Sequence record: NC_052661.1
Direction: 5' to 3' (one strand)
Length of the DNA stretch: 64,000 nucleotides
Source of the DNA: Escherichia phage ukendt
Below, one piece after another: positions 1-64,000 of the stretch. The notes beneath the pieces are model-generated. The model did no database searches. It was not told where the DNA came from and worked only from the letters and a program-made list of their open reading frames with translations. The position numbers were made by a program, and so were the translations under genes. The number at the start of each line of letters is the position of its first letter. Positions within the stretch are counted from its first letter, which is position 1.

Positions 1-276
1 AATCTCTTCCTCCAAACGGGAGATCTCTTCTCTTAGATATACCATTTCGGATTCTTTCTCTTCTAATTCATTTTCAAATTTTACTTTATTAGCCTCATTT
101 TCATAATGCAGTTCAGCGTAATCATCACGCATTTGTTCAATAAGATGAATCAGAGACAAGATATAATTGTCTCCCGTTTCATCACGCCACTCTTCACCGT
201 GACGGAGAACGGTAATTCGTCCAGTATCTTCATCTAAAATTGTCTCATATTTACGATCATCTGTATAAATCTGCAT
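1..276 (-). CDS. hypothetical protein, partial (start at 276; C-terminal end lies beyond the window edge)
   Basis: ATG at 276..274 preceded by AAGGAG RBS; frame open to nt 1 (92 codons, no stop); Glu/Leu-rich coiled-coil-like; absent from ORF track only because no stop lies in the window. Confidence 0.45.
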   Translation of the reverse strand, partial: MQIYTDDRKYETILDEDTGRITVLRHGEEWRDETGDNYILSLIHLIEQMRDDYAELHYENEANKVKFENELEEKESEMVYLREEISRLEEEI

Positions 277-285
277 TATTTCTCC

Positions 286-690
286 TTATTGAAGTTTAAG
301 TGAACCACGAAGACGTTTCTCTTGCTGATCACGGATATATTGTGGAACCTCGTGAATTGAATCATTACCGTGCCTATTTTCAACAACTAAAGAGATAACT
401 TGATAACCAAACTCTTCAGCAAGAGCTAGATAAGGTTTAAGTTCTTTCTCTGTGGTTGAAGTATTAGAAACAATAATCTTGTTAAGATTAGATGCCATAG
501 CATCACGAACAATACCCTGACACCATGCGTGTGCTTTACCTACATTTTCTGGCTTCCAATCGTAAACACCACTCTCTGTGTAATGATATTGATCTGCCTC
601 ACAGATAGGCCAATAACCTTCAGAAATAATTTCTGCTACTGTAGATTTACCAGCACCTGAAACGCCACGTAAAATGATAAGTTGTTTCAT
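286..690 (-). CDS. P-loop kinase (polynucleotide/nucleoside kinase-like)
   Basis: Walker A GVSGAGKST near N-terminus; 134 aa; last gene of a kinase-ligase-phosphoesterase operon. Confidence 0.6.
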   Translation of the reverse strand: MKQLIILRGVSGAGKSTVAEIISEGYWPICEADQYHYTESGVYDWKPENVGKAHAWCQGIVRDAMASNLNKIIVSNTSTTEKELKPYLALAEEFGYQVISLVVENRHGNDSIHEVPQYIRDQQEKRLRGSLKLQ

Positions 691-1623
691 TTATCCTCCA
701 AAAAAGTTTTCGATTTTTTCACGTCGCTCTTGCTGATTTAAAGCAGCCCATTGAATCTTCGTAAAATTATTTCGAATCCATTCTAACAAAGCGTAATATT
801 CTTCGTCAACCATTTGTTTGGCATTTTTTGGATTATCCCAAATCAGATCCCACTTTTTATCTCCACCGCGCATAAGAAACTTCTTAGTAAGATAGTGTGG
901 TGATTTAATTTTTAAAAGTAAGTTGAACGGATAGTTTGTTTCACGAACTACAAACCCTTCGTGTTTACAATGTTTAGACATTTCAACAACATCTGAAAAC
1001 TTAACCATTGGATGAACTTCAGGACGCTTAAATTTGGTGACAGAAGCAATTCCATCAAGAGCACCTTCAGGTAACATAAAACTTGTCCCATCAGGATTTT
1101 GAATTCTGGCACCAATTAAGTATGCACCTGGTTCTTCTTCGACAATATGCGGATCAGAAGGATCACAGATTTCAAAAAGGAAAGTTGCTTTTGCGCTCTC
1201 TGTCCATTTGATGAAATGTTCTATGTCATCACACTCTGAAACAATATGATTCTTTGCAATACTTGCAAAATCTGATTCAAGGCTTCCTGTTGTCGATACA
1301 ATAAGTTGACCTTTATATACACCTACAGAGGCCATAAAACCATTTACTTTACGAACCACATCTACAAGTTCATCCGCTGGTAGATCTGTGCCATTCTCAA
1401 AACGATTAAAAATCTTAGTGAAAGGCCAAATAACAACATTGTCATCAGCATCAACAACGATTCCGCGACATTCTAGAAGACGAGAATCAATGCTCCATAA
1501 GTTATCCCAGAAAACTTTGTTCTTATACTTAAGAACAGATAGACCAGAATACTCTCCTTCTTTATATGTTTTCTTATGAACTAAACCTTTTTCAACCAAA
1601 TCGTCGCAATTAAATTTAGTCAC
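691..1623 (-). CDS. ATP-dependent RNA ligase-like nucleotidyltransferase
   Basis: Covalent nucleotidyltransferase motifs in canonical order and spacing: RKVNGF (motif I lysine), HEGFVVRE (motif IV), LLKIKS (motif V); stop/start abut flanking genes. Confidence 0.55.
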   Translation of the reverse strand: MTKFNCDDLVEKGLVHKKTYKEGEYSGLSVLKYKNKVFWDNLWSIDSRLLECRGIVVDADDNVVIWPFTKIFNRFENGTDLPADELVDVVRKVNGFMASVGVYKGQLIVSTTGSLESDFASIAKNHIVSECDDIEHFIKWTESAKATFLFEICDPSDPHIVEEEPGAYLIGARIQNPDGTSFMLPEGALDGIASVTKFKRPEVHPMVKFSDVVEMSKHCKHEGFVVRETNYPFNLLLKIKSPHYLTKKFLMRGGDKKWDLIWDNPKNAKQMVDEEYYALLEWIRNNFTKIQWAALNQQERREKIENFFGG

Positions 1624-1624
1624 A

Positions 1625-2176
1625 TTACTCTCCTTTGATTATTTTGTGATGGTCTACAGTCACGATATCTCGTTTACTCATCATAGAAATTATCTCATCA
1701 AAATGCAAGATTTTTCCGTGTGCATCCCAACCCACATCTAACATTTTACCATAAGCTTCATCAGGGAAAGATCCGTGGGAATGCCCATGTAGCATGATTG
1801 ATCCACGACCTTGTTTATTCCAGGAGGCAATAGGGTAATGACTTAAGACGAAGAACAGCTTCTGGTATTTCACTTCGTCATAATACACCACTTCGCCATA
1901 CTCTGCAAGCACTTCTCGGTGTTTGCTGTAGTCATGGTTCCCAACACAGTAGGTGATATCTCCTTGGAGACGGGAAGCAATTTTACGGGTATCTTCTTCA
2001 GTTCCGAAACAGAAGTCGCCCAAATGCCACATCTTAACACCAGGAGTAGTAGCACATTTGTTCCATGCTTCGATCAAGGCTTCTGTCATGTGGTCCATAT
2101 CTTCCCACGGACGATATTCAGGAGCAAACTCTCGAATACGTTTATGCATAAAATGCAAATCGCTTGTAATAAACAT
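1625..2176 (-). CDS. calcineurin-like metallophosphoesterase
   Basis: DLHF, HLGDFCFG, VGNHDY and LHGHSHG motifs in the order typical of the metallophosphoesterase fold; 183 aa. Confidence 0.7.
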   Translation of the reverse strand: MFITSDLHFMHKRIREFAPEYRPWEDMDHMTEALIEAWNKCATTPGVKMWHLGDFCFGTEEDTRKIASRLQGDITYCVGNHDYSKHREVLAEYGEVVYYDEVKYQKLFFVLSHYPIASWNKQGRGSIMLHGHSHGSFPDEAYGKMLDVGWDAHGKILHFDEIISMMSKRDIVTVDHHKIIKGE

Positions 2177-2532
2177 TAGTATAATCCCTCGCTAAATAAT
2201 TCATGATCGTGACCATTACGCTCATGGTCGATCTGGTCAGCATTTTCCGCGATGATGTAAGCATCCGCACGACTCCACCAATTGTAATACTGATCGATAA
2301 AGCCTTGATTATCTGGTGTGCACAAAGTTTTGTTGATTACACCTGCTTCTTTCAACACGTTTAACTGTGCATATAGTACAGGATTTGCATGTCGAACACA
2401 AGGAATAATTAACTCTTCACCATTATTCAAAATATACTTATTTGCAGCACAGACGATAACACGTTGCGCATAATGACCCTCACCCATCCAGGTAAGAGGT
2501 TGGTAACAAATATTGTTTTCAATACCACTCAT
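2176..2532 (-). CDS. hypothetical early protein
   Basis: 118-aa ORF, start overlaps stop of downstream gene; no recognisable motif. Confidence 0.4.
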   Translation of the reverse strand: MSGIENNICYQPLTWMGEGHYAQRVIVCAANKYILNNGEELIIPCVRHANPVLYAQLNVLKEAGVINKTLCTPDNQGFIDQYYNWWSRADAYIIAENADQIDHERNGHDHELFSEGLY

Positions 2533-2691
2533 TGTTTCCTAATCCTCCTCTCTTAAGTTATCCTCGAAAAAACTAGTGTCTGGAAGTAAAAGATCATTAC
2601 TTGTGTCGGGCCAATCCTCTTCTTCTCGGTAGATAAAGTAACCTTCGTCCTCTTCTTGTTCCGACCAAACCGAATGATGCATGTTCTCTCC

Positions 2692-3048
2692 TTAATAGTG
2701 CACACGAATCATTTTAATACCATAACGCAGCATGGATTCTTTTGCAAGCATGAATTTATCCCCAGCGGCGGGATTAGAAGTATGCACGAAAATGGTAGGT
2801 GAACCAAAGCAAGGTTTACCAAACGCCAAAAGTTCTTCCAGGCGCAGGAAAACATCATACCCATCTTGGTCAGAATCTTCACCCAAATCGTTGTCAAAAT
2901 GCCACTCGTCTACAAAACGATAACCCTTCTGCACCTCGTTCATGTAGCGAGAGGCAAGAAGTTCCTGTGATGTTTTAAACCAGATTGCATCTGGACAACC
3001 ATAATCTTTTGGATCACGTAAATCATCAAGCCAAATAATAGTACCCAT
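2692..3048 (-). CDS. hypothetical early protein
   Basis: 118-aa ORF in the co-directional early block; function not recognisable. Confidence 0.4.
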   Translation of the reverse strand: MGTIIWLDDLRDPKDYGCPDAIWFKTSQELLASRYMNEVQKGYRFVDEWHFDNDLGEDSDQDGYDVFLRLEELLAFGKPCFGSPTIFVHTSNPAAGDKFMLAKESMLRYGIKMIRVHY

Positions 3049-3058
3049 ATAACCTCCT

Positions 3059-3529
3059 CTAAGCTGGCATGATTAAAAAAGAACTCTCCACTTCAAAATG
3101 CCAATCATCTACAAGCCCTGATTCCCAATCCTTCTCTTCATGGAAAGAGCAAATCCAACGGTACATACCTGGCGGTGTATTCTCAACATCTTCTGGCAAC
3201 CCATAATCCAAAGCTGTCTTACCGTTCTCGGTAAAACCAGGATGGAGATTAGGAGCTTTCAGTACAGAAACCATACCTCCAACATCTACAGCCACGATCC
3301 ACTCTGTCATGTATGGGCTGTCATATTGAGGCTCATCAGAACCTACCTCAACAGCCTCTGTGCGTAAGATGATAATAGCCTGCTCTGTGATTGGGGCTTT
3401 GACAATATACCCGTGATCCTCAAAAAGATCGATAACCTCGAACTCATCGCCGTTTTCGATACCATAGCTCTTATTCAAAGAGATAAACTTCGGGTTATCA
3501 TCGTAAGCTTTAGTTACTTTAATTTTCAT
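3059..3529 (-). CDS. hypothetical early protein
   Basis: 156-aa ORF, acidic; tightly packed with neighbours. Confidence 0.4.
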   Translation of the reverse strand: MKIKVTKAYDDNPKFISLNKSYGIENGDEFEVIDLFEDHGYIVKAPITEQAIIILRTEAVEVGSDEPQYDSPYMTEWIVAVDVGGMVSVLKAPNLHPGFTENGKTALDYGLPEDVENTPPGMYRWICSFHEEKDWESGLVDDWHFEVESSFLIMPA

Positions 3530-3750
3530 TTTTCCTCCTTCACTTTAACCTCAAATTCTACAGGCTTACCCTCAATGTAAAAACACTGATACTCTGCCTT
3601 ATCATCCTCATCACGAGGCCAAGTTACCAAGGAGTTATAGCAATCTTCTGGTGCTTTGAAGATGGTTTTAGTCTCCACAGTAACATTCCCATTAAGTGTT
3701 GCCAATACCACCCACCCAGCTACAGGGATCATAGTGCCTCCACTTTCCAC
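3526..3750 (-). CDS. hypothetical early protein
   Basis: 74-aa ORF; 4-nt start/stop overlap with neighbour. Confidence 0.35.
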   Translation of the reverse strand: MESGGTMIPVAGWVVLATLNGNVTVETKTIFKAPEDCYNSLVTWPRDEDDKAEYQCFYIEGKPVEFEVKVKEEK

Positions 3751-3911
3751 GTTTTACCCTTATCAACCAAGGTCTTTGCTACAGCATACTCCTTCCCATT
3801 AACAATGAAATAATAAACTATAAAAGATTTTCCGATTGTTACTGTCTTAGTAACCTCTACGCGTTTAACACCTTGCATGTATTTCGCCTTACCGGAATAA
3901 AGTAAAATCAT
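3729..3911 (-). CDS. hypothetical early protein
   Basis: 60-aa ORF overlapping neighbours in the operon-like packing. Confidence 0.3.
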   Translation of the reverse strand: MILLYSGKAKYMQGVKRVEVTKTVTIGKSFIVYYFIVNGKEYAVAKTLVDKGKTWKVEAL

Positions 3912-4189
3912 TTTGCATTCCTCTTATTATTGATAACATCCATAGCAGTATATGGTTTATTAGTGCCATGATACTCCAGAATCATTGGAGAGCCTTCTTG
4001 CACTACTTCAAAAATACCATAAACAGAACTTTCAGCAAATACCATTTGCTTCGTGCCTTCATCGTTTACAACGAGAGAAAACTTCTTGCCTGTCCCGTTG
4101 AGGATCTCGTATTTCTTGCCAGCAGTGAATAATCCAGAGTACCACTCGTTATCTGTTGCTTTTACACACTTCAGGAAAGTCTTGATCAT
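3908..4189 (-). CDS. hypothetical early protein
   Basis: 93-aa ORF; start/stop overlaps with flanking ORFs. Confidence 0.35.
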   Translation of the reverse strand: MIKTFLKCVKATDNEWYSGLFTAGKKYEILNGTGKKFSLVVNDEGTKQMVFAESSVYGIFEVVQEGSPMILEYHGTNKPYTAMDVINNKRNAK

Positions 4190-4539
4190 TTCTTTTTGCT
4201 CCTCTTTTTAGATTTCTCATACAAACCTAACACAGCCGCCTCTTTTGCACAAGTAGGAACTGAAGTCATTCCTCTTCGTTTTGCTTCTGGTAGTTGCAAA
4301 GTCCATATTCCCCACCAATAAATTTGGTCTGCCGTGAGTGGTTCAGCCATTGGATCTGCCTCCTGCTCCTCAAGACGTTGCAACGCTTCTTCAATCTTCT
4401 CGATTGGTGTGTCAAAGACGAATGCCTCCGTATCAAATTTATCTTTCTTAGGAACTGATTTGGCTACTTTGAGAACCTCGTTTTTCGGTTTCTTAGTAAC
4501 GTTCTTTGGCTTTGATAACTTCTTCGGTGTTTTCGCCAC
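4186..4539 (-). CDS. hypothetical Lys-rich protein (possible nucleic-acid binding)
   Basis: GTG start at 4539..4537 with GGAGG RBS 6 nt upstream; very basic N-terminus and KKRSKKK C-terminus. Confidence 0.4.
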   Translation of the reverse strand: MAKTPKKLSKPKNVTKKPKNEVLKVAKSVPKKDKFDTEAFVFDTPIEKIEEALQRLEEQEADPMAEPLTADQIYWWGIWTLQLPEAKRRGMTSVPTCAKEAAVLGLYEKSKKRSKKK

Positions 4540-4732
4540 TTACTACCTCCATACGATCTAAAAAGTCATTCACAAATCTCCAGTAACGTTGACCTGTTCT
4601 AAGATCTTCATAGATAACCACAGGATCAAACACTTTAGATATTCCGGCAGGTTTTGGAAATTCCACTACCGTATATAAACCACCTTTTGCTACACAAGAA
4701 TAGGTTACGCCTGTAATTGGATAGTTGCTCAT
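4493..4732 (-). CDS. hypothetical early protein
   Basis: 79-aa ORF. Confidence 0.35.
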   Translation of the reverse strand: MSNYPITGVTYSCVAKGGLYTVVEFPKPAGISKVFDPVVIYEDLRTGQRYWRFVNDFLDRMEVVSGENTEEVIKAKERY

Positions 4733-4923
4733 TTCTTTACGTACTCCATGATTGGGGTATGGTCGCCAGTAAGTGTAACACGGCTGTAGGACACATCTTG
4801 TGTCTTCAGTGTATCAATCCACTCTAAGAAGTGTTCTTTCGCTTCTGTGTAGTTCTGTGTGCCTTTAACAACGTGTATACCATCTAGAGTTACACGGAAT
4901 ACCATTTGAATAACGTCTTTCAT
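4729..4923 (-). CDS. hypothetical early protein
   Basis: 64-aa ORF; 4-nt overlaps with both neighbours. Confidence 0.35.
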   Translation of the reverse strand: MKDVIQMVFRVTLDGIHVVKGTQNYTEAKEHFLEWIDTLKTQDVSYSRVTLTGDHTPIMEYVKK

Positions 4924-5117
4924 TTCTTACCTCCTTTGTTGTCAAAATAACTTACCAGAACATCGTGAACCACACACATGGCAAAAATCAGAACAATTGT
5001 TGTCAGGACTGGATTCTCACTAATTAGTGCTATCATCTTTAACCACCTCCAATTGCCTTTCGAGTTTGACTTTGTTTGAGAACTGATAATGACACAACTT
5101 ACATTGCATGTCAACAA
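4920..5117 (-). CDS. hypothetical small membrane protein (true start probably the internal ATG at 5036)
   Basis: Hydrophobic stretch VLTTIVLIFAMCVVHDVLV; track ORF overlaps upstream gene by ~98 nt, the internal Met reduces this to 17 nt. Confidence 0.25.
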   Translation of the reverse strand: MLTCNVSCVIISSQTKSNSKGNWRWLKMIALISENPVLTTIVLIFAMCVVHDVLVSYFDNKGGKK

Positions 5118-5343
5118 TCTGATCGTGATTTAACCCTACAATTTTAACTTCCTTTGCACCATCCCATTCCAAATACTCAAAGCCATCCAAATGATTACTC
5201 TTGTCCAACAGGAATGCTATCTGCTGCCATTCAATCTGAATATCATTTAAATGATATGCTGCACAGAAGATATCCTCATAGTAAAAGACGACCATTGTCA
5301 TTGCTTCGTCCAGTACAACTACCTCTTGTCTTGTAAATCTCAT
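5020..5343 (-). CDS. hypothetical early protein (first gene of the minus-strand block)
   Basis: 107-aa ORF directly downstream of the divergent control region. Confidence 0.4.
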   Translation of the reverse strand: MRFTRQEVVVLDEAMTMVVFYYEDIFCAAYHLNDIQIEWQQIAFLLDKSNHLDGFEYLEWDGAKEVKIVGLNHDQIVDMQCKLCHYQFSNKVKLERQLEVVKDDSTN

Positions 5344-5598
5344 TCTAGCCTCCTAAACGCGTCTCTGACGCACTTTTTATATATAAGATGATAAATCACC
5401 TTACCTAGTAAGTAAACTTGCTCTACGAGCCTCTTATGAAGCTTATGTTATAGGCTATACTATTGCTACCTGTTTAAGCAAGGTTTTTGCACACAGAAAA
5501 TAATTTTTAATAAAACTCTTGACTTTTGTGTTCGAAGTATGCTACCCTAGAAATCTATTAACGAGCGAAGCGAGTTAAGGTTTTAGGTTGTTGATGTA

Positions 5599-5630
5599 GT
5601 ACTCTGTACTCAAGTACTGTACTCCGTACT
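5599..5630. repeat. five closely spaced GTACT repeats
   Basis: GTACT at 5599, 5606, 5614, 5619 and 5626; further GTAC-containing motifs at 5681..5716. Confidence 0.6.
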
Positions 5631-5766
5631 AGATTAATAATTATTAAATATTAATAATAAATAATTATTAGATCTAACAAACAGGTACAGTGTATCAGAA
5701 CTGGTACGTACAGATCAACTTCTATCAATTAAAAAATAAAATAATAAATTATTATAAATAATACTT

Positions 5767-5778
5767 GATCTATAGATC
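5767..5778. repeat. perfect 12-bp palindrome GATCTATAGATC
   Basis: Read directly from sequence; 48 bp upstream of the first plus-strand ORF. Confidence 0.6.
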
Positions 5779-5825
5779 AGTATGAAGTATAGTACGGAAC
5801 ATCTTAACAAGAATGGAGGTGTGCA

Positions 5826-6011
5826 ATGATTAGTGAGAATCCGTGCAAATGGCATCATGTGCCTATTAAAGATTGTATGTCTTGTAATCCACGTTCTATT
5901 TATAACATTGCATCTTATGATGATGACAATGTGTTAGACGATGATGAAGGCTGGGAGGATTTAGATTGGACTGGTTATGAAACCAAAAAGGATAAAATTA
6001 TTCCTAGTTGA
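5826..6011 (+). CDS. hypothetical small acidic Cys-containing protein
   Basis: ATG preceded by GGAGG RBS; 61 aa. Confidence 0.4.
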   Translation: MISENPCKWHHVPIKDCMSCNPRSIYNIASYDDDNVLDDDEGWEDLDWTGYETKKDKIIPS

Positions 6012-6048
6012 CTTAAGATATCCTTCGTGCTAAACTAGAAATGAGGAG

Positions 6049-6300
6049 ATGCCGATCACTCCCCATTTGGGGTTCGAAGGATATATGCAAAATAGCTTTT
6101 ATTTTAGGTGCCGTGCTTGTAATAGGCATTTGACAAACCACTCCAGACGTGATAAAAATGGAGTCATCAAGGAATCAGACCTCTGTTCTATTTGCACAGG
6201 TTTGGCTTTTGATGATAGTCCCGAAAGGGTTTATCAGCATCAATGTATAACAGACGTTCTCGTGTCAAACTTGGTAGAGGACGAACAACTAACAGATTAG
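6049..6300 (+). CDS. hypothetical zinc-ribbon-like protein
   Basis: CRAC...CSIC cysteine pairs; possible alternative start at ATG 6085 with better RBS spacing. Confidence 0.35.
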   Translation: MPITPHLGFEGYMQNSFYFRCRACNRHLTNHSRRDKNGVIKESDLCSICTGLAFDDSPERVYQHQCITDVLVSNLVEDEQLTD

Positions 6301-6308
6301 GAGGAACA

Positions 6309-6557
6309 ATGTCTCTATTAGAAAAACACGTGTTTGAAGATGGTAACGGCAATGCAGTTTTTCTTTTCCATCCAGAAAAATACACATCTGAAAACAATGG
6401 TACAACTTCTATTGTAATCACTAAAGATGTTAAAGTTATTGATTTCTTGGCTCTGATGCGAGAGATGGATCTTGAAATTAATACTTTTAACGCAGAAGCT
6501 TTGGTTGTTGCTCTTCTGGAAAAGAAAGATAGTGAAGAAGTAGCAGAATATGCTTAA
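6309..6557 (+). CDS. hypothetical protein (start refined from track start 6243)
   Basis: ATG 6309 preceded by AGGAGG RBS; followed by a 10-bp-stem hairpin at 6571..6598. Confidence 0.45.
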   Translation: MSLLEKHVFEDGNGNAVFLFHPEKYTSENNGTTSIVITKDVKVIDFLALMREMDLEINTFNAEALVVALLEKKDSEEVAEYA

Positions 6558-6564
6558 ATAACTA

Positions 6565-6594
6565 TTGACAAACGTATCCTTCATATGTTAGGAT
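6565..6594 (+). promoter_or_regulatory. sigma70-like promoter (TTGACA, 18-nt spacer, TG-extended TAGGAT)
   Basis: Exact TTGACA at 6565..6570; TG then TAGGAT at 6589..6594; upstream of the first tRNA pair; overlaps the hairpin. Confidence 0.4.
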
Positions 6595-6804
6595 ACGTTC
6601 ATCAAGTGTGGTAACAGGGTCGTTGACTTTTGTTAAGAGAGGCTTGCACTGCGGATAGTGTTAGAGACTACTTCTTCAGAGGTTAGCTACCAAAGAGGAA
6701 AAGGAATAGTCTCGGCTCAAGAACTTTTACGCTGAAAGTTGGGCTTGGTCTTAGAGAATGTAGCGGTTCTCTACAATCGTCAGCGTCTCTGTTACCACAT
6801 TTAT

Positions 6805-6879
6805 GGCCCTGTAGCTCAATGGGAGAGCTGTCGGCTCATAACCGATAGGTAGCTGGATCGAAACCAGCCAGGGCCACCA
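6805..6879 (+). tRNA. tRNA-Met (anticodon CAT; elongator vs initiator vs Ile-lysidine not resolved)
   Basis: Hand-folded cloverleaf: acceptor GGCCCTG/CAGGGCC, D-stem GCTC/GAGC, anticodon loop CTCATAA, T-arm GCTGG-ATCGAAA-CCAGC, encoded CCA. Confidence 0.75.
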
Positions 6880-6881
6880 AC

Positions 6882-6956
6882 GTCTTTATGGTGTAATGGA
6901 TAGCACAGGAGTCTTCTAAACTCTTAGTCAAGGTTCGATTCCTTGTAAAGACACCA
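6882..6956 (+). tRNA. tRNA-Arg (anticodon TCT)
   Basis: Acceptor GTCTTTA/TAAAGAC, anticodon loop CTTCTAA, T-arm CAAGG-TTCGATT-CCTTG, encoded CCA. Confidence 0.75.
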
Positions 6957-7028
6957 GAACATTTTAACATGAATTAGCTCAAGTGATTTGAACCCACTAC
7001 TGATCATGGTGGCAGAGAATGAGGTAAG

Positions 7029-7100
7029 TATGTCAGACATTATAAACAAAGGCCACGGTTATATTAGAAGACATAAATGCTCGAAGAGCACCGTTCGCTG
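7029..7100 (+). CDS. possible 23-codon micro-ORF between tRNA blocks
   Basis: ATG 7029 with GAGG 5 nt upstream; MSDIINKGHGYIRRHKCSKSTVR; may equally be untranslated spacer or RNA. Confidence 0.15.
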
Positions 7101-7152
7101 AGAACGGGGGTTGGTGGAGTCACCATTCATGGTAAAATGTTTTAAAAAACTA

Positions 7153-7182
7153 TTGACAACTAACACTATTTTATGTTAGATT
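7153..7182 (+). promoter_or_regulatory. sigma70-like promoter (TTGACA, 18 nt, TG-extended TAGATT)
   Basis: Exact -35 at 7153..7158; predicted start site a few nt before tRNA-Ser at 7191. Confidence 0.5.
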
Positions 7183-7190
7183 ATAAGCAT

Positions 7191-7281
7191 GGAAGGGCAA
7201 ATCGACGTGGCGACGAAAACGGTCTTGAAAACCGCCGAGCTTGAAAGAGCCTTGGGAGTTCGACTCTCCCTCCTTCCGCCA
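7191..7281 (+). tRNA. tRNA-Ser (anticodon TGA), type II
   Basis: Acceptor GGAAGGG/TCCTTCC, anticodon arm ACGGT-CTTGAAA-ACCGC, long variable arm, T-arm GGGAG-TTCGACT-CTCCC, G73, CCA. Confidence 0.7.
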
Positions 7282-7285
7282 GATT

Positions 7286-7371
7286 GGTAGATTGGTGAAA
7301 TGGTAGCCACGACAGTTTGCTAAACTGTAGTCGGAAACGGCGTGTAGGTTCGAGTCCTACATCTACCGCCA
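7286..7371 (+). tRNA. tRNA-Ser (anticodon GCT), type II
   Basis: Acceptor GGTAGAT/ATCTACC, anticodon arm ACAGT-TTGCTAA-ACTGT, long variable arm, T-arm GTAGG-TTCGAGT-CCTAC, G73, CCA. Confidence 0.75.
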
Positions 7372-7501
7372 AGTTCTTTTTAATGTAGCTTACTTTAGCA
7401 GAGTAAATCTTCGGCAAGTGGCGGTAACCACTTTACCGATACCTCATAGTTAGTGGTGTGAACACTGGCTATTTTAAAAAGAATTTAAATATTAGTATTT
7501 A

Positions 7502-7589
7502 GGTGAGTTAATTCCGTAGGGGTAGCGGGGCAGACTGTAAATCTGTTATCATTGCGATTCGGGTGGTTCGACTCCATCACTCACCACCA
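7502..7589 (+). tRNA. tRNA-Tyr (anticodon GTA), type II, with atypical 5' region
   Basis: Acceptor GGTGAGT/ACTCACC perfect, anticodon arm GCAGA-CTGTAAA-TCTGT, A73, CCA; junction between acceptor and D-arm is longer than canonical. Confidence 0.5.
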
Positions 7590-7595
7590 AATTAA

Positions 7596-7681
7596 GATGA
7601 GTTGGCTGAATGGTTTAAGCGGCGGACTGTTAATCCGTGTTCGAAAGAACAATATAGGTTCGAATCCTATACTCATCGCCA
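7596..7681 (+). tRNA. type II (long variable arm) tRNA with anticodon GTT; isotype ambiguous (Ser-like body, Asn anticodon)
   Basis: Acceptor GATGAGT/ACTCATC, D-stem GCT/AGC, anticodon arm GCGGA-CTGTTAA-TCCGT, variable-arm hairpin GTTC-GAAA-GAAC, T-arm ATAGG-TTCGAAT-CCTAT, G73, CCA. Confidence 0.55.
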
Positions 7682-7688
7682 GAATTAT

Positions 7689-7765
7689 GGACTTGTAGAG
7701 TTAAGGTAAACCCCCAGTCGCCAATAGGCTTCTGGAATTGCAGGTATCGAATCCTGCCGAGTCCC
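7689..7765 (+). pseudogene. tRNA-like remnant (acceptor and T-arm-like pairing, no canonical anticodon arm)
   Basis: GGACTTG...CGAGTCC acceptor-like pairing, T-like GCAGG-TATCGAAT-CCTGC with 8-nt loop, no encoded CCA, no 5-bp/7-nt anticodon arm found. Confidence 0.25.
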
Positions 7766-7771
7766 AGCATT

Positions 7772-7846
7772 GCTCCTATAGTATAATGGCTATTACAACG
7801 GTTTTGTAATCCGTGGATCTCTGTTCGATTCAGTGTGGGAGCACCA
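7772..7846 (+). tRNA. tRNA-Thr (anticodon TGT)
   Basis: Acceptor GCTCCTA/TGGGAGC with one G-U pair, anticodon loop TTTGTAA, T-loop TTCGATT, encoded CCA. Confidence 0.65.
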
Positions 7847-8118
7847 ACACAACATTAAGAGCACTGTGATTGATCGTCGTATCCTGTGCACAAGGTCTGC
7901 TCGAAAGACAGTGTTCTTAGTATTGTGTTGATCACAAAAAGAGTCACCCGAAACTTGACCGGAGTAGGGTTGGATGGGGCAAAATGAGAAGCGGCTCTCC
8001 CATCGACAGCAACGAAGAATAATATTTGACTTTGGTTTTGTATTATTTAAGTTAGCTTACCGAACGTAGGGCTAGTCACCCAACGGGATACTCGTCACTG
8101 TCCCAATCAATAAAAGTC

Positions 8119-8148
8119 TTGACAACAAATAGTAAAATGTAGTATAGT
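8119..8148 (+). promoter_or_regulatory. sigma70-like promoter (TTGACA, 18 nt, TG-extended TATAGT)
   Basis: Exact -35 at 8119..8124 and TATAGT at 8143..8148; predicted start just upstream of tRNA-Gly. Confidence 0.55.
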
Positions 8149-8159
8149 AAAGATATAGG

Positions 8160-8233
8160 GCGTTCTTGGTGTAGCGGTAGCATTCCGTCCTTCCAAGTCG
8201 GCGGCACGAGTTCGATCCTCGTAGAACGCTCCA
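8160..8233 (+). tRNA. tRNA-Gly (anticodon TCC)
   Basis: Acceptor GCGTTCT/AGAACGC, anticodon loop CTTCCAA, T-arm ACGAG-TTCGATC-CTCGT, encoded CCA. Confidence 0.7.
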
Positions 8234-8330
8234 AATTATTTAATAAAGGGTTGCCAGAAAACTTTCTCTTTTACTCATGGTTTTCTCCTTCTCTCACACT
8301 TCTTCTGGTTGCCCTTCATTAAATGATTTT

Positions 8331-8406
8331 TGGTTTGTAGTGTAGTCCGGTAGCACACGACACTTTGACTGTCGTAGGTTTGGTTCAAATCCAGACAGAC
8401 CAGCCA
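8331..8406 (+). tRNA. tRNA-Gln (anticodon TTG)
   Basis: U1-A72 pair and G73 as in enterobacterial tRNA-Gln; anticodon arm CGACA-CTTTGAC-TGTCG; T-loop TTCAAAT; CCA. Confidence 0.7.
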
Positions 8407-8411
8407 TATAA

Positions 8412-8488
8412 CGGAATTTAGCTCAGTTTGGTAGAGTGTACGCTTTGGGAGCGTATTGTCGCAGGTTCGAATCCTGCAATTCCGACCA
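8412..8488 (+). tRNA. tRNA-Pro (anticodon TGG)
   Basis: Acceptor CGGAATT/AATTCCG, anticodon arm TACGC-TTTGGGA-GCGTA, T-arm GCAGG-TTCGAAT-CCTGC, CCA. Confidence 0.8.
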
Positions 8489-8494
8489 ATTAAA

Positions 8495-8568
8495 TGTTTC
8501 GTAGTTCAATGGTAGAACCCACGACTGATAATCGTGAGACACAAGTTCGATTCTTGTCGAAACAACCA
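8495..8568 (+). tRNA. tRNA-Ile (anticodon GAT)
   Basis: Acceptor TGTTTCG/CGAAACA, D-arm GTTC-AATGGTA-GAAC, anticodon arm CACGA-CTGATAA-TCGTG, T-arm ACAAG-TTCGATT-CTTGT, CCA. Confidence 0.8.
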
Positions 8569-8570
8569 GT

Positions 8571-8643
8571 TTCCCGTTAGACTTACAGGATAAGAGTTCC
8601 ACAGCTTATTGTGATGCTGGTTCGAATCCAGCACGGGATACAT
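8571..8643 (+). pseudogene. tRNA-like remnant (good T-arm, degenerate anticodon arm, no CCA)
   Basis: T-arm GCTGG-TTCGAAT-CCAGC and 6/7 acceptor pairing (TTCCCGT/ACGGGAT); no acceptable anticodon stem-loop. Confidence 0.25.
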
Positions 8644-8646
8644 AAT

Positions 8647-8725
8647 AGCGGGATAGAGGAGTCTGGTCGTCCTCGCCAGTTTCATATGCTGGAGATCATT
8701 GGTTCAAATCCGATTCCCGCCTCCA
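8647..8725 (+). tRNA. second CAT-anticodon tRNA (Met/initiator/Ile-lysidine), with a 1-72 mismatch
   Basis: Anticodon arm CCAGT-TTCATAT-GCTGG, T-loop TTCAAAT, acceptor AGCGGGA/TCCCGCC with an A1-C72 mismatch, CCA. Confidence 0.6.
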
Positions 8726-8840
8726 AATATCGCTTGCCAGCGGTATCTTTGAAGACCTTGCCTGGTTCCTTCTAAGATGGAGGGGTGCGACTCCTTAACG
8801 CACAATTATAATAAAGCATTTCAAATTAACAGTATTTATT

Positions 8841-8864
8841 AGCCTCCTTATTGGAGGCTTTTTG
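8841..8864 (+). terminator. rho-independent terminator closing the tRNA array
   Basis: AGCCTCC-TTATT-GGAGGCT hairpin followed by TTTTT. Confidence 0.7.
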
Positions 8865-8883
8865 CTATCTATTGAATAAAACT

Positions 8884-8911
8884 TGACTTATTATTTTTTA
8901 TATGTTAAGAT
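8884..8911 (+). promoter_or_regulatory. sigma70-like promoter (TTGACT, 16 nt, TG-extended TAAGAT)
   Basis: -35 at 8884..8889; TG at 8903..8904 then TAAGAT; AGGAGG RBS and ATG 8933 follow. Confidence 0.5.
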
Positions 8912-8932
8912 AAAGTTTAGGAGGATTTTATT

Positions 8933-9229
8933 ATGCCTAAACTAAAACGTGGTCGTGGAAGACCAACAGCCGAAATGCAACAGATCTACGCAATGGATGC
9001 GGCGCAAGCAAGTGTAAAAGAATTATTTGCAGAGCATTATTTAGAAGCTATGCGATATATTGTTGAACTTGTTAATGATAAGGATGCAGCAAAACCTCTC
9101 CGCTTCCAAGCAGCTAAAGCTATTAAAGAGCAAGTAGAAGAATGGTTAGAAGAACATTATGAAGCTATGGAAGAAGAAACCCCTGCCGTGCAGAATACAG
9201 ATGACGTTCCTAAAAAGATCGTAATCTAA
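8933..9229 (+). CDS. hypothetical protein; possible small terminase subunit / DNA-binding protein
   Basis: N-terminal KRGRGRP basic motif; first ORF of the module that contains the large terminase; AGGAGG RBS. Confidence 0.3.
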   Translation: MPKLKRGRGRPTAEMQQIYAMDAAQASVKELFAEHYLEAMRYIVELVNDKDAAKPLRFQAAKAIKEQVEEWLEEHYEAMEEETPAVQNTDDVPKKIVI

Positions 9230-9369
9230 TCCCTCTCCTCTCTTGGGGCTTTGCCCCTCCTCCTTGTTATTTTTAACACCCCTCTCCGAAAGGTTAGGGG
9301 CTTTTTTATTTTTAATGCTTGCAATTGTATATCATTTTGTGATAAGATCAGATATGAGGAGGATAAAAT

Positions 9370-9540
9370 ATGCGCAATTTTGTAGTTAAAAATGATTTTA
9401 ACCGTTCTTCTTATCATAAAGATAAAAAGAATGATTACACACGGGTTTGGAACTTGGAGGAAGAACTTTATGATGACAGAGAAGACTTGGGAAGAGATCC
9501 TAGCGGAGGCTCAACCAATGGAAGTGAAGAAGATAGTTAA
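9370..9540 (+). CDS. possible 56-aa ORF missing from the track
   Basis: ATG 9370 preceded by GAGGAGG; acidic product; overlaps the 9392..9607 track ORF in another frame, so at most one is real. Confidence 0.25.
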   Translation: MRNFVVKNDFNRSSYHKDKKNDYTRVWNLEEELYDDREDLGRDPSGGSTNGSEEDS

Positions 9541-9590
9541 CAACGCCCCTTCTCTTCCTAAAATAAAATTTTATGAGGAAGTAGAAGATA

Positions 9591-9983
9591 ATGAATCTAA
9601 AGACTAAAACTGTATTAAGTTTTGTTTTAATTGTTGTTCTTATTCTTGCCGGAATGTTTGCTTATAACAAGATACGTGAGTCTGGCTACAAAGATGGTGT
9701 TGCCTATCAAACGCAAGTATATCAAGCAGCCCAAGCAAAAGCAAAACAAGATTTCGATGTTCTTCAAAAAAGAGCGGATGAAGAAAGAGCATTATTAAAT
9801 ACTCAAATAAACAACTTGTCTAAAAACAATGCACAATTAAAAGCAGATTTAGAGAAGAAGAAACAAACGATCAATGAGGATACAACGAATTATGCAAAAA
9901 CTAATTCTGGCAGTATGTCTTGCTTTGCCCCTAATGATGACGGGTTGTTCATCATCAACAAAAGTTTCCCCAGTTCTTATTGA
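9591..9983 (+). CDS. i-spanin (Rz-like inner-membrane spanin)
   Basis: N-terminal transmembrane segment VLSFVLIVVLILAGMFAY followed by a long coiled-coil; overlapped by a lipoprotein ORF in another frame. Confidence 0.55.
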   Translation: MNLKTKTVLSFVLIVVLILAGMFAYNKIRESGYKDGVAYQTQVYQAAQAKAKQDFDVLQKRADEERALLNTQINNLSKNNAQLKADLEKKKQTINEDTTNYAKTNSGSMSCFAPNDDGLFIINKSFPSSY

Positions 9984-10218
9984 TGAGTGTAAGGCCGTAG
10001 CAATAGAAAAGGTTAAAGGTCCAGATTCGGACTTGATGGATAAAGTATCGACACCTGTGCCATACACTAAAAATCAAATTGCAAAAGGGGTTAGTAGATC
10101 TGAAGTTGTCAACAACCAAACTCAAAACAATGCTCTTTGGGAGCAAGATAGACGAAAGGTTTTAGGTTTACAAGCATATATTAAAACACTGCAAGAAAAA
10201 GGTATTATTGCTGAATAA
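9874..10218 (+). CDS. o-spanin (Rz1-like outer-membrane lipoprotein); start may be ATG 9892
   Basis: Signal sequence ending in lipobox-like LMMTG-C; begins inside the i-spanin gene in a different frame. Confidence 0.5.
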   Translation: MRIQRIMQKLILAVCLALPLMMTGCSSSTKVSPVLIDECKAVAIEKVKGPDSDLMDKVSTPVPYTKNQIAKGVSRSEVVNNQTQNNALWEQDRRKVLGLQAYIKTLQEKGIIAE

Positions 10219-10227
10219 GGAGGGAAT

Positions 10228-12303
10228 GTGGCAAAGAAAAAGGCAGCAGGTAGTTTAGCTGGAGTAGATATTGAAGTAAAGGCTCAACCAGGTAAACAGA
10301 CTCTTGCAATGGATTTAATGCCAGAAGTTATGATTTATGGTGGTGCCGCTGGATGTGTTTCTGCTGAAACGGAATATCTTACAAAAGATGGTTGGAGACA
10401 GATTAGTGAATATTCGGGAGAAGATATTTACCAATACAACCCTAAGAATAAGCGTTTAGAATTGGTAACACCTTACTTTGTAGAATACGATTTAAATGGA
10501 GATAATCTATACAGAATAACAAATGGTGTAGGATTGTTCCAAGAACTTAGTATGGAACACCGTTTTGTATTCTATAAGAAAAAGAAATCAAAGAAACATT
10601 TCGAGATTCTTGTAGGAGATCTTATTGCATTACAGCAAATAGGAAAACCCCTGCAAGGTTATGTAGAAAATCCATTCGGTAAACGTGTTCCTTTTAACAT
10701 ACCTGGTAAAAAGAGCACTTACTTAAAAATACACGAGGTTATTTCAACAGATGATAAGAAATATTGTTTTGAGACTCCAAGCAGCTATATTGTCTTTAGA
10801 CGTGGCGATCACTGCTTCGTTACTGGGAATAGCGGCAAGTCTCGTCTGCTATTGCTGAAAGCTTTAAAATACGCCTACAAAGACCCTTTGTTTGGTGGAA
10901 TACTTTTCCGTAAGAACACCACTGCTCACCGTAAACCAGGTGGTCTGTTTACAGAAGCAAAACGTTTGTATCTTCCTTTACAACCGCACGTAAAAGAAAG
11001 TACAATGGATATCATTTTTGAAGCCACTGGCGGTGGAACCCTCAAATTTGACCATTTGGAAAACGATAACGTAACCGCAGAAACAAACCATCAGGGTACA
11101 CAGTATTCAATGGTAGGTTTTGACGAGTTAACCCACTTCACACAGTATGAAATGCTCTATCTTCTGGGACGTATGCGTTCAGAATCAGAAACAAGCTTCA
11201 TGTTGTGCACATGTAACCCCGATGCAGATAGTTGGGTTTTGAATTGGGTACTACCTTATCTCGATGAGGGCGGTTATCCTAGAGAAGATATGTGTGGTAA
11301 ACAAAAATATTTCATCATTGTTAACGATGAACCTGTTTTTGCTGACACACCTGAAGAACTGAAAGAAAAATATCCAGAAAACTGTTTCATGGAAAACCCT
11401 AATACAGGGGAGACAGTTATTATTGAACCACAAACTTTCGTATTTATCGGTGGGACAATATTTGATAACCCAGAATTGATTAGGCTTAACCCTAATTATT
11501 TAGCACAGCTTAAATCACAAACAGCAATCAAAAGAGCACAACTCTTGGACGGCTGTTGGTTTGCACGTATACAGAAAGAGTCTTTCTTCCAACGTGAATG
11601 GTTGCATAAGATATCTTATAAAGATGTTCCTAATAATCTTAAACTAATGCGAGCATGGGATAAAGCTGTTTCAGTTCCTACAGAAACTTATCGTTATCCA
11701 GACTATACAACATCTGTCAAAATGGGTAAAGACCAAGATGGTAATATCTACATCTTTGGTGACTATGATTATGATGCTGTGGATGAGAAAAGTAAAATTT
11801 TCGGAAGGTTTCGAAGATTACCTGGGGAAAGGGATAACCTGATTCTAAATCAATGTAAGATTGATGGACCAGAAGTTACAGTAGTTCTTCCTAAAGACCC
11901 ATCTGGTGCTGGGACAATAGAATATACAGAGTCTGCAAAGAAACTTATTCTAGAGGGTTTTGTTGTTAAACCGGATGCTATGCCAGGTAACAAGAAAAAG
12001 CTTCAGCGTTTTATGCCTTTTAGTAGTGCGTGTCAAAACGGTTTTGTTTATATTGTTGAAGATTCTTTCCCTAATGTGGAAACTTTAACCCACTTTTATA
12101 AAGAATTGGAATCTTTCAATGGTGAAAGATCTACAGCCACTATTAAAGATGACATTCCCGATGCTGCTGCTTCTTGTTTCAATACTCTGTCAAAAGAGAA
12201 TACTTTCAAAGCAGTAGCTATCCCTGCAACAACAAATGCTCCTACAGGATACAGTAGAATGAACAGCGGATTTCACCAACCGTATAGTGTCCGTAAAAGA
12301 TAA
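10228..12303 (+). CDS. terL: terminase large subunit, interrupted by an in-frame intein
   Basis: GTG start after AAGGAGGG RBS; Walker A reconstituted as GAAGSGKS once residues 43-201 are removed; Walker B MVGFDEL; nuclease-like C-terminal half. Confidence 0.85.
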   Translation: MAKKKAAGSLAGVDIEVKAQPGKQTLAMDLMPEVMIYGGAAGCVSAETEYLTKDGWRQISEYSGEDIYQYNPKNKRLELVTPYFVEYDLNGDNLYRITNGVGLFQELSMEHRFVFYKKKKSKKHFEILVGDLIALQQIGKPLQGYVENPFGKRVPFNIPGKKSTYLKIHEVISTDDKKYCFETPSSYIVFRRGDHCFVTGNSGKSRLLLLKALKYAYKDPLFGGILFRKNTTAHRKPGGLFTEAKRLYLPLQPHVKESTMDIIFEATGGGTLKFDHLENDNVTAETNHQGTQYSMVGFDELTHFTQYEMLYLLGRMRSESETSFMLCTCNPDADSWVLNWVLPYLDEGGYPREDMCGKQKYFIIVNDEPVFADTPEELKEKYPENCFMENPNTGETVIIEPQTFVFIGGTIFDNPELIRLNPNYLAQLKSQTAIKRAQLLDGCWFARIQKESFFQREWLHKISYKDVPNNLKLMRAWDKAVSVPTETYRYPDYTTSVKMGKDQDGNIYIFGDYDYDAVDEKSKIFGRFRRLPGERDNLILNQCKIDGPEVTVVLPKDPSGAGTIEYTESAKKLILEGFVVKPDAMPGNKKKLQRFMPFSSACQNGFVYIVEDSFPNVETLTHFYKELESFNGERSTATIKDDIPDAAASCFNTLSKENTFKAVAIPATTNAPTGYSRMNSGFHQPYSVRKR
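10354..10830 (+). mobile_element. mini-intein (159 aa) inserted in the terminase P-loop
   Basis: Begins with Cys43 (CVSAETEYLTKDGW), S-x-x-H block (SMEH), ends ...HCFVTGN followed by Ser; no endonuclease-sized domain. Confidence 0.75.
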
Positions 12304-12306
12304 TTG

Positions 12307-12336
12307 TTGACAAAAGTCACTTTAAAGTGTATTATA
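12307..12336 (+). promoter_or_regulatory. sigma70-like promoter (TTGACA, 17 nt, TATTAT with upstream TG)
   Basis: Exact -35 at 12307..12312 and TATTAT at 12330..12335, between terminase and portal genes. Confidence 0.5.
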
Positions 12337-12404
12337 ACTAGATAGGTGAGGTTGTATATAATACAGCCTTGCCTTAACGATTTTATACCTGACTGGAGGA
12401 ACAA

Positions 12405-13970
12405 GTGTCAACAGGAAAAAGAACGTACACTAAAAAGTCAGAATACTGGGACAAAGGTGCTGCAAATAAAGCTGCTCTCTCTCCAACAAAAGAGGCAGAG
12501 AAAGAGAAAACGTTACTCCTGTCACCTGAAATAGGAACGATCGGATTAAACTCAATCAAAGCATTTACGAATTTCATGCAACCTTATGAGACTCGTTTCC
12601 CAGAATGTATTCGCACTTTTAAAGAGATGGGTGAAGACCCTGATGTAGCTACTGCTCTTGACGCTACATATATCTTTGTAGATAGAGCATTCTTTGATTT
12701 CAAGATAAAATACAATGTAAACTCGGCAAAGTCAAGAAAAGCTGCTAAGTTTATTGATTACATGTTACGCAATATGCAAGCCCCTCTACGTCAATATGTT
12801 AGATCACTTTTGACATATAAGCAATATGGTTTTGCATTCGCAGAGAAAGTTTATGAGTTGGATGAAGATCCTAAAAGTCCTTACTTTGGGTATTGGCGAT
12901 TGACCAAACTGGCTTTTAGACCACAAGACACTCTTCACATGGCTCAACCTTTTACATATTCGGCAGACGGACGTTCTATTCTATCTGTTAACCAGAATAT
13001 CACCAATACGATGTTAGCTCCAGGTAATACAACTTTAGAAACTGGTATTAAAGAAATTCCTTTCAGTAAAGTTTTATTTGTTGGTAGTAACATTACAGAG
13101 AATAACCCACTAGGAGTTAGTCCGCTTTTAGCTGTATATCGTAGCTGGCGTGAAAAATCTCTTATTCAGGAATTTGAGGTTATTGGGGTATCTAAAGATT
13201 TAGGTGGTATGCCAGTTCTTAAGGTTCCAAGTGACATTCTAAACAGAGCATCTTTAGATCCTGCTGGGGATGAAGCACAATCTCTTCGAGTTCTCCAAGC
13301 CAACATCGCTAACCTGCACTCTGGTGAGCAAGCCTACATGGTATTGCCTTCAGACGTTTATGAAGGCACAGTGATGCGTCAATACGATCTTGTATTCCAA
13401 GGTGTTGATGGCACGGGTAAACAGTTTGACACTCAAGCACTAATCAAACAACGCAAGCTAGATATTTATAACCGCTTTGGTGCGGGTGTGTTGATTATGG
13501 GTGATGGTGATGCAGGAAGTTTTGCGCTTTCTGACAACAAACAAACACTATTGTCTCATTTTATTGAGCGAGATGTAGATATTGTTGTAGAAGCTATAAA
13601 CTCTCAACTGATCCCTCAAACACTACGACTAAACAATATCTTCCTTTCTGATGAAGATATGCCTAAGTTTGTCAGTGGTGAAATGGGTGATCCTGATATT
13701 GAAGTAAATGCTAAAGCTATTCAGCAGTTGGTAGCCTCTGGTGCAATACCTTTAACACCAGAAGTTATTAACGAGTTCCTTGAAAAAATTGGTTTTGAAT
13801 ATCGTATCCCTGACGATATTGTTGCCAATAAAGAGAAATTCTTTGAATTCATGGATAACTACATGCCTGACAAAACTTCACGATCAGGAGATGGTTTAGC
13901 TACAGCGGGAACTGGAACGTCTGATACTGTTTCTGCTTTAGATCCTTCAGCACAAAACCTGTCGAATTAA
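12405..13970 (+). CDS. portal protein
   Basis: 521-aa ORF immediately after large terminase; GTG start with GGAGGA RBS; call is by position and size only. Confidence 0.55.
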   Translation: MSTGKRTYTKKSEYWDKGAANKAALSPTKEAEKEKTLLLSPEIGTIGLNSIKAFTNFMQPYETRFPECIRTFKEMGEDPDVATALDATYIFVDRAFFDFKIKYNVNSAKSRKAAKFIDYMLRNMQAPLRQYVRSLLTYKQYGFAFAEKVYELDEDPKSPYFGYWRLTKLAFRPQDTLHMAQPFTYSADGRSILSVNQNITNTMLAPGNTTLETGIKEIPFSKVLFVGSNITENNPLGVSPLLAVYRSWREKSLIQEFEVIGVSKDLGGMPVLKVPSDILNRASLDPAGDEAQSLRVLQANIANLHSGEQAYMVLPSDVYEGTVMRQYDLVFQGVDGTGKQFDTQALIKQRKLDIYNRFGAGVLIMGDGDAGSFALSDNKQTLLSHFIERDVDIVVEAINSQLIPQTLRLNNIFLSDEDMPKFVSGEMGDPDIEVNAKAIQQLVASGAIPLTPEVINEFLEKIGFEYRIPDDIVANKEKFFEFMDNYMPDKTSRSGDGLATAGTGTSDTVSALDPSAQNLSN

Positions 13971-13998
13971 AAATATTTAATATTTTTTAATTTTTCTA

Positions 13999-14027
13999 TT
14001 GACAAAACAACAAATATCCTGTAGACT
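13999..14027 (+). promoter_or_regulatory. sigma70-like promoter (TTGACA, 17 nt, TG-extended TAGACT)
   Basis: Exact -35 at 13999..14004 in the AT-rich spacer after the portal gene. Confidence 0.45.
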
Positions 14028-14063
14028 AAGATTTATGGGATATCTGTTTTTAAGAGGTTTCAA

Positions 14064-14543
14064 ATGGAACTCAATAAAGATACACTGTGGGAACTCTTCA
14101 AAACCTTCGCTGGTTTTAAAGAGAATTCTGAATCCCAACAAGATTCTATACCATCTCAAAAACCTGAAACTCTAGTCAAACAAAATAAATTTGATGAAGA
14201 AAAGATGCAGGTTATTGAGGTCTTGTATTGTCCACCTGAAGAAGACGATCTCCACGGAGAGCGCATGTCTGATTTGGAAATCAGGAAGATGGTTGACAAC
14301 TTCAATGAGAATATTACCAATATTAGTGGTAATCTTGGTCACATGAAGAACACCGATAAGTTTTCTCCAATTAAAGCTTGGGTAAATGAAGTCGATTGTT
14401 ACATTGGTGACGAACTCGTTGTGGAAGGAACTCCCCTCGTTAAAATCCAATTCAACGACCCTGAATTATATCAAGCTCGTAAAGACGGCGTTCTTAAAGG
14501 TTTGAGTATAGGCGCAATGGGCGTTAAAGTCAAGAAGGACTAA
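14064..14543 (+). CDS. hypothetical head-morphogenesis protein
   Basis: 159-aa acidic ORF between portal and scaffold genes. Confidence 0.3.
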   Translation: MELNKDTLWELFKTFAGFKENSESQQDSIPSQKPETLVKQNKFDEEKMQVIEVLYCPPEEDDLHGERMSDLEIRKMVDNFNENITNISGNLGHMKNTDKFSPIKAWVNEVDCYIGDELVVEGTPLVKIQFNDPELYQARKDGVLKGLSIGAMGVKVKKD

Positions 14544-14545
14544 TC

Positions 14546-15661
14546 GTGGCAAATACATATTTAACTAACGTAGACTTTTCTGGAAAAGCTACGGAAGAGT
14601 CACTAGGTGCTCATATTGCTTACACTTTTGATTTTCAAGGTGGAGCGGCATCTGGTTATAATACCCCCCTTTTATTTAAGTCAGACGGATCTCCAGACAT
14701 AACTTTTGAAAAGTTAGAAGCTCTCACTAAAATGGGAGAAGATGTTACAGAGTTACGTAAAAGCTATATTCAACAAGTGATGGATCGCATTTCTGAAAAA
14801 GTGCGTGAAAAATTTGAAGCTGGTTGGGATTGGGTTTACGTTATTGATGCTGACTTCGATGCGAACGTTGCAATTTTCTGTTCAGATAACGGTATGTTCT
14901 CTGTTGGCTTTAAAGTTGACGGACTGAATATTGAAGTTGAAGAGGTTGCTAAACCTGTTGTTCGTGTTACTGATTATCAAGTTGTTGATGGTGATGTAAT
15001 GATCTCCATTGATTTCTTTGAGGACGTTTTAGACGATGCTTTGAGTAATCTCGTTAAGAGTTCCTTGAAACAAAGTCAAGTTAAAGATTATTTAGTGAAA
15101 GCTCACGCTAAAGCTAATACAAACTCTGTGGATGCAGAGGCTAACCCCGCAGGTGATAAATCTGCAAACACAACTGGAATCAATAAAGGAGAAACCCCTT
15201 TGGAAAATATCAACAAAGAAGAATTCCTGAAATCTGCTGAATTCCAAGAACTGATGAAAGCACAAATCGCTGAAGCTGTAGAAAAAGCAGCCGCAGATGC
15301 ACGTGCAGCCGCAGAACTTGAAGCACAGGAAAAAATCGCTAAGGCAGAACAGGAAGCAGAAGAACTTCGTAAAGCTGAACAAGCTCGTATCGAAGAAGAA
15401 TATACAACTGTTGTTAAATCCTATTCTTTCGTAGAAGAAGACAAAGTTGAAGCTCTCGTTAAATATCTGGTAGACAATAAAGATATCGCTGAAACTATCG
15501 TCAAAGCATTCGAAAAAGCACGTGCAGAAGTGGACGCAGTTAAGAAAGAATTTGGAACAGAACGTGGTGTTGACGTGATCAATACTCAACCTGTAGCTAA
15601 ATCTTCTTCTGAACTGATTAGTCAGAAAGCTGCTGAACTTAAAAAAGCCCAGAAACAATAA
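14546..15661 (+). CDS. prohead scaffolding protein (possibly with an N-terminal processing domain)
   Basis: GTG start overlapping upstream stop; C-terminal half is an Ala/Glu/Lys-rich coiled-coil; sits directly upstream of decoration and capsid genes. Confidence 0.5.
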   Translation: MANTYLTNVDFSGKATEESLGAHIAYTFDFQGGAASGYNTPLLFKSDGSPDITFEKLEALTKMGEDVTELRKSYIQQVMDRISEKVREKFEAGWDWVYVIDADFDANVAIFCSDNGMFSVGFKVDGLNIEVEEVAKPVVRVTDYQVVDGDVMISIDFFEDVLDDALSNLVKSSLKQSQVKDYLVKAHAKANTNSVDAEANPAGDKSANTTGINKGETPLENINKEEFLKSAEFQELMKAQIAEAVEKAAADARAAAELEAQEKIAKAEQEAEELRKAEQARIEEEYTTVVKSYSFVEEDKVEALVKYLVDNKDIAETIVKAFEKARAEVDAVKKEFGTERGVDVINTQPVAKSSSELISQKAAELKKAQKQ

Positions 15662-15680
15662 TCTTAGGAGATTAAATTAA

Positions 15681-16079
15681 ATGGCTAAAGGAATTACTTT
15701 ATCTAACTCTCGCCAGGAATTCGGACACCTGGTTCTGGGTGGAGTGTTTAGCTCTGACCTTGGACACTGTGTACGTGAAGTTAACCTGGTTAAAACAGCA
15801 ACCATGAAAATTGGTTCTATCCTGAAAGCTGACAACACTGAAGCTGCTAAAGCTGAAGCTGCCGATGCTGCTAAAGTTCTGATTTGGACTGATGCTCTGT
15901 TCGGTATTGACGATGTAGCAGTAGGTGACACTTTCACCGCAGTTGTTGGCGTACGTGATCTTACTCTGAACCGCTTTGCAGTATACTACAAAGATGGCTC
16001 CCTGGTAGATGACGCTGGCGTAGCAGCACTGGAAACACATGATCTGAAACTGACCGAAAAAGTCGTTTTCACTTCTTAA
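15681..16079 (+). CDS. head decoration protein (tentative)
   Basis: 132-aa ORF immediately upstream of the major capsid gene; shares its host-optimal codon usage. Confidence 0.4.
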   Translation: MAKGITLSNSRQEFGHLVLGGVFSSDLGHCVREVNLVKTATMKIGSILKADNTEAAKAEAADAAKVLIWTDALFGIDDVAVGDTFTAVVGVRDLTLNRFAVYYKDGSLVDDAGVAALETHDLKLTEKVVFTS

Positions 16080-16100
16080 TTTTAATAGGAGATTAATATA

Positions 16101-17102
16101 ATGCCAGCAGTAATTTTAGATCAGGTTGTAGATTTCAGCCCTATGATCGAACTTCAGGATTCCCCTGATACACTGATTGCCAGCCTGAATCTGTTCAGTG
16201 TTGACTATCATTCAACTACCGCTATTGAAATCGGTAAAGAAAAAGCTGAAGATGCTCTGATCTCCGCTCGTGAGCGTGGTGGTGAGCGTAACTTCCTGAC
16301 CATGAAAAATCCAGAACTGAAAGCGTTCCGCATTCCGTTCTTCCCTCTGGATAAAAACATCAAAGCTCAAGATATTCAATCTTTCCGTAGCTTTGCAATG
16401 GCAGGAATCAATGACTCTCTGCGCACAGACGCTGAAGTTGTTAACCGCTATATGTCCCAGATTCTGCGTGATGTAGCAAAAACCAAAGAAAAAATCTTTG
16501 CAGAAGCAGTTATGGGTCGTGCCTATAACGGCGTAGGTGGTGCAGCTAACTCTGCATACAACTGGTATACCGAATGGGGTGCTACCCAGAAATCTGTTGC
16601 TGTAGACTTTGCTTCTACCACTGTTTCTCCAGCAGCCACTATCGAACAAGAAGCTCGTGCTTACATCATCGATACTAAACAAGATGGCTCTACCGCTACC
16701 CGTATCGTAGCTCTGTGCTCTCGTGAATTTTTCGCATCTCTGGTTAACTCTCCATTTGTTCGCCAGGCGTATCAGTATTTCCAGGGAACTCCTAACCTTC
16801 TGCGTGACCGCCTTAGCGGTAACATGGATGTTCAGGTGTTCGAATGGAACGGTGTAACTTACATTGAAGATATCCACGGTAACATCCCTGCTGGTGAAGC
16901 ATATGTTCTGCCTATGGGTATCGAAGGTATGTTCCAGGCGCACTACGCTCCTGCGGATACTCCAGAACTGGCTAACACCCAGGCTCGTGAACTGTATACC
17001 TTCATGATCAGCCAGCACCGCACTATTCAGCTTCAGTCTGAATTCTCGCTGCTCGCAGTTAACACCCGTCCAGAACTGGTAGTTAAACTGACTACGGCTT
17101 AA
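16101..17102 (+). CDS. major capsid protein
   Basis: 333-aa ORF after scaffold/decoration; strong RBS TAGGAG; high-expression codon choice (ctg, cgt, ggt, aac); followed by a strong terminator. Confidence 0.7.
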   Translation: MPAVILDQVVDFSPMIELQDSPDTLIASLNLFSVDYHSTTAIEIGKEKAEDALISARERGGERNFLTMKNPELKAFRIPFFPLDKNIKAQDIQSFRSFAMAGINDSLRTDAEVVNRYMSQILRDVAKTKEKIFAEAVMGRAYNGVGGAANSAYNWYTEWGATQKSVAVDFASTTVSPAATIEQEARAYIIDTKQDGSTATRIVALCSREFFASLVNSPFVRQAYQYFQGTPNLLRDRLSGNMDVQVFEWNGVTYIEDIHGNIPAGEAYVLPMGIEGMFQAHYAPADTPELANTQARELYTFMISQHRTIQLQSEFSLLAVNTRPELVVKLTTA

Positions 17103-17123
17103 TAGAACTCTGTTAAGATTAGA

Positions 17124-17154
17124 GGCTCGTCCGTGATGGGCGAGCCTTTTCTGT
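17124..17154 (+). terminator. rho-independent terminator after the major capsid gene
   Basis: GGCTCG...CGAGCC stem followed by TTTTCTGTTT. Confidence 0.7.
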
Positions 17155-17186
17155 TTACAATAAGAGTTTACAACGAGGAGATTGAT

Positions 17187-17531
17187 ATGTCAAACCCAGA
17201 ATTGAAACGTTACTTTAGTTATCACGAAATGATTCGTGATTTCGAATCGCTTTCACCACTGATCGATGCTGATAAAACATTAGTATCTGCGCCACCAATG
17301 TCTTTCTATCTGAAAGATGGTCGTATTGCATTAGGTGGAAACTTCATTCACTTCCTCACGCGTTTGAGAGAAGAAACAGGTATTCTTGTGCATCCTTTTG
17401 CAAGTGAAGAACACATGGGTTACTATCTTGTAAGTTACGAAGACTATGCACCTGTAAAAATCAAAGAAGAAGTTTTAAAAGTAGAAGCGGTAGACACTCC
17501 AGCTAAAAAACGTTCCCTTCGTAAAAAATAA
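17187..17531 (+). CDS. hypothetical head/neck protein (start refined from track start 17133)
   Basis: ATG 17187 preceded by GAGGAG; the track start lies inside the terminator hairpin. Confidence 0.4.
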   Translation: MSNPELKRYFSYHEMIRDFESLSPLIDADKTLVSAPPMSFYLKDGRIALGGNFIHFLTRLREETGILVHPFASEEHMGYYLVSYEDYAPVKIKEEVLKVEAVDTPAKKRSLRKK

Positions 17532-17540
17532 GGTGGGCTT

Positions 17541-18089
17541 ATGCTGAATGCGGTAGAGTTGGCACCACTGATCCGAATTCTTGTTTATAACCCTTCTCAA
17601 GAAGTATTGCCAGATGTGATGCTGATTCAGATCATCCAAACTTGGATTGATATTATAGGGAATGAAGATAAGGATAAGTGTGCAGTATTGTGGAACAGCT
17701 TGATTTCTGTTTTAGAGTATTTATGGAACAACGATGTTCTTAACAACAGTACTCAAACAGGAGGAGCTATGTCCCGCAGAGAAAAGATGGGTGAAGTCGA
17801 AGTTGAAGTTAAATTTAACAACGGTCAAGTCACTTATAAATCTCCGTGGGAAGATATCTATCATAACTATTTAAATGGTCTTATGGTGATCCCTGGGTGC
17901 ACGGCAGGACGAGGAGCAACCAGCAAAGTTCTTATTGGCGGTGTGGATGCTCGTGAGATTGATCGAGTAAACAGCGATCCTAACTCTGTAAATGGTCTTG
18001 GTAATGTTGCAAGTGTTGATCGTAATACACGCAACGTTAATTATTTGCGAAATTATGGACCTGTTTCTTTTTATCGTAGGGACAAATAA
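17541..18089 (+). CDS. hypothetical head-tail joining protein
   Basis: 182-aa ORF in the neck region between capsid and tail genes. Confidence 0.35.
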   Translation: MLNAVELAPLIRILVYNPSQEVLPDVMLIQIIQTWIDIIGNEDKDKCAVLWNSLISVLEYLWNNDVLNNSTQTGGAMSRREKMGEVEVEVKFNNGQVTYKSPWEDIYHNYLNGLMVIPGCTAGRGATSKVLIGGVDAREIDRVNSDPNSVNGLGNVASVDRNTRNVNYLRNYGPVSFYRRDK

Positions 18090-18577
18090 TGGAAAGTGAG
18101 ATCTTACCAGGTGACGATACAGATTGGGAAACCATTATCAAAAAGATGATGGACCTTGAACAAGTTCAAATCGAAGCTGGTTTTTTAACAAACAAAAGGC
18201 ATCCTGAATCAGATCTCACTATTCCTGCAATAGCAGCTATTCAACAATATGGTAATGAAACAAATAACATACCTGCTCGCCCTTTTATAACAGATGGTGC
18301 TGTTATCTCACAGAACGATATCGCTAAAAAGATGAAGCAGGTTTTTTCAAATTACCTAATGAACAATGTTGGGTTGGCTGTTTTTGAGCCTATAGCGAGA
18401 GCCTCTAGAGAAGGAATAGCTCAAGCGATTGCAATGCAACGTTATCGTCCTTTATCTCCTGTGACAATTAAGATACGACAAGATAAAGGCAACTATTCTA
18501 ATCATATCTTAATAGATACGGCATATATGATAAATGCAATCGAAACAAAAATCACAAAAAGCAAGTCTAAAAAATAA
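18089..18577 (+). CDS. hypothetical head-tail joining protein
   Basis: 162-aa ORF; start overlaps upstream stop. Confidence 0.35.
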   Translation: MESEILPGDDTDWETIIKKMMDLEQVQIEAGFLTNKRHPESDLTIPAIAAIQQYGNETNNIPARPFITDGAVISQNDIAKKMKQVFSNYLMNNVGLAVFEPIARASREGIAQAIAMQRYRPLSPVTIKIRQDKGNYSNHILIDTAYMINAIETKITKSKSKK

Positions 18578-18622
18578 CTTGCATAAACTTTGTTTTTGAT
18601 GTATACTAAAAAGGAGATACAA

Positions 18623-19039
18623 GTGTTACTAGATCAATTTACTCTCCTTGATCTAACTGAATACCAAGGTCGTAGACGAGTCTACAAAGAGGCAGTTGAT
18701 TCAGTTATTGCTAACTTAGACAGTAGTGTAGAGTATGAACCATTTACTATTGAAGCAGCAAGCTTACAACCGATATCTGGTAAAACACTGAATGCACTAC
18801 CTGAAGGTTACAGATCTAAGGCTCAATATAGTTTCTGGACTAAAACAGAAATGAAGGGGTTACAACAAGGAACAGAACAGTTATCAGATCAGATATTGAT
18901 AGATGGTAAATGGTATTCTGTTTATTCCCTTAAGGATTGGACCAGAACATCTTTCTTAGTCCATCATCACTGTGTTGCAATATTAGACGATCAAAACAAC
19001 TCCTGGTCTTATGGAACAGAAGGAGGAAACTTTGGCTAA
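18623..19039 (+). CDS. hypothetical neck/tail-completion protein (start refined to GTG 18623)
   Basis: AAGGAG RBS at 18611..18616 followed by GTG 18623, in frame with the track ORF starting 18590. Confidence 0.35.
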   Translation: MLLDQFTLLDLTEYQGRRRVYKEAVDSVIANLDSSVEYEPFTIEAASLQPISGKTLNALPEGYRSKAQYSFWTKTEMKGLQQGTEQLSDQILIDGKWYSVYSLKDWTRTSFLVHHHCVAILDDQNNSWSYGTEGGNFG

Positions 19040-19670
19040 TATTTACCAACAAATAGAAGCATACGAAAATGCCATCTACTTAAATATAGGTGGCTTCCTT
19101 CAAGAATTAGTGGGGTTGCCAGTCTATGTTATGGATAAGCCATTCATTAAACCGGATACTCCTTACCTAGCACTACGTATTATCACTTCCAGCGATTCTG
19201 GAGGTTGGTCTTACCGAAGCTCTATTCAAAATGATATGTATTCCTACGAGATGGATAATACCTACGAGATTGAACTTGTAGCCTATCGTGGAAGACCTAC
19301 TACTTTGATGAGCTATGTTCTGGCTGCTCTCCGTGGTGCAGAGGAATTAAAATACAAACATCTCTATTCTAAAGGTCTTGGTTTTTTAGGAGCCTCCAAT
19401 ATAGCTCAAGCCAATACAATTGTAGACGGAGATAAGACTGAATTAAGAGCGCGTATGGTTATGACGTTCAACACTCGTATGAGTATTGAAGATATTGCTA
19501 CTACACCAATAGAAGCAATCAACATGCACATCCGTTCATTCAGAGATAGTTACAATGATCCTATCCCTTTAGATTTAATTCTAAACAGGGTTTATGCAAT
19601 TACTTTGGTTCCAGGCGAATACTCGTCAGTTAATCAAAATGGATCATTATTTAACAACCCTACCGAATAA
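19032..19670 (+). CDS. hypothetical neck/tail-completion protein (start refined to TTG 19032)
   Basis: AGGAGG at 19021..19026 then TTG 19032, in frame with the track ORF starting 19011. Confidence 0.35.
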   Translation: MANIYQQIEAYENAIYLNIGGFLQELVGLPVYVMDKPFIKPDTPYLALRIITSSDSGGWSYRSSIQNDMYSYEMDNTYEIELVAYRGRPTTLMSYVLAALRGAEELKYKHLYSKGLGFLGASNIAQANTIVDGDKTELRARMVMTFNTRMSIEDIATTPIEAINMHIRSFRDSYNDPIPLDLILNRVYAITLVPGEYSSVNQNGSLFNNPTE

Positions 19671-19704
19671 ACTCATTGGAATTAAGTTTCTAACAGGAGC
19701 ATAA

Positions 19705-21078
19705 ATGGCAACTTTTCGTGAAAAGGTAGCAACCGTAACTTTACTGTATGGTGCTACATCAATTCGTGAAACCCAGTTCGATATTCCCCTGATCCTTACA
19801 GGTCAGAACGTAACTGGCGAAGCGATTCAATATTACTCTTCTTCCGATGCACTTTTGGAAGCAGGTTATGGATTAAATGATCCAGCGTATATTATGGCAG
19901 TCAAACTGTTTAACGGTTTGTTCCCACCAGATCAAGTTATGGTTGGTAAGCGTGAAGTTACAAACTTTACTCTAACTCCAATCGTAGAAGATAGTACAAC
20001 TTACACAATTACCATCAAAAATGGTACCAAGAAAAAAGAATTTAAATTCATTGCTGATGACACTGCAACTGCACAAGAGATTGTAGTTGGTCTGACTGAA
20101 ATGATCAATGCAGATCTTGTTTATGGCCCACTGTTTACAGTAGCTAACAACGGCGCTGCAATGACTTTCACTCCAGTAGAAGGTAAGTTTGGTTCTATTG
20201 ACAGCACAGGTTTCACTCAAGAAACTGTCTATGCTAATGCTATTACGGAAGATATCGCTGCTCTGCATGATATTGATAGTAGCTGGTTCTGGACCCTTTC
20301 AGATTCCCATGAAACAGAAGATGTTCTAGCTTTGGCTGCATGGGTAGAAGAGAATGATAAAGTTTACTTCTTCTCTAGCTCTGAACCTGGAATTAAAACG
20401 AAAGCAGAAGATAACGTTCTGGAACGACTGAATGACCTCGGTTATAATAACACTTGCTTTGCTTTGTGGATGACTGATGCAGATTCTGTATTCCCAGAAG
20501 CAGCAGTTGTTGGTGCAATCTGTTCTCGTCAACCTGGTTTAACTACTCTTCACGGTAAAACACTGGTAGGTGTAGAGATCGAGAAACTGGATCAGACTTC
20601 GGAAAACAATATTGTTCAACAGAACGGTAACATCTATCGTAAAGAGCATGGAACTCTGTTCTATCGTGATGGATTGATGGTTAGCGGTTTCTTTGTTGAC
20701 TATGTTGTTCATGCTTTGTGGTTTAAAGCTCGCACAGAAGAATCACTGTTTACACTGTTTAAACAACAGTCTATGCTGGGTGGTGGTGTTCGTGCTACTT
20801 CAAACGGTCTAGCTTTGATTCGACAAGCTGTTCTGGCTAACCCGATCCAAGTAGGTATCCTCAACGGTTCCATCGCTAATGAAGTTGTTACTTCTGAAGA
20901 GACTGGTTTGCGTGTCGATCTGAAACCTATTGTTTATATTCCTTCTCGTGCCGATATGACCGATGCGCAAATCAATGCTCGTCTGGTTGATGGGATGAAG
21001 ATTGAATATGTTTACGCTGGCTTCTTCCATTACGTTAAAGTTCAGGTCAACGTCCTGACTAACCGTACTGCAAACTAA
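19705..21078 (+). CDS. tail sheath protein (tentative)
   Basis: 457-aa ORF followed by a ~160-aa tube-sized ORF, a frameshifted chaperone and the tape measure; baseplate wedge-like gene further on supports a contractile tail. Confidence 0.5.
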   Translation: MATFREKVATVTLLYGATSIRETQFDIPLILTGQNVTGEAIQYYSSSDALLEAGYGLNDPAYIMAVKLFNGLFPPDQVMVGKREVTNFTLTPIVEDSTTYTITIKNGTKKKEFKFIADDTATAQEIVVGLTEMINADLVYGPLFTVANNGAAMTFTPVEGKFGSIDSTGFTQETVYANAITEDIAALHDIDSSWFWTLSDSHETEDVLALAAWVEENDKVYFFSSSEPGIKTKAEDNVLERLNDLGYNNTCFALWMTDADSVFPEAAVVGAICSRQPGLTTLHGKTLVGVEIEKLDQTSENNIVQQNGNIYRKEHGTLFYRDGLMVSGFFVDYVVHALWFKARTEESLFTLFKQQSMLGGGVRATSNGLALIRQAVLANPIQVGILNGSIANEVVTSEETGLRVDLKPIVYIPSRADMTDAQINARLVDGMKIEYVYAGFFHYVKVQVNVLTNRTAN

Positions 21079-21083
21079 TACGG

Positions 21084-21100
21084 CGGGGGTTAAGCCCCCG
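21084..21100 (+). terminator. GC-rich hairpin after the sheath gene (weak terminator or stability element)
   Basis: CGGGGG-TTAAG-CCCCCG; downstream T-tract is poor. Confidence 0.35.
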
Positions 21101-21124
21101 TTATCAAAATAAAGAGGATCTATA

Positions 21125-21604
21125 ATGGATAAAATGCTTACTGGCGTAATGGCCTACGACCCATCTCAAGTTATCCTTTCATTAGGTGGTTGGGAACCGT
21201 GGGGTTTTGCGGCTGATACTAAAATCGTTATTGCTAAATCTAACGATATTATCAACCCTTATTCAGGGACTGATGGGGACGTTTCATTAGCTTTGAGTCG
21301 TAACCGTTTGGGAACACTCACAATGTCTTTGCAACGCACATCTCCAGCTAACGAAGTACTTGCAACATATGCACAAACAATGTATTCTACTCGTCAAGTA
21401 GCATTCAGTGTTTACTTGGAAGACCCACGTGGCTATTACATTAGCACGATTGGATGGATTCAAAGTCAGCCTGAAGATACTATTGGCGAAATGATTACAG
21501 AGAACCAATGGGTTATTGGTCTTAAAGATGCAAGCCTTCTGCGTAATGAAGTTGGTGTAGGTTTGAGCACCCTTAACTCAATCTCTGCTCTGACAATTCA
21601 ATAA
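21125..21604 (+). CDS. tail tube protein (tentative)
   Basis: 159-aa ORF between sheath-like gene and chaperone; flanked by terminator hairpins. Confidence 0.5.
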   Translation: MDKMLTGVMAYDPSQVILSLGGWEPWGFAADTKIVIAKSNDIINPYSGTDGDVSLALSRNRLGTLTMSLQRTSPANEVLATYAQTMYSTRQVAFSVYLEDPRGYYISTIGWIQSQPEDTIGEMITENQWVIGLKDASLLRNEVGVGLSTLNSISALTIQ

Positions 21605-21611
21605 TAAATAA

Positions 21612-21632
21612 AGGGCAGAAATGCCCTTTTTA
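21612..21632 (+). terminator. rho-independent terminator after the tube gene
   Basis: AGGGCA-GAAA-TGCCCT hairpin followed by TTTTTA. Confidence 0.65.
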
Positions 21633-21649
21633 TCATTAGAGAGGAAAAT

Positions 21650-22132
21650 ATGTCACAAGAACAAGATAACACAATTCAAAAATATGCTCGACCAGAAGAA
21701 GTAGTTGAGATTCCATTAGATGGAAACAGATCTGTTACTTTCCGTATTATGAAATGGAGTCCATCTAAAGTGTTCGACAGGATTCCAGAATTAGGTAGTG
21801 TTCTGGTTGTTCCTATGACTATGTATAGCACAGCAACAATGTCCGCAGACGAAGACCTTGAGTCACGTATTGCTATGGCACTGATCCAACTTTTTGCAGG
21901 TTTGGAAGAAAAGAATTTAACTGTCTTTTTGCGTAAAATTTTAGATGAGGTTTATACCCAAGACGGTTATAACGTTGCAGAAAATTTTGATGAATTATTT
22001 ATGGCTCACCCAGAACTAGTGTTAGATCTTACTGCTAAAGTTCTGGAGGTAAACTACGGCCCTTTTTTCAAACGAGGTTTCGGAAAACTGTTCACACAGC
22101 TTCAGGCGATGACGAGTTTAGCAGCAAATTAA
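21650..22132 (+). CDS. tail assembly chaperone (short, in-frame product)
   Basis: 160-aa acidic ORF directly upstream of the tape measure; contains slippery heptamer T-TTT-TTC. Confidence 0.55.
   Translation: MSQEQDNTIQKYARPEEVVEIPLDGNRSVTFRIMKWSPSKVFDRIPELGSVLVVPMTMYSTATMSADEDLESRIAMALIQLFAGLEEKNLTVFLRKILDEVYTQDGYNVAENFDELFMAHPELVLDLTAKVLEVNYGPFFKRGFGKLFTQLQAMTSLAAN
22063..22069 (+). promoter_or_regulatory. -1 programmed ribosomal frameshift slippery site (TTTTTTC)
   Basis: X-XXY-YYZ heptamer in the zero frame of the chaperone ORF; the -1 frame is open from 22039 through 22398. Confidence 0.5.
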
Positions 22133-22398
22133 CACCTGCGATTGAACATGCTATCGACACAGCAACGAAAACCCTTACTTTGAAGTGGTATGAGGTTATT
22201 CTTTGCAAAGTCGTTAAAGATACCTCGGAAACACTGAAAACATTAGATAACTACGGTGTAGATTATCTTTTAAAACTATATGAGTATTTAACATACGAAG
22301 AGTATGTTGAAGCCATGTATGTTAAAGACACTTCAATAAAGAGAAAACATCAAAACCAGACAAATAAAATGTCAGATTTGTTTAAGAAACTTGTTTAA
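22069..22398 (+). CDS. C-terminal extension of the chaperone made by -1 frameshift (fusion of about 248 aa)
   Basis: -1 frame open across the overlap; the downstream track ORF has only a TTG start and no RBS, consistent with expression by frameshift. Confidence 0.45.
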   Translation, partial: QTRFRKTVHTASGDDEFSSKLTPAIEHAIDTATKTLTLKWYEVILCKVVKDTSETLKTLDNYGVDYLLKLYEYLTYEEYVEAMYVKDTSIKRKHQNQTNKMSDLFKKLV

Positions 22399-22418
22399 TC
22401 CAACACGAGGAACATACT

Positions 22419-24407
22419 TTGTTAGAAATTAACGCCTCCAGAATTAGTAACGTGGTTACGTTTAAGGTGGACAAGAACAGTCTCAAGGAAGCAAAAGATG
22501 CCGTGTTGAGTGTTCAGAAGTTTGCAAATAAAATGCAACCCACTATGAACATGACCAAGTTTAGACAACAAATGAAAGAGATTGAACGTGAACTTAAGAA
22601 AGCTCAAACTCAAAGCCAAAAACCTATGCGAGCACCTACTCCCGCTGGAGCGGGTGCTCCTGTAGGTGGTTCTGGTAGACCTAGAACTCCTAAAACCCCA
22701 CAAGGTAGAGAAGAAGAAAAAGCTCGTAAAGCGGCTGAACGCGAAGCTAAAGCAGCAGCACGTAGGGAAGACTTAGGTAATCTTCGTTTACAGAACTTTA
22801 ACTATCGAGCAAGAGCATTTAGTAAAGCCAGTCCTGGAGCTATGCAAGAAGCTAGAGACGTTATGGGTAAAGCTGTAGAGCAATACAAAAAAGGTGAAAT
22901 AACTCTTCAACGTATGAACCAAGCTCTTGCTCACCAGTTAGATGCTTTACGCAGATCTCATCGTGAAAAGAATGCTGAAATAGAAGATGAGGTTCGCGGT
23001 CGTCGCCGTATTCGTAGAGAGCTAGAAGCAGAAGCTAAAATGCGTATACGTATGCGAAATCGTGAACTTAGGGATATAGAACGAAATCGTAAGCGTGAAT
23101 TGGCACAACAAAAACGTGATCGTGATCGTAGATATGGACAACTAAAAGAAGGTGCAGCAGGTCTTAATCCACGCATGATTGCATCCTCTTTGATTGGTGC
23201 TGGGCTGTTTGCAGGTGGTTCTGTAGTTGGTAACACGTTGATGAATACTAACGAAAGAATTAAACTTGTAAGCCGTGGTGCTGAAAACGTTCAGACAAAC
23301 GCCAACGCTATTTTGGCAATGACAGCTTGGGGTGAACAGAACGGTGTAGACTCTGCAAATATTATTAAATCAATAGATAATATTAAAGACGTTCGTGAAC
23401 GTCTTGGTAATACAGTTTTAGCTGCAAAGTGGAATGAGAAAGAAGGGAAGTGGAAAGGCGGTGATAATGGCATAACTGACATTATGAACTTGTTTGGATG
23501 GAATCCAGAACAGCTTAAACCTTTACAGAACGATCCTTTAGCTTTTATTCAGGCTACTGTTAATGAAGGTGAGCGTCGAGGTATGAACTCTGCTCAAATA
23601 GGGCGACTTCTTGAAAACCTTGGTGATGACCTTATGCACTACCAACGTATGTTTAGTAAAAACGGCGAAGGGTATAATGAAGTATTGAAAATGCTTCAAA
23701 GAACAGGTGCAACATTAACTCAAGAACAAATAGATGCTTCTAAAGAGTTTACTCGTTTTGCTGCAACAGTTCAGCTTGTAGGTCAAGGTATGCAGAACCA
23801 CTTCTTAGAGGGTTTTGTGAAAGCCTTACCTAAAGATGATTCTTGGTTGGATAACGTTAAAGTGCTAGATCAGTTTGCCAAAGATTTAGGTGAAGAACTC
23901 GGTAAGACAACAGTTCAATTAGGAGGTTTTGCTAAAGAATTGGGAGATGGTTTCGGATCTTTTACCAATTGGCTTAAAGAAACATTCCCAGATACATTCG
24001 GAGACAACACAGATCCTAATAAATCTATGGCACAAAAAGCATACGAGGCAACGCAAAGTGGAGACAGCAATCCTGTAGCAGATTGGTTGTACAATTTAAC
24101 AGGTATTGATACACAAGACATTGGTCGTATGTGGAGAGGAGAACAAACAAGGACACGTGCTTTTGGATTTGGTAATCCTCTTGAAGATTTACGTGAATCA
24201 GCCTACACACCTAACGTAAGTTTGGCTCGTAATCAACCTGTTGTTGAGAATACGGTAGCAATACCAAGTGATCTTATCAAAGTTACGATCAGCCCTTCTT
24301 CAGAGTTTGGAAATATTCTTGATGCAAGAATTCAAAATAGCGGAAATAGCATTTTCCAACGTTTGTCTCTTTCAACTCTAAGTGGACAATCTAACACTGG
24401 TGGTTAA
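22419..24407 (+). CDS. tail tape measure protein
   Basis: 662 aa; long Arg/Glu/Ala-rich predicted coiled-coil; sits after the frameshifted chaperone; TTG start with GAGGA RBS. Confidence 0.7.
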   Translation: MLEINASRISNVVTFKVDKNSLKEAKDAVLSVQKFANKMQPTMNMTKFRQQMKEIERELKKAQTQSQKPMRAPTPAGAGAPVGGSGRPRTPKTPQGREEEKARKAAEREAKAAARREDLGNLRLQNFNYRARAFSKASPGAMQEARDVMGKAVEQYKKGEITLQRMNQALAHQLDALRRSHREKNAEIEDEVRGRRRIRRELEAEAKMRIRMRNRELRDIERNRKRELAQQKRDRDRRYGQLKEGAAGLNPRMIASSLIGAGLFAGGSVVGNTLMNTNERIKLVSRGAENVQTNANAILAMTAWGEQNGVDSANIIKSIDNIKDVRERLGNTVLAAKWNEKEGKWKGGDNGITDIMNLFGWNPEQLKPLQNDPLAFIQATVNEGERRGMNSAQIGRLLENLGDDLMHYQRMFSKNGEGYNEVLKMLQRTGATLTQEQIDASKEFTRFAATVQLVGQGMQNHFLEGFVKALPKDDSWLDNVKVLDQFAKDLGEELGKTTVQLGGFAKELGDGFGSFTNWLKETFPDTFGDNTDPNKSMAQKAYEATQSGDSNPVADWLYNLTGIDTQDIGRMWRGEQTRTRAFGFGNPLEDLRESAYTPNVSLARNQPVVENTVAIPSDLIKVTISPSSEFGNILDARIQNSGNSIFQRLSLSTLSGQSNTGG

Positions 24408-24414
24408 TAAAATA

Positions 24415-24436
24415 CCTCGCTTCGGCGGGGTTTTTT
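24415..24436 (+). terminator. rho-independent terminator after the tape measure gene
   Basis: CCTCGC-TTCG-GCGGGG (UUCG tetraloop) followed by TTTTTT. Confidence 0.75.
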
Positions 24437-24444
24437 CGTTTCCC

Positions 24445-24474
24445 TTGACACGAAGTTTCTATATGTGTTACAAT
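24445..24474 (+). promoter_or_regulatory. sigma70-like promoter (TTGACA, 18 nt, TG-extended TACAAT)
   Basis: Exact -35 at 24445..24450, TACAAT at 24469..24474, just after the terminator and before the baseplate genes. Confidence 0.55.
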
Positions 24475-24533
24475 AATCAATATGGGAAGATCTTGCATCT
24501 TCCTTTTGGCATTATCATTACTACGAGGTTATC

Positions 24534-25235
24534 ATGGCAGCAATGACTCCACAACAGTCGGTGAGAGCCGTCTATAAGGCAGAACAGGAAATCAACTCTA
24601 CCGAGAATAAAAATACCTCGGCATCTACTGTAAAGGGTGATAATGGTTTCTGCATTTTAGCAAGTGTTTATAATAGTTCAAGTGATCAATACATTCAAAA
24701 CTTTAAAGCAATTACTTTCGATTCAGTCCCTGAAATAGGTGTAACTCGTGAGGCAGATGTTACAAGTTTTCCAGTAGAATCAGGATCGGATGTAAGTGAC
24801 CACGTTCAAATAAAAAACAACAGATTTAAACTTTCAGGTATAATTACCGAAACACCAATTCGGCTTATGCGAGATCAATTATACAGTGCAGGTGTAAATG
24901 GTGCAAGGATTTCTCAAGCAATAGAATATCTAGATCAAATATTTGAGTCAAGACAACCAATAGTTCTTTTGACAGAACACAGAACTTTTGAAAATGTTAT
25001 TCTCAAAGGTTATTCGTATGATTATAAATCTGAATTTGCTATGCAATTTGATTTAGAGTTTGAACAAATCCGTCTCGTTTCTAAGGCCACTACTAATGCT
25101 ATTGCTGTAAAAACAGCACCAAATAAATCGACGGGTGGTGATGTGAAAGGTCAAGTTGCTTCGAATGGTCCTAAGTCAGATATTACAGTAAGAACGGCTG
25201 AAGCTACTAATACCCCAACAAACAACGGAGGTTAA
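24534..25235 (+). CDS. hypothetical tail/baseplate protein
   Basis: 233-aa ORF, first gene after the tape measure. Confidence 0.35.
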   Translation: MAAMTPQQSVRAVYKAEQEINSTENKNTSASTVKGDNGFCILASVYNSSSDQYIQNFKAITFDSVPEIGVTREADVTSFPVESGSDVSDHVQIKNNRFKLSGIITETPIRLMRDQLYSAGVNGARISQAIEYLDQIFESRQPIVLLTEHRTFENVILKGYSYDYKSEFAMQFDLEFEQIRLVSKATTNAIAVKTAPNKSTGGDVKGQVASNGPKSDITVRTAEATNTPTNNGG

Positions 25236-25237
25236 TA

Positions 25238-25651
25238 GTGACAACTTATTCTAAAACAACAAGGTCTACAAGTAATACAGGCTACAGTGCAGTTTATCTA
25301 GAGGACCATTCTACTTATTTTGCATGGTACCTGAAAACTGAAGAGTATCCTGATCAAACATATACAGTTACATTGGATGGAGTTGATTATGACATTCGTT
25401 TAAGGTGGAACACTAGGGACGAGTCTTGGCAATGTCAGATTGGATTATCTGGAGATGATCCAAGTATAAGTTTCAAAGTTACAAATGGTTTAGATCTTCT
25501 TAAACCTTATAAATATCTTGAAAGTGTGCCAGATGGTCAATTGTATATAGTAGATACAGTTAAGATTAATGGTCGTCCTGGGTATACAACTACAGGTCGA
25601 GATAAACGTTTTGTATTGGTTTATATTGATAACAAACCTAATCAGGCGTAA
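25238..25651 (+). CDS. hypothetical tail/baseplate protein
   Basis: 137-aa ORF tightly packed in the baseplate block. Confidence 0.35.
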   Translation: MTTYSKTTRSTSNTGYSAVYLEDHSTYFAWYLKTEEYPDQTYTVTLDGVDYDIRLRWNTRDESWQCQIGLSGDDPSISFKVTNGLDLLKPYKYLESVPDGQLYIVDTVKINGRPGYTTTGRDKRFVLVYIDNKPNQA

Positions 25652-25660
25652 GGAGATAAT

Positions 25661-26671
25661 ATGGCAGAAAGAGAGTATACAAAAGCTCCTGCCCCTAATT
25701 TAAACAGGGCATACAAATTATTAATTGGTTCTGCCACAAACACAATACAGAAGAGAACTAAGAACTCGGCATTTAAATCTACAGTAGATTTGGATACCAA
25801 GTTAGGAACAACAGAAAAATCCTCTTCTAATTTGTATTTGTTGCAAGACCATCAAATAACCTTCAGTATTAAGAAAGATAATAACAAAGATCCTAACCAA
25901 GCAGAGATTGTAGTTTATAACCTTTCGGATGATACTGTTAACTATATAAACCGTGGTATCCGAAATAACTTGGCTGTTGCTTTAGCGGTAGGATACGAAG
26001 GTGAAGAGTTGGTTATGGTCTTCAAAGGAACTATCCAGTGGGTTAGTGATACTTTTGACTCGGTAGACAGGAAAACCACTTTACACTGTTTGGATGGCGG
26101 TATTAACATTGCAGAAGCAAGAACAAGCCGCAGTTATCCAAAAGGAACTAAAATCAAACGTGTTGTGACAGATTTGGTAAAGGATTTAGGAACTACAGAA
26201 GGTAATATACACGTAGATAATGATCAAACCTTATCCTCAGCAACAGCTATGTGTGGAAACACTTCACATTACCTAGAACATATTTGTAAAAGTATTGATC
26301 ACAATGTGTCAATACAAGATGGATCTGTTTATGTCACTCCTCGTTCACAAATGTCTAGTGCACGTAGCGCCTACATTAGCCCTGAAACTGGTCTGATAGG
26401 AAGTCCAGAACCATTCCACAACGATATAAAACCTACTAAAAAAGTTACCAAGTCATCTAAGAAGGCAAAGAAACCTACAGATGGTGTTAAATTCAAATGC
26501 CAAATGAATGGTGCAATATTACCAGAAAAAACAATCTGGTTAAAAAGCCGAGATTATGATGGTCCATTTAAAGTTGTTTCTGTTTCTCACAATGGTGATA
26601 AAGAGGGTAAAGAGTGGGTTACTGAGGTGGAGTGTGTATCCGTGTCTGAAATAATGACTAAGGAGAAATAA
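25661..26671 (+). CDS. baseplate hub-like protein (tentative)
   Basis: 336-aa ORF between tape measure and spike-like gene; position-based call. Confidence 0.35.
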   Translation: MAEREYTKAPAPNLNRAYKLLIGSATNTIQKRTKNSAFKSTVDLDTKLGTTEKSSSNLYLLQDHQITFSIKKDNNKDPNQAEIVVYNLSDDTVNYINRGIRNNLAVALAVGYEGEELVMVFKGTIQWVSDTFDSVDRKTTLHCLDGGINIAEARTSRSYPKGTKIKRVVTDLVKDLGTTEGNIHVDNDQTLSSATAMCGNTSHYLEHICKSIDHNVSIQDGSVYVTPRSQMSSARSAYISPETGLIGSPEPFHNDIKPTKKVTKSSKKAKKPTDGVKFKCQMNGAILPEKTIWLKSRDYDGPFKVVSVSHNGDKEGKEWVTEVECVSVSEIMTKEK

Positions 26672-27405
26672 TGGATGCATTGAATTTTGTCACAGCAATG
26701 CGTGGCTTAATGACAGAACAATTAGCAGAAGTCCATACAGCCTTGCCAGTCCGTGTGACTGGCGTTAATTATGGTGCTAAAACTGTCACTTTAGAATCTA
26801 TTGTTAAAAACACACGATCTAGTGAAGATGAAATAGATTATCCTACTTTTGAAGATGTTCCTTTTATGGTTAATGGTGGGGGGACAGGAAGAATCTCATT
26901 CCCTATTAAAGCTGGTGATTTAGGAACTGTTATATTTTCTGAAAGAGATCCTTCTAATGCACTGCAAACTAGTGGAGAAACCTCTTCATCATCCACTTTT
27001 ATGCAGCCTTGTGGATTATACCCTATTTGTTTTATTCCCAAAATAGCTACAGGAACAGATTCAACAGAAGCTGTAGATTCTGAAAAGGTAGTTATTTCTA
27101 ATAACAAAAACACGTACGCTTCTTTCGACCCTACAGGTAATATTTCAATATGGAATAGTCAAGGGATGAAAATAGATATTACTACCTCTGGTATTACTAT
27201 TACAGATGGCACAGGGACTTTGGATCTAAAAGGTGGTAATTTAACTTTCAAAGGCGGCGTAGCAGATATTAATGGTCTTAAAATAGATCAGAACGGTTTG
27301 ATGACAGATGGTAATGGCATCGGATTCCATACTCACACACACACGGTTCGTAACATTCAGAGCGGTAGCTCAAGTGCCGAGTCCTTAAAACCAACAGGAG
27401 CCTAA
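26671..27405 (+). CDS. baseplate central spike protein (tentative)
   Basis: 244 aa; Gly/Thr-rich repetitive C-terminal half ending in a HTHTH histidine cluster. Confidence 0.45.
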   Translation: MDALNFVTAMRGLMTEQLAEVHTALPVRVTGVNYGAKTVTLESIVKNTRSSEDEIDYPTFEDVPFMVNGGGTGRISFPIKAGDLGTVIFSERDPSNALQTSGETSSSSTFMQPCGLYPICFIPKIATGTDSTEAVDSEKVVISNNKNTYASFDPTGNISIWNSQGMKIDITTSGITITDGTGTLDLKGGNLTFKGGVADINGLKIDQNGLMTDGNGIGFHTHTHTVRNIQSGSSSAESLKPTGA

Positions 27406-27406
27406 C

Positions 27407-28033
27407 ATGGGAATCCCTTTTGACTTAAAGCTTGGACCAAACAACGACCTCATCATGGACGATGGGGATTTGGTCCTCACCACAACCAGAACAGAAATTG
27501 CAGCACAAACTCTTGGGATAACTCTGAACACGTATCGTGGAGAGTGGTTTTTAAATACTAACTTCGGTGTTCCTTACTTACAAGAGATTATTGGTGTTGC
27601 TAGAAAGAAAGATATTGTAGACAGAATATTTTTAGCGGAGATTGCCAAAAACGTTTACATAGATACAATAAACAGTTATAAATCTGCTTATGACATGGAT
27701 CAACGTTATTACTCAATGACAGTTATGGTGACAGTTGGAGCAGATACAGTAACATCCGTATTCAATACTCAACCTTCTGAAGAGTTTATTTACCCTGAAG
27801 CTGGTGAAGACAATGCAGCGATCATTTGTGAAGCTTACAGTATTGTTGAGAATTCGAATAGACTTTATCGCTTTATCAACTTTGTTGGTTTGCCACGTGA
27901 TACCTACTCTACTTGGTGGAATGAATGGTCTACAGAGTCAGCAGGGGAAAGAATCATGGTTAACGAAAAAGGTGATGCATTAGCTACAAACAATAATTTC
28001 GGTATAACAGCTATGACAGGAGTAGAAGAATAA
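27407..28033 (+). CDS. hypothetical baseplate protein
   Basis: 208-aa ORF, 1-nt spacing from the spike-like gene. Confidence 0.3.
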   Translation: MGIPFDLKLGPNNDLIMDDGDLVLTTTRTEIAAQTLGITLNTYRGEWFLNTNFGVPYLQEIIGVARKKDIVDRIFLAEIAKNVYIDTINSYKSAYDMDQRYYSMTVMVTVGADTVTSVFNTQPSEEFIYPEAGEDNAAIICEAYSIVENSNRLYRFINFVGLPRDTYSTWWNEWSTESAGERIMVNEKGDALATNNNFGITAMTGVEE

Positions 28034-28506
28034 TGGCAGATTTAACTACGATCAAAGTTTCTGATCTTACACAAACAACCTCTGTATCTGATACAGATTT
28101 CTTTGTAACAGATCAGGCTGGAATAACAAAGAAGACTTCTTTGAAAGTGCTGTTGAGTGGTGCAGGGGTAACTAGAAACCGTTTAAATGCACGGGGAACA
28201 GTAACTAGCACCTTGGCATTAGATATTAGTTCAGCAGAATATTTTTCGGCAACCTTATCTTCTGCAACGTGCACAATTAGTTTTACTAATATTCCAGTAG
28301 CAACGAATGCAGTTTTAAACTTTACTTTATCTTTGCGTCAAGGAAGTGGCGCAAATAAAGTCGTATGGCCTTCTTCTGTAAAATGGAGTTTTGGTCGTTC
28401 CCCAGTTTTGAGTTATCGTCAAGGTGCAACAGACACTTTTGAATTTATCAGTTATGATAATGGTGCAACTTGGACAGGTAGCTTAGTTTTAGCAGGAGTT
28501 ATTTAA
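28033..28506 (+). CDS. hypothetical baseplate/tail protein
   Basis: 157-aa Ser/Thr-rich ORF; start overlaps upstream stop. Confidence 0.3.
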   Translation: MADLTTIKVSDLTQTTSVSDTDFFVTDQAGITKKTSLKVLLSGAGVTRNRLNARGTVTSTLALDISSAEYFSATLSSATCTISFTNIPVATNAVLNFTLSLRQGSGANKVVWPSSVKWSFGRSPVLSYRQGATDTFEFISYDNGATWTGSLVLAGVI

Positions 28507-31382
28507 TGTCAAGAGTTAAGCACAATATTGACAACACGTTTCAGTTGATTGAAGGGTTGGTTCAGTTTTTGGAAAGAAATACTGGGCTTACCATAGATCC
28601 TACGGTTCAGCATTACATTATCAACCCACAAAACGTATTGGCGAACAACAGACACTTTATTAACTGGACAGCGCAGGAAGGGCAACCAAACGGTGACGCT
28701 ACTACCGAAGGTCAATCTGTGCTTATCACTGGTTTTGCTTATGCATATTTGGCTACAGGGGATAAAAAATATCTTGAATCTGCCGAGAAGTATTGGCAAG
28801 CCTATATAGATCACTTCTTCGGGGGCCAACCTATTCCTGATCCTCCGGCTAAGTATCGTCCCAACTGGATCATCAATGGTAAAGAACCACGTTTAGCACA
28901 TTACCCTCTCACAGATGATGGGTATCCTACGCACGGTGGGTTCAAAGGTAGCATGATGACTTGGATTAACGGAAGGACTGTTATTCCTAAAGGTGCACCG
29001 CATTGGGGGGAATACTTAGATAAAGCTTGGTTTGCTTTCAATGGCAATCTTGGTTGGAACTCCGTTAACGCAACAGTTTATGCAACTAATCCAGATGGTT
29101 CAACCAACTGGAAAGAATATGGAGATCAGTGGGACGTTGAATGGATTATAGATCGTCTAGGACGTAAAGTTGATTGGGATGGTAACATTTTATCTACAGG
29201 TCACAGCTTCGCAGAATATGGAACAGTGCAACTTAAAAATGCTTCTGTGAACGGTGATTATAAATTCAACTACGCTACATGCAACCCTGTAGAACACGGT
29301 GGATATCTGCTTAAGCGTAATGAGATGTGGCATAACCGTCCTGTAAACGTTCCGGTAGAGTTAGGTTATCAAGATAATGCTTCCGATGCTGAAACGTGGT
29401 GGTGTGATGCAAACTACTTGATGTATCAGATCACAGGAGAGAGAAAATACTGGCTTTGCTGGCAATCTTCTTTATTGTTGTGTCAAGACTACTCAAACAT
29501 CGATATGTTTGATAAATTCTTCCGTAGATCTACGACAGCAATAATTCCTTTTACAGATGGTATCTCTTATGATTACTCATACCCATCTACAGCAATACCT
29601 AAATATTCTCGTGACGAATTAGGATACACAGTAATTCGCCAAGATGTTGCAGCACAAACAACTCTAGAACAACAGGCAGTTTGGTTCAGAGTGGATCAGA
29701 ATTCAAAACTGCGTATTGAGTTTCAAGGTGTAGATGATGCAGGGGAAGGTGTTCTTTTCCGTCCAGAGTTAGAATTAAGCAAGACTAAGAGTGAAACAGA
29801 CACAGTGACATATCGTTGTGGCTTACCTCTTGGTGCAGCTAATATGACTAAGATGGATATACCTTTATCTAGTTTTATGCGCACTGAACCTCCTGGAGGT
29901 GGTGTATATATTATTGCTGAACCTAGAATAATTGTTGACTGGGGAAGCAATACTGTGGTACAATATAAATATGCAACTGGTATTGCTGGGACAAATAGTG
30001 ATCAGATAGTTTCTGCTAATATGGATTCAGATGGTGGTTTTACTATTGGATTTTGGTTAACACCAACTAAAACAGCTAATTTAAAATCTATTACGTATCG
30101 TTCATATGCAGATGATTTTAACATCACTATTACGGATTCCGCAGGTTGGAGATGGTGGGCCATGTTAGAAAAAACAAATTCTGCATGGGTTACTAAAGCT
30201 TTAAGTCCTGCTGATTTCAAATTAAGCACTTGGCAACCTAATCACAATGACACAGAGACAAAACCTTCGTCAATAAACCTGACTACTGTTGATCAGATCA
30301 ACATTGCATTGGATTCTGAACCTGCAAATGGCTTGACAGGGGCAATCGACTTTTATTGCGTTAACGATATCCCATCTTTGTATTCTTCAGCCGCTGGCGA
30401 TGATTACACAATGTATTTCAGGGTTACAGTTTCATCTGAAAATCCTTATACAGCAAAACTTGGAGATTGTACAATACTGGACTACAAACTTGACAGTTTG
30501 AATTATACTCCAGGAATCATTCCATTTTCCAATATTAGTGATCCTAACACAGCATTATATGACGGTTGGCGTGGTATTCCTTACCCAGGTTATCAATACC
30601 CATCCTTATATTGTTTTAAAGGGAGAGATATTGACTGGGTTCGTATGAACAACAGTATAGACTTTTTATATGATTCCCAAATGTGGTTTTATAATAAGTT
30701 TGCCCCTGTGATGCCTGGGCCAATGGCACAAGCTTATGTTTGGGATCGTTGGGATGCTCATAAATACGGAAACAAGAATGAGTTCACAATGTATCATTGG
30801 AACGATAAAGCTTGGGATGGTTATGAAGCACGAGCATTCTTCTGTGCGTGTCATACAGTATACGAACTGAAGCAACGAGGAGCAGAAGTTCCTGAAAAAC
30901 TTTTAACAGTTTGTAAAAACTGGATCAATTATCTGAAGTGGTTCCAAGATAACAACGAAGGAAGAACACCAACAATATTTTATCCCAACGGAGAAGTGGC
31001 TGCGCCTGTAGATGACTTTACAAGTCACATGTCTGCGCTCTTTATGGCGGGATGTGCTATAATGGGGATGGCTGGATATGATTCAGAAATTCCTAACATT
31101 AAAATAGTAGCAGATCGCTGTTTTGAACTTATTCAGGAAAATTATATTGTTCTTGGTCCTAATCACGTTATGAATGGTTGTTGGAGTGCTGCTCCTAGAC
31201 CAGACAGTGATAACGGAGTCTTCTTTGGCTTCCACGCCGGAGAGTTGTTACGTGGTTTTGGGTTGTATGCCTTATACAAAAAACTTAATCCCCAAAATGC
31301 ATTACCTGTTTTGGATTCGAGCAATATTCCTGCACTTACTGTTTTGACAATGGCAAACATTAGTGTGGACGTTACCGAGTAA
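28506..31382 (+). CDS. large tail-associated protein with helical, Trp/Tyr-rich enzyme-like domains (candidate polysaccharide depolymerase)
   Basis: 958 aa; Trp/Tyr-rich segments (e.g. FAYAYLATGDKKYLESAEKYW, WDGYEARAFFCACHTVYEL) resembling alpha/alpha-barrel glycosidases or lyases; in the fibre/spike block. Confidence 0.4.
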   Translation: MSRVKHNIDNTFQLIEGLVQFLERNTGLTIDPTVQHYIINPQNVLANNRHFINWTAQEGQPNGDATTEGQSVLITGFAYAYLATGDKKYLESAEKYWQAYIDHFFGGQPIPDPPAKYRPNWIINGKEPRLAHYPLTDDGYPTHGGFKGSMMTWINGRTVIPKGAPHWGEYLDKAWFAFNGNLGWNSVNATVYATNPDGSTNWKEYGDQWDVEWIIDRLGRKVDWDGNILSTGHSFAEYGTVQLKNASVNGDYKFNYATCNPVEHGGYLLKRNEMWHNRPVNVPVELGYQDNASDAETWWCDANYLMYQITGERKYWLCWQSSLLLCQDYSNIDMFDKFFRRSTTAIIPFTDGISYDYSYPSTAIPKYSRDELGYTVIRQDVAAQTTLEQQAVWFRVDQNSKLRIEFQGVDDAGEGVLFRPELELSKTKSETDTVTYRCGLPLGAANMTKMDIPLSSFMRTEPPGGGVYIIAEPRIIVDWGSNTVVQYKYATGIAGTNSDQIVSANMDSDGGFTIGFWLTPTKTANLKSITYRSYADDFNITITDSAGWRWWAMLEKTNSAWVTKALSPADFKLSTWQPNHNDTETKPSSINLTTVDQINIALDSEPANGLTGAIDFYCVNDIPSLYSSAAGDDYTMYFRVTVSSENPYTAKLGDCTILDYKLDSLNYTPGIIPFSNISDPNTALYDGWRGIPYPGYQYPSLYCFKGRDIDWVRMNNSIDFLYDSQMWFYNKFAPVMPGPMAQAYVWDRWDAHKYGNKNEFTMYHWNDKAWDGYEARAFFCACHTVYELKQRGAEVPEKLLTVCKNWINYLKWFQDNNEGRTPTIFYPNGEVAAPVDDFTSHMSALFMAGCAIMGMAGYDSEIPNIKIVADRCFELIQENYIVLGPNHVMNGCWSAAPRPDSDNGVFFGFHAGELLRGFGLYALYKKLNPQNALPVLDSSNIPALTVLTMANISVDVTE

Positions 31383-31390
31383 GGGGTAAA

Positions 31391-33544
31391 ATGAAACAAG
31401 CTATATTTACTGTCACGCGAGACAAGAGAGTAAATGCGAGTTCATTTAACTACACGACTGTTGACGGAACAGCAGTCGCTGGTAGAGATTATATTGCAAA
31501 ATCGGGAACACTTGTGTTCCCTGATGATGCTGATTCTGCTACCATTGTGGTTGAAGTATTTGAACGACCAAAGAACTCAATAGATCTTAACTTCTCCCTC
31601 CAAGTTTCAGGGATTAGTCAAAATAATATGATGGTTGAAACAATCATCAATTGTATTATAACTACTATCCAAGAAAATACCACTCCAATAACTTGGACTA
31701 CAAAAGACGTTAAAATGTTCTCTCCTATGTATTGGACAATAGATTCTCAAGCAACGGAAAGTTGTTCTATTGTATCTCATGGAGACTCTTTTACTGCAAG
31801 ATTTGTAAACAGAACAACAGCAGGTTTGGCAGGGGTTATCTGGAGCACAGTTGACAAATATGACCATAAAGGTGTTGGGTATTTACCCCACACAGATTTA
31901 AGTTCAGAGAAACTTTGGTTTAAAATGGAAATTAGTCAAAACATGCCAGGTTTTAAAGAAGAACCTTTGGTGCCGACTTTGACTGTAACTCTCCTGGATA
32001 AAAGTGTTCATTATGTCAGTTTAGGATTCTACGCTTCAGATATTTCAGAAGATGGTAAAACAGCTACAATCAAGTTAGATTTTGGTAATATCTTTTCTGG
32101 CCCTAATAATGATATTCCTTTGGATATGAGTGCTGTAGATAATATTTTCTTCTCTTTGATTACAGCAAGGTATGAAGAAATAGAAGAGATTGTACCTATT
32201 GCCAGTCTAGAGGCTTGGTTTACTTTCACTCTTCTTGAACCTACTTCTGGTTACAGTATGATGAAAGTCAGCAACCTTGTCCAGCCTGAACATGATATTC
32301 GCATGTGCACATCTTATGATGATATGTATAACCTGACTCCAGAGAGAGTTATTTATAATACATATGCACTAGGTTATCGTGGAATGATTAACCATTATAA
32401 CGGAATGTCTCACTATTATGAGTTCTCATGGAACGGAACATCTTGGGCTTTAAATAGATCTGTTTTCCTGAATCCGGCTACAGAAGCTTGGCTTAACAGT
32501 TTCCATTCTATAGCTAATGAAAATGGCTACACAATAATGAACTCTTTGAGTTTTGAGTTGATGAGCACAGTTTGTCCTGTTGAATGGGTCCAGCATGATT
32601 GGAACGATGCTCTTGCAGCAACAGGGTATAAGCCTCCTAGTTACGTGTTGTCTCCAACTATTGACGAAGGCATGGAATATTTGCAAAATGTTATTAACAA
32701 AATAGCATCTATTTCTCAAGCTAATAACATTCCAGTCGTCATTCAAATTGGTGAACCTTGGTGGTGGTATAATACAGCAAGTAAAATGCCTTGTATATAT
32801 GATTACACTACCAAACTGGCATTCAATACAGAAACAGGCTTATTTGCACAAGATGCAGGAACAATAGATAATTATAAAACAGGAACGCCATTTGACGAAT
32901 ACTATGCATTTCTGTCTCGTAAACTAGGGTTAAGAGTTACAAAGTTTGCAACAGACACCAGAGCAACTTATCCTGGAGCTAAAGTAACATTGCTTCCGTT
33001 CTTACCATCAATTATCGGCAACGGTTTGATGGAGAAAGTTAACTTTCCGTCTGATTACTACATTCCTGAAGCTTTTGATTTTTATTGTTCAGAATGTTAC
33101 GACTGGCTTCTGGAAGGTAAAATGATGAAAGCATTCGATGCAATTACCATACCACATGAAAAATTAGGTTTTGAATATTCTGATATTCACTATCTTTCGG
33201 GTTTTGTTCCAGATGCTACTCTTGCACCTTTGTATGGCTTCGATCCTGAATCAAACTACCGCACGTATCTTTGGAAAATGATTATAGGTAATATAGTGTT
33301 GAACGCCAATAAGTTTGACGGACTTACACAATATATATGGGCCTATCCTCAAATAATGCATGATTCTATCACGGTAGTTAATTCTCAATCCCAAGTTTTC
33401 TATATGGGTAACGTGCCTTTGAACGTCTATTTACAGGATATCACTCTTAAACAGGCAAATGTTGAGATTGCCACCATAAGTGGAATTACATTAGCCACTA
33501 AATCTGGAGAAGATTTAGTAACAACACAAAAATTTTATATATAG
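31391..33544 (+). CDS. tail fibre/spike protein
   Basis: 717-aa ORF co-linear with neighbouring spike genes; no catalytic motif recognised. Confidence 0.4.
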   Translation: MKQAIFTVTRDKRVNASSFNYTTVDGTAVAGRDYIAKSGTLVFPDDADSATIVVEVFERPKNSIDLNFSLQVSGISQNNMMVETIINCIITTIQENTTPITWTTKDVKMFSPMYWTIDSQATESCSIVSHGDSFTARFVNRTTAGLAGVIWSTVDKYDHKGVGYLPHTDLSSEKLWFKMEISQNMPGFKEEPLVPTLTVTLLDKSVHYVSLGFYASDISEDGKTATIKLDFGNIFSGPNNDIPLDMSAVDNIFFSLITARYEEIEEIVPIASLEAWFTFTLLEPTSGYSMMKVSNLVQPEHDIRMCTSYDDMYNLTPERVIYNTYALGYRGMINHYNGMSHYYEFSWNGTSWALNRSVFLNPATEAWLNSFHSIANENGYTIMNSLSFELMSTVCPVEWVQHDWNDALAATGYKPPSYVLSPTIDEGMEYLQNVINKIASISQANNIPVVIQIGEPWWWYNTASKMPCIYDYTTKLAFNTETGLFAQDAGTIDNYKTGTPFDEYYAFLSRKLGLRVTKFATDTRATYPGAKVTLLPFLPSIIGNGLMEKVNFPSDYYIPEAFDFYCSECYDWLLEGKMMKAFDAITIPHEKLGFEYSDIHYLSGFVPDATLAPLYGFDPESNYRTYLWKMIIGNIVLNANKFDGLTQYIWAYPQIMHDSITVVNSQSQVFYMGNVPLNVYLQDITLKQANVEIATISGITLATKSGEDLVTTQKFYI

Positions 33545-33552
33545 GAGTAAAA

Positions 33553-35967
33553 ATGTCAACTACAATTACTAATTTACCCGAAACATCAAAAGTTAATGGT
33601 TCAGATTACCTGGTTTTAGATCAACCTGATAAAACTGTTAAAAGCACAGTTTCCAACTTTCTTGCTGACACTGGGGTGGTTTTAGCCACCCAGTTGAAAG
33701 ATACAGATGGAGCAGATTTAATACAATCCTCAAATGGTAATACTGTTCAGGAAGAGTTGAATAACAATCTTCTTAATGATCGTGAACAGTGGCGTCGTAG
33801 TCTTGCTGAAGCAGGGCTAACACTGGTAAGCGGTAGCTTTGAGGAAGGCGCTACAGTAAATAGTAAAACGGATGCTGTTTGGCACATTTCTGTTGGACAG
33901 TGTTATACATGGCATGGCGCTTTCCCTAAAACTGTTCCTGCTGACTCAACCCCTACATCAACCGGTGGTGTTGGTCCTAGTGCGTGGGTTAGTGTTGGTG
34001 ATGCGAGTTTGCGGTCAATAGCTCAATATAGAGCCAATAACATCGAAGCGTTAAAATCATTGCCGCTTGCAGTTGGAGACATTGTTAATATTGCTGGATA
34101 TTATGATGTTTTTGATGGAGCGCAGCATTACCGAGTGATTAGTGATGCAGATGATGGAACAGGAGTTCAGCTCAATAATGGTTTATGGGCAAATATTATC
34201 ATTAATGGCGATGCTTGTGTTGATTGGTTCGGGGCTAAAGGTGACGGTGTAGCTGATGATTGGTGGGCTATCAATAAAGCCATTAATGCTTCAATTTCTA
34301 CCGCTTATCAGGGCGGTTGGTGGGAAACGTCAAGTAGAAACCCTAAATTTAAGGTGCATCTCAGTCGCCGCTCTTATCGTATTACTCGGCAAATACTACT
34401 ACCTCCTTACATAGAGTTTTATGGTATGGGTTCGCGCTGGTATTTTTCTGGTGATAATAATTCTCGCTTAATCCCTGATTTTGATAATCCGTTGCAATTC
34501 GCTGTGAAATCTGCTAGCTATATTGTTGAAACCGGTGAACTAGCACCTGAGGGGTGGTATTCTGGGGTGGTTTGGGTTGACCCAAAAAAACTAACGACTT
34601 GTCATGGTATTAAAACTTATGGATATAGCATCGAACCAACAAAACAAATTTTAGGCGGTATAAGACTGATAGCGAGCCCAATTTCTCATGTATATGATAT
34701 ATTCATAACAAATGTTGATTTTGGAGTTTTACTGAATTGTTCATGGGTGAGTAAGGTTGACGTTAAAACTCATCATAATAAATGTGGGGTTATGTCTAGT
34801 CATGATGGTAATAACACTCACGTGGATGGTTATTTTACAGGGACAGAAATCAAACCGCTTGATGGTAATCCTTACCTCAACCCAATAGAGTCTTTAGACC
34901 CTACAACAGGGCTCCAAGACAAATCTATATCTGACCCAGACAGTAAAATAGGTGTGATTTTTTATTGGTCACAGGGGTCAACAAGTACGAATATGACGTG
35001 TGAGGGTAACACTATTTCGTTGGCTGTGGCTAAGGGTGGTGCTGATGTAAGGTGTTTATACTCAGAACGTAATTCAGATTGTACATTTACTGGGTACAGT
35101 TCACTAGTTACAATTGGTGAAATAACTGGCATTGGTGACGGTGGAACTTTTGAGCTTGGTGTAAATAATACTATTTCGTTAGACAAAGACACTCAGTATG
35201 GTGTCGCTAAACGATTTAAGTACGTGAGCGAGTGGGGTAATAAGATGTTTATGCCCTCTAGCTGGAAAGAATACACCAAAGGTTGTTTAGTTAAAGGATT
35301 TGATTATAGCGAAATTTTTGTAGATGCGATAAATGGAGATGACACTAATGTTGGTTCCAGTCTTTACCCTGTGAAAACTTTGGAGAGAGCTCTAACGCTT
35401 GTGAATTCAGTGTATACTACATCTAACTTGCTAAGCTCAGTGCCGAGGGATAGAGTAATAAAGTTAGTAGGCTCAGCAACATACTATCCAGACGGACAGC
35501 ATAGGTTCATAGGTGGATCGTTGACAATTACAAAAGCTGATAACTCACGACCGATTGTTAATTTATCAAAACCAATCCGAATTAACGACACATCTCTAGT
35601 ATTTGAGGAAGTAAATTTAGTGCGACCAACAGATGACCACGGGAATGGTGAGAATGGCGCAATTTTCCTTGAGGATGGGAGTAATGAAGTCAGATTGAAA
35701 AACTGTGATCTAAGTCTACAAAAATTCAGCTTCTTATATCCTACTTGGGGTTTTGCTGGAATATGTACCTTGGTGTTACACGGGGTTAGTGTTACTGGTG
35801 ATTCAACAACAAGAATGATACAAACAGCTGATGGATATCATGATTTGCACTTGTTTAATGTAATTAGCTACGAGACAACTTACACTGGAGGAATAGAGTC
35901 AAGACTAGATAAAGGCTATGATATACCAGCAGATAGACGTGGTCATATATTGGGTGTATCAATATAA
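33553..35967 (+). CDS. tailspike with pectate-lyase-like beta-helix domain
   Basis: 804 aa; WFGAKGDGVADDWWAINKAINAS (GDG-x-DD signature of pectate-lyase-type beta-helices); shares the FPK..VPA..STP..TGG..AW motif with two other spike genes. Confidence 0.6.
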   Translation: MSTTITNLPETSKVNGSDYLVLDQPDKTVKSTVSNFLADTGVVLATQLKDTDGADLIQSSNGNTVQEELNNNLLNDREQWRRSLAEAGLTLVSGSFEEGATVNSKTDAVWHISVGQCYTWHGAFPKTVPADSTPTSTGGVGPSAWVSVGDASLRSIAQYRANNIEALKSLPLAVGDIVNIAGYYDVFDGAQHYRVISDADDGTGVQLNNGLWANIIINGDACVDWFGAKGDGVADDWWAINKAINASISTAYQGGWWETSSRNPKFKVHLSRRSYRITRQILLPPYIEFYGMGSRWYFSGDNNSRLIPDFDNPLQFAVKSASYIVETGELAPEGWYSGVVWVDPKKLTTCHGIKTYGYSIEPTKQILGGIRLIASPISHVYDIFITNVDFGVLLNCSWVSKVDVKTHHNKCGVMSSHDGNNTHVDGYFTGTEIKPLDGNPYLNPIESLDPTTGLQDKSISDPDSKIGVIFYWSQGSTSTNMTCEGNTISLAVAKGGADVRCLYSERNSDCTFTGYSSLVTIGEITGIGDGGTFELGVNNTISLDKDTQYGVAKRFKYVSEWGNKMFMPSSWKEYTKGCLVKGFDYSEIFVDAINGDDTNVGSSLYPVKTLERALTLVNSVYTTSNLLSSVPRDRVIKLVGSATYYPDGQHRFIGGSLTITKADNSRPIVNLSKPIRINDTSLVFEEVNLVRPTDDHGNGENGAIFLEDGSNEVRLKNCDLSLQKFSFLYPTWGFAGICTLVLHGVSVTGDSTTRMIQTADGYHDLHLFNVISYETTYTGGIESRLDKGYDIPADRRGHILGVSI

Positions 35968-35989
35968 ATAATTGATATTATGCTTCATG

Positions 35990-36022
35990 GTAATTGTGGG
36001 TGAATCACTCACAATTACTTTT
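35990..36022 (+). terminator. long near-perfect inverted repeat after the tailspike gene, followed by TTTT
   Basis: GTAATTGTGGGTGA / TCACTCACAATTAC arms (one mismatch), then TTTTAG. Confidence 0.5.
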
Positions 36023-36547
36023 AGGTACTACAGTTGATAATTCAGATTGATACATTGGATTAGCAGGTGCGTGTACTACTAGCACTTGAATTTTGATACA
36101 TAAATCCGGCACCCTCCCTCACCCTCAACGCGCCCAATTGCCTCCATAGGAGGCTCATTACCTCCTTGTGGGCTTTGTTGTAGGCATGATTGCTGTTCAA
36201 TATTTTAGGCACTAACCAGCCGACATTGTTGATGGAAATATAAACGTAAACAACAATGCATATAACTCAGTTGTTGTGGCACTAAATTCTTACGTAGGTT
36301 ATAGGTTGTTGTAAAACAAAACCCCGACTCGGCGGAGAATTATAAAGGTACTATCATGGACTTCATTACGATTCAAACAAACTATGTCCTGCAAGCGCAT
36401 GTCATCGCCATGTGATAAAATGATGAAAACATATCGTAGCAGGGTTAATCTTGTCTTTAGTTACTATCGTACTAACTCAAAGTGTTGTCACTACCACTGC
36501 AAGCCCCCTCCAAAGAGGGGCTTACTTAGAAAAACAAAGAGGTTTAT

Positions 36548-36856
36548 ATGAACGAATTATTCTCACAAGGTGGTAAGGGTTCAACAGGAATCCTAACCAA
36601 CAAGCAAGCAGTAGCCCGTCACTTTGGGGTTAAACAATCTGAGGTTGTTTACTTCTCAGTAGGTGCTCTGCTTACAGGTTACAAAGTCATCTATGACAAA
36701 GTGTCACAGAGGGCTTACTCATTACCTGCTGATATTGCCCCAGGTACTACTGCCATTAGTCTTAGTGCTGCTGTACTTGTGCATTCAGCGGGTTCTGTAG
36801 ACCTTGGGGAATTAGCTATATCTCGTGATTTAAAAAGTAATGAGAACGCACTATGA
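36548..36856 (+). CDS. orphan tail-spike module (homologous to an internal segment of the 41160..44213 spike)
   Basis: ARHFGVKQSEVVYFSVGALLTGYKVIYD...GSVDLGELAISR aligns with ARKYGLLDDEVAYATAGQSLTGIKALYD...GSVDLSALAVER in the 1017-aa spike; preceded by 580 bp without ORFs. Confidence 0.35.
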   Translation: MNELFSQGGKGSTGILTNKQAVARHFGVKQSEVVYFSVGALLTGYKVIYDKVSQRAYSLPADIAPGTTAISLSAAVLVHSAGSVDLGELAISRDLKSNENAL

Positions 36857-37095
36857 GAAAATTTTTAATAGGTATGTTCTGTACATATCCTGATAATAAA
36901 GTCAGTTCTACTAAAGTCTGGAACGCTGTAGGCATGTCGGTTATGACAGGCATGTTTATCTTTTTAGGAATAGAAAAAGAAATTCCTGAATGGATGGGTT
37001 GGGCTTTTGTTTTCATGATAACTCCTTCTCGCCTCATGAAAAATCTTATTGATTTACGCTGGGGCAGATCACAATCTACCAAAGAGGATGACTAA
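36853..37095 (+). CDS. small two-TM membrane protein (holin-like or exclusion-type)
   Basis: 80 aa; hydrophobic segments VWNAVGMSVMTGMFIFLGI and WMGWAFVFMITPSRL; charged C-terminus. Confidence 0.35.
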   Translation: MRKFLIGMFCTYPDNKVSSTKVWNAVGMSVMTGMFIFLGIEKEIPEWMGWAFVFMITPSRLMKNLIDLRWGRSQSTKEDD

Positions 37096-38582
37096 TGGAC
37101 GAATATGGTTTGACAGATGCGGGATTTGTAATCCCGACTTTTGACGATGTTTTAAACAACTACATGACAGCAGTAAAAAACACATTTGGTGCAGATGCAG
37201 CCACTTCGGAAGATACTGTGATCGGACAACTGTTTAGAATAATTGCATACACAGATTACACATTGTGGGAAGGTATGCAAGGGGTTTATAATACTCAAAC
37301 ACTGGATGGTGCAGAAGGTATTTATCTTGACGAAATCTTTTCTAAACGTGGTTTCTATCGAGCAGGGGCAGCAGCAAGTACAGGTTATGCCTATGTTAAG
37401 AGTAATAACAAAGCAGCTTGGACTTATGAGTTAGGCACAGATATTTACTTCAACTCTGATAGTGATATGAACTACTATGTTAGCACACCAACTATGTTGA
37501 ATGCTAAGATTGCAGCTTATCAAATTTCTCGTGCTAATGCAACTGCTACAGGTGTTCCAAATATTACTTTTTATGCACAAAGTGCGATAGATGGAGGACT
37601 AAACAGTAAAACACTTGCACCTGGTTCTTCTACATTTATAACCGATCTTGAAACTTTTATCAAGGCGAATTTAACAGAAGCTGATCGTAGTCTTGTATTT
37701 TCTGATTCAGGTAACTTATCAATTGGTTTTACTTCTTTAACCAGTGATACTCCAGTGGGGCTGGTAACTCCTATTAAATTTTATGCTAGTGTTCCGGTTG
37801 GAACCAAGTGGAGTGAGATTCCGGTAGTTGCAGCAGAGAAAGGATACAATCCTGTTGGTGTGGAGTCTATTACAGGGATATCTTCTACCTTTACAGGTTA
37901 TCTTGACAGTGGTAACTTTTATTCATTTTCTCCTGGTCGGGATGTTGAGACAGACGCAGAATTCCGCTCTCGTTTCAATGACAACGTTGATGAAGCTAAC
38001 GCAGGGACACGAGCAGCTATTGTGAAAGCTCTGTTACTTACAGATGGTGTTACTAAGGTGAAGATTTATGATAACCCTACATTACATGATCAAGAACACG
38101 CTCCAGCTATGACTTTCCAGACTATAGTTTATGGTGGCAGTGCAGAAGAAATTGCAAATGTTATCTATAAAACCAAACCAATCAACACTTTGACACACGG
38201 AACAACAAACATAACTGTTACAACGGAAGACGGAGGACAAGAAATTATTCGTTTTTCTCCTGGTGCTTCTGCTACATATTCCGTAAAACTTGTTTATCAA
38301 ACTGTCAACGGAACAACTTTAAGTGGAACAGAAAAACAAAACATTGTAGAAGCTTTACAAAACCTGCAAGCTTACTTTGAATTAGGTTCTTCAGTAACGA
38401 ACGATCAAATCAAAGGTGTTATTTATGCAGCACTTGCTTTTGGACGCTTGACTTCTCTTCGTGTTTATGTTAAACTTAATACTGAGGATGACAGTAAATA
38501 TACAGAGAATAATATAGTTCCTGCTTATAATGTTGTCCCTTCTTTTGACCTTGATAACATTTCTTACGAGTATGGAGTGTAA
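37095..38582 (+). CDS. baseplate wedge protein (J-like)
   Basis: 495 aa; position immediately upstream of a fibre gene and its assembly chaperone, matching the wedge-fibre-chaperone order of contractile-tail phages. Confidence 0.5.
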   Translation: MDEYGLTDAGFVIPTFDDVLNNYMTAVKNTFGADAATSEDTVIGQLFRIIAYTDYTLWEGMQGVYNTQTLDGAEGIYLDEIFSKRGFYRAGAAASTGYAYVKSNNKAAWTYELGTDIYFNSDSDMNYYVSTPTMLNAKIAAYQISRANATATGVPNITFYAQSAIDGGLNSKTLAPGSSTFITDLETFIKANLTEADRSLVFSDSGNLSIGFTSLTSDTPVGLVTPIKFYASVPVGTKWSEIPVVAAEKGYNPVGVESITGISSTFTGYLDSGNFYSFSPGRDVETDAEFRSRFNDNVDEANAGTRAAIVKALLLTDGVTKVKIYDNPTLHDQEHAPAMTFQTIVYGGSAEEIANVIYKTKPINTLTHGTTNITVTTEDGGQEIIRFSPGASATYSVKLVYQTVNGTTLSGTEKQNIVEALQNLQAYFELGSSVTNDQIKGVIYAALAFGRLTSLRVYVKLNTEDDSKYTENNIVPAYNVVPSFDLDNISYEYGV

Positions 38583-38584
38583 AA

Positions 38585-39214
38585 ATGGCAGTGAGTGTTG
38601 ACCATGTAACAACTTGGGCCAGTATCAATGAAGACGTTAAAAACCTTCTGATTGAAGATTTTAAATCTTCTCCTAACATTGTCAAGCTCCTCTACATCGT
38701 ATCCAGTGAAAAGCAAAAGATAGATCAGGCAATGATCTATCTTGCTAAACACCGCTTGATCTCCACAGCCACAGGCAAATACCTAGATATTTTAGGAGAA
38801 GAAATGGGGATTGAACGTAATGGCTCTGATGATGAAGAGTATAGAACAATATTAAAAATCAGGGCTTACCGCGTAGCCTCATCGGGGACTCGTGGTGACA
38901 TAATTGATATCTTCGCCCGTTTCACAGGGACAGAGCGTGAAACGCTTAATACTTATGTAGGTTTGAATAAAACCTTTGACGTGTTTTTCTACAACCTGTG
39001 TCTTCAATCTGATCAAGCTTTAGAGCAGTTACTAAGTGTTTTCCCTATTATTAGTAGCTACCGTCTTGGAGCAAAAGCAGGATCAGCTTTTGGTTTTAGT
39101 TCTTATTATGCTACCAAACCGCCTCATGGTATTGGTGGTTTAGGTTCCCTGTACATGGAATCTACTGGGGATGAAACAGGACGCATGTGTACGCTTCTCA
39201 AGCAAATAGATTAA
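38585..39214 (+). CDS. baseplate/tail-fibre-attachment protein (tentative)
   Basis: 209-aa ORF between the wedge gene and the fibre gene. Confidence 0.35.
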   Translation: MAVSVDHVTTWASINEDVKNLLIEDFKSSPNIVKLLYIVSSEKQKIDQAMIYLAKHRLISTATGKYLDILGEEMGIERNGSDDEEYRTILKIRAYRVASSGTRGDIIDIFARFTGTERETLNTYVGLNKTFDVFFYNLCLQSDQALEQLLSVFPIISSYRLGAKAGSAFGFSSYYATKPPHGIGGLGSLYMESTGDETGRMCTLLKQID

Positions 39215-39223
39215 GGAGTTTAA

Positions 39224-40255
39224 ATGGCGAAGCCAATATATTATCCTGACTGGGCTACACAAACTGTAACGCTCCCAGGAACTTTAAACACAAACAAAAT
39301 TAGACCTAAAGAAACTATCCGCACAGTCGGTATGGACTATGGTCAGATCATGACTTGCGAAGAAATGAACTGGATTCTTAATAATATCGGTTTGTGGATT
39401 CGTTATTTGGTTGATGATTTTATTCCTACTTTGCCTGATACTTACTTGCCTTTAGTGGGAACTAAGATTACAATGGCTGGTGATGCTACTGGTGAGGCTA
39501 CTTGGAATGGTAATAAAGAAGTTATTTTATCTATACAAGTTCAAGATAACAGCCATAATCACTTATCGGCAAACATTACAGACGCTACTAGTTCAATAGT
39601 AAAACCAAATGTATTGGTAAAACGTGATGCAGGTGGTGCTATTTACGGTGGTGATATTTATGTTAATGGCACTTCCACAACAGATCCTGCAACCCTGTTC
39701 TTCAAAAACTTTGCAGGACAAACAAATGGTGAGATTTCTGCCGAGTATCAAACCGGAGGCCAGCTTTACATCTATCGTAGAAATCCTAGCACAGGTGGCG
39801 TTGCGGCTGGCGTTCGTTTATATGATGCTGGTTATGTTCTAATTGACAATCCAAGATCGAATAGTGGACAAGATACTTCAAACGGAAACGCTTTGGTCCG
39901 CTTAGATTATTTGAACTCTCGTTTAAGCTCTCTTCAAAATACATTACAAACAAACATTAACAGTGTTCAAAATAATTTGAATAATGTTAATAGCAATTTA
40001 AATTCTCGTATTGATAATTTGCAAAACAGCTTACAAAGTCAGATAAACTCGCTTCAAAGTCAAGTGAATGCACGTGTAACGGCAGTTCGTATTAATGGAC
40101 GTATTCAGTTAGGTGTATCAGAATCCCCTTACTATGCTGGTCACGTTATGACTGGTTGGGCTTTCGGTGATAAGAAAGAACTTCGTGGTGCTTCTTATTG
40201 GTCTGGTCCATTGCAGTACTATGTAAATGGTAGATGGGTAACAGTAAGCTACTAA
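39224..40255 (+). CDS. tail fibre protein
   Basis: 343 aa; Asn/Gln/Ser/Leu heptad-like repeats (LQNSLQSQINSLQSQVNARV) typical of trimeric fibre shafts; followed by an assembly chaperone. Confidence 0.5.
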   Translation: MAKPIYYPDWATQTVTLPGTLNTNKIRPKETIRTVGMDYGQIMTCEEMNWILNNIGLWIRYLVDDFIPTLPDTYLPLVGTKITMAGDATGEATWNGNKEVILSIQVQDNSHNHLSANITDATSSIVKPNVLVKRDAGGAIYGGDIYVNGTSTTDPATLFFKNFAGQTNGEISAEYQTGGQLYIYRRNPSTGGVAAGVRLYDAGYVLIDNPRSNSGQDTSNGNALVRLDYLNSRLSSLQNTLQTNINSVQNNLNNVNSNLNSRIDNLQNSLQSQINSLQSQVNARVTAVRINGRIQLGVSESPYYAGHVMTGWAFGDKKELRGASYWSGPLQYYVNGRWVTVSY

Positions 40256-40270
40256 GTAGGAGAATAAATA

Positions 40271-40810
40271 ATGAATATTGTTTACGATGGTTTTGAACTA
40301 TATACTCCAGAACCTAATGAAGAGACGCTCTTTTTAATTGGTTTAGGGGTAGGATTTTTAAGAGATTCCTCTGGCAGGGATTGGTATGATTTATCGAAAG
40401 AGTTAGATGCTAAGTATCCTGATGCATATTTTGTTAGTTTAAATACTGATAACTTAGTCTTAGGTGTAGGGGAAGATGCAGTAGGATTATTCCCCCACAA
40501 TATGCGTGTTGTTGTTACAGATAACGTTCCAAAAGGTATGGCTGAATACCCAAGACAATGGAGATATAATGGAACAACTTTTGAAAAACATAACACTTGG
40601 ACGCAAGAAGATGTGGATACTACACTAGAGACAGAATTGACGTGGGCTGGAAACCAAATAGGTGCTTTGACAGATTTGCAAGAGTTACAAGGTTTGTCAG
40701 AGGAACAAGAAAAATGGTTAAAAGCTGTTAAGTTATATCGAGCATCTTTAGTTTTGTTAGATCTGAAAGACTTGAACAACATTCAATGGCCCGATAGACC
40801 TACTCAGTAA
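40271..40810 (+). CDS. tail fibre assembly chaperone
   Basis: 179 aa; C-terminal LYRASLVLLDLKDLNNIQWPDRP resembles the conserved end of fibre-assembly proteins; sits right after a fibre gene. Confidence 0.6.
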   Translation: MNIVYDGFELYTPEPNEETLFLIGLGVGFLRDSSGRDWYDLSKELDAKYPDAYFVSLNTDNLVLGVGEDAVGLFPHNMRVVVTDNVPKGMAEYPRQWRYNGTTFEKHNTWTQEDVDTTLETELTWAGNQIGALTDLQELQGLSEEQEKWLKAVKLYRASLVLLDLKDLNNIQWPDRPTQ

Positions 40811-40820
40811 GGGATACAGT

Positions 40821-41156
40821 ATGGAATTTCAAGAAGCATGGGGACTTGCCAAGGATGCAATCATCCCTTTAATCGGAGTCATCTGGTTCTTTTTCAAACA
40901 AAAAATGGATAAATTCGGCTCTGATCTTGAGGAAATGGAGGAGAAAAGTCGAGAGCTAGAGAAGAAGTTGGTCTTTGTTGAATCAACTTATGCAACTAAA
41001 GCCGAACTTACCCAGATGCTAAATCAAATTAACTCTACATTAATGGCAAATAATAACACTCTTGAGCAAAAAATTGAAAAGATTATGGACCTCAAGAATG
41101 CGACTATTCAAATGATGCTAGATGACATAGTTAAACGTACACAGAATAAGGGGTAA
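40821..41156 (+). CDS. small membrane-anchored coiled-coil protein
   Basis: 111 aa; N-terminal hydrophobic segment AIIPLIGVIWFFF then a charged coiled-coil. Confidence 0.3.
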   Translation: MEFQEAWGLAKDAIIPLIGVIWFFFKQKMDKFGSDLEEMEEKSRELEKKLVFVESTYATKAELTQMLNQINSTLMANNNTLEQKIEKIMDLKNATIQMMLDDIVKRTQNKG

Positions 41157-41159
41157 TTA

Positions 41160-44100
41160 ATGGCAACATTCCCAACATATCCAGCAACGTCTCTTGAACA
41201 GGGCGTAGATCTGGTTATTTTCTCGTCTAACCAACTCCATGATGTTATTAATGGAAGTGCTACAGAGAGTATTGAAACAGAATCAGGGTTGATACCAACC
41301 CTGAGAAAAGCCCTTGTTGACAACTTTTTCTTTAAAAGCCCATTAGATTGGGCGCAAGGCACAAACGAAACAGTTTTTAACCAACTTCGTTATTTCCAGA
41401 ATGGAGTATTGAGCGGTTATTACTACGCCCCTAACGCTACATTGGTTAACCCAATCCCTATGCAAGGGACTCCAGTAGGAGATAACAACTGGGTATTGTG
41501 GGGACTGAAAACAGAACAATTGGCAACAGAAGTCACCCCTTGGGTATATTCTGGTGCAACTGGTTATGAAACAGTAATCAGTCCTCCCTACATCTTTGAT
41601 AGTGCTATTGTTACGATCAATGGTGTTATTCAGGTTCTGGGAGAAGCTTTCCGCATAGAAGATAGTAAGATCATCTTATCTGAACCTTTGGGACACGATC
41701 CTGCGACAGGACTGCCAAACAAGCTTTTTGCTTATATTGGTAAAATCGTAGCTTCAGCAGATACAGATCCTAACCTAGAGAATCGTCTTGTTAGTTTAGA
41801 AACAAAAACGGAAGAACTAACAGAAAGCATGGATAAAGTCCCTCTGCAAACTATTGCTCGTAAATATGGTTTGTTAGATGATGAGGTAGCTTATGCTACA
41901 GCGGGTCAATCATTAACAGGGATTAAAGCTCTGTATGATCCAGTAGCACAATCTTCCTACACATTGCCTCCTAACATTACAGGGACGTTAACATCTTTGT
42001 CTGTTTCTGGAGTAATGACTTATTCTGGTGGTTCTGTAGATCTTTCTGCACTAGCTGTTGAACGTGGACAATTTGTTCATTTACCTACAAGCTTTGGTAA
42101 TAACGTAACCTTGACAGCTAAAAACCAGACGATTGGACGTGGTGCTGGTCGATATCGTTGGGCTGGAAGTTTACCAAAAAGTATTTTGGCCTCCGATACA
42201 TTGGAGACAAGCGGTGGATTAGGTCCAAATGCATGGGTTCTGACCAATACAGAAGGACTGTTAACCCCTCGTGGTGGAACATACAACGATTTATTCGATG
42301 TTGTCTACTTGTCAGAATTTGCTAACAACACAACAACATATACCACACCAGAAGCAGCTTTCCAAGCGGCACTGTTAGCAGCAAAAGCTTCGAAAAGCAA
42401 GATTCTCGATGCTTACGGTTGCGATATGACTTTCACGACAAGCTCTTTTGATATTCAAGGTATCACTTTGCGTGGGGGTGTGTTCCGTGGTCAACGCGAC
42501 TATCGTGTGCAAAATGCTACAGTAGAAGGCACAACTTTCCGTAACTCTCGTGTTATGTATTGGGGTGGTGCTGTGCGCATGTTCGATTGTTTGTGGGACG
42601 GTGCTCCTCGCGCAGGTCAAGTTGGTAGCTTGGTATTCCAAGGCAACCCAATATCAGGTACTTTTGAAATTGATAATTGTACTTTTAAAAACGGGTTGTA
42701 TGGCATCCTTCAACAAGGAACAGGGGAACCAGTAACACGCGGTGTCTTCCGTAACCTTACCTTCATGGACATGCAAGGTGATGCAATAGAACTGAACGTC
42801 ATCAATAAACATTATGATGATGGTTGTGTGATTGAGAATATTTACCTGTCTAATATCGATGGGACTAACGCTCCTATTCCTCTGTCCAACTGGGGTATCG
42901 GTATTGGTGTAGCTGGTAAAGGACCATATGGTTACGGAATTCCTGATGATCAATATTGCAAGAATATTACAATTCGTAACGTTTTTGCAAAACGTTGTCG
43001 TCAGATTGTCCACGTAGAAGTTGGTCGTAATATTTCTATCGAAAACATTCATGGCGATCCAGATCAAACTGTATCTGTTGGAACAGGTTTGGCAACTGGC
43101 GCAGTTGTAATGTATGGAAGTAAAGATTTTACGATTGATGGTGTTTATGGAGAGCCTAAAACAGACGGTAGCACACTTGCAAGTAATATCCGTATGATTT
43201 ATTTGGAGTGGGGAACTAACGCAGTTCTGGACGAAGAGGGTAATCCGGTAGTTCCGGCACAGGGTAGACCTTCAAACCCATGCTTTAACTATTCTGTTCG
43301 TAACATTCACACCAAAACTGGGCGGGTTTTTGCAGGAGTTTCCGCTGGGCCAGGTTATGAAAACAGAGTCAGCTTTGAGAATATCCGTTGTGCTGCGTTG
43401 CAGTTGTTCGGTGTAGCTTCTTGGCTTTCAATGTCTAACATCACCTGTAATATCTTTGATTGTGTTGGTCAACCTGAATCTGGTCCAGGGACATTTTATG
43501 ATGGATTCTTCCGTAGAGAAAAATCTGTTCTTGAGATGGTTAACGTAAACTGTTACCCAGATGGCAAGACGATGGTTACTGGTCGTCCACAGTGGAGCCG
43601 TTGCCGTTACTCGGATATTCATCGTGTCAACTGTAATGTTGAAGCTAATATGTATACCAATATCGCAGGTGGTATTGGAGCTATTGTAGGGACAACTGGC
43701 AAAGTTTATTACTTAGAGCCTAACCCTAGCCGAAACATTGATGGGATGCATTTCCCAACAGGGAAGGAGTTTGACAAAGGGGATATGATAGTCAAAGCGG
43801 ATAATACGTTCTTCCTTGTAACAACAAGCGGGGCATACATTCCAGATATCCCAGCTTTCGGTATTCGAGCTACACAAGCAGGAGATACCTTCCTGACACA
43901 GAACTTGACTCCTAATGGGACAGCAACAAACGCTTCTTGGTTGTATCACTATCCTCTGTCAGCAGGAACACGTATCCGTATTCCTGGTGCTGGTGTAGGT
44001 GGAGCAGATTTGGACACAGTTATTACTCGTGCACCTTATCAAGATAATGATACGTGGACTAACCCAGTTAAAATAGACATTGCAGATCCAATTGTAACGC

Positions 44101-44213
44101 CTACGAGTGCTGGAGTTAGAATCAAAACCATACCTAACGATTCTAGTAATGTTTCTGTAGGTAATACTGCGGTTATTCGCCCAACACCAGTGGTAGATGT
44201 GCCAACAACCTAA
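41160..44213 (+). CDS. tailspike with parallel beta-helix domain
   Basis: 1017 aa; repetitive beta-helix-like segments (NCTFKNGLYGIL, NITIRNVFAKRC, NISIENIHGD); shares N-proximal modules with two other spike genes. Confidence 0.6.
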   Translation: MATFPTYPATSLEQGVDLVIFSSNQLHDVINGSATESIETESGLIPTLRKALVDNFFFKSPLDWAQGTNETVFNQLRYFQNGVLSGYYYAPNATLVNPIPMQGTPVGDNNWVLWGLKTEQLATEVTPWVYSGATGYETVISPPYIFDSAIVTINGVIQVLGEAFRIEDSKIILSEPLGHDPATGLPNKLFAYIGKIVASADTDPNLENRLVSLETKTEELTESMDKVPLQTIARKYGLLDDEVAYATAGQSLTGIKALYDPVAQSSYTLPPNITGTLTSLSVSGVMTYSGGSVDLSALAVERGQFVHLPTSFGNNVTLTAKNQTIGRGAGRYRWAGSLPKSILASDTLETSGGLGPNAWVLTNTEGLLTPRGGTYNDLFDVVYLSEFANNTTTYTTPEAAFQAALLAAKASKSKILDAYGCDMTFTTSSFDIQGITLRGGVFRGQRDYRVQNATVEGTTFRNSRVMYWGGAVRMFDCLWDGAPRAGQVGSLVFQGNPISGTFEIDNCTFKNGLYGILQQGTGEPVTRGVFRNLTFMDMQGDAIELNVINKHYDDGCVIENIYLSNIDGTNAPIPLSNWGIGIGVAGKGPYGYGIPDDQYCKNITIRNVFAKRCRQIVHVEVGRNISIENIHGDPDQTVSVGTGLATGAVVMYGSKDFTIDGVYGEPKTDGSTLASNIRMIYLEWGTNAVLDEEGNPVVPAQGRPSNPCFNYSVRNIHTKTGRVFAGVSAGPGYENRVSFENIRCAALQLFGVASWLSMSNITCNIFDCVGQPESGPGTFYDGFFRREKSVLEMVNVNCYPDGKTMVTGRPQWSRCRYSDIHRVNCNVEANMYTNIAGGIGAIVGTTGKVYYLEPNPSRNIDGMHFPTGKEFDKGDMIVKADNTFFLVTTSGAYIPDIPAFGIRATQAGDTFLTQNLTPNGTATNASWLYHYPLSAGTRIRIPGAGVGGADLDTVITRAPYQDNDTWTNPVKIDIADPIVTPTSAGVRIKTIPNDSSNVSVGNTAVIRPTPVVDVPTT

Positions 44214-44222
44214 TGGAAATAG

Positions 44223-44242
44223 AGAGGGGGAAATCCCCCTCT
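44223..44242 (+). terminator. hairpin after the spike gene (putative terminator)
   Basis: AGAGGGGG-AAAT-CCCCCTCT; pyrimidine-rich but weak U-tract. Confidence 0.4.
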
Positions 44243-44278
44243 TCTTCCAATAGAATGGTCTAATAATAGGAGAGATAA

Positions 44279-46303
44279 ATGAATTTAACAAGACCTAATA
44301 GTGCGATAGCCGATCTGGTAGAAGCTACTTATCGAAAACGTCGCAGTTTTGAGGCAGGTTTTACATTACGTAATTCCCGTGAAGTTTTGCTGTTAGCAGC
44401 AGAAGGGAATTATTACCAATGGAAAGGAACTTTTCCTAAAGTAGTTCCAGCAAACTCTACGCCAGCCACCACAGGTGGTATTTCTTCCCTTGCATGGCAA
44501 AGTGTTGGGACCGCTGATGATATAGCAATTATCAATGCCAAGTTTACGGCAGTGCAACAACAGATCGATGATTTGTCAGAAGCAATACCTGAAGCTGGTA
44601 AATCGGCTTATCAGATCGCACTTGATAATGGTTTTGTTGGAACAGAAGCCCAGTGGCTTGCTTCTTTGAAAGGGGATACTGGTGCTCAACTTAATATTAA
44701 GGGATCATTAGCAAGCACTAGTGAACTACCATCTACAGGTAACATTGCAGGAGATGGTTATATCGTAGGTGATGTGATTTACGCTTGGGATGGTTCTGTT
44801 TGGAAACTTATTTCTTCTCTTGGGCCAGAAGGGAAATCAGCTTATGAGGTATGGTTGGCAGATGGTAATACAGGATCTGTTTATGATTTTCTTACCTCTA
44901 TAAAAGGTGATAAAGGTGATGTTGGTCCTACAGGGCCACAGGGAGCACCTGGTGTTAACGCCAACGGTTTTGATTATCGTGGGGATTTGCCTTCTACAAG
45001 TAACTTACCACAACCTAACTCTGAAAACGTAAGCCAAGCGTACTCTATCGATGGTAATCTTTATGTCTCTAATGGGACAGCTTGGGTCAACATGGGTAAT
45101 ATTGTTGGTCCTCAAGGCCCACAAGGTGAGGCAGGTAAAGACGGTCTAGATGGAACAGATGGAGACGAAGGGAAATCTGCATATCAAAGTTGGCTGGACG
45201 CTGGTAATGAAGGGACAGAAGTAGATTTTGTTGCTTCCTTAAAAGGAGAGAAGGGTGACAAAGGAGATAAGGGAGATCCTGGTCCACAAGGTGAACAGGG
45301 TGTTCAAGGTATCCAAGGTCCGGTTGGTGCAGGTCTTTCTGTAAATGGTGAATTGTCAGATGTTTCAGAATTACCTTCTGTAGCGGAGGTTGGTGATGCC
45401 TACATTGTAAAAAATGACCTTTACGTGTGGATCGACGACAATCAAACGTGGCTCAATGTAGGTAGTTTGGGTGGTAGATCTATTACAGCTAAAGGTCATG
45501 TTGCAAACGGCGAAGCTCTTCCTGTTTATAATAACTATGGTGATGCTTACTTAACTGAAGACACTAGTAATCTTTACATCTATACCTACGATCAAGACAC
45601 CAATTCCGCATCTTTTGTTGACATGGGAAGTATTAAAGGCGACAAAGGTGAAAAAGGGGATAAAGGAGATAAGGGTGATCCTGGAACAAACGGAACCAAC
45701 GGTACTGATGGGACCAACGGTAAGGACGGCGCACAGTGGTTTGTAGCAACAACTAATCCAGTCGCAGGAGACGGTGTTATCAATGATTACGCCTTCAATA
45801 CTACCACTGGAGCAGTGTTTAAGAAAACAGATTCTTCTACGTGGACGCTTATAGGAACTCTTCCTAGTATACCAGAAGCCCCTCAAGACGGCTTGACGTA
45901 TGGTAGGTCTGATGGAAACTGGATCGAAATATCAGGATCAGATCCTACGGAAGCTATAACACCAACTAGAGTTACAGCAGGTTTCATGGAACTTGAAACA
46001 ACTACTGCCAACTCTGGAGCATCTTGGACTCCTTCTGGAACTTCCAATATGTATGTTGTTACAGTAACTGATGCTCTGACAGTTGGAGCATGGCCTGGTG
46101 TCACTGGCTCTACAAAACCTAAAGCGTTTTCAGCAATGATTTATTTGATTCAAGATACAACGGGACACACGGTTACACTAGATGCGTCTTATGGAGCACT
46201 AAATGATACAGAAATAGCAACTACTGCTAACGCAGTAACAATTTTGCAATTAACGTATCCTGGTGTGGGTGATATCGTGGACATGGTTGTTGTAACACGA
46301 TAG
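44279..46303 (+). CDS. tail fibre with collagen-like Gly-X-Y tracts and repeated fibre modules
   Basis: 674 aa; Gly-X-Y runs at residues ~209-229, 277-299, 322-352, 452-483; three copies of a ~29-aa module GKSAYQ..L..G...E..W/F L.S.KGD. Confidence 0.6.
   Translation: MNLTRPNSAIADLVEATYRKRRSFEAGFTLRNSREVLLLAAEGNYYQWKGTFPKVVPANSTPATTGGISSLAWQSVGTADDIAIINAKFTAVQQQIDDLSEAIPEAGKSAYQIALDNGFVGTEAQWLASLKGDTGAQLNIKGSLASTSELPSTGNIAGDGYIVGDVIYAWDGSVWKLISSLGPEGKSAYEVWLADGNTGSVYDFLTSIKGDKGDVGPTGPQGAPGVNANGFDYRGDLPSTSNLPQPNSENVSQAYSIDGNLYVSNGTAWVNMGNIVGPQGPQGEAGKDGLDGTDGDEGKSAYQSWLDAGNEGTEVDFVASLKGEKGDKGDKGDPGPQGEQGVQGIQGPVGAGLSVNGELSDVSELPSVAEVGDAYIVKNDLYVWIDDNQTWLNVGSLGGRSITAKGHVANGEALPVYNNYGDAYLTEDTSNLYIYTYDQDTNSASFVDMGSIKGDKGEKGDKGDKGDPGTNGTNGTDGTNGKDGAQWFVATTNPVAGDGVINDYAFNTTTGAVFKKTDSSTWTLIGTLPSIPEAPQDGLTYGRSDGNWIEISGSDPTEAITPTRVTAGFMELETTTANSGASWTPSGTSNMYVVTVTDALTVGAWPGVTGSTKPKAFSAMIYLIQDTTGHTVTLDASYGALNDTEIATTANAVTILQLTYPGVGDIVDMVVVTR
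45242..45334 (+). repeat. collagen-like Gly-X-Y coding repeat
   Basis: Encodes LKGEKGDKGDKGDPGPQGEQGVQGIQGPVGAG. Confidence 0.6.
45632..45727 (+). repeat. collagen-like Gly-X-Y coding repeat
   Basis: Encodes IKGDKGEKGDKGDKGDPGTNGTNGTDGTNGKDG. Confidence 0.6.
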
Positions 46304-46306
46304 TAG

Positions 46307-46331
46307 AAGCCCCGAAAGGGGCTTTCTTTTT
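46307..46331 (+). terminator. rho-independent terminator
   Basis: AAGCCCC-GAAA-GGGGCTT then TCTTTTTA. Confidence 0.7.
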
Positions 46332-46344
46332 ATGGAGGGTTTAA

Positions 46345-49017
46345 ATGTTTCCAATTCCAATATTTACTATTATGACCAGCACTGGTGTCGTTCCTCTGCC
46401 AGCGGGTATTGTTAAAAAAGTAATCACTTTAGATTACCCAGACAATGCTGGTAATTCTAACAGCAGTTTAGCAATTTTGCTTAACGATGGTAGATTGTTT
46501 ACTCAAGGTGCAAACCTTTTTGGTGAGATTGCAGATGGAACTCGTAGTGCACGATTCAATAATTTCCACTTAGCTTCTACTGTAGTAGCGGATGTGTTTA
46601 CCGCAGATCGTTGTTTTGTTATTAAAACTAATAGTGGGGGATGGCAATATTCAGGATTGACAGCAGGGTTGGTAGGATCTATAGCAGCAGGTGGTGCGGA
46701 TGCATGTGTAACTACTTGGACCAGCTTTCCATCTGTAATAACGGGGACTATCTCTTTAGCCAATCTTAAAGAGGTTAAGGGAGGATATAACAACACTCTC
46801 TGGTTAATGAATAGTGGTGTTCTTTATGGATCGGGTCAAAACACAGTAGGCAGTTTAGGTGCAAGTACTACTAACGAAGTTTCTACTCCTCGTCAAATAA
46901 CGAGTGCAGCAGTTGCTTTTGATGCAGGTTACAACCAATGCTCTTATGTCAACAATGTGGGAACCTTGCGTGTTTGTGGAGCCAGCAAAGGTTTAGCAGG
47001 TAATAATAACACAACAAAAGCTTTTGTAAATGCTACGATATCCACTACTGAAACAGTGTATGTCAAAGATTACATCAATACCGTTTCCCAGACAATAGTT
47101 GTAGGAGATACCTCCGGTGGAACTGGTACAACAAACTACCTTTATGTTAGATCTAATACAGAAACAACCTACACTAAGCTGGATACCTTTGCAGCAGGTT
47201 TCTCAACATGGAAGTTTCCACCGAGCCGTCACTCTTTTTTCGTTGGGATTAATAATTCCTTGTGGGCTATCGGTAAGAACTATACGGCAAACTTAGGTCT
47301 GGGGTATGATTCTGCGAGCGGAGATCCACTCCAAGTGGGAAAACCAGTTAAACCTGAAGGAGTGGGTTCCTGGGATATAAACAAGCTCACAAGCGTTCAT
47401 ACGCTGAATATGGATGTTACTAACCAATTAGGTTATCAAGGAACATTTTTCGTTTATAATGGAAGTATGTATTATTCCGGTATTTGGAAAGATGGGAAAG
47501 CGTCATATCTGTTCAATAGCGGTCTAAACTATAATAAATTCACACCAATAGCAAGCTCCGTGATTACGGGTGATGTGCTGGCAACTAGCTTAACTACAGA
47601 TTCTTTAGGAATTTGTATTGTAGGTGGAACTAAACAGTTGACACATTCTGTTAGCCCAGAAGGAGGTAAACTTTTCAATATTAAATACACTTCTTCTGCC
47701 CCTGCAAACATGACAATATCATCTACTGGCTTAATGACTTTCCAAGCAGAAGGTGGTTTTGATGCAGGTATGACAGCCTTAAACGCTGAAGGAACAACTC
47801 TATCAGATATCTCTGGAGGATATGCTTCAACATTGAGCGTTTACACCCCTAGCTTATCTGCGATGGATGTAGGAACAACACAAACAATGGTAGCAGAAAT
47901 AACGCCAACAGGAGCAGCAAGCTTACCTGGTATGGTTGTTGAGTATACAACTACAGATCCTAGTGTTGCTACAGTAGATCCTACAACTGGCGTAATAACT
48001 GGAGTTGGTGATGGTGGTTGTAGAATTGGTTGCACAGCTACGTATCAAGGTGTTGTTACCGCTTCTGATAGTTCTTATTTAACGGTGAACGCTGTTGCGG
48101 GAAAGGAGTTAGCTCCATCTCCGAGTAGTAGTTTAACGGTTCTAAACGGATATTTCAACCACTCGGCAGATGGGGCGATTACGTTCCCAACTTTATCGGG
48201 TACTGTTACACCAGCTAACTTTGTAGTTAAGGTGGATGACGTTGTAGTTCCTTCAAGTAAAGTAATATTTAGAAATAAAGCTTTCTCTACAGTGGATAGT
48301 TATCCAGCAGGAGAATATAGACTGGCTATTGAATTTGCAAGTGCTTCTGTAGTTAATAATGTTGAGGTATCTATGGAAGCAAATCCAGATCTTTTAGAAT
48401 TGTGGGGCGGCAACAGGATTGGTTATTCTACAAGCCCAGCCTCACAGTTCTTAAAAGGTTGTGCTAACTTAAGACGAATAACCTCTGATTGTTTTAGTAA
48501 CACATCTTACACCGGAACGTCTATAAGTGGTATTTTCTCTGGCTGCACAAGTTTGACAGCTATCCCTGAAGGATTATTCAGCGATACTTTATTTCCTTCG
48601 ATGACAACAATGTCAAGCACGTTTGAAGGTTGTACGTCTTTAACATCTATTCCTTCTGATTTATTTAAAAATTTATCAAAAGTTACAAGATACTCTTACA
48701 CCTTTAAAAATTGCACCTCTCTTGCAGAAGTTCCAGCCGGAATGTTTGACAATATTCCAACGAAAGTAACCTCTTTAACAGCTACGTTCCAAGGTTGTTT
48801 AGCACTTACAGATTTTAATAAAATCTTTAATGACAACCCAGGGTTAACGGTTTGTGGTCAACGTGGAGCATTGTCTTCTTTCTTTAGTGGATGCACAAAT
48901 CTTACAGGAACAGGAGTAACATTAACAAGCACATTAGGTGGAGCAGCTAATAGTTACCTATTCAGGTATTGCACAAAACTTTCTGATTATAACAACATTC
49001 CTTCGGGTTATAAATAA
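46345..49017 (+). CDS. multidomain adhesin-like tail protein (RCC1-like repeats, Ig-like segment, BspA-type leucine-rich repeats)
   Basis: 890 aa; N-terminal repeated G-x-N-x-x-G-x-L-G units; central TTTDPSVATVDPTTGVITGVGDGG segment; C-terminal repeats of F.GCTSLT.IP..LF. Confidence 0.5.
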   Translation: MFPIPIFTIMTSTGVVPLPAGIVKKVITLDYPDNAGNSNSSLAILLNDGRLFTQGANLFGEIADGTRSARFNNFHLASTVVADVFTADRCFVIKTNSGGWQYSGLTAGLVGSIAAGGADACVTTWTSFPSVITGTISLANLKEVKGGYNNTLWLMNSGVLYGSGQNTVGSLGASTTNEVSTPRQITSAAVAFDAGYNQCSYVNNVGTLRVCGASKGLAGNNNTTKAFVNATISTTETVYVKDYINTVSQTIVVGDTSGGTGTTNYLYVRSNTETTYTKLDTFAAGFSTWKFPPSRHSFFVGINNSLWAIGKNYTANLGLGYDSASGDPLQVGKPVKPEGVGSWDINKLTSVHTLNMDVTNQLGYQGTFFVYNGSMYYSGIWKDGKASYLFNSGLNYNKFTPIASSVITGDVLATSLTTDSLGICIVGGTKQLTHSVSPEGGKLFNIKYTSSAPANMTISSTGLMTFQAEGGFDAGMTALNAEGTTLSDISGGYASTLSVYTPSLSAMDVGTTQTMVAEITPTGAASLPGMVVEYTTTDPSVATVDPTTGVITGVGDGGCRIGCTATYQGVVTASDSSYLTVNAVAGKELAPSPSSSLTVLNGYFNHSADGAITFPTLSGTVTPANFVVKVDDVVVPSSKVIFRNKAFSTVDSYPAGEYRLAIEFASASVVNNVEVSMEANPDLLELWGGNRIGYSTSPASQFLKGCANLRRITSDCFSNTSYTGTSISGIFSGCTSLTAIPEGLFSDTLFPSMTTMSSTFEGCTSLTSIPSDLFKNLSKVTRYSYTFKNCTSLAEVPAGMFDNIPTKVTSLTATFQGCLALTDFNKIFNDNPGLTVCGQRGALSSFFSGCTNLTGTGVTLTSTLGGAANSYLFRYCTKLSDYNNIPSGYK

Positions 49018-49020
49018 GAA

Positions 49021-49048
49021 AAGGAGCCATTTGGCTCCTTTCTTTTAT
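49021..49048. terminator. bidirectional terminator between the convergent structural and replication modules
   Basis: AAGGAGCC-ATTT-GGCTCCTT hairpin flanked by an A-run upstream and T-run downstream. Confidence 0.7.
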
Positions 49049-49073
49049 AAAAACTCTTTATAAATCAATAAGA

Positions 49074-49955
49074 TCAGAACGGAATATCATCGTCGAAGTC
49101 CATTGGAGGTTCTTCTTGATTACTTGGTTCTGGTTGTGGTTCAGGTTTCTTCTCTTCTTTCTTCTCTTCTTTCTTAGGTTGTTCTGCGGAACCACGGATG
49201 GCAGCAGCAACTTTATCAGACAGAGCCAGAACTTTACGAGCAGAGTCAATCAGATCTTCTACAGATACAGTCTTAATGGTATGGTCTTTACAAGCATTGA
49301 GAATAGCGTGACCAACAGATGCCCCAAGATCATAATCATTAATATCAACACCACGAGATTCAGCAACTTCCGATTTCAGCGTGACAGTTGCAGATTGAAC
49401 AACCCCAGCGATATCGAAAGCATCGCCTTTAACACCATTACGAATCAGTTCCAGTGCACCATTTACTGCGTGACCAGTTTCCAGACCTACAGTATCACGT
49501 TTTTTATAGGATTGCTTAGGAGCAGCATCGTTGGAACCCTTATTGCCAGAAGATTTGTTAGACTTCTGAACACCATCGGTAGACAATACTGTAATACGAG
49601 ATTTTTTAGTATTGTAGTAAGTTTTACCGCCTTTATTATCAACGCGATCAATATCAATACTTACTTCTACACCTTTTTCAATAGTGATCCAATTATCACC
49701 TTCTTTGACTTGCAGGTTTTCATAACCTTCTTTCAGTTCAATGTCACCAAGAGAAATCCAAACACCTTTCTCATCTGGTTTAGCACCTTTCTCTTTCAGA
49801 ACAAGAGAGGCTCGGTGAGTTGAAACAATCGTTTTTCCTTCCCAATGAAAAGTTTTAGGTTCAGCGAATTTATCCAGTTTAACGTAGTCTACGATACCAG
49901 TTGCATAAGTTACGGTTTTGCCTTTACGATCAGTTTCAGTATTAATTACGGACAT
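49074..49955 (-). CDS. ssb: single-stranded DNA-binding protein
   Basis: Gly/Pro/Glu-rich linker and C-terminus DFDDDIPF, identical in form to the acidic tail of bacterial SSB. Confidence 0.8.
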   Translation of the reverse strand: MSVINTETDRKGKTVTYATGIVDYVKLDKFAEPKTFHWEGKTIVSTHRASLVLKEKGAKPDEKGVWISLGDIELKEGYENLQVKEGDNWITIEKGVEVSIDIDRVDNKGGKTYYNTKKSRITVLSTDGVQKSNKSSGNKGSNDAAPKQSYKKRDTVGLETGHAVNGALELIRNGVKGDAFDIAGVVQSATVTLKSEVAESRGVDINDYDLGASVGHAILNACKDHTIKTVSVEDLIDSARKVLALSDKVAAAIRGSAEQPKKEEKKEEKKPEPQPEPSNQEEPPMDFDDDIPF

Positions 49956-49971
49956 TATTATCTCCTCTACA

Positions 49972-50364
49972 TTACATTAATTTTGCACAGAAAGAGCGGA
50001 GTCTTTCCATATCATCTTGCTCTAACAGGTATTTACCTTTACCTATTCCAACTCCAATTTCACCATTAGGAAAATGAACTATTTGCACTGGGAAACCTCC
50101 GAGTTTAATTGTGGCAGCTTTGCCTTCTTCGTCTATAACGTTTCGGATTGTATCTTGCAGTGAAATGAATTCTTTGTTTGTAACAGTGGTTTCAATTATT
50201 TCAGATGTTTCAACACGAGCGGTTAGCTTCTTGTCGCCACCTTGAATAACCAAAATTTGAAAATAAAAAGAGTTGTCAAGACCTACAACATTTTTCTCAA
50301 CTAGTGTTAAACTGGTATAATTTCCATAAACAGTTTCAACAGCTATCTTAGAACGTTCAGTCAT
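49972..50364 (-). CDS. hypothetical replication-module protein
   Basis: 130-aa ORF between SSB and the nucleotidyltransferase gene. Confidence 0.35.
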   Translation of the reverse strand: MTERSKIAVETVYGNYTSLTLVEKNVVGLDNSFYFQILVIQGGDKKLTARVETSEIIETTVTNKEFISLQDTIRNVIDEEGKAATIKLGGFPVQIVHFPNGEIGVGIGKGKYLLEQDDMERLRSFCAKLM

Positions 50365-50409
50365 TGAATGCTATCCTATCATAAAATGTTTAATATTGTC
50401 AAGCTTTAA

Positions 50410-51003
50410 TTACCAAGGAATATCATCTTCTTCCAATCTGGTATCTATTTGAGGTGGACGTGGAACCTTAACCTCTTTCACAAAACGAAGATATGGGAAA
50501 CGTGTAGCAATTTTAATAACATGTTTGGCATCTTCTCTAACATCTTTGTGCAAGAAGCAGATCCCTGTTTCCAAAGTTGTTTCAAAATCTTTAGAGTAAT
50601 AACAATCCTTTCCATCAAATGCAGCCTGGCAGATAGACAGATCAAACTCATTTAGAAAGGTTGTCATTACGCTTGGTTCCATAATCATAAGGTTGCAAAG
50701 CTGACCATCACGTTCAAACTCAAAAACGTGTTTAAGACCAGTAACACCCTCATAATTGTCAGAAGCCTCTTTGTTTCCTAGTTTACGAACATTAGTTCCC
50801 ATCAAAGCAGATGCAATCAATTCTTGTATTTGCTCTTCTGATCGATGTGCAGGAAGGGATGTGTAGAAATCCAGATCACGTCCAGCAATATCAAGAATAC
50901 GCCAATCACGAACAGCACCGCCAGCCAAGACAGAATTAGGATCAGCGATCTTTAATACGGTAAGAATCTCTTTGGCAATATTGATTTGTTTTGATTTAGT
51001 CAT
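50410..51003 (-). CDS. minimal nucleotidyltransferase (CCA-adding-enzyme head-like) with SSB-like acidic C-terminal tail
   Basis: LAGGAVRDWRILDIAGRDLDFY matches the GGxVRD...DxD signature of CCA-adding/poly(A) polymerase head domains; 197 aa; ends EEDDIPW. Confidence 0.55.
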   Translation of the reverse strand: MTKSKQINIAKEILTVLKIADPNSVLAGGAVRDWRILDIAGRDLDFYTSLPAHRSEEQIQELIASALMGTNVRKLGNKEASDNYEGVTGLKHVFEFERDGQLCNLMIMEPSVMTTFLNEFDLSICQAAFDGKDCYYSKDFETTLETGICFLHKDVREDAKHVIKIATRFPYLRFVKEVKVPRPPQIDTRLEEDDIPW

Positions 51004-51214
51004 TGATACGCTCCACAGTTACTTTTACAACATCGTCCATATTAATCTCATCCCCCAAGACCTCAATAACACCTTCCTCATAAAGTCGAGCACATTCTTC
51101 CCACACTTCAGCTTCCGTCATTCCACCTGCAATCTTATTTGCAAGACCTTTAATAACATCTTCATTTTGTTCATCAACAAGAATTGAAACATTAAAGCTC
51201 ACTAATTTACGCAT
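50996..51214 (-). CDS. hypothetical small acidic protein
   Basis: 72-aa ORF; start overlaps upstream gene. Confidence 0.3.
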   Translation of the reverse strand: MRKLVSFNVSILVDEQNEDVIKGLANKIAGGMTEAEVWEECARLYEEGVIEVLGDEINMDDVVKVTVERIND

Positions 51215-51385
51215 TGTTTTCTCCTTATACTTCTAAACGGAAAGTTTCTTTAGATACAAAATCGTATCCACCTTTTTCAAGCCAGTCATTGTAAACATCA
51301 TCGGCTTGAGACTCTATCATAAAATACCGAGTGGTAACTTCGTCTCCCACAATACGCACAATTTTATAGCAAATCATGATACCAT
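51212..51385 (-). CDS. possible 57-aa ORF missing from the track
   Basis: ATG at 51385..51383 preceded by GGAGGA; MGNGIMICYK...; below the 60-aa track cutoff. Confidence 0.25.
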
Positions 51386-51391
51386 TTCCCA

Positions 51392-51583
51392 TTAATCTTC
51401 CTCCAGATCAATTTCATTGTAACAATGTATGCAGAAACCATCATTGTGCATATGTTGTTCATAAGACATATCTTTACCACAAGACCAACAACGGATATCA
51501 CCATCGTCCCATTCACGTTCTTCTTCGCCTTCAAATTCATCTGGTAGGTAAGGCATACCAAGACAATCTAAATCGTAATGCAT
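51392..51583 (-). CDS. small acidic Cys/His-rich (zinc-binding-like) protein
   Basis: 63 aa with CWSCG...CIHC pattern; AGGAG RBS; directly downstream of the polymerase gene. Confidence 0.35.
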   Translation of the reverse strand: MHYDLDCLGMPYLPDEFEGEEEREWDDGDIRCWSCGKDMSYEQHMHNDGFCIHCYNEIDLEED

Positions 51584-51631
51584 ATCTCCTCCTATAAAGG
51601 GGCAGAAGCCCCTTATAAAACAATGAGTTAA

Positions 51632-54600
51632 CTAGTGACAGGACGCCCAGGAGTTACCCACATCATATCCGGCAGTAAGCTGAACATTAAGATTGTAAAA
51701 TTCTCCAGCCTTAGTAACAGCTAAAGCAGCAAGTTCACCTGCCCGACTATAGGCTGTAAACCATCCACCTTTGGGAGATTCATGAATGTTAGCCCAAATT
51801 TGCCCTGTCTCTTTTTCCTTATTATGCTTCCATTCTTCAACTTTAGCAAGGCATTCTTTATCAATTTTCTTTTGTTCTTCAGGATCGTCTACTTTCTTCC
51901 AACCTAATGATTCAGGTGAAAACCATTTAAATTCTACAAGGTTACGAGAAACTTCAAGCTGGGCTTCATCGTGATATGCAATCATTTGTTGCACGAAGTC
52001 TTTATTCTTCCAGTCATCTTTAAAGAAGTCAACACTTAGCCCTTCTTCTTCGATCATGTCGTCATAAATAACCATTGCACGTTTAGCACAGATAACCCCA
52101 CCACTTTGGAACAGAGAGTTAAGAATCGCGTGAGCAGAACGAGTAGGAACCTTACGACCGTCAATACCCAAAACATACTGTTTACCAGTCTTAACCCAGA
52201 AATCGTTTAAACGTTCTTTAAGACGCGCCAGTGGGAATGCAGCTTCCCAGAAAGCATCGAACACCAGTTGCCCTGTGTATTTATCGCTACCAATTGTTTT
52301 AGCAACCTTGTCTGCTTGAGCGCCGTACGTGCAGTTACCTGTCAACGTGATAAAACCATTCTGACGCATAACAAAAGATTCATTCTTGGTTGAGATACAG
52401 AATACATCTGTTACTCGTGAAAAAGCTTTTGTCAACCTCTGTCCTGAAATAGTTTGTCCGTTATTGATTGCCAACGTTAACATGCCATCTTTTTGAACAG
52501 AACCATACGCAATATTACCTGTCATATTGATAGCCAAAGAAACAGCGTCGCTAATCTTACCTTTCTTTTGACGGATAACAAGACTGCCGTTTGGACGCTT
52601 ATGACCATCTGCCATCCAGAATGCCTCTAAGAATGCTTCCAACACAGCTTGACCTTGATTAGCAATTAATGTAGACCAGTCCACTTCGTGCTTATTTTGA
52701 CCCACTTCAACGCCACATTTAGTCAAAAATTCCCTAAACTGACTCTTATTAGGACGTAATGAATGCATCGTTCCAGATACATACTCGTCAAATGTGAAGA
52801 TATCTCCCACAGCCTCACGTGCTTCTTCTAAGAATTTTTTCTCATCTTGATCTACCGTGACTGTAATACCCATTACTTTATTTCTGGCTTTGCCAGACCA
52901 CTTATAGTAGCCATCCGAAAGAAGCCAGCCTAAGAAACGACCTTCTTCCACTGTTAGAGTAGACACCACACCAGATCGCCCTGCTGCAATTATGTTTGAC
53001 TCCGAGTTTAAATCCTCTGTAGATCTACGCTCCACTTGCATATACTTAACATTGTTACCATCTGATCGCATAGTTTTTCTCTGTGCGTTAATCCACATAT
53101 GATCGTTAGTAACTTCTACTTTGAACCACTTGTTACCGAGAGAGACAACTTCTGCATCGTTATAGTCCCACAGCTTAAGAATAGGGGTATATTCGTAAAG
53201 AGCGGTGTGAGTATTATAAGATAAAACTTCATCCCCTACAAAAAGATCTTTACGTTTCTTCCAACCCGTTCTTGTTAACACTTCCGTATTATCTACAGGT
53301 ACACAACCGTATTTAACGCTCTTAGCAGGACCACGTTCAAACTTACGTCCAATAATATCAGTAATATGTTTTGCCATCATAGTATGCACATCGTTTGGTT
53401 TTTCTAACAGAAGTGCATTACAGTAAGCATGATCAGGATTATCATATCTCCACGTATAATGCGACTCAATCTTCGCCTCTAATGAATCAAAGTCATAACC
53501 AATCTGGAAGTATTTAGGAACCTCTACACCAAACAGGTTACGCATTTGCCATCCAAACAAAGAGGTAACACGAGGAATATTGGCTACAGACCTATGCTTC
53601 ATACGAGAGGTTGCTGCATCGCATGTAGCCGCTGGCGTAGGTATACGTCCATCTGCACGAACTGCTGCCAAGAAACCTTTGTTGTATTCTTGATCTTCTT
53701 CGTCTTCTTCCCAATCAGCACCACCGCCTAAAATAGAGTTCCTACGATGCTTATACGTTAAGTATTCTACAATCTGCGTAGCATAAGGAAACTTCTCACC
53801 CAAAGCTTGCAGGTTAGGACAAATTTCTTTTTCCTGACCTTTGGTAAAACATGGGTTAGTCAATACTTTAAGACCGCGACCTTTACCTTTTGCTATACGC
53901 TCTTGAATCTTCCTTTCCAAGGTTTCGGGTGTGCACTCCAGATGATCACAACGATCCTGACAAAAATTAGAAGATAGAGTTTGCTCAACGTAAGCTCGAA
54001 TACCTTTCTGAAGTTCTTCCTCACTCTTTTTAATTTTGGTGCCAGATTTAAGCGTCAAGTCTTTATCTTTGTATTCAGACGGTACCCAACCTAATCCTAC
54101 AAGCCAGTTTTTAATATGGGTTGTATCGTTCAATGTTGCAGGGATGTTAGGATCACATAGAGGCTCATCTGCTGCAACTGGCAGTTTCCACTCTTTCCCC
54201 AACATAACTAACCACCAATCTCCATCCCTCTCTTCCAAATGACCATCATGTTTCTTAGCAAAATTGATCATATGGTTAGTTGGCTCTAAGTTCTTTTTAA
54301 TTTGCAACTTAGGTGGAATAAAAGCCTTAAGATAACCTTTTGTTGCTGGTTTAGGTGGCAAAATAGGCTCAACGAGTAAACGAAGACGCTCCATTTCTGC
54401 ATCCAAAAAAGCAAGGTTCTCTTCTGCTTGCTTCATGTTAAAAGCAAACCCACGGTGTTCCTGGCGTGTAATAATGTCTGCTACACGTTGTTCAAGTTCA
54501 AATGGACCTTCCCATTTATCATAATCACCCCACTCTTCCATAAGGTAATTATATACGCTCGTATTGGCTTTGTTGTCATAGATACAGTAATAAAGCATAT

Positions 54601-55201
54601 CAGCAGCAAAAGTCTTAAATCGATCTTCTTCTGGAATCTCTTTACGGAAATCTATTTTTACATCACCTCCTGCCTTTCGAGAAAGTGCTGCCAAGCTATG
54701 TCCTGATTTGCCCTCAATCTTTCGATCTGGGTTTAACACTTTACTCAAAATCAAGGAGTCAATAAGTTTTACCTTATTTTTGCCCCACGTATTATATTTA
54801 ACACTGTAATCTAAGCCATAAAACAGTTTTGTAGCCAACCAGTCATAGTTGATACCGTTGTGAGCCACAGCCATTTCAACCAGATATTCAGGCTTATCTT
54901 TAAAATAACCTTCATGATTAATAAAGTCTGGGAAATCTTTTAGTTGAAAATGTGTGTAATCTTGCGCCACATACTCTTTAAGAACATATGTGTATTTGCC
55001 ATCTGACTCTTCATAAGGACGCCCATCAAAGATGTATTTAGGGCCATCGTGGAAAGCTACTATTTCTCCTGTTTCATGGTTCTCTAAGACAATACAGTGC
55101 ATTTGAAATGTGTCTTTGAGACGATAAGGACTAGCTAAATAATCGATAGTGTCATTATTCAACAAGCCGTTTGCTTCAATATCCCATGTAAACTTACTCA
55201 C
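51632..55201 (-). CDS. family A DNA polymerase with 3'-5' exonuclease domain, interrupted by an intein
   Basis: N-terminal DIEANGL exonuclease motif; motif B reconstituted as RGPAKSVKYG-CTYGAQADKV after removing residues 633-956; motif C YHDE; GTG start overlaps the stop of the upstream methyltransferase. Confidence 0.85.
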   Translation of the reverse strand: MSKFTWDIEANGLLNNDTIDYLASPYRLKDTFQMHCIVLENHETGEIVAFHDGPKYIFDGRPYEESDGKYTYVLKEYVAQDYTHFQLKDFPDFINHEGYFKDKPEYLVEMAVAHNGINYDWLATKLFYGLDYSVKYNTWGKNKVKLIDSLILSKVLNPDRKIEGKSGHSLAALSRKAGGDVKIDFRKEIPEEDRFKTFAADMLYYCIYDNKANTSVYNYLMEEWGDYDKWEGPFELEQRVADIITRQEHRGFAFNMKQAEENLAFLDAEMERLRLLVEPILPPKPATKGYLKAFIPPKLQIKKNLEPTNHMINFAKKHDGHLEERDGDWWLVMLGKEWKLPVAADEPLCDPNIPATLNDTTHIKNWLVGLGWVPSEYKDKDLTLKSGTKIKKSEEELQKGIRAYVEQTLSSNFCQDRCDHLECTPETLERKIQERIAKGKGRGLKVLTNPCFTKGQEKEICPNLQALGEKFPYATQIVEYLTYKHRRNSILGGGADWEEDEEDQEYNKGFLAAVRADGRIPTPAATCDAATSRMKHRSVANIPRVTSLFGWQMRNLFGVEVPKYFQIGYDFDSLEAKIESHYTWRYDNPDHAYCNALLLEKPNDVHTMMAKHITDIIGRKFERGPAKSVKYGCVPVDNTEVLTRTGWKKRKDLFVGDEVLSYNTHTALYEYTPILKLWDYNDAEVVSLGNKWFKVEVTNDHMWINAQRKTMRSDGNNVKYMQVERRSTEDLNSESNIIAAGRSGVVSTLTVEEGRFLGWLLSDGYYKWSGKARNKVMGITVTVDQDEKKFLEEAREAVGDIFTFDEYVSGTMHSLRPNKSQFREFLTKCGVEVGQNKHEVDWSTLIANQGQAVLEAFLEAFWMADGHKRPNGSLVIRQKKGKISDAVSLAINMTGNIAYGSVQKDGMLTLAINNGQTISGQRLTKAFSRVTDVFCISTKNESFVMRQNGFITLTGNCTYGAQADKVAKTIGSDKYTGQLVFDAFWEAAFPLARLKERLNDFWVKTGKQYVLGIDGRKVPTRSAHAILNSLFQSGGVICAKRAMVIYDDMIEEEGLSVDFFKDDWKNKDFVQQMIAYHDEAQLEVSRNLVEFKWFSPESLGWKKVDDPEEQKKIDKECLAKVEEWKHNKEKETGQIWANIHESPKGGWFTAYSRAGELAALAVTKAGEFYNLNVQLTAGYDVGNSWASCH
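52334..53305 (-). mobile_element. intein (324 aa) with LAGLIDADG homing-endonuclease domain, inserted in polymerase motif B
   Basis: Starts CVPVDNTEVLTRTGW, T-x-x-H block (VTNDH), two LAGLIDADG-like motifs (LGWLLSDGY, LEAFWMADGH), ends FITLTGN followed by Cys. Confidence 0.8.
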
Positions 55202-55995
55202 TATTCCTCCTTTCTAATGTTCTCCAGAACCCACTGAAGTTCTTTTAAACTTAAACTTCTTACTCCCGCAGTTTTACTAGCTTCCGCTTTAAGTAACGGG
55301 TAAGCTTCAATGATACGCGTTTTAAGATCAGAAGTCAAGGCTTTTAAAAAATAGGTAGATGCTTCAGATAAAGAATCTTCTTCTGTTAGCACTTTACCTG
55401 CGCTTGCTCCGGCTCTCCTAACAGCTATGTCGTAGTCTTTGCTGTTACCTAATACGAACAGTCGATTCTCTCCTAAAACAACGGGAGAACGCTTCTGGCT
55501 GCGTTTAATCCATATTTGGAATACACAAGGAACATCCCAAGGTTCTCCATGAAGAATAAAAGATCCTTTGGGACACTCTTCTTCGTGAAGAAGATGCATA
55601 TAAGGATTTAGTTTGTGTGCAAAAAAGATTTTTTGAAATGTGCGAGGTAAGATAAAACAAATACCACCTTCGTTATCCAGCATTTCAGCACAATGGTTAA
55701 AGAACTTAATGGCAAGACTAGCGTTTTTTCCGAATGGAGGATTACCAACAAAAGCCGTTACACTACCAACAGACTCAACAGATTGAGCTAAAAAATCTGC
55801 CTCAATACAATCTTCAAACTTAGGGTCAATATCAAAAGAAGTTATGTTTTTAAAACAAGAAGAGAAAGCTCCTTCTCCCGCAGATGGTTCTACGTAGTTA
55901 GCTTCCTCTCCAAAAATTTCTTTGATCTTATCACATAAGAACCCCGCATAAGCGGGGTTAGTGTAATATTGATCAAGTGTGTTCAACTTGCTCAA
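55201..55995 (-). CDS. amino-methyltransferase (probable DNA N6-adenine or N4-cytosine methyltransferase)
   Basis: AdoMet-binding EPSAGEGAF precedes catalytic VGNPPFG (NPPF), the gamma-class motif order; 264 aa. Confidence 0.7.
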   Translation of the reverse strand: MSKLNTLDQYYTNPAYAGFLCDKIKEIFGEEANYVEPSAGEGAFSSCFKNITSFDIDPKFEDCIEADFLAQSVESVGSVTAFVGNPPFGKNASLAIKFFNHCAEMLDNEGGICFILPRTFQKIFFAHKLNPYMHLLHEEECPKGSFILHGEPWDVPCVFQIWIKRSQKRSPVVLGENRLFVLGNSKDYDIAVRRAGASAGKVLTEEDSLSEASTYFLKALTSDLKTRIIEAYPLLKAEASKTAGVRSLSLKELQWVLENIRKEE

Positions 55996-56004
55996 TAGTC
56001 CTCC

Positions 56005-56436
56005 TTAGTTGTTAGCGAACTCAATAGTGAGGTCAACTTTACCATCATCAGAAATAACCATGTTTTTGGTATTTTTAAAGATGATATCTACTTTACCTTC
56101 ACTTACACGACAGAATGCAACACCATCTGCAACTTTATCGATATAATATTTGTAAGAAAGAATACCCACTTTACTACGACCAGCACCTTTTGTGAAAGAA
56201 GGGCTTACATCGAAACGAAAACCTTTAGAAGAAACAACACGGTAAGAACGTCCAGTTGGAAGATGTTCAATAACAGAGACATTGTTCTCAACAACTTTTA
56301 CAGCAAACTCTTCAGGATGATCCTCAACAATCATGTGTGGGATGGCAAATGCCAACGCTTGTTTGTGTTTAATAACACCAGCACCCAGAGCACCAGCAGC
56401 TTTAACTTTTGCATTCAGATCGATTGTCATACGCAT
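56005..56436 (-). CDS. hypothetical protein with its own promoter
   Basis: 143-aa ORF; GGAG RBS; promoter TTGACA/TATACT immediately upstream. Confidence 0.4.
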   Translation of the reverse strand: MRMTIDLNAKVKAAGALGAGVIKHKQALAFAIPHMIVEDHPEEFAVKVVENNVSVIEHLPTGRSYRVVSSKGFRFDVSPSFTKGAGRSKVGILSYKYYIDKVADGVAFCRVSEGKVDIIFKNTKNMVISDDGKVDLTIEFANN

Positions 56437-56469
56437 TTTTACTTCTCCTCTTGTTTGGTTGATGAGACA

Positions 56470-56499
56470 AGTATAAGTCCCTTCCGCAAAGTTGTCAAC
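56470..56499 (-). promoter_or_regulatory. sigma70-like promoter on minus strand (TTGACA, 18 nt, TATACT)
   Basis: Reverse complement of 56494..56499 is TTGACA and of 56470..56475 is TATACT; lies between a terminator hairpin and the 56436 start. Confidence 0.55.
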
Positions 56500-56514
56500 A
56501 GGTATTTTTAATAA

Positions 56515-56530
56515 AAGGGCCGAAGCCCTT
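56515..56530 (-). terminator. terminator-like hairpin at the end of the primase-helicase gene
   Basis: AAGGGC-TTCG-GCCCTT on the minus strand overlapping the stop codon, followed by TTATTAAAAA. Confidence 0.45.
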
Positions 56531-58307
56531 AGTAGTTGCTATCCGTAGGTAAGTTAGCAGGGTTGTTAAAATACTGCTCTTTGTCGTGAAGAGTTGCAGT
56601 TCTAATGTCATAGTAAAACTGCCCTGCTGGACCAGTCTCCGAGAACTCACGGTTTTTTAGGATAAAGCAATGAGTTGTATTACGTTCTACAGGATCTTCA
56701 GCAGCCTTATCTCGTTCCAAAGCCAAGGTAATACCAGCACCTTTAGCCAAGAAACTACTACCCATTGCATCGTCCTCTGTTAAGTGCTCATTGCCACCAT
56801 TAGCTGACTTCTTAACGTGTGAGATGACGATAATAGTTATAGCATACTCTTTCATGATTCGCTTCAACCATGTTGCTAACTCTTCCTGGGCTTGAACATC
56901 CATACCAGAAAGCAAATCAGAATAAGGGTCGATAACAAGAATTGTTACTCCAAAATAGATGATCATCTCCAAAACTTTTTCTTTGATAGACTCCACATCT
57001 GCTCCACGATCATCACACACGTAAAAACGTGGTGATCCATCTTCTCTTTCGTAAAAATCTAGGATTTTTTCTTTATTCTCTTCCAAGATTTGAAATTTCT
57101 CTTCCGGTGTTTTCCTGTGTAGAGGAATGTGTAGGAAAGAGGATAACAGGTTACGAGAATACTTTTTATAAGTCGCTTCCAAGGACAGAATACCTAGGGT
57201 ATGTTCTGGGTGTGCAACAATAATATGTTTGGTGATCTCGTTCACCATCAAAGTTTTACCGATACTGGTCTTTGCCAGGATGACTGTAATCTCTTCCTCT
57301 ACTAAACCACCACCCAACATGTTTGCAGCAACACGCATAAAAGGAGGCAAGGTAATCATCTTGGATTCCAAGCATTCCAATGCAGCTTCATACAAGACAT
57401 TAGAAGCATAAACACCTGCTGGGGTGTATAGACGAGCACTCCAAAAAGCTTTTACGAAATCTTTTGCACGGCCTTCTTCCAGATACTGATTGGCATCCTT
57501 AAGATCCATCTGCATACGGTAGACTTTGTTACGAGGCAGCACCTTAACAATATTTTCAAATGCCTCGTTACCTGCTTTGTCGTTATCCATGCAAACAATA
57601 ATCTTCTTAAATTTTTCAAAGAAAGGATATTGTGCCTGAACTTGTTTATACATACTGGTTTCACCAGTTGTGCCACTTACTACGGCTGGAAGCTCATATT
57701 TACTGTCCAAGTTTTCAGATAGCATTTGATAAGCTGCCAGAGCATCGTGTTCACCACCTGTAATTACAACAGTATGAGAACGATCTGCAAAACGAATTTG
57801 TCCAAAAAGATCTACATCTTTACCTACTTGACCAATAGGTTTACTGAAATCTTTAGGATGAATACGACGCTTAAAACCAACCAATTCTTTACCGATGGTA
57901 GTTGGATATAAACAACTTTCTACTACCATCTGATCCCCTTCCTGACGGTATTCATAACGAACACCATAGAAAGATGAAACTTTTTCTTTAATGCCTCGAT
58001 AACCACGTGGGTTGGTTGATGTTTCTTGAACAATTTTACGATGAATCTGTTTATTAAATTCCGAACCCACAATCTCCTCCTCTTCTTCTAAAACTTCACC
58101 ATTTTCTCGTAACCATTCTACGCTAGGAATAGTGTATTCACACGCAAAGCACTTAGCACCTTTATGCTCTCCATTAGAATCTAATCCATAAACCATCAGG
58201 TTATTACGAGAGCGATCCTTGCCATTTTTCATGCAGCGCGGACAACCTGTATGTCCTTCCTTGCTAAGATCAACATCAAATCCATATTTAGTTATAATGT
58301 GCGACAC
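56529..58307 (-). CDS. bifunctional primase-helicase
   Basis: N-terminal Cys4 zinc ribbon (CPRC...CFAC), TOPRIM-like VVITGGEHDALAAYQ, helicase Walker A AKTSIGKT and Walker B ILVIDPYSD. Confidence 0.8.
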   Translation of the reverse strand: MSHIITKYGFDVDLSKEGHTGCPRCMKNGKDRSRNNLMVYGLDSNGEHKGAKCFACEYTIPSVEWLRENGEVLEEEEEIVGSEFNKQIHRKIVQETSTNPRGYRGIKEKVSSFYGVRYEYRQEGDQMVVESCLYPTTIGKELVGFKRRIHPKDFSKPIGQVGKDVDLFGQIRFADRSHTVVITGGEHDALAAYQMLSENLDSKYELPAVVSGTTGETSMYKQVQAQYPFFEKFKKIIVCMDNDKAGNEAFENIVKVLPRNKVYRMQMDLKDANQYLEEGRAKDFVKAFWSARLYTPAGVYASNVLYEAALECLESKMITLPPFMRVAANMLGGGLVEEEITVILAKTSIGKTLMVNEITKHIIVAHPEHTLGILSLEATYKKYSRNLLSSFLHIPLHRKTPEEKFQILEENKEKILDFYEREDGSPRFYVCDDRGADVESIKEKVLEMIIYFGVTILVIDPYSDLLSGMDVQAQEELATWLKRIMKEYAITIIVISHVKKSANGGNEHLTEDDAMGSSFLAKGAGITLALERDKAAEDPVERNTTHCFILKNREFSETGPAGQFYYDIRTATLHDKEQYFNNPANLPTDSNY

Positions 58308-58319
58308 TTTGTTCTCCTG

Positions 58320-58598
58320 TTAAAATGGTTCGTTAGTCTCCATCATATATTCTGCTTCTAGTTCTTCCATGTGCTTTCTAAATTGGAAAGCAATTTCTGC
58401 TACAGTTACATTTAAATCTTTTTCAAAAACTTCTGTAGATCCTTCATAAAAACGAATACCGTCAATTAAAAGCCCTCCGTGGTAATCCCAATCGCTTTCA
58501 CGAGAAAGTGGATTAGGTTCTTCATAATAGTAATCCACCTCCACGACCAAGGCTTTCCCGTTACGAGTGGTGTATTCAAAATCAAAAGTGTTAATCAT
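58320..58598 (-). CDS. hypothetical small protein with acidic-aromatic C-terminus
   Basis: 92 aa ending EAEYMMETNEPF. Confidence 0.35.
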   Translation of the reverse strand: MINTFDFEYTTRNGKALVVEVDYYYEEPNPLSRESDWDYHGGLLIDGIRFYEGSTEVFEKDLNVTVAEIAFQFRKHMEELEAEYMMETNEPF

Positions 58599-59542
58599 TA
58601 TAGCTCCTCAAATAAAAGTCTACGACGCTCATTCAACACATCAATGTGATAATGAGTCCTGACATACTTAGCTAATGCTAATCCTTTCTCCATGCAAACA
58701 TCGGGAGCACTTAATAAGTATTCCGTAATATCTTTCCACTCGGAAGGTGTTTCAGCAAAGAATAACAAATCTTTAAACTCTTGTGTATGATAATTCTCAC
58801 GAGGAGAGCAGATTAAAGGTAAACCCTTAGCACCTGCCTCAAGAATTTTAAGATTGCTTTTTGCATTATTAAACACGTTATCGATCAATGGTGCAAGACT
58901 GATTTGATGACCATCGTAAGATTCCATGTAGTTGGCATATGGTCTTACACCTTCATAAACACAAGTTGGTGCTACATTTTCCCTGATTAAAGACCATTCA
59001 CGACTACTTAAAACTTCAGAATCCCTACGAAAACCACATATTGTAAGATCTTTACCAAAATCGGGCAAGATAGCCAAATCTTGTTTATGTGTTTCACTTC
59101 CAGCCCAGACTAATGGAGTTTTGGAGTAGCGATCACGGGTCAACACAAATTGACCTTCATCGTAAGGAAGTCCATTAGGGATTATGTGCACATTATCATT
59201 GTATTGTGAAAGTTCAACTTGCAAGGCAGGTGTCGTAGTTGTAACAAGATCACTGTGCTCTAAAAACCATTTTAAATGTTCACGAATACCTGATTCAAAA
59301 ATACCTTCTAACATGTGTCCTTTTGGAATAACTAAAGAGTCATCCAAATCCATAACCATTTTAAAGCCCAGGTTTTTAAGGGCTAAAAAGCCCTCTTTAC
59401 CTTTTGTTGGCACTCCGTTAAAAACGAAAACGTTGTGTTTAGGTTGTGAAGAGAACTGCCTTGAGTAAGGCAGCACTACCCTATGGAAATCGCAGACACT
59501 ATAATTGATTCCGTTACGATTGTCAAGAATTATTTGTCCCAT
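58598..59542 (-). CDS. glycosyltransferase (GT-B-like), paralogue 1
   Basis: 314 aa; TPLVWAGSETH and KSNLKILEAGAKGLPLICS resemble the donor-binding C-terminal half of GT-B enzymes; paralogous to next gene. Confidence 0.55.
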   Translation of the reverse strand: MGQIILDNRNGINYSVCDFHRVVLPYSRQFSSQPKHNVFVFNGVPTKGKEGFLALKNLGFKMVMDLDDSLVIPKGHMLEGIFESGIREHLKWFLEHSDLVTTTTPALQVELSQYNDNVHIIPNGLPYDEGQFVLTRDRYSKTPLVWAGSETHKQDLAILPDFGKDLTICGFRRDSEVLSSREWSLIRENVAPTCVYEGVRPYANYMESYDGHQISLAPLIDNVFNNAKSNLKILEAGAKGLPLICSPRENYHTQEFKDLLFFAETPSEWKDITEYLLSAPDVCMEKGLALAKYVRTHYHIDVLNERRRLLFEEL

Positions 59543-59549
59543 ACTTCAC

Positions 59550-60497
59550 CTACAAACTTTCAATAACCTGGCGTCGCAATTCGTTTGCATCTGCCAGATT
59601 ATAATGTGTTCGAACATGTTCCGCTAAGAACAAGCCGCGATCTTCCCGATAGTTCGGATTGCGAAGAAGCTTAACAATTTCGTAATGCCATTCAGCTTTA
59701 TTCTCTGCGTAAGCAACAGCGCGAGCATCTACAGGGTTAAAATAAGGTAATACCTTAGAACAAACAATCGGAATACCTTTTGCCCCAGCTTCAAGGATTT
59801 TGAGATTACTTTTACAATTATTAAAATCATTGTCTACCAAAGGAGCTATAGCAATAGCATGACTTTCGTAAACACTCATGTAATTATCTAAATCTTTTAC
59901 AGCAGCTTTATATTTGGCGTTTGGTAAATTTCTACGGATCTTAATCCACTCTTGCCCTGTGATACTCTGCGATGCTTCATATCCTGCAATAGTAAGAAGT
60001 TCATCATCGAAAGTATTAGAGACTAGTCGTAAATCGGGTTCGTGACTAGCACCGCCAGCCCATACAACAGGGGTACCGGATGAACGATCATTTGACAAAG
60101 TGAATTGTCCGCTATCAAAAGGAAGTGCATTTCGGATCACAACAACATTCCTATTTAAGTGACGGATTTTATATGCCAAATATTCCGTAGTCACAATGAC
60201 CACATCGGCAAGCTTAACCATAGCTACAATAGCATGAGTGTTTGACTCATATAAACTTGCTAAATAATGTTCTGGATTAAGTTGGTAGAAATCATCTAAA
60301 TCTACAACAATCTTAACACCTTGACGTTTCAGGGACAGAACATATTCTGCCCCTTTAGAATGAATACGGTTAAACACGACAACATCTTTCTTAGGCTGAA
60401 AATTATTGTTGTTAAATGGTATAACAATACGATGATAATCACAACCACTGTGAGGTTTTGCATCAATTTTCAGTTTAGTCCATTTTTTATTTGACAT
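59550..60497 (-). CDS. glycosyltransferase (GT-B-like), paralogue 2 (start refined from track start 60536)
   Basis: TPVVWAGGASH and KSNLKILEAGAKGIPIVCS; internal ATG 60497 has an AGGAGG RBS and aligns with the paralogue N-terminus. Confidence 0.55.
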   Translation of the reverse strand: MSNKKWTKLKIDAKPHSGCDYHRIVIPFNNNNFQPKKDVVVFNRIHSKGAEYVLSLKRQGVKIVVDLDDFYQLNPEHYLASLYESNTHAIVAMVKLADVVIVTTEYLAYKIRHLNRNVVVIRNALPFDSGQFTLSNDRSSGTPVVWAGGASHEPDLRLVSNTFDDELLTIAGYEASQSITGQEWIKIRRNLPNAKYKAAVKDLDNYMSVYESHAIAIAPLVDNDFNNCKSNLKILEAGAKGIPIVCSKVLPYFNPVDARAVAYAENKAEWHYEIVKLLRNPNYREDRGLFLAEHVRTHYNLADANELRRQVIESL

Positions 60498-61170
60498 GTG
60501 CCAGTGCCTCCTCATAAGAAATTCGGATTTTCCCATTTTTAATATCTTCTAAAGACGCTTTATATTCTTCCCAGTTAATGCCAATAGCAGCTTCTTTCTC
60601 TTCTTTTGTCAGATTAGCAAAAGGCATAGGATTGTTTCCAAAAACATCGTCTGGGTGGATATAAGCCATGATACGAAGTGGACAAGGTATTGCCTGAATG
60701 CCCTGATTCAAACCAGCAGCTTTCAAACGGTGTACCCATTCAGCATCTTCAAAACCATAGCCGTGAGTGTAAGGGCGGAAATAACCCATCTTCTCAATAA
60801 CGGCACGAGAATACATTGCAAATTGACACATTGCAAGTTCCCAGAGAATAACTTCTCCTTTACTCCCAACAACTTTATCTTTGAAATACTCCGGCATACC
60901 AAAGAAATCCCATCCTCCAGAGACAGCTTGATCTACAAAATATGTTTCCCATCCCTCCATGATTGGGTAGCAATCGTCGTCAAAAATAAACCAATAATCA
61001 TAACCTTCTTCATAAAACTGGTGCATAAGTTCATTCCTGGCGTAAGCTACACCTTTACGATCTGGATCGTTGAATACTCGAAAATCTGCATGTGGATCTG
61101 TTACAAGGTAGTCTTTAAGTGGACGGACACCTACAGTGATAACACCCACTCCGATTTTAATATTTTCCAT
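60487..61170 (-). CDS. glycosyltransferase (GT-A-like, DxD motif)
   Basis: 227 aa; YDYWFIFDDDCYP acidic DxD-type motif. Confidence 0.5.
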   Translation of the reverse strand: MENIKIGVGVITVGVRPLKDYLVTDPHADFRVFNDPDRKGVAYARNELMHQFYEEGYDYWFIFDDDCYPIMEGWETYFVDQAVSGGWDFFGMPEYFKDKVVGSKGEVILWELAMCQFAMYSRAVIEKMGYFRPYTHGYGFEDAEWVHRLKAAGLNQGIQAIPCPLRIMAYIHPDDVFGNNPMPFANLTKEEKEAAIGINWEEYKASLEDIKNGKIRISYEEALAHVK

Positions 61171-61178
61171 TTTCTCTC

Positions 61179-61742
61179 CTAAATAGTTTTACTGTGATCG
61201 TGACAGTGTAATAAATGATGTATAGACCGTTGAGGATTTGTTTGACCTAATCTGTAAATGTGAAACAGATACATTCCCCGCATCAATCCTAACCTCTTTC
61301 CTTTTTCATGTAAAGTGCGAGAGAAAATTAAGTCGAATTGGATAGATTTTTCTTCGAAAGGAATTTCATTCCACAATGATTTTCTAAAAAGCAAAAAGAA
61401 ACCTGCCAGAGGTGTTCCGAAAGGAACTTCTTCAACACTCACTTTATGATATTCTCTTGCAATCTTAGCATATTTTATATGGTTTAGAATGTCTGGATCA
61501 TCGTTAATTTGGTTAGAGAAAAGCTGATAACCACTACCTAACCTGTTACAAGTTGCACCTATTACATCAAAAGGCGGGTTTGACATAACAAGCTCTTCAA
61601 GCATAGATGGTTGATCAGGCAGGAGGAACATTGTATCGGTATCTCTTAAACACACCCAACTATCATCTGGAAGAACGGCAATAGCTTCATTGATAGCCTT
61701 GCCGATATTTCCTGTCAGATAGGGAGTAATATAATAAATCAT
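61179..61742 (-). CDS. putative glycosyltransferase (small GT-A-like)
   Basis: 187 aa; VCLRDTDTMF acidic motif; first gene of the four-gene block. Confidence 0.4.
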   Translation of the reverse strand: MIYYITPYLTGNIGKAINEAIAVLPDDSWVCLRDTDTMFLLPDQPSMLEELVMSNPPFDVIGATCNRLGSGYQLFSNQINDDPDILNHIKYAKIAREYHKVSVEEVPFGTPLAGFFLLFRKSLWNEIPFEEKSIQFDLIFSRTLHEKGKRLGLMRGMYLFHIYRLGQTNPQRSIHHLLHCHDHSKTI

Positions 61743-61758
61743 TCTCCCCTCCGTTATA

Positions 61759-61950
61759 TTAACTGTCAGCTACAATCCCACGTTTAATCATTTCTTGTTG
61801 GATTTGGATGACACGATCTCGTGCTTCCATATATTCTTTAAAAGATTCTTGGAGATGGTCACGAGCTACATCCCGTAGTTTAATCAGTTTGTCGTTTGTC
61901 ACTTCTTGAAGAGAGATTTCGCCAGTTTCATTGGTCCCAAGCGTTTTCAT
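61759..61950 (-). CDS. hypothetical small protein
   Basis: 63-aa helical, charged ORF. Confidence 0.3.
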   Translation of the reverse strand: MKTLGTNETGEISLQEVTNDKLIKLRDVARDHLQESFKEYMEARDRVIQIQQEMIKRGIVADS

Positions 61951-62206
61951 TTACAACCTCCTTAATAGCTACTGCACAGTTCTTACAAATACATTGACCT
62001 TTGTTCTTAGAAATTTCAATGTAAGGTTCATTTTCGTTTTCTCCGCGTCGTGAATCGTATATTACAGTATTGAAGCAGACAACGCAAATGTTTTTAATAA
62101 CGACATATTTTTGCACTTTTTGCTTAGTGCGAAAATTGACTTCAATGACTTCTCCCATCAGTGAATCTCCCCTAAAATGTTGTTTTGAGACATTACTGCG
62201 GAGCAT
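61928..62206 (-). CDS. zinc-ribbon-like small protein
   Basis: 92 aa with CVVC...CICKNC pattern. Confidence 0.35.
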   Translation of the reverse strand: MLRSNVSKQHFRGDSLMGEVIEVNFRTKQKVQKYVVIKNICVVCFNTVIYDSRRGENENEPYIEISKNKGQCICKNCAVAIKEVVNENAWDQ

Positions 62207-62505
62207 TCTACAGCATCATGAGTCCTTGCAAAACGCTCCCACAGCACAGCATCTACTTTAAGAACCATACAAGGATAAATACTGTCGTTGATCATATCAA
62301 TGCTATATTTATCTACATCCTTTTCATCTTCCATAAACAAAGTAGCGTATGCTTCCAAATGTTTATGGGTGTAGTATACGTCCTCTTCGGTAAGACCGAC
62401 AACCAGGTAACTTGCTACAACAACAGTATTATCTTCTTGCATTTTAACTCCCCTTTGGTAGATAGAAACCATGCACTTTATCTCGATAAACAAGACGCAT
62501 ATCAC
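62158..62505 (-). CDS. hypothetical protein (may start at the internal Met after the endolysin stop)
   Basis: 115-aa track ORF overlaps the endolysin 3' end by ~60 nt. Confidence 0.3.
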   Translation of the reverse strand: MICVLFIEIKCMVSIYQRGVKMQEDNTVVVASYLVVGLTEEDVYYTHKHLEAYATLFMEDEKDVDKYSIDMINDSIYPCMVLKVDAVLWERFARTHDAVECSAVMSQNNILGEIH

Positions 62506-62965
62506 GCTCCCAGTGTGTCCTTATATTCCGTTTCTTGAAGTATAGAGCACCTTTAGTAACATCTAAAACAGACCGCAATTCAGGAAAATGTTTCTCTAAA
62601 TAAAGTAAACGTTCCGCTATTGCTTTTGCTTCCTGCCACTTATCTTTCTCTGTTACGTTAAAAGTTTTCGCATATGAGAATTGCCCTTTCTGGAACAAGA
62701 CTCCTCTGACTGTGTTAGGGAAGTATGTATCATTTCTTCTGTTGATTACTACATTCCCAACGGCATTCATTCCTTTTTTACCCAGACCTCGACCTTCTGC
62801 GTAAATTGCACAAGCTAATAGAATTTTATCATTATATTGCTTTGTACATTTGTGAACTACTTTAGCGGTTTTTACGTTTGCAGCTTCGGCTTTCGCCACA
62901 ACAGGTGTAAATGTAAAAGCAGTTAAGGATAGTAACGCAACTGTTACAAAGTTTTTTATCAGCAA
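62444..62965 (-). CDS. endolysin, SleB/CwlJ-type cell-wall hydrolase with N-terminal signal sequence
   Basis: N-terminal hydrophobic leader ending AKA-EA; mature region contains LLACAIYAEGRG...VGNVVINR...VLFQKGQFSY. Confidence 0.65.
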   Translation of the reverse strand: MLIKNFVTVALLSLTAFTFTPVVAKAEAANVKTAKVVHKCTKQYNDKILLACAIYAEGRGLGKKGMNAVGNVVINRRNDTYFPNTVRGVLFQKGQFSYAKTFNVTEKDKWQEAKAIAERLLYLEKHFPELRSVLDVTKGALYFKKRNIRTHWERDMRLVYRDKVHGFYLPKGS

Positions 62966-63066
62966 ATTTTGCCTCCTTTTTAAGTTAACGAATTTCTAGT
63001 ATAACACGATAGAGGCTTTATTGCAAGAGGGGGATTTCTCCCCCCCTCAAAATCATTTGTTAATTA

Positions 63067-63669
63067 TTATGGACATTCATACCATTCTTTTTTACCACCG
63101 AAGGCCATCACCACATCACAAATATCCAGACCAGCTTTACCTACACCATATGCTTTCAGCTTCCATTCCCCATCTTCACGAACCAAGGAAGCCACGTGGC
63201 AGATTGTGTTGCCAGCTACTTCAGGAGCCAGGAAGTCAAAATCCAGAATTTCCACATTGCGCTCGGAGTCGAAGATTTTAAGCATACCTTCAGAAGCATG
63301 ACCAAAACGTTTCAGACCTGTATCATCATCAATGGTCAGAACAAAGGCAATCTCTTGTGCATCAGGAGAGATTTTAGCCAGAGTAATATCAATCTGCTCC
63401 ATGCTGCCAGTTCCATCACGAACATCATCACCAGCAAAGGTAGAACGTTCAGGATCAAACTTGTTAGCATAGCAAACCAGATGACGTGCAGACAGCATTT
63501 CAGGATTGCCAGCGGCATTGTGACGACAAACCAGTGCACTTACATCCAGATCCAGTTTAGAATCAGATTTCCAAGAGAATTCCAGGCGCAGTTCTTTCAG
63601 AGCCGGAGCAACTTTCTTCAGGGAAATTTTTTCGCTAGAGCCTTTTTTCAGGGAAATTTTATCAGTCAT
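63067..63669 (-). CDS. TerD-family protein
   Basis: 200 aa; ISLKKGSSEKISLKK N-terminal repeat, LDLDVSA, FVLTIDDD and GEWKLKAYGVGKAGL align with hallmark segments of bacterial TerD. Confidence 0.7.
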   Translation of the reverse strand: MTDKISLKKGSSEKISLKKVAPALKELRLEFSWKSDSKLDLDVSALVCRHNAAGNPEMLSARHLVCYANKFDPERSTFAGDDVRDGTGSMEQIDITLAKISPDAQEIAFVLTIDDDTGLKRFGHASEGMLKIFDSERNVEILDFDFLAPEVAGNTICHVASLVREDGEWKLKAYGVGKAGLDICDVVMAFGGKKEWYECP

Positions 63670-63684
63670 CTTTTGTCTCCTCTA

Positions 63685-63954
63685 TTATTTAAGTGTAATA
63701 CCAGTTACAGTCAATTCTACTTCCAAAAGCTTAGATGTGTTTTGGATTGATACTAATTGTGCATGATGGTTTAGTTCTACAGCAGAATAATCATTTTCCC
63801 CATCGTCTACTTTTAAATAAACAATGATTTCACTAAGATCTAAACCATTTTCGTCAAATGCATTTTCATAGACGAAAGTATCTCCTACATCCAAATCTTT
63901 AATGGTAAGGCATCGTTTATTTACTTTTTGCTCATCAATTTCGAAGTTTAACAC
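63685..63954 (-). CDS. hypothetical protein
   Basis: 89-aa acidic ORF at the window edge. Confidence 0.35.
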   Translation of the reverse strand: MLNFEIDEQKVNKRCLTIKDLDVGDTFVYENAFDENGLDLSEIIVYLKVDDGENDYSAVELNHHAQLVSIQNTSKLLEVELTVTGITLK

Positions 63955-64000
63955 TTCTTCCTCCTAATGTTATCTCCGGTTTGTATATACGAAGAATTAT

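What the first reader, a model, noticed from the sequence alone, without database searches (positions are those of the whole stretch)
55201..55995. Orphan amino-methyltransferase translationally coupled to the DNA polymerase gene
The methyltransferase has motif I (EPSAGEGAF) before motif IV (NPPF), a gamma-class arrangement, with no restriction partner visible. Its TAG stop overlaps the polymerase GTG start by one nucleotide, so methyltransferase and replicase are co-expressed. The target site is unknown; together with the glycosyltransferase block it suggests layered DNA modification as anti-restriction.
Basis: partly seen in the sequence, partly recalled or inferred. Interest (0 to 1): 0.5.

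Follow-up and report, generated by a model that had tools for sequence, protein, structure and literature searches.

The report
Phage methylase with hidden restriction-like partner
The gene is a real DNA adenine methylase of a phAPEC8-like E. coli phage, but it is not a loner: it sits in one operon with a small restriction-enzyme-like gene, and several indirect lines of evidence point to GTAC as the sequence the pair acts on.

Summary
The window comes from a Phapecoctavirus (98.5% identical to phage nepoznato). The sequence facts hold. There is a 264-aa ORF at 55201..55995 (-). Motif I (EPSAGEGAF, residues 36-44) precedes motif IV (NPPF, 85-88). The TAG stop shares one base with the polymerase GTG start.

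The gene has been annotated "putative DNA N6-adenine methyltransferase" in GenBank since rV5. Fold, a PADLOC match and bacterial gene context all support a gamma-class DNA adenine methyltransferase.

"Orphan" is doubtful. The 143-aa ORF nine bases upstream (56005..56436) folds as a PD-(D/E)XK nuclease. It is homologous (hhalign 94%) to type II restriction enzymes that partner this methyltransferase family in bacteria. It lies next to the methyltransferase in 8 of 9 sampled phage lineages. Its canonical E-x-K motif is not conserved, so nuclease activity is unproven.

GTAC is the likely target:
- some bacterial relatives pair with PabI-type (GTAC) enzymes;
- GTAC is the most depleted palindrome in every phage contig sampled at 8 kb or more that carries the nuclease-like gene except rV5, where it ranks second (window 66 observed, 204 expected);
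- it is absent (0 observed, 90 expected) from a relative with the nuclease-like gene and no methyltransferase in the 20 kb held;
- it is the most over-represented palindrome in two jumbo phages that carry only the methyltransferase.

The polymerase overlap is genus-specific. Layered DNA modification as anti-restriction is not supported.

The parts
55201..55995 (-). Gamma-class N6-adenine DNA methyltransferase (264 aa; PHROG 5172). Motif I is at residues 36-44, motif IV NPPF at 85-88, and the C-terminal ~100 aa form the target-recognition domain.
   Evidence: Bacterial members lie in R-M operons.
56005..56436 (-). 143-aa PD-(D/E)XK restriction-endonuclease-like partner gene (PHROG 9938). Its stop lies 9 nt before the methyltransferase start. 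It shares a conserved P-S-x3-G-x-G-R loop with bacterial REases. The canonical E-x-K motif is not conserved.
56470..56498 (-). Sigma-70-type promoter-like site TTGACA-17-TATACT (11 of 12) in the primase/REase-like intergenic region. It is the probable start of the REase-like / methyltransferase / polymerase operon.
   Evidence: best match in the 8-kb scan, although the total number of matches is no more than chance; sequence.
56508..56530 (-). GC-rich hairpin (AAGGGCTTCGGCCCTT) followed by a T-rich tract, directly after the primase stop. It may be a terminator separating primase from the downstream operon.
   Evidence: Direct reading of the sequence printed. The terminator scan did not flag it.
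55204..55211 (-). Shine-Dalgarno AAGGAGGA for the DNA polymerase, inside the last codons of the methyltransferase gene, 4 nt before the GTG that overlaps the TAG stop.
51632..55201 (-). Family A DNA polymerase (1189 aa, GTG start), the downstream gene of the operon. It carries an intein-like insertion at residues 633-957.

Best explanation
ORF 55201..55995 encodes a compact gamma-class N6-adenine DNA methyltransferase. Together with the upstream 143-aa ORF (56005..56436) it forms a conserved module derived from a type II restriction-modification system. One promoter transcribes the REase-like gene, the methyltransferase and the DNA polymerase, so replicating phage DNA is methylated as it is made. 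The predicted target is GTAC (GTm6AC). The partner protein keeps the restriction-endonuclease fold and the loop it shares with bacterial REases of this system. I infer that it still acts on unmethylated GTAC, by cleavage or at least by harmful binding. That would explain why genomes carrying it are purged of GTAC. Shown here: the methyltransferase family and fold, the partner's fold and homology, the gene linkage, and the GTAC statistics. Inferred: the DNA substrate, GTAC specificity, and any activity of the partner.

For: Bacterial context. Full-length family members sit directly upstream of at least three recognisable REase families and one unknown partner family: PDLC03460-type (13-14 loci), PDLC03550-type (5 loci), R.PabI PF09522 (2 loci) and an unknown 345-370-aa partner (3 loci).

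Linkage. The small gene is adjacent to the methyltransferase in the window, 05F01/L096, rV5 (order reversed), L100, L101/102, L111/112, L113 and L114. Most pairs have overlapping stop and start codons.

GTAC. PabI-family partners are GTAC enzymes (PMC4615327, PMC2588503). Pooled REase-linked bacterial loci have GTAC O/E 0.60, the most depleted palindrome, against 0.87 in unlinked loci (Mann-Whitney p = 0.001). O/E values in phage contigs: window 0.32, 05F01 0.46, L096 0.40, rV5 0.55, L100 0.11, L113 0.11. GTAC ranks 1 or 2 of 16 palindromes in each. The lineage with the REase-like gene only has 0 GTAC against 90 expected, and GTAC is the only one of 256 tetramers absent. The jumbo phages with the methyltransferase only have O/E 1.42 and 1.58, rank 16 of 16. 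E. coli K-12 has 0.90.

Operon. A promoter-like site lies upstream of the REase-like ORF, the gaps between genes are very small, and each gene has a Shine-Dalgarno sequence.
Against: - No member of this roughly 265-aa methyltransferase family with an experimentally determined specificity was identified.
- No methylome or digest data for these phages were found.
- In the phage partner family the residues that hhalign aligns with the REase catalytic Glu(helix)...Asp...Glu-x-Lys/Arg are Pro33, roughly Glu57/Asp58 and Lys/Arg66-Val-x. The canonical E-x-K is therefore absent. The protein may be nuclease-dead.
- PADLOC REase profiles do not hit the phage protein directly.
- The GTAC comparison rests on few, partly related lineages and on contig fragments. 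Absence of the methyltransferase from the whole genome of the REase-like-only lineage is not shown.
- Relatives lacking both genes are still mildly GTAC-depleted (0.65-0.73).
Confidence: 0.6

Rival explanations
1. It is a true solitary protective methyltransferase. The enzyme methylates phage DNA (GTAC or another site) only to evade host restriction. The upstream 143-aa gene is a decayed or re-purposed relic of an ancestral REase with no restriction-like role. GTAC depletion then reflects host GTAC systems, not the phage's own protein.
For: The canonical E-x-K motif is lost in the partner family. Solitary methyltransferases are the rule in phages, and complete R-M systems are 'practically none' (PMC4176335). 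Relatives lacking both genes are also somewhat GTAC-depleted (0.65-0.73). GenBank annotators call the gene an orphan N6-adenine methyltransferase.
Against: The partner gene is under strong conservation: 99-100% identical in 58 Phapecoctavirus records, and S80, K83, G84 and R87 are invariant over 21 diverged sequences. It stays glued to the methyltransferase across very distant phages and through gene-order changes. Phages with the methyltransferase only are not depleted in GTAC but enriched. The lineage with the REase-like gene and no methyltransferase in the 20 kb held has zero GTAC. So depletion tracks the partner gene, not the lack of protection.
Confidence: 0.25
2. It is a mobile homing cassette. 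The 143-aa PD-(D/E)XK protein is a free-standing homing or site-specific endonuclease (I-Ssp6803I-like) that spreads the two-gene insert between phage genomes. The methyltransferase is cargo or self-protection.
Against: Profile homology is to REases that partner the same methyltransferase family in bacteria, not to homing enzymes. A homing endonuclease with a long target would not explain genome-wide loss of a 4-bp palindrome. R-M systems are themselves mobile, so the patchy distribution does not discriminate between the two readings.
Confidence: 0.1
3. It is an RNA (rRNA or tRNA) N6-adenine methyltransferase of the METTL5/Ta1320/TrmN type rather than a DNA methyltransferase.
Against: These matches cover only the roughly 150-residue Rossmann core. 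The protein has an extra conserved C-terminal domain. DNA methyltransferases align over 218-240 residues. The PADLOC type II MTase profile matches at 8e-35 nearly full length. Bacterial members are translationally coupled to REase genes. GTAC composition signals follow the gene.
Confidence: 0.03

Closest known systems
M.TaqI / M.BseCI / CamA-type gamma-class N6-adenine DNA methyltransferases
   Different: This protein is much smaller (264 aa against 421-580). Sequence identity is only 13-19%. The C-terminal domain is a compact unit of about 100 residues with its own conserved motifs (RRVG..AGK, TAGVRS). It falls below the Pfam Eco57I threshold (16.7 bits against 25.3) and has no NCBIfam hit.
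GTAC-specific m6A systems: PabI/HpyAXII (restriction glycosylase + M.PabI homologue) and chlorella-virus CviQI
   Same: Two bacterial full-length members of this methyltransferase family are coupled to R.PabI-family genes in the bacterial M-then-R order (PMC4615327). GTAC is the composition outlier wherever the family occurs in phages. CviQI is a precedent for a lytic virus carrying a GTAC R-M system (PMC3287169; my own knowledge for the virus biology).
   Different: The phage partner is a PD-(D/E)XK-fold protein, not a PabI half-pipe glycosylase. M.HpyAXII is 331 aa, and an H. pylori-phage relative shares only residues 4-166 with this family. GTAC specificity is predicted here, not measured.
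PADLOC REase_II PDLC03550-type small type II restriction endonucleases (about 157-170 aa)
   Same: The profile-profile match to the phage 143-aa family is 94%. The two share size, the alpha-beta-beta-beta-alpha-beta core and the P-S-x3-G-x-G-R loop. Both are adjacent to the same methyltransferase family.
   Different: The bacterial proteins keep Glu(helix), Asp and Glu-x-Lys/Arg. The phage family has Pro33, Glu57/Asp58 and Lys66-Val-x at the aligned positions. PADLOC does not recognise the phage protein.
Solitary phage methyltransferases (e.g. T1/T2/T4 Dam, the Drexlerviridae enzymes mentioned in the BASEL study)
   Same: Phage-encoded, expressed during replication, and presumed to mark progeny DNA.
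   Different: Those have no REase-like neighbour. Here a conserved partner gene is present, and site depletion tracks that partner.

Membership tests
Gamma-class N6-adenine DNA methyltransferase | AdoMet-binding motif I (FxGxG-like) | tested here: met
   EPSAGEGAF at residues 36-44. E36, P37, A39, G40 and G42 are invariant in 58 homologues.
Gamma-class N6-adenine DNA methyltransferase | Catalytic motif IV (D/N)PP(Y/F/W) | tested here: met
   NPPF at residues 85-88. N85, P86, P87 and G89 are invariant.
Gamma-class N6-adenine DNA methyltransferase | Linear order: AdoMet region, then catalytic region, then TRD at the C-terminus | tested here: met
   Motifs I and IV are 41 residues apart. The Rossmann core ends near residue 165. 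The C-terminal ~100 aa are replaced by an unrelated domain in an H. pylori-phage homologue that shares residues 4-166, as expected of a TRD.
Gamma-class N6-adenine DNA methyltransferase | Fold like solved members (M.TaqI and others) | tested here: met
Gamma-class N6-adenine DNA methyltransferase | Methylates adenine N6 in a specific DNA sequence | not testable with these tools
   Inferred from R-M operon context in bacteria and from GTAC composition signals. No biochemical or methylome data were found.
Pfam Eco57I (PF07669) N6 methylase domain | Score at or above the gathering threshold | tested here: not met
   16.7 bits against the 25.3 cut-off, E 0.008, and only residues 90-132 are matched.
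Type II restriction-modification system | Methyltransferase and REase genes adjacent and co-oriented | tested here: met
   A REase-fold and REase-homologous gene lies 9 nt upstream in the same operon. The pair is conserved in 8 of 9 lineages.
Type II restriction-modification system | REase partner carries an intact PD-(D/E)XK catalytic motif | tested here: inconclusive
   The fold is present. E38 (E/D in 16 of 21 sequences), D58 (D12/H6/N2) and K/R66 (20 of 21) are conserved. However, the Glu-x-Lys of the homologous bacterial REases aligns with Lys66-Val-x.
Type II restriction-modification system | Cleavage of unmethylated target, blocked by the cognate methylation | not testable with these tools
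   Only indirect evidence: GTAC is absent (0 observed, 90 expected) in the lineage with the REase-like gene and no methyltransferase in the 20 kb held. It is depleted where both genes occur and enriched where only the methyltransferase occurs.
Solitary (orphan) methyltransferase, defined as no REase within 10 genes (Oliveira et al. 2014, PMC4176335) | No REase homologue in the neighbourhood | tested here: not met
   The adjacent gene is an REase homologue by profile-profile comparison and by fold. It is missed by standard REase profiles, which is why the gene looks orphan.
METTL5/Ta1320-type rRNA m6A methyltransferase | Single-domain protein of about 200 aa, similar over its whole length, in an RNA-modification context | tested here: not met
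   The match is limited to about 105-153 core residues. An extra conserved C-terminal domain is present, and the genomic context is R-M or phage replication.
GTAC-specific m6A methyltransferases (M.PabI-homologue / M.CviQI functional group) | Cognate partner of the R.PabI family or demonstrated GTm6AC | tested here: inconclusive
   Met for two bacterial family members (L032, L076; PF09522 at 8e-16). For the phage enzyme there is only shared full-length homology (34-38% identity) and the composition evidence.

The most novel reading that the evidence does not exclude
Virulent rV5-like and phAPEC8-like coliphages, and distant marine relatives, carry a working GTAC-specific restriction-modification pair whose nuclease has a non-canonical active site. 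The phage would use it offensively, to shred host DNA or to exclude co-infecting phages. It would protect itself by replication-coupled GTm6AC methylation plus purging of GTAC, and one lineage has dropped the methyltransferase and removed every GTAC instead.
Probability: 0.3. Interest if true: 0.75.

Novelty: new variant of a known kind. Interest (0 to 1): 0.55.

Why it matters
Phage methyltransferases are routinely filed as orphan anti-restriction genes, and surveys report practically no complete R-M systems in virulent phages. Here a widespread pair has escaped notice because the nuclease-like half (PHROG 9938, "unknown function") is invisible to standard REase profiles. The pair occurs in Vequintavirus, Phapecoctavirus, Klebsiella relatives and marine phages.

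If the partner is active, common therapeutic and biocontrol coliphages carry an offensive restriction system. That bears on host takeover, on competition between phages in cocktails, and on how genome composition should be read: GTAC loss would be self-inflicted rather than imposed by the host.

Even if the partner is inactive, the work gives a concrete, cheap-to-test specificity prediction (GTm6AC) for a family of more than 2,400 uncharacterised methyltransferases. It also offers a natural series for studying how methylation and site avoidance trade off: both genes, the REase-like gene only, the methyltransferase only, and neither.

Tried and rejected
- NCBIfam gave no hit and Pfam only a sub-threshold Eco57I match. 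PF26055 is listed for about a third of the homologues but is not in the local Pfam copy, so its name remains unknown.
- A PD-ExK guess in the 143-aa protein (D104...E114-G-K116) was rejected, because these residues vary among close homologues.
- PADLOC scans of the phage neighbours found no REase profile. HMMs of the four bacterial partner families gave only non-significant hits in the window and in rV5. Homology emerged only at the profile-profile level.
- PDB sequence searches with two bacterial partner REases found nothing.
- The idea that methyltransferase presence relaxes GTAC avoidance does not fit. Siblings lacking both genes are less depleted (0.65-0.73) than phages with both (0.11-0.55). 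Depletion tracks the nuclease-like gene instead.
- The idea that the polymerase overlap is a conserved coupling was rejected.
- The 112-aa ORF that replaces the methyltransferase in the L093/L103 lineage is not a methyltransferase remnant. It resembles the 105-aa ORF at the same place in KP13-26.
- Literature searches for methylome or digest data on these phages found nothing.
- The H. pylori-phage homologue is not PabI-linked. It has a different TRD and a different partner.

Full report
**What the window is.** Megablast of 50000-60000 gives 98.5% identity over its full length to Escherichia phage nepoznato. It gives 97-98% to some 60 other Phapecoctavirus genomes (phAPEC8-like virulent myoviruses, Stephanstirmvirinae). 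RefSeq annotates the same two genes with the same 1-nt overlap and calls the upstream one "putative DNA N6-adenine methyltransferase". rV5 ORF100, a 54%-identical homologue, has carried that name since the rV5 record DQ832317. As an annotation the finding is therefore already known. I found no experimental work on the gene.

**Checking the observation.** The ORF lies on the minus strand at 55201..55995 and encodes 264 aa. It starts at TTG behind AAGGAGGA, and the N-terminus MSK..LDQYYT is conserved in the family. EPSAGEGAF (residues 36-44) precedes NPPF (85-88). The TAG stop and the polymerase GTG share base 55201 (TAGTG). A second AAGGAGGA sits 4 nt upstream of the GTG. All of this is correct. 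The statement that no restriction partner is visible does not survive (see below).

**Is it a DNA methyltransferase?**
- Curated libraries are nearly silent. Pfam gives Eco57I at 16.7 bits, below the 25.3 cut-off. NCBIfam gives nothing. PHROG 5172 is "unknown function".
- The PADLOC type II MTase profile PDLC03255 matches at 8e-35 over almost its whole length.
- The family is large: 2463 proteins at E <= 1e-3. It is tightly conserved, including a C-terminal region with its own invariant residues (R194, G196, G200, G244, S247).
- The AF2 model is confident (pLDDT 93.8).
- Genome context is the stronger argument. The scan of one genome per species found 295 relatives and kept 79 loci. In at least 23 of those, a full-length family member is followed by a recognisable partner gene, usually with overlapping stop and start codons. 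The partners are a PADLOC REase_II PDLC03460-type gene (13-14 loci), a PDLC03550-type gene (5 loci; all 7 aligned members match at up to 1e-14), an R.PabI-family gene (2 loci; PF09522 at 8e-16) and an unassigned 345-370-aa gene (3 loci).
- An H. pylori-phage homologue shares only residues 4-166. It has a different C-terminal domain and a different PD..EIK partner. This marks the last ~100 residues as the exchangeable target-recognition domain, that is, gamma architecture.
- I conclude that this is a gamma-class DNA adenine methyltransferase (about 0.85). The RNA-methyltransferase reading is about 0.03.

**The neighbour.** The 143-aa ORF at 56005..56436 ends 9 nt before the methyltransferase start.
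- It is homologous to rV5 ORF101, which lies immediately downstream of the rV5 methyltransferase in a quite different neighbourhood. BLASTP gives 2e-13, and both are PHROG 9938.
- An HMMER scan of 1.84 billion representatives found only 24 relatives.
- Every lineage I could look up has the methyltransferase next door: 05F01/L096, L100, L101/102 (marine TARA), L111/112, L113 and L114. These methyltransferases are 38-59% identical to the query.
- The one exception is the P0125 lineage (L093-L095, L103-L110). It has primase, the REase-like gene, a 112-aa ORF and the polymerase, with no methyltransferase within 20 kb.
- Sibling genera lack both genes at the primase-polymerase junction (outra, KP13-26).
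- The AF2 model (pLDDT 90.7) has an alpha-beta-beta-beta-alpha-beta core.
- The family HMM hits two bacterial PDLC03550-type REases directly, at 9e-6 and 0.0035.
- hhalign between the two family alignments gives 94% probability and E 1.5e-7 over 99 columns. Both share an identical-spacing P-S-x3-G-x-G-R loop.
- So the phage gene is a homologue of restriction enzymes that serve this very methyltransferase family in bacteria.
- Caveat: the bacterial Glu(helix)...Asp...Glu-x-Lys/Arg aligns with Pro33, roughly Glu57/Asp58 and Lys/Arg66-Val-x. E38, D58 and K66 are conserved, but the canonical E-x-K is not. Activity is open.

**Target site.** Four indirect lines converge on GTAC.
1. PabI-family partners are GTAC enzymes (PMC4615327, PMC2588503).
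2. Across the 21 REase-linked bacterial loci, GTAC is the most depleted 4-nt palindrome (171 observed, 285 expected). The median O/E is 0.54, against 0.85 in 57 unlinked loci (p = 0.001).
3. In every phage contig carrying the REase-like gene that is long enough to rank (8 kb or more), GTAC ranks first or second among the depleted palindromes. O/E values: window 66/204 = 0.32, 05F01 0.46, L096 0.40, rV5 0.55, L100 0.11, L113 0.11. In the lineage with the REase-like gene only it is 0 observed against 90 expected, and GTAC is the only one of 256 tetramers missing.
4. In two jumbo phages that carry the methyltransferase without the partner (ph0011, fHe-Yen9-04), GTAC is the most over-represented palindrome (1.42 and 1.58).

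E. coli K-12 has 0.90, and siblings with neither gene have 0.65-0.73. GTAC is thus an extreme outlier wherever the family occurs in phages, and the direction follows the nuclease-like gene. That is what a self-carried GTAC-directed activity would produce. The sample is small and not phylogenetically independent.

**Expression.** A GC hairpin with a T tract follows the primase stop. Next comes the best sigma-70-like match of the 8-kb region (TTGACA-17-TATACT, 56498..56470). After that come the REase-like gene, a 9-nt gap containing a Shine-Dalgarno sequence, the methyltransferase, and the 1-nt overlap with its own Shine-Dalgarno sequence leading into the polymerase. Co-expression with the replicase is plausible. 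The overlap itself is a Phapecoctavirus peculiarity: 05F01/L096 have a 36-nt gap, and the rV5, L100 and L113 copies sit among nucleotide-metabolism genes.

**Layered modification.**
- The four glycosyltransferase ORFs (58598..61742) have only weak, sub-threshold resemblance to DNA glycosyltransferases: PF20691 at E 0.0013 and phrog_842 at 5.5e-6.
- The genome avoids many restriction sites.
- The BASEL study found Vequintavirinae and relatives "exceptionally susceptible" to RM systems.
- Nothing here supports a broadly protective modification.

**Verdict.** The sequence facts are right, and the methyltransferase call is right and already in the databases. The "orphan" label is probably wrong. 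The region is best read as a type II R-M-derived pair, an REase-fold gene plus a gamma m6A methyltransferase, embedded in the replication operon, with GTAC as the predicted target. Whether the nuclease-like half still cuts is the open and interesting question.

Noticed in passing
window 52331..53305 (-), inside the DNA polymerase gene 51632..55201: An intein-like insertion of about 325 aa occupies polymerase residues 633-957. It begins C|VPVDNTEVL after KYG and ends ..LTGN|CTYG. Intein-free homologues (outra, L103) align on both sides of it. Many close relatives cover only 90% of window 50000-60000, in two pieces, so the element is present in only some Phapecoctavirus genomes.
   Followed up: partly
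whole window (64 kb): There is strong avoidance of palindromic restriction sites beyond GTAC: CTGCAG 0 observed against 12.9 expected, CCATGG 0/9.3, GGATCC 0/8.5, GCATGC 0/5.6, GGCC 32/65 and CCGG 31/55.
   Followed up: partly
L103 and L104 (metagenome contigs SRR29074720_9575 and ERZ28638501 scaffold_316), whole loci: A Stephanstirmvirinae-like phage has the REase-like gene but no methyltransferase in 20 kb. It contains no GTAC at all (0 observed against 90 and 81 expected), and GTAC is the only absent tetranucleotide.
   Followed up: partly
L116 (Escherichia phage ph0011, 319458-348217) and L117 (Yersinia phage fHe-Yen9-04, 27782-52585): Two jumbo phages carry a full-length homologue of the methyltransferase without the PHROG 9938 partner. 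In both, GTAC is the most over-represented 4-nt palindrome (O/E 1.42 and 1.58). This is unexplained. The 144-aa gene just downstream of the Yersinia-phage methyltransferase (g081) matches none of the partner families.
   Followed up: partly
window 58598..61742 (-): Four consecutive glycosyltransferase ORFs: two paralogous GT-B enzymes (phrog_7162), one GT-A-like protein with weak TET-associated and beta-glucosyl-HMC-alpha-glucosyltransferase similarity, and one phrog_14179 protein. Their substrate (DNA, virion protein or polysaccharide) is unknown.
   Followed up: no
window 56470..56530 (-): A hairpin with a T tract lies directly after the primase stop. It is followed by a near-consensus sigma-70 promoter (TTGACA-17-TATACT). 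This suggests that the REase-like gene, the methyltransferase and the polymerase form a separate transcription unit read by host RNA polymerase.
   Followed up: partly
GenBank records MG065650, MG065666, MG065653 and others ('Campylobacter phage' B15, A12a, C14 ...): Records labelled as Campylobacter jejuni phages carry genes 97-100% identical to those of E. coli Phapecoctavirus and Vequintavirus. The host or organism labels look wrong.
   Followed up: no
Protein-representative hits P0128 (4054 aa), P0141 (2373 aa), P0136 and P0146 (about 690 aa): A stretch of about 50 residues from the PHROG 9938 family (query positions ~23-85) recurs 5-10 times in a few very large proteins. What these proteins are was not examined.
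   Followed up: no
L097 20465..21192 (Klebsiella phage 05F01): The methyltransferase is annotated there as a 34-aa ORF plus a 200-aa 'DNA methyltransferase'. tblastn, however, aligns residues 1-258 in one piece at 20419..21180. The start seems mis-annotated rather than the gene broken.
   Followed up: partly

Follow-up and report, generated by a model that had tools for sequence, protein, structure and literature searches.

In T-even phages and their relatives, glycosyltransferases (GTs) lie among DNA-metabolism genes, as do the alpha- and beta-GTs of T4, the beta-glucosyl-HMC alpha-glucosyltransferase of T2/T6 and the arabinosyl-5hoC enzymes of RB69/DLP3. More than one GT can act serially in these systems, and some make their own nucleotide sugar (PMC13326640). 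They need a ThyA-family enzyme to make the hydroxylated base, and they give restriction-resistant DNA; no such enzyme was found for the locus described here, and related carriers of it are reported as restriction-sensitive. TET-associated glycosyltransferase (TAGT) clusters represent another DNA-directed system; one GT-A enzyme of our locus has a weakly TAGT-like DxD region, but no TET dioxygenase or C5-methyltransferase is adjacent. Seroconverting Gtr proteins and O-antigen GTs are likewise phage GTs that alter a glycan. They are encoded by temperate phages, sit in the membrane and act on periplasmic O-antigen, whereas the four proteins of our locus contain no transmembrane segment and the phage is virulent.

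Virion proteins are the targets in two further systems. Mycobacteriophage loci (Corndog gp35-38 and those linked to Che8-type capsid/tail glycans) encode several soluble GTs, often together with an O-methyltransferase. [quoted passage not shown] Giant viruses (PBCV-1, Megavirinae) combine their own nucleotide-sugar synthesis, including that of rhamnose, with cytoplasmic glycosylation of virion proteins by several soluble GT-A and GT-B enzymes; they are eukaryotic viruses, and our locus resembles them at the fold level only. The preliminary description considered the locus not assignable to a described pathway, which we judge correct.

The four-gene block and its neighbourhood

The window, a stretch of 64,000 nucleotides from Escherichia phage ukendt (NC_052661.1), belongs to Phapecoctavirus and is 99.7% identical to Escherichia phage ESCO5 over the block. 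The lifestyle of the phage is virulent. The block is composed of four consecutive minus-strand genes (Table 1), which are separated by 7-16 nt or else overlap, and Shine-Dalgarno-like sequences are found ahead of A, C and D. The longest ORF of B reaches 60536 (59550-60536, 328 aa), but the start at ATG 60497 was chosen because homologue N-termini and the RefSeq annotation favour it.

Table 1 Features of the block and its surroundings (positions in the window)
Feature	Position	Strand	Remarks
N6-adenine DNA methyltransferase-like gene	55201-55995		base-modifying candidate inside the window
Primase-helicase	56529-58307		downstream of the block, beyond the 92-aa ORF
92-aa acidic ORF	58320-58598	minus	phrog_4240, E 6.4e-33; start overlaps the stop of A
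Block A-B-C-D	58598-61742	minus	four ORFs confirmed
A, GT-B-like glycosyltransferase, paralogue 1	58598-59542	minus	314 aa; ESCO5 gp214
B, GT-B-like glycosyltransferase, paralogue 2	59550-60497	minus	315 aa; ESCO5 gp213
C, GT-A-fold glycosyltransferase	60487-61170	minus	227 aa; invariant FIFDDD (DxD); ESCO5 gp212
D, minimal GT-A-fold glycosyltransferase	61179-61742	minus	187 aa; invariant D34-x-D36; ESCO5 gp211
63-aa ORF	61759-61950	minus	immediately upstream of D
SleB-type endolysin	62444-62965		upstream of the block, beyond three small ORFs

The block is co-directional with its surroundings, between the replication genes and the endolysin. The flanking primase-helicase and endolysin named in the preliminary description are borne out, with small ORFs intervening on both sides; its view that the block is embedded in the replication module holds in so far as replication genes adjoin, but the block sits at the boundary between these and the lysis/Ter genes. 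TerD is a neighbour of the block in the window, and TelA, vWA-TerF, TerC, PRTase and HAD genes adjoin it in ESCO5 and in a related large myophage (L004). A sigma-70 promoter/terminator scan of 55.9-64 kb yielded 30 against 23.3 +/- 4.6 in shuffled sequence, not above expectation, and gave no sign of the block being a separate transcription unit. For the T4 late-promoter motif TATAAATA, 8 occurrences against 4.9 expected show no enrichment, and none lies near the block.

Both small ORFs bordering the block have homologues in related large myophages. Those of the 92-aa ORF come after the last GT in L004, L021 and L022, and no such homologue follows the last GT in the Serratia prophage or the siphovirus contig described below; the ORF was therefore rejected as a universal fifth cassette member, being kept only in the related large myophages. 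In L021 and L022, the position directly ahead of D is taken by homologues of the 63-aa ORF (E 4e-8 to 3e-10); the ORF itself has no match in Pfam.

A and B share 41% identity over 303 residues (E 3e-77). Both contain VWAG and KSNLKILEAGAKG-x-P-x-x-CS, and DLDD, K228 and K232 are invariant in their family. Both match phrog_7162 (E 2.9e-145 for A, 6.8e-149 for B) and the Pfam families Glyco_trans_1_2/1_4, together with a weak match to Glyco_transf_4; the gathering score is reached only by the Glyco_trans_1_2 match of A (25.2 bits, cut-off 25), B's matches staying below. PF13524 is carried by most A/B homologues. Compared with known structures, the A/B family profile matches only the C-terminal domains of GT4-type GT-B enzymes (TreT, PglA and BshA; E 1e-3 to 4e-2). 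The C-terminal Rossmann domain bears the group-1 GT signature, and a second, N-terminal one is putative (weak Glyco_transf_4 match, E 1.3e-3, 19.2 bits). On these weak profile matches, A and B are predicted to adopt the GT-B fold. A single-sequence search of A against PDB sequences returned ankyrin designs only.

C and D each comprise a single Rossmann-like alpha/beta/alpha nucleotide-sugar-binding domain with a DxD motif for metal and nucleotide-sugar binding. In C, this motif lies in FIFDDDCYP, whose D64-D65-D66 are invariant in 15 homologues; in D, it is formed by D34 and D36 (RDxDT), invariant in 24 homologues. C matches phrog_2456 over its full length (E 1.7e-79), and its closest viral structural neighbours include Megavirus GTs. 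The D domain is found elsewhere as the C-terminal half of two-domain GTs of about 400 aa in other phages. Against PDB sequences, C and D yielded chance matches only, whether searched as single sequences or as profiles, and none of the four proteins is represented by an NCBIfam model. None of A-D has a transmembrane segment (maximum 19-residue Kyte-Doolittle hydropathy 0.76-1.65).

All four proteins thus show predicted glycosyltransferase folds with their family-invariant residues intact. This agrees with the initial reading of the locus as two GT-B-like paralogues, a GT-A-like enzyme with a DxD motif and a second small GT-A-like protein. The gene call itself is already public: RefSeq and PHROGs label all four genes as glycosyltransferases, the latter placing the families in the category "moron, auxiliary metabolic gene and host takeover".

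A rhamnose pathway and homologous cassettes in other phages

Outside the region corresponding to the window, the near-identical ESCO5 genome encodes a complete RmlABCD pathway for dTDP-L-rhamnose. All four enzymes exceed the NCBIfam equivalog cut-offs (bits/cut-off: RmlA 459.5/360.65, RmlB 428/365.1, RmlC 225.3/155.75, RmlD 238.9/224.05). At a threshold of at least 60% identity, RmlC and RmlD are found in 130 phage records each, with the same organism make-up, and the pathway co-occurs with the block. Olsen et al. 2020 suggested that the pathway of these phages serves to rhamnosylate hydroxymethylated nucleotides (PMC7552041), a proposal that lends support to the enzymes acting on a modified base in phage DNA. 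ESCO5 further encodes an unusual 332-aa ThyX-like protein, an NT5C-like nucleotidase and a MazG-like pyrophosphatase, which would be compatible with such a route. However, the known entry points, a ThyA-family hydroxymethylase or a 5hoC synthase (PMC13326640), are found neither in the window nor in ESCO5. ESCO5 has a single thymidylate-synthase-like gene, gp097, whose product is a divergent ThyX, not ThyA (Pfam Thy1 35 bits; TIGR02170 31.6 bits, below the cut-off).

The three-gene order D-C-GT-B recurs in other phage types. In a siphovirus contig (L023), the cassette starts 26 nt past the gene of a Gp13-like major capsid protein (Pfam E 1e-106), and the overall order is TerL-portal-MuF...MCP-D-C-GTB...tail tube-TMP. 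In a prophage of Serratia sp. M24T3, the cassette is located between the lysis genes and HNH/TerS/TerL/capsid/portal genes, and its D and C homologues align with hhalign E values of 1.9e-63 and 7.6e-50, respectively. Endolysins found beside the cassette belong to unrelated families (Hydrolase_2 and GH19), and en-bloc transfer was rejected for this reason as the origin of the endolysin adjacency.

At 55% identity, the D family as a whole splits into 11 clusters. The order TerL-portal-methyltransferase-u215-GT(D domain)-prohead protease-MCP is shared by more than 30 IMG/VR contigs and by the cultured Cellulophaga phage phi18:1, whose D-family gene lies between the portal and prohead protease/capsid genes. 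In other clusters, D has portal, TerL or MCP as a neighbour and is accompanied by 2-5 additional GT2 genes or by tailoring enzymes, which include FkbM / Methyltransf_24 methyltransferases, a DegT aminotransferase, a hexapeptide acyltransferase and an epimerase/dehydratase. One cluster adjoins DNA methyltransferases (C5 in L072, N6/N4 in L076), a setting that favours DNA as the target; a search for TET beside the D homologue next to the C5 methyltransferase in L072 found none, and sugar-tailoring enzymes are present instead. A contig scan with the D profile recovered one near-identical MAG contig, the derived patterns being too strict.

Homologous cassettes or D-family genes therefore lie in or beside head-morphogenesis genes in several unrelated lineages, with GT genes inside the structural operon in L023, L005, L036, L045, L065, phi18:1 and the more than 30 contigs. 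In the window, the block is placed outside the structural module, between replication genes and endolysin, and the argument from context is thus borrowed from other lineages. Unrelated accessory genes, too, are often inserted beside terminase or lysis genes.

Candidate acceptors of the glycan

The reading we favour, tentatively, is that the block builds a rhamnose-containing glycan stepwise on virion proteins; among the functions weighed in the preliminary description, this one has gained most support, from gene context in unrelated phages. The block would act as a soluble cytoplasmic cassette of D, C and a duplicated GT4-like GT-B (B and A), drawing on the phage's own dTDP-L-rhamnose and on host nucleotide sugars. 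One enzyme would prime an acceptor residue and the others would extend it to a short rhamnose-containing oligosaccharide. The acceptor would most probably be a capsid or tail protein, and the outcome would be a glycan coat resembling that described for some mycobacteriophages. We infer here that rhamnose is the donor for one enzyme, that the acceptor is a protein and that this protein is in the virion.

The homologous cassettes that lie elsewhere between portal and protease/capsid genes share this arrangement with Corndog. The proteins themselves show no detectable homology: hhalign probability against gp36-38 is at most 1%, and hmmsearch gives nothing significant. Moreover, in contrast to the mycobacteriophage loci, the block belongs to phages of Gram-negative hosts, lies outside the structural operon and comes with a dedicated dTDP-rhamnose pathway, and glycosylation of its virion proteins is a prediction. 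A literature search found no report of glycosylated virions in Stephanstirmvirinae or other coliphages, and no experimental work on these four genes.

It is possible, though we hold this broader proposal less firmly, that D-C-GT-B and the portal/capsid-associated D family constitute a virion-glycosylation system of Gram-negative hosts' phages that has so far gone unrecognised, giving a rhamnose-containing glycan coat, built with a phage-made sugar donor, in Phapecoctavirus and Justusliebigvirus. If so, the system would span Stephanstirmvirinae, the Serratia prophage, Cellulophaga siphophages and many uncultured phages, and virion glycosylation, described for mycobacteriophages, would have its first case outside actinobacterial phages, in those infecting Gram-negative bacteria. 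Such a coat would matter for the clearance of therapeutic phages, for their stability and for their recognition by antibodies. Coliphages with some of the broadest host ranges include Phapecoctavirus and the phi92-like phages, which are candidates for therapy and biocontrol, and Phapecoctavirus and Justusliebigvirus are already used in therapy cocktails. The purpose of the conserved rhamnose pathway and the four GTs has stood as an open remark in the literature since 2020, and easily grown coliphages and the cultured siphophage phi18:1 are at hand as test systems.

Remodelling of the host envelope is an unlikely alternative, in which the enzymes would modify lipid A-core, ECA or other undecaprenyl-linked intermediates from the cytoplasmic side; rhamnose might, for example, mask LPS-core/ECA receptors and thereby limit superinfection or the loss of progeny on debris. 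ECA and the LPS core are indeed receptors of these phages (PMC8594841), and the GT4-like GT-B enzymes resemble envelope glycan GTs such as PglA, with RfaG appearing in the annotation of one record. Three small ORFs also separate the block from the endolysin, both in the window and in L004, and the cassette of the Serratia prophage comes right behind the lysis genes, but since the endolysins are unrelated this closeness may be positional. The settings of the D family are mostly head modules rather than lysis or conversion loci, no membrane segment or match to the GtrA/GtrB/GtrC families is found in A-D, and a lytic cycle presumably leaves little time for LPS turnover.

Similarly improbable is a target outside the virion. 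A host protein might be modified for takeover or anti-defence, as by EarP, NleB or Lgt-type effectors; other candidates are a phage protein without structural role and a small molecule, such as the nucleoside-like product proposed for the neighbouring Ter/PRTase cluster. A target of this kind fits with the block being co-directional with early/middle-type genes and beside Ter-type genes (TerD here), and with a PHROGs category that includes host takeover. However, the Ter genes are missing from the other cassette contexts, four GTs with a dedicated sugar pathway suggest the building of a glycan rather than the addition of a single regulatory sugar, and the head-module association in many lineages would be left unexplained.

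T4-like DNA sugar modification, the lead idea of the preliminary description, is disfavoured and the least supported of the three functions it had put forward. In its favour, the block adjoins the primase-helicase, a DNA polymerase and the N6-adenine methyltransferase-like gene; the last of these contradicts the earlier statement that the window holds no base-modifying enzyme, which stands only as far as hydroxymethylases are concerned. Neither TET/JBP nor a C5-methyltransferase is among the neighbours of the block (primase-helicase, small ORFs, endolysin, TerD and the N6-adenine methyltransferase-like gene), and a search around the cassettes examined revealed no TET enzyme. The known DNA-GT families in Pfam and NCBIfam have no match among the block GTs. 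Sub-threshold local similarity of C to TAGT (PF20691, 19.2 bits, cut-off 27.5) and to phrog_842, the beta-glucosyl-HMC alpha-glucosyltransferase (E 5.5e-6), hints at a DNA-directed enzyme, but it is confined to residues 33-68 and 31-70, respectively, the former being the DxD region, and TAGT proteins rank only 39th and 43rd among the viral structural neighbours of C.

DNA modification was the first guess for these phages, which then proved restriction-sensitive. HincII failed on only three ESCO isolates (ESCO10, 47 and 58), and the block-carrying ESCO Phapecoctavirus and Justusliebigvirus are not among them (PMC10269720). In addition, the phi92-like BASEL carriers of the block and the Rml pathway are "exceptionally susceptible" to RM systems (PMC8594841); these restriction data concern related carriers of the block. 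Hypermodification of a base in phage DNA, maybe sparse or sequence-specific, is therefore very unlikely. Should DNA or the host envelope be the target after all, the cassette would even then stand for GT families that have so far gone uncharacterised, served by a donor pathway of their own.

The four-gene block and its genome setting

The window is a segment of a Phapecoctavirus (Stephanstirmvirinae) genome, and its bases 58000-62000 share 99.7-99.8% identity with the Escherichia phage ESCO5 (NC_047776.2), with 62 further records at an identity of at least 95%. The preliminary description reported a block of four minus-strand glycosyltransferase (GT) genes at 58598-61742, and all four ORFs (A, B, C, and D) were found at exactly this position. 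For gene B, the ATG at 60497 is the more likely start, giving a protein of 315 aa that matches RefSeq and the homologues. The genes are separated by gaps of 7-16 nt or overlap, and A, C, and D are each preceded by a Shine-Dalgarno-like sequence. The block belongs to a co-directional array in the order endolysin, three small ORFs, D, C, B, A, a 92-aa ORF, and primase-helicase, which further along contains an N6-adenine methyltransferase-like gene and the DNA polymerase gene. Scans for promoters and terminators gave no sign that the block forms a separate transcription unit.

Features of the block and its neighbourhood (window coordinates)
Feature	Location	Strand	Description
Gene A	within 58598-61742	minus	ORF, 314 aa
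Gene B	within 58598-61742	minus	longest ORF 328 aa
Gene C	within 58598-61742	minus	ORF, 227 aa
Gene D	within 58598-61742	minus	ORF, 187 aa
Endolysin	62444-62965	same as block	ORF/family searches
Primase-helicase	56529-58307	same as block	ORF/family searches
Family-A DNA polymerase	51632-55201	minus	ORF, 1189 aa
N6-adenine DNA methyltransferase-like gene	55201-55995	minus	NPPF motif
Sigma-70-like promoter	56470-56498	minus	TTGACA-17-TATACT, 11/12
TerD-domain protein	63067-63669	minus	Pfam E 3e-28

Three other features of this region were observed. The near-consensus promoter-like site falls in a 92-nt intergenic gap, after the primase-helicase gene and ahead of a 143-aa ORF (56005-56436). Just past the endolysin gene, the TerD gene starts a phage-borne tellurite-resistance-type cluster, whose ESCO5 counterpart lies at 112-122 kb (locus L001, 25063-34947); the cluster contains TelA-like, vWA-TerF-like (in the distant relative L004), TerC, phosphoribosyltransferase, HAD phosphatase, and hydrolase genes. 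The polymerase ORF is longer than that of ESCO5 (1110 aa) and those of the distant relatives L004, L021, and L022 (about 740-760 aa), and Pfam recognizes only a fragment of DNA_pol_A in it. Its middle part opens with Cys after ...SVKYG, closes with ...TLTGN/C, and contains two LAGLIDADG-like motifs (LLSDGYY and WMADGH). Based on this Cys pattern and these motifs, the insert resembles an intein carrying a homing endonuclease, its length varying among near-identical phages.

PHROGs profile searches place all four block genes in glycosyltransferase families, and A-D are confidently predicted to encode glycosyltransferases. This gene call is not new, since RefSeq and PHROGs 7162, 2456, and 14179 already label all four 'glycosyltransferase'. 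The motifs quoted in the preliminary description (VWAG, KSNLKILEAGAKG, and FIFDDDCYP) are all present, and the paralogy it proposed for A and B is supported by 41% identity (E 3e-77). In a 28-sequence alignment of the family, both proteins retain all invariant residues, among them DLDD and the lysine pair K228/K232 of KSNLK-x-LE. Their Pfam matches are to Glyco_trans_1_2/1_4 and, weakly, to Glyco_transf_4, with only the Glyco_trans_1_2 match of A barely reaching the gathering score, and the family profile matches structures solely in the C-terminal domains of GT4-type GT-B enzymes (TreT, PglA, and BshA). Because of these borderline scores and partial structural matches, the profile-based assignment of A and B to GT-B is a modest one. 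The DxD motif is invariant in both the C family and the D family, and no membrane segment was found in any of the four proteins.

Rhamnose supply and related cassettes

In ESCO5, rmlA, B, C, and D of the dTDP-L-rhamnose pathway are located at 30.5-33.8 kb, outside the span of the window, and all four products score above the NCBIfam equivalog cut-offs. By tblastn at an identity of at least 60%, gene D was found in 130 phage records and RmlC likewise in 130, and the two sets share the same organism make-up: Phapecoctavirus, phi92-like Justusliebigvirus, and a few Klebsiella, Citrobacter, and Serratia relatives. Because D and RmlC co-occur, we infer dTDP-L-rhamnose as the donor for one or more of the four enzymes. 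Several block carriers appear oddly placed, namely MG065650 (Campylobacter phage B15), MG065645/MG065689, OP562383 (Acinetobacter phage ABPW7), and OR584014 (Pseudomonas phage PsgM04F). In these Campylobacter-, Acinetobacter-, and Pseudomonas-named records, the block DNA or protein is 76-100% identical to that of E. coli Phapecoctavirus/Justusliebigvirus, which suggests host mislabelling or contaminating coliphages.

Scanning IMG/VR with the D profile yielded 72 loci, whose arrangements were read with HMMs of the three families (GTB denotes a member of the A/B family). The complete block, D-C-GTB-GTB, occurs in Stephanstirmvirinae-like contigs, and a few contigs contain D-GTB-GTB with C missing. 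A D-C-GTB form is present in two distant large myophages (L021 and L022), a siphovirus contig (L023), and a prophage of Serratia sp. M24T3. L021 has an NAD-dependent sugar epimerase/dehydratase gene between D and C. In the Serratia prophage, the cassette (hhalign E 1.9e-63 for D and 7.6e-50 for C) sits between the lysis cassette and HNH/TerS/TerL/capsid/portal genes. In the siphovirus contig, it begins 26 nt past a Gp13-like major capsid gene (Pfam E 1e-106), in the order TerL-portal-MuF...MCP-D-C-GTB...tail tube-tape measure.

The D family forms 11 clusters at 55% identity. The largest consists of a protein of ~400 aa, in which an N-terminal TOD1/MUCI70 GT-like half is joined to a C-terminal half corresponding to D. 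[quoted passage not shown] In other clusters, D adjoins the portal, TerL, protease-MCP, or tape-measure gene, usually together with 2-5 further GT2-type genes and sugar-tailoring enzymes (FkbM/Methyltransf_24 methyltransferases, DegT aminotransferase, hexapeptide acyltransferase, or epimerase/dehydratase). One cluster (L072 and L076) has DNA methyltransferases as immediate neighbours, with no dioxygenase beside D.

Separately, L072 (5351-11421) carries what looks like a complete rare-sugar island immediately ahead of the portal and capsid genes, comprising a DegT aminotransferase fragment, Methyltransf_24, hexapeptide acyltransferase, a GT2 enzyme, a GT of the D family, and a cytosine-C5 DNA methyltransferase. 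In phi18:1 (gp40-gp41 at L080, 7868-9540), the methyltransferase beside the GT is annotated 'DNA methyltransferase' from PF13578 (Methyltransf_24), and its equivalent in contig L037 (8230-10552) is Methyltransf_23/11/25. This DNA label appears doubtful, since these are small-molecule/O-methyltransferase-type domains.

The D-family loci show the layout of mycobacteriophage Corndog, in which an O-methyltransferase and three GTs between portal and protease were proposed as capsid modifiers (PMC4351075). Capsid glycans were later reported in related mycobacteriophages (Freeman et al. 2023, as cited in PMC11256854). However, no homology was found by sequence between the block's families and Corndog gp36-38, and the resemblance lies in organization and presumed logic rather than in family membership.

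Candidate targets of the glycosyltransferases

As the most likely function, we tentatively propose that the four enzymes would build a short rhamnose-containing glycan step by step on a protein. The acceptor would most probably belong to the virion, with the capsid protein (window 16101-17102) and tail proteins as candidates. Earlier papers have remarked on the puzzle of four GTs plus rhamnose; the association with head modules across lineages is new evidence, and makes the target question directly testable in easily grown phages. The main weakness of the virion-glycan proposal is that the block lies outside the structural module in this phage. Remodelling of the host envelope is an unlikely role for the block, and modification of some other protein or of a small molecule is just as unlikely.

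DNA as the target, the lead idea of the preliminary description and already published as speculation for these phages (PMC7552041), is improbable, and the evidence is against it. Overall, the observation in the preliminary description is confirmed and its interpretation is partly supported. Known glycosylated pyrimidines begin with a ThyA-family hydroxymethylase, a 5-hydroxy-dCMP synthase, or TET acting on 5mC (PMC13326640). No ThyA-type enzyme was seen in ESCO5, whose sole thymidylate-synthase-like gene is a divergent ThyX, and no TET enzyme was found in the genes around the block or in the annotation of the record. C matches the TET-associated glycosyltransferase (TAGT) family below threshold and in the DxD region only, and among the viral structural neighbours of C, TAGT proteins come no higher than 39th and 43rd. 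Moreover, HincII resistance was reported for only 3 of 42 ESCO isolates (ESCO10, 47, and 58; PMC10269720), and the block carriers ESCO25, ESCO37, ESCO8, ESCO9, and ESCO32 are not among them. The BASEL phi92-like phages possess the block as well as Rml, and are described as exceptionally susceptible to restriction-modification systems 'despite a putative dTDP glycosylation machinery' (PMC8594841). Sparse or sequence-specific DNA modification may occur.

The preliminary description saw no base-modifying enzyme in the window, whereas the methyltransferase-like gene between the DNA polymerase and primase-helicase genes (phrog_5172 E 1e-109, phrog_799 E 1e-10, weak Pfam Eco57I) represents one. In addition, ESCO5 has unusual nucleotide-metabolism genes outside the window, at 39755-41371 and 46163-46888 (locus L002). 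Its gp097, annotated 'thymidylate synthase', is the divergent ThyX of 332 aa, scoring under the NCBIfam cut-off with a profile match covering residues 22-175 only. It adjoins an NT5C-like 5'-nucleotidase, with a MazG-like pyrophosphohydrolase 5 kb off, and this region may have an unusual nucleotide-pool function.

What the first reader, a model, noticed from the sequence alone, without database searches (positions are those of the whole stretch)
63067..63669. Phage-encoded TerD-family protein
The 200-aa ORF matches hallmark segments of bacterial TerD stress proteins (N-terminal SLKKG repeat, DLD...D acidic motifs, C-terminal GEWK-x-x-A-x-G-x-G-x-AGL). The function of TerD-family proteins in a virulent phage is not established; it could manipulate host stress or Ca-dependent pathways or counter a defence system.
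Basis: partly seen in the sequence, partly recalled or inferred. Interest (0 to 1): 0.5.

Follow-up and report, generated by a model that had tools for sequence, protein, structure and literature searches.

The report
Phage TerD gene, part of Ter module
The 200-aa ORF is a genuine TerD-family protein of a phAPEC8-type coliphage, the last gene of a phage-borne "Ter" membrane-stress module that others have already annotated and discussed, though nobody has tested what it does.

Summary
Window 63067-63669 (minus strand) encodes a 200-aa protein that matches Pfam TerD at 98.9 bits (cutoff 25.3). Its predicted fold is a TerD beta-sandwich, and it is under strong purifying selection. The window is a Phapecoctavirus (phAPEC8-like). 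The identical protein occurs in more than 60 public phage genomes, some already labelled "TerD family", "tellurium resistance" or "general stress protein 16U". It is not a lone gene. Just past the window's end lie vWA(TerF-like), TelA, TerC, a PRTase, a HAD and a Macro gene. The TelA/vWA/TerC/TerD set recurs in several unrelated phage lineages and has been described before (Iyer et al. 2021, which proposes superinfection exclusion). What I add: this coliphage clade is small and sharply separated, at about 30% identity to host TerD/TerE. It keeps most of Ca site 1, but the second Ca2+ site is remodelled by a 2-residue deletion and D88 to Met/Leu/Phe. It has one TerD where other phage modules have two. 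In phAPEC8-type genomes a perfect sigma-70 consensus promoter sits upstream, suggesting early expression. Function is still inferred. The most likely role is as soluble partner of the phage TerC/TelA/vWA envelope module. Verdict: real, already known, modest interest.

The parts
63067..63669 (-). TerD-family protein coding sequence (200 aa, ATG start, TAA stop)
   Evidence: ORF. Pfam PF02342 98.9 bits. PDB 2kxt and 3ibz. AF2 model plus Foldseek. dN/dS 0-0.13 against orthologs.
63677..63682 (-). Ribosome-binding site GAGGAG, 7 nt before the ATG
   Evidence: Read directly from the sequence.
63685..63954 (-). 89-aa ORF of unknown function (GTG start, AGGAGG RBS), 15 nt upstream of TerD and probably co-transcribed with it. 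An ORF of the same size sits in the same position in distant relatives.
   Evidence: ORF. No Pfam hit. PHROG 11278 'unknown' E=7e-45. 88-90-aa ORFs in the same place in L003 and L004.
63996..64000 (-). Last 5 bases (ATAAT) of the -10 box of a perfect sigma-70 consensus promoter. The rest lies beyond the window end, as seen in the 99%-identical phage SKA64.
   Evidence: L001 8647-8674: TTGACA-16-TATAAT with TG, 12/12. Mapping to the window and chance expectation of 0.017 per 10.8 kb. Inferred, not shown, to be active.
63025..63048 (-). 10-bp G/C-rich hairpin 19 nt after the TerD stop, with no U-run. It may mark the end of the transcription unit, but the evidence is weak.
   Evidence: Fold centroid -18.5 kcal/mol, but z = -1.7 for the 86-nt stretch. 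Not called by the terminator scan.
62444..62965 (-). Downstream neighbour: SleB/Hydrolase_2-type endolysin with a signal-peptide-like N-terminus, preceded by a promoter-like site (63026..62998). This is context and probably not part of the Ter module.
   Evidence: Pfam Hydrolase_2 1.9e-17. PHROG endolysin. Promoter-like TTGCAA-17-TATACT with TG. The adjacency is absent in unrelated phage Ter modules.

Best explanation
The gene encodes a soluble, cytoplasmic TerD-domain beta-sandwich protein. It is the last gene of a phage-encoded, abbreviated Ter module: HAD - PRTase - Macro ... TerC ... TelA ... vWA(TerF-C-type) - 89 aa - TerD. The identity, the fold and the module membership are shown here. 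The rest is inferred. TerD is probably made early from a host sigma-70 promoter. It probably binds Ca2+ at one retained acidic site (D40, D42, D82, E91), because the second canonical site is remodelled. It probably acts as the cytoplasmic partner of the phage's own TerC membrane protein, together with the sub-membrane TelA and vWA proteins. By analogy with plasmid ter operons, TerC and TerD are the essential core, and the operon gives phage inhibition and resistance to pore-forming colicins. On that analogy the module would change the envelope or ion status of the infected cell, shutting out competing phages or colicins and keeping the membrane intact until programmed lysis. My confidence is about 0.97 that this is a TerD-family member of a phage Ter module, and about 0.4 for the exclusion/envelope-protection role. 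The single confidence figure given for this explanation (0.45) reflects the functional part.
For: Identity: Pfam TerD 98.9 bits, PDB TerD hits, AF2 pLDDT 87 and Foldseek hits to 3ibz, 2kxt, 2qz7 and B. subtilis SCP2/YceC with TM 0.84. Functional constraint: all 8 nucleotide differences from SKA64 are synonymous, dN/dS is 0.13 against phi92 and 0.06 between two distant relatives. Module: in 99%-identical SKA64 and in phi92, vWA-TerF-like (1.6e-37), TelA (3e-33), TerC (1e-38), PRTase_3 (8e-42), HAD and Macro lie upstream on the same strand. The same order holds at about 53% TerD identity. TelA/vWA/TerC/TerD also recur in unrelated phage lineages: CcrColossus, Kikimora, L009 and L011. Literature: phage Ter systems and the superinfection-exclusion proposal (PMC7824862). 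Insertions in terC, terD and terZ abolish phage inhibition and colicin resistance, and TerC-TerD is the minimal unit (PMC12054061). TerD/TerE dimerise and dock on TerC (PMC4633105). Ca ligands: W29, D40, L41, D42, D78 and E89 are retained. Early expression: a 12/12 sigma-70 promoter lies upstream, and the gene sits in the replication-gene arm.
Against: I found no experiment on any phage-encoded TerD. The module lacks TerB, TerZ, TerA and the ATP-grasp/StiP genes of the bacterial system, so phenotypes of plasmid ter operons may not transfer. The second Ca site is not conserved, so canonical Ca sensing is uncertain. The strong promoter is not conserved in the distant relatives. Most of the module lies outside the window and is inferred from near-identical genomes.
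Confidence: 0.45

Rival explanations
1. Counter-defence decoy. The phage TerD heterodimerises with host TerD/TerE, or occupies host TerC, and so disables the host ter operon's phage-inhibition activity.
For: Host ter operons inhibit phages and need terD. TerD-family proteins heterodimerise. 1013 of 5426 complete E. coli genomes carry terD, including O157:H7 strains on which these phages are isolated. The remodelled Ca2 loop could mark a 'dead' paralog.
Against: The phage brings its own TerC, TelA and vWA, which a decoy would not need. The protein is 100% conserved in phages isolated on ter-less K-12 MG1655. It is only 30-31% identical to host TerD/E. The same four-gene set occurs in phages of hosts as distant as Caulobacter.
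Confidence: 0.12
2. Small-molecule sensor or sponge. TerD binds the nucleoside-like product of the neighbouring phage PRTase/HAD enzymes, or a host nucleotide signal, rather than acting mainly through Ca2+.
For: PRTase_3 and HAD genes accompany the module in both genera. The published model assigns TerD and TerB a ligand-sensing role. Eukaryotic TerD homologs are reported to bind cAMP. The altered acidic loop fits a changed ligand.
Against: The PRTase/HAD genes are absent from the compact Caulobacter, Brevundimonas, L009 and L011 modules that still have TerD. The Ca1 acidic residues are invariant in the clade. No ligand is known for any bacterial TerD other than Ca2+.
Confidence: 0.1
3. Lysis-timing or membrane-integrity helper. 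With TerC and TelA it keeps the membrane energised so that the adjacent exported endolysin is not activated too early.
For: TerD sits immediately upstream of a signal-peptide-bearing SleB-type endolysin in the window and in relatives at 53% identity. A relative has a Band_7/SPFH gene in the module. Jug phages pair a terD gene with a pspA-like gene.
Against: The adjacency is confined to one related group of phages. phi92 has another gene inserted between the two. Unrelated phage Ter modules are not next to lysis genes. The endolysin has its own promoter-like site.
Confidence: 0.12
4. Metal homeostasis function. The module exports or buffers Mn, Zn or Ca in the infected cell, or gives tellurite resistance, with TerD as the metal-binding subunit and no role in conflict with other phages.
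For: Klebsiella terC contributes to Zn(II) and Mn(II) resistance and the operon is Zn-inducible. A Streptomyces TerD-domain gene is linked to Ca homeostasis. PHROGs files TelA and TerC under 'moron, auxiliary metabolic gene'.
Against: A lytic phage gains little from long-term metal resistance in its host. The metal-binding loop is less acidic than in canonical TerD. There is no phage-specific evidence.
Confidence: 0.1
5. A decaying or functionless passenger gene.
For: The module is incomplete compared with terZABCDEF, and the Ca loop is degenerate.
Against: dN/dS is 0 to 0.13 within the subfamily, the protein is 100% identical in more than 60 isolates from around the world, and the ORF is intact with conserved synteny at 53% identity.
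Confidence: 0.02

Closest known systems
phi92 gp172 and the identical phAPEC8-type proteins in GenBank (PHROG 5698)
   Same: The protein is 100% identical in more than 60 Phapecoctavirus records and 81% identical in Justusliebigvirus (phi92 gp172). The neighbours are the same. Some records already call it TerD family, tellurium resistance, or general stress protein 16U.
   Different: Nothing of substance differs. Many records still say 'hypothetical protein' and PHROGs lists the family as unknown function.
Klebsiella/E. coli plasmid TerD and TerE (PDB 2KXT) of the terZABCDEF operon
   Same: Same Pfam domain, same length, same beta-sandwich fold. The DxD, GD and E ligands of Ca site 1 are conserved, as is the C-terminal GEWK..A.G.G motif.
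   Different: Only 30-31% identical. The 13-residue GDNRTGxGDGDDE loop is 2 residues shorter, with N79 to V and D88 to M. TIH[DE]A becomes TIDDD. No TerB, TerZ or TerA partners are encoded, and the linked PRTase belongs to a different family.
Abbreviated Ter modules of other phages (Caulobacter CcrColossus gp219-222, Brevundimonas Kikimora, phiKp34, PhiPsa374, Acinetobacter ME3)
   Same: TerD is co-encoded with TelA, a TerF-type vWA protein and TerC. The published proposal is that these act against superinfecting phages or xenobiotics.
   Different: Those I examined are compact operons whose TerD keeps the canonical acidic loop, and the L009 and L011 modules have two TerD paralogs. Here the genes are spread over about 8 kb with interspersed small ORFs, there is a single TerD with a remodelled loop, and PRTase, HAD and Macro genes sit nearby.
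Bacillus subtilis YceC/YceD/YceE (SCP2, general stress protein 16U)
   Same: The best structural match is the SCP2 chain of PDB 9a6r (TM 0.84). Automatic annotation often names the phage gene after YceD. From my own knowledge, the yceCDEFGH operon likewise combines TerD paralogs with a TerC-family protein (YceF) and a TelA-family protein (YceH).
   Different: About 24% identity. That system is bacterial, envelope-stress regulated, and has three TerD paralogs. 9a6r is itself an integrative (partly predicted) model.

Membership tests
TerD domain family (Pfam PF02342) | Profile match over the whole domain above the curated threshold | tested here: met
   98.9 bits against a cutoff of 25.3, E=3.2e-28, profile positions 3-177 of 187. 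The phi92 ortholog scores 98.2 bits.
TerD domain family (Pfam PF02342) | Beta-sandwich fold of solved TerD proteins | tested here: met
   AF2 model with pLDDT 87.4 and pTM 0.87. Foldseek hits 3ibz 7.7e-14, 2kxt 1.2e-11, 2qng and 2qz7, all at probability 1.00. This is a predicted structure, not an experimental one.
TerD domain family (Pfam PF02342) | Ca2+ site 1 ligands (Klebsiella TerD residues 40, 41, 42, 78, 79, 89) | tested here: met
   D40, L41, D42, D82 (=D78) and E91 (=E89) are invariant in the clade. N79 is replaced by V or Q. Five of six positions are kept.
TerD domain family (Pfam PF02342) | Ca2+ site 2 ligands (residues 29, 82, 84, 88) | tested here: not met
   W29 and G84 are kept. 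G82 falls in a 2-residue deletion. D88 is M, L, F or K throughout the clade. The loop is intact in Klebsiella TerD/E/Z, in Photobacterium and in the Caulobacter and Brevundimonas phage TerDs. D88 is absent in roughly a third of the other family members sampled, so this feature defines the canonical subgroup rather than the whole family.
TerD domain family (Pfam PF02342) | Measured Ca2+ binding | not testable with these tools
   This needs ITC or NMR on purified protein.
Bacterial terZABCDEF tellurite / phage-inhibition / colicin-resistance system | TerC membrane protein encoded with TerD | tested here: met
   TerC 1e-38 lies about 6 kb upstream on the same strand in SKA64, and likewise in phi92 and L003. 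It lies outside the window.
Bacterial terZABCDEF tellurite / phage-inhibition / colicin-resistance system | TerB, plus the TerZ and TerA paralogs | tested here: not met
   None of the ORFs of the roughly 10-kb SKA64 module that I scanned has a TerB hit or a second TerD hit. The Klebsiella locus has all of them.
Bacterial terZABCDEF tellurite / phage-inhibition / colicin-resistance system | Linked biosynthetic genes (ATPgrasp_Ter, PRTase_2+TRSP, StiP, HAD) | tested here: inconclusive
   The phage has a PRTase and a HAD, but the PRTase is PRTase_3 (ComF-like), and there is no ATP-grasp or StiP.
Bacterial terZABCDEF tellurite / phage-inhibition / colicin-resistance system | Tellurite resistance, phage inhibition and colicin resistance phenotypes | not testable with these tools
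   This needs expression and deletion experiments.
Phage-encoded abbreviated Ter module (TelA + TerF-type vWA + TerC + TerD; Iyer et al. 2021) | All four components encoded together on one strand of a phage genome | tested here: met
   SKA64 and phi92. Relatives L003 and L004. The window itself holds only TerD.
Phage-encoded abbreviated Ter module (TelA + TerF-type vWA + TerC + TerD; Iyer et al. 2021) | Recurrence of the set in unrelated phage lineages | tested here: met
   Dolichocephalovirinae. Metagenomic phage contigs L009, L010 and L011. Literature.
Known anti-phage defence protein families (PADLOC-DB) | Match to any defence-system model | tested here: not met
   No hit for TerD, vWA, TelA, TerC or the PRTase. 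Only the neighbouring Macro protein hits DarG.

The most novel reading that the evidence does not exclude
This coliphage clade's TerD has a shortened, less acidic loop that lacks the second Ca2+ site. It is the only TerD in its module, and in phAPEC8-type genomes it follows a consensus early promoter. It may therefore have been repurposed. It could be a dominant-negative partner that poisons host TerD/TerE-TerC complexes. It could instead be a binder of the nucleoside-like product of the neighbouring PRTase/HAD enzymes. Either would give a first defined molecular role for a Ter protein in a genetically tractable E. coli phage.
Probability: 0.12. Interest if true: 0.6.

Novelty: already known. 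Interest (0 to 1): 0.27.

Why it matters
After about 40 years the mechanism of Ter proteins is still unknown, in bacteria as well as in phages. Ter operons matter clinically: they mark EHEC and hypervirulent Klebsiella and affect phage sensitivity. A compact Ter module in coliphages that grow on K-12 would be a convenient system for knockouts and for reconstituting TerC-TerD-TelA-vWA function. It also matters for phage therapy dossiers, because these phages are repeatedly flagged for "tellurium resistance" genes. The finding itself adds no new class of gene. It confirms an annotation and refines it with the clade-specific Ca-loop variant and the probable early promoter.

Tried and rejected
- I asked whether phi92 gp171, a 200-aa gene directly after gp172, is a second TerD paralog. 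It has no Pfam hit and no similarity to gp172.
- I asked whether the 89-aa upstream ORF or the 82-aa ORF are TerD or TerB fragments. Neither has a Pfam hit, and both fall in PHROGs of unknown function.
- PADLOC gave no defence-family match for TerD or its partners.
- NCBIfam gave only a sub-threshold SpoVABEA hit (16 bits against a cutoff of 200), which is noise.
- I looked for recent capture from the host. There is no DNA match in 5426 E. coli genomes and only about 30% protein identity to host paralogs.
- I tested the hairpin after the stop codon as an intrinsic terminator. It has no U-run, z is -1.7, and the scan does not call it.
- I tested elevated GC as a sign of horizontal transfer or high expression. 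GC is +2 sd but GC3 only +1.1 sd, so it reflects mostly amino-acid composition.
- The foundational papers (Anantharaman 2012 and Whelan 1995) are not in the library. I therefore took their content second-hand from papers that cite them.
- The phage PRTase shows no similarity to the unannotated gene in the Klebsiella ter biosynthetic cluster.

Full report
**1. The observation**

Window 63067-63669 holds a 200-codon ORF on the minus strand. It has an ATG start, a GAGGAG ribosome-binding site 7 nt upstream, and a TAA stop.
- SLKK at residues 6-9 and 16-19
- LDLD at 39-42
- GDDVRDGTGSME at 80-91
- TIDDD at 112-116
- GEWKLKAYGVGKAGL at 167-181

Pfam TerD (PF02342) scores E=3.2e-28 and 98.9 bits against a gathering cutoff of 25.3, over profile positions 3-177 of 187. 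Sequence search of the PDB finds Klebsiella TerD (2kxt, 1.5e-15) and a Streptomyces TerD-like protein (3ibz, 2.9e-14).

An AlphaFold2 model built on a 15-sequence alignment is confident (pLDDT 87.4, pTM 0.87) and is an all-beta sandwich. Confidence dips only at residues 81-90. Foldseek against the PDB returns only TerD-family structures at high confidence: 9a6r chain B (the SCP2 chain, which I take from my own knowledge to be B. subtilis YceC; TM 0.84), 3ibz, 2kxt, 2qng and 2qz7.

The gene is under purifying selection. All 8 nucleotide differences from phage SKA64 are synonymous. dN/dS is 0.13 against phi92 and 0.06 between two distant relatives.

**2. Where it sits**

The window is a phAPEC8-like Phapecoctavirus of the subfamily Stephanstirmvirinae. 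The 1.6 kb around the gene is 99% identical to dozens of ~150-kb coliphage genomes.

The protein is 100% identical in at least 63 phage records. It is 81-91% identical in related genera, including phi92 gp172. Public annotation is inconsistent: "hypothetical protein", "putative stress protein", "general stress protein 16U", "tellurium resistance protein" and "TerD family protein" all appear. PHROGs lists its family (5698) as unknown function.

In the window, the gene lies at the end of the leftward arm. That arm also encodes DNA polymerase, a methyltransferase, primase-helicase, four glycosyltransferases and a SleB-type endolysin. It faces the rightward structural block.

**3. It is one part of a phage Ter module**

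In SKA64 (99% identical), and in phi92 with local differences, the same strand carries the following genes in order:
- a HAD hydrolase
- PRTase_3 (7.7e-42)
- a Macro-domain protein
- TerC (1e-38)
- a SprT-like protein
- TelA (3e-33)
- a TerF-C-terminal-type vWA protein (1.6e-37)
- small ORFs
- TerD
- the endolysin

Relatives whose TerD is only about 53% identical keep the order TerC ... TelA - ~200 aa - vWA - ~89 aa - TerD - endolysin - ... - primase-helicase - PolA.

The TelA/vWA/TerC/TerD set is not just inherited synteny within one subfamily. Caulobacter phage CcrColossus and Brevundimonas phage Kikimora carry a compact TelA-vWA-TerC-TerD operon. The nearest outgroups of the present clade sit in TerC-TelA-vWA-TerD-TerD and TelA-TelA-vWA-TerC-TerD-TerD arrays. 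One of these lies beside a phage tail gene. The nearest bacterial hit in the plasmid collection (Photobacterium, 36%) lies in a TelA-TelA-TerD-TerD cluster. The endolysin adjacency, in contrast, is confined to this group of related phages.

**4. What is already published**

- Iyer, Anantharaman and Aravind (PMC7824862) describe Ter systems in jumbo "and certain other related smaller tailed phages". They assign PRTase and HAD to signal synthesis, TerB and TerD to ligand sensing, TerC to the membrane response, and TelA plus TerF-vWA to sub-membrane structures. They propose use against superinfecting phages.
- RAST labelled phi92 gp172 and gp173 as TerD, and gp178 as a tellurite resistance protein, in a 2015 study.
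- Jug phages transcribe three terD genes strongly.
- I found no experiment on any phage TerD.

On the bacterial side:
- TerC-TerD is reported as the minimal functional unit.
- A Klebsiella terC deletion gives larger plaques.
- TerD and TerE heterodimerise and reach TerC through TerE and TerB.

**5. What is particular to this clade**

An exhaustive phmmer scan of 1.84 billion cluster representatives finds only three clusters at E<=1e-30: the protein's own cluster and two at 51-52% identity. The next are at 38% and 34%, followed by a continuum near 30%. The clade is therefore small and sharply separated. It is 31% identical to Klebsiella TerE, 30% to TerD and 24% to TerZ.

The published Ca2+ ligands of Klebsiella TerD are Ca1 = residues 40, 41, 42, 78, 79, 89 and Ca2 = residues 29, 82, 84, 88 (PMC8779313 citing Pan 2011). 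Mapping them gives this result:
- W29, D40, L41, D42, D78 and E89 are kept and are invariant in the clade.
- N79 is V or Q.
- T81-G82 are deleted.
- D88 is M, L, F or K.

The canonical GDNRTGxGDGDDE loop is intact in Klebsiella TerD/E/Z, in both Photobacterium TerDs, and in the Caulobacter and Brevundimonas phage TerDs. The two nearest outgroups share the shorter loop. Canonical TIH[DE]A is TIDD[DEA] here. I infer that one Ca2+ site is retained and the second is lost or altered. This inference rests on alignment, not on coordinates, and roughly a third of the other family members sampled also lack D88.

This clade also has a single TerD where other phage modules have two. It lacks TerB, TerZ, TerA, ATPgrasp_Ter and StiP. 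Its PRTase is PRTase_3, whereas the Klebsiella ter locus has PRTase_2.

**6. Expression signals**

A perfect 12/12 sigma-70 consensus with an extended -10 box (TTGACA-16-TG-n-TATAAT) lies at SKA64 L001 8647-8674. That maps to window ~64023-63996, so only the last five bases of the -10 box fall inside the window. About 0.017 such sites are expected by base composition in the 10.8 kb scanned. It would drive the 89-aa ORF (63685-63954) and TerD, which are 15 nt apart.

phi92 has a 10/12 site 65 nt upstream of gp172. The distant relatives have nothing at 10/12 or better.

A 10-bp hairpin follows the TerD stop. It has no U-run and is not statistically distinctive. A promoter-like site precedes the endolysin. 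TerC in SKA64 has its own promoter-like site, and a terminator-like hairpin immediately follows its stop codon. These are consensus matches only. Early transcription by host RNA polymerase is an inference.

**7. Mechanism**

Shown here: the gene is a TerD-fold protein, it is selectively maintained, and it is embedded in a recurrent phage TelA/vWA/TerC/TerD module.

Inferred: it is a cytoplasmic protein, probably binding a single Ca2+, that partners the phage TerC with TelA and vWA at the inner face of the membrane. It probably acts early in infection. By analogy with plasmid ter operons, it may shut out competing phages and pore-forming colicins or stabilise the envelope until lysis. My confidence in this role is about 0.4.

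The rivals are as follows:
- A decoy against the host Ter system. About 19% of complete E. coli genomes carry terD. However, the phage encodes its own TerC, TelA and vWA, and the protein is strictly conserved in phages isolated on ter-less K-12.
- A sensor or sponge for the PRTase/HAD product or another nucleotide.
- A membrane-integrity or lysis-timing helper linked to the exported endolysin.
- Plain metal homeostasis.
- A decaying gene, which the selection data exclude.

**8. Verdict**

The gene is real but already known. The identical protein is public, in part correctly annotated, and phage Ter modules have been described and interpreted. The additions here are the module context, the clade-specific remodelling of the second Ca2+ site, the single-TerD architecture and the probable early promoter. 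Interest is modest. It rests on the long-unsolved function of Ter proteins and on the fact that these coliphages would be a tractable system in which to test it.

Noticed in passing
window 63996-64000 (-) and beyond the window end; L001 8647-8674: A perfect 12/12 sigma-70 consensus promoter with an extended -10 box lies upstream of the 89-aa ORF and TerD. Only the last 5 bases of the -10 box are inside the window. About 0.017 such sites are expected by composition per 10.8 kb.
   Followed up: partly
window 62444-62965 (-): The SleB/Hydrolase_2-type endolysin starts with TTG and has a signal-peptide-like N-terminus (MLIKNFVTVALLSLTAFTFTPVVAKA). This suggests an exported endolysin. A promoter-like site with a TG-extended -10 box sits at 63026..62998.
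   Followed up: partly
L001 1016-1489 (SKA64); phi92 gp185: The Macro-domain protein between the PRTase and TerC matches the PADLOC DarG antitoxin model (E=4e-10). It could be an anti-DarT counter-defence gene rather than part of the Ter module.
   Followed up: no
L001 1727-2801: TerC appears to be monocistronic. It has its own promoter-like site (TTGACA-16-TAAGAT), and a hairpin matched by the terminator scan follows its stop codon directly. The Ter genes would then be several separate transcription units rather than one operon.
   Followed up: no
window 63685-63954 (-): An 89-aa ORF of unknown function (PHROG 11278) sits immediately upstream of TerD, and ORFs of 88-90 aa occupy the same position in relatives whose TerD is 53% identical. 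It is unusually AT-rich (GC 31%). In phi92 the vWA gene directly precedes TerD with no ORF between them.
   Followed up: partly
window 63067-63669 (-): TerD has the second-highest GC content of the 41 large ORFs in the window (44.1% against a mean of 39.4%, sd 2.3). The highest is the ORF at 16101-17102. GC3 is only +1.1 sd.
   Followed up: partly
phage records: Genomes 99% identical to this coliphage region, or carrying a phi92-type copy of the gene, are deposited as Acinetobacter, Klebsiella, Campylobacter, Pseudomonas and Serratia phages. Several of these host labels look doubtful.
   Followed up: no
window 6805-8725 (+): A cluster of 10 tRNA genes: Met x2, Arg, Ser, Asn, Thr, Gly, Gln, Pro, Ile.
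   Followed up: no
window 58598-61742 (-): Four consecutive putative glycosyltransferase genes lie between the primase-helicase and the endolysin. They are so annotated in the near-identical phages SKA64 and phi92, and ORFs of similar size hold the same position in the distant relatives. Their substrate is unknown.
   Followed up: no
L004 12776-16282; L003 4332-5213: A distant relative's DNA polymerase I gene carries an intein with an HNH domain (1168 aa). Another relative has a Band_7/SPFH gene between TerC and TelA.
   Followed up: no
L002 10650-11252 (phi92 gp171): phi92-type phages have an extra 200-aa gene of unknown function (PHROG 22473) inserted between TerD and the endolysin. It is absent from the phAPEC8-type window and is not a TerD paralog.
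   Followed up: yes
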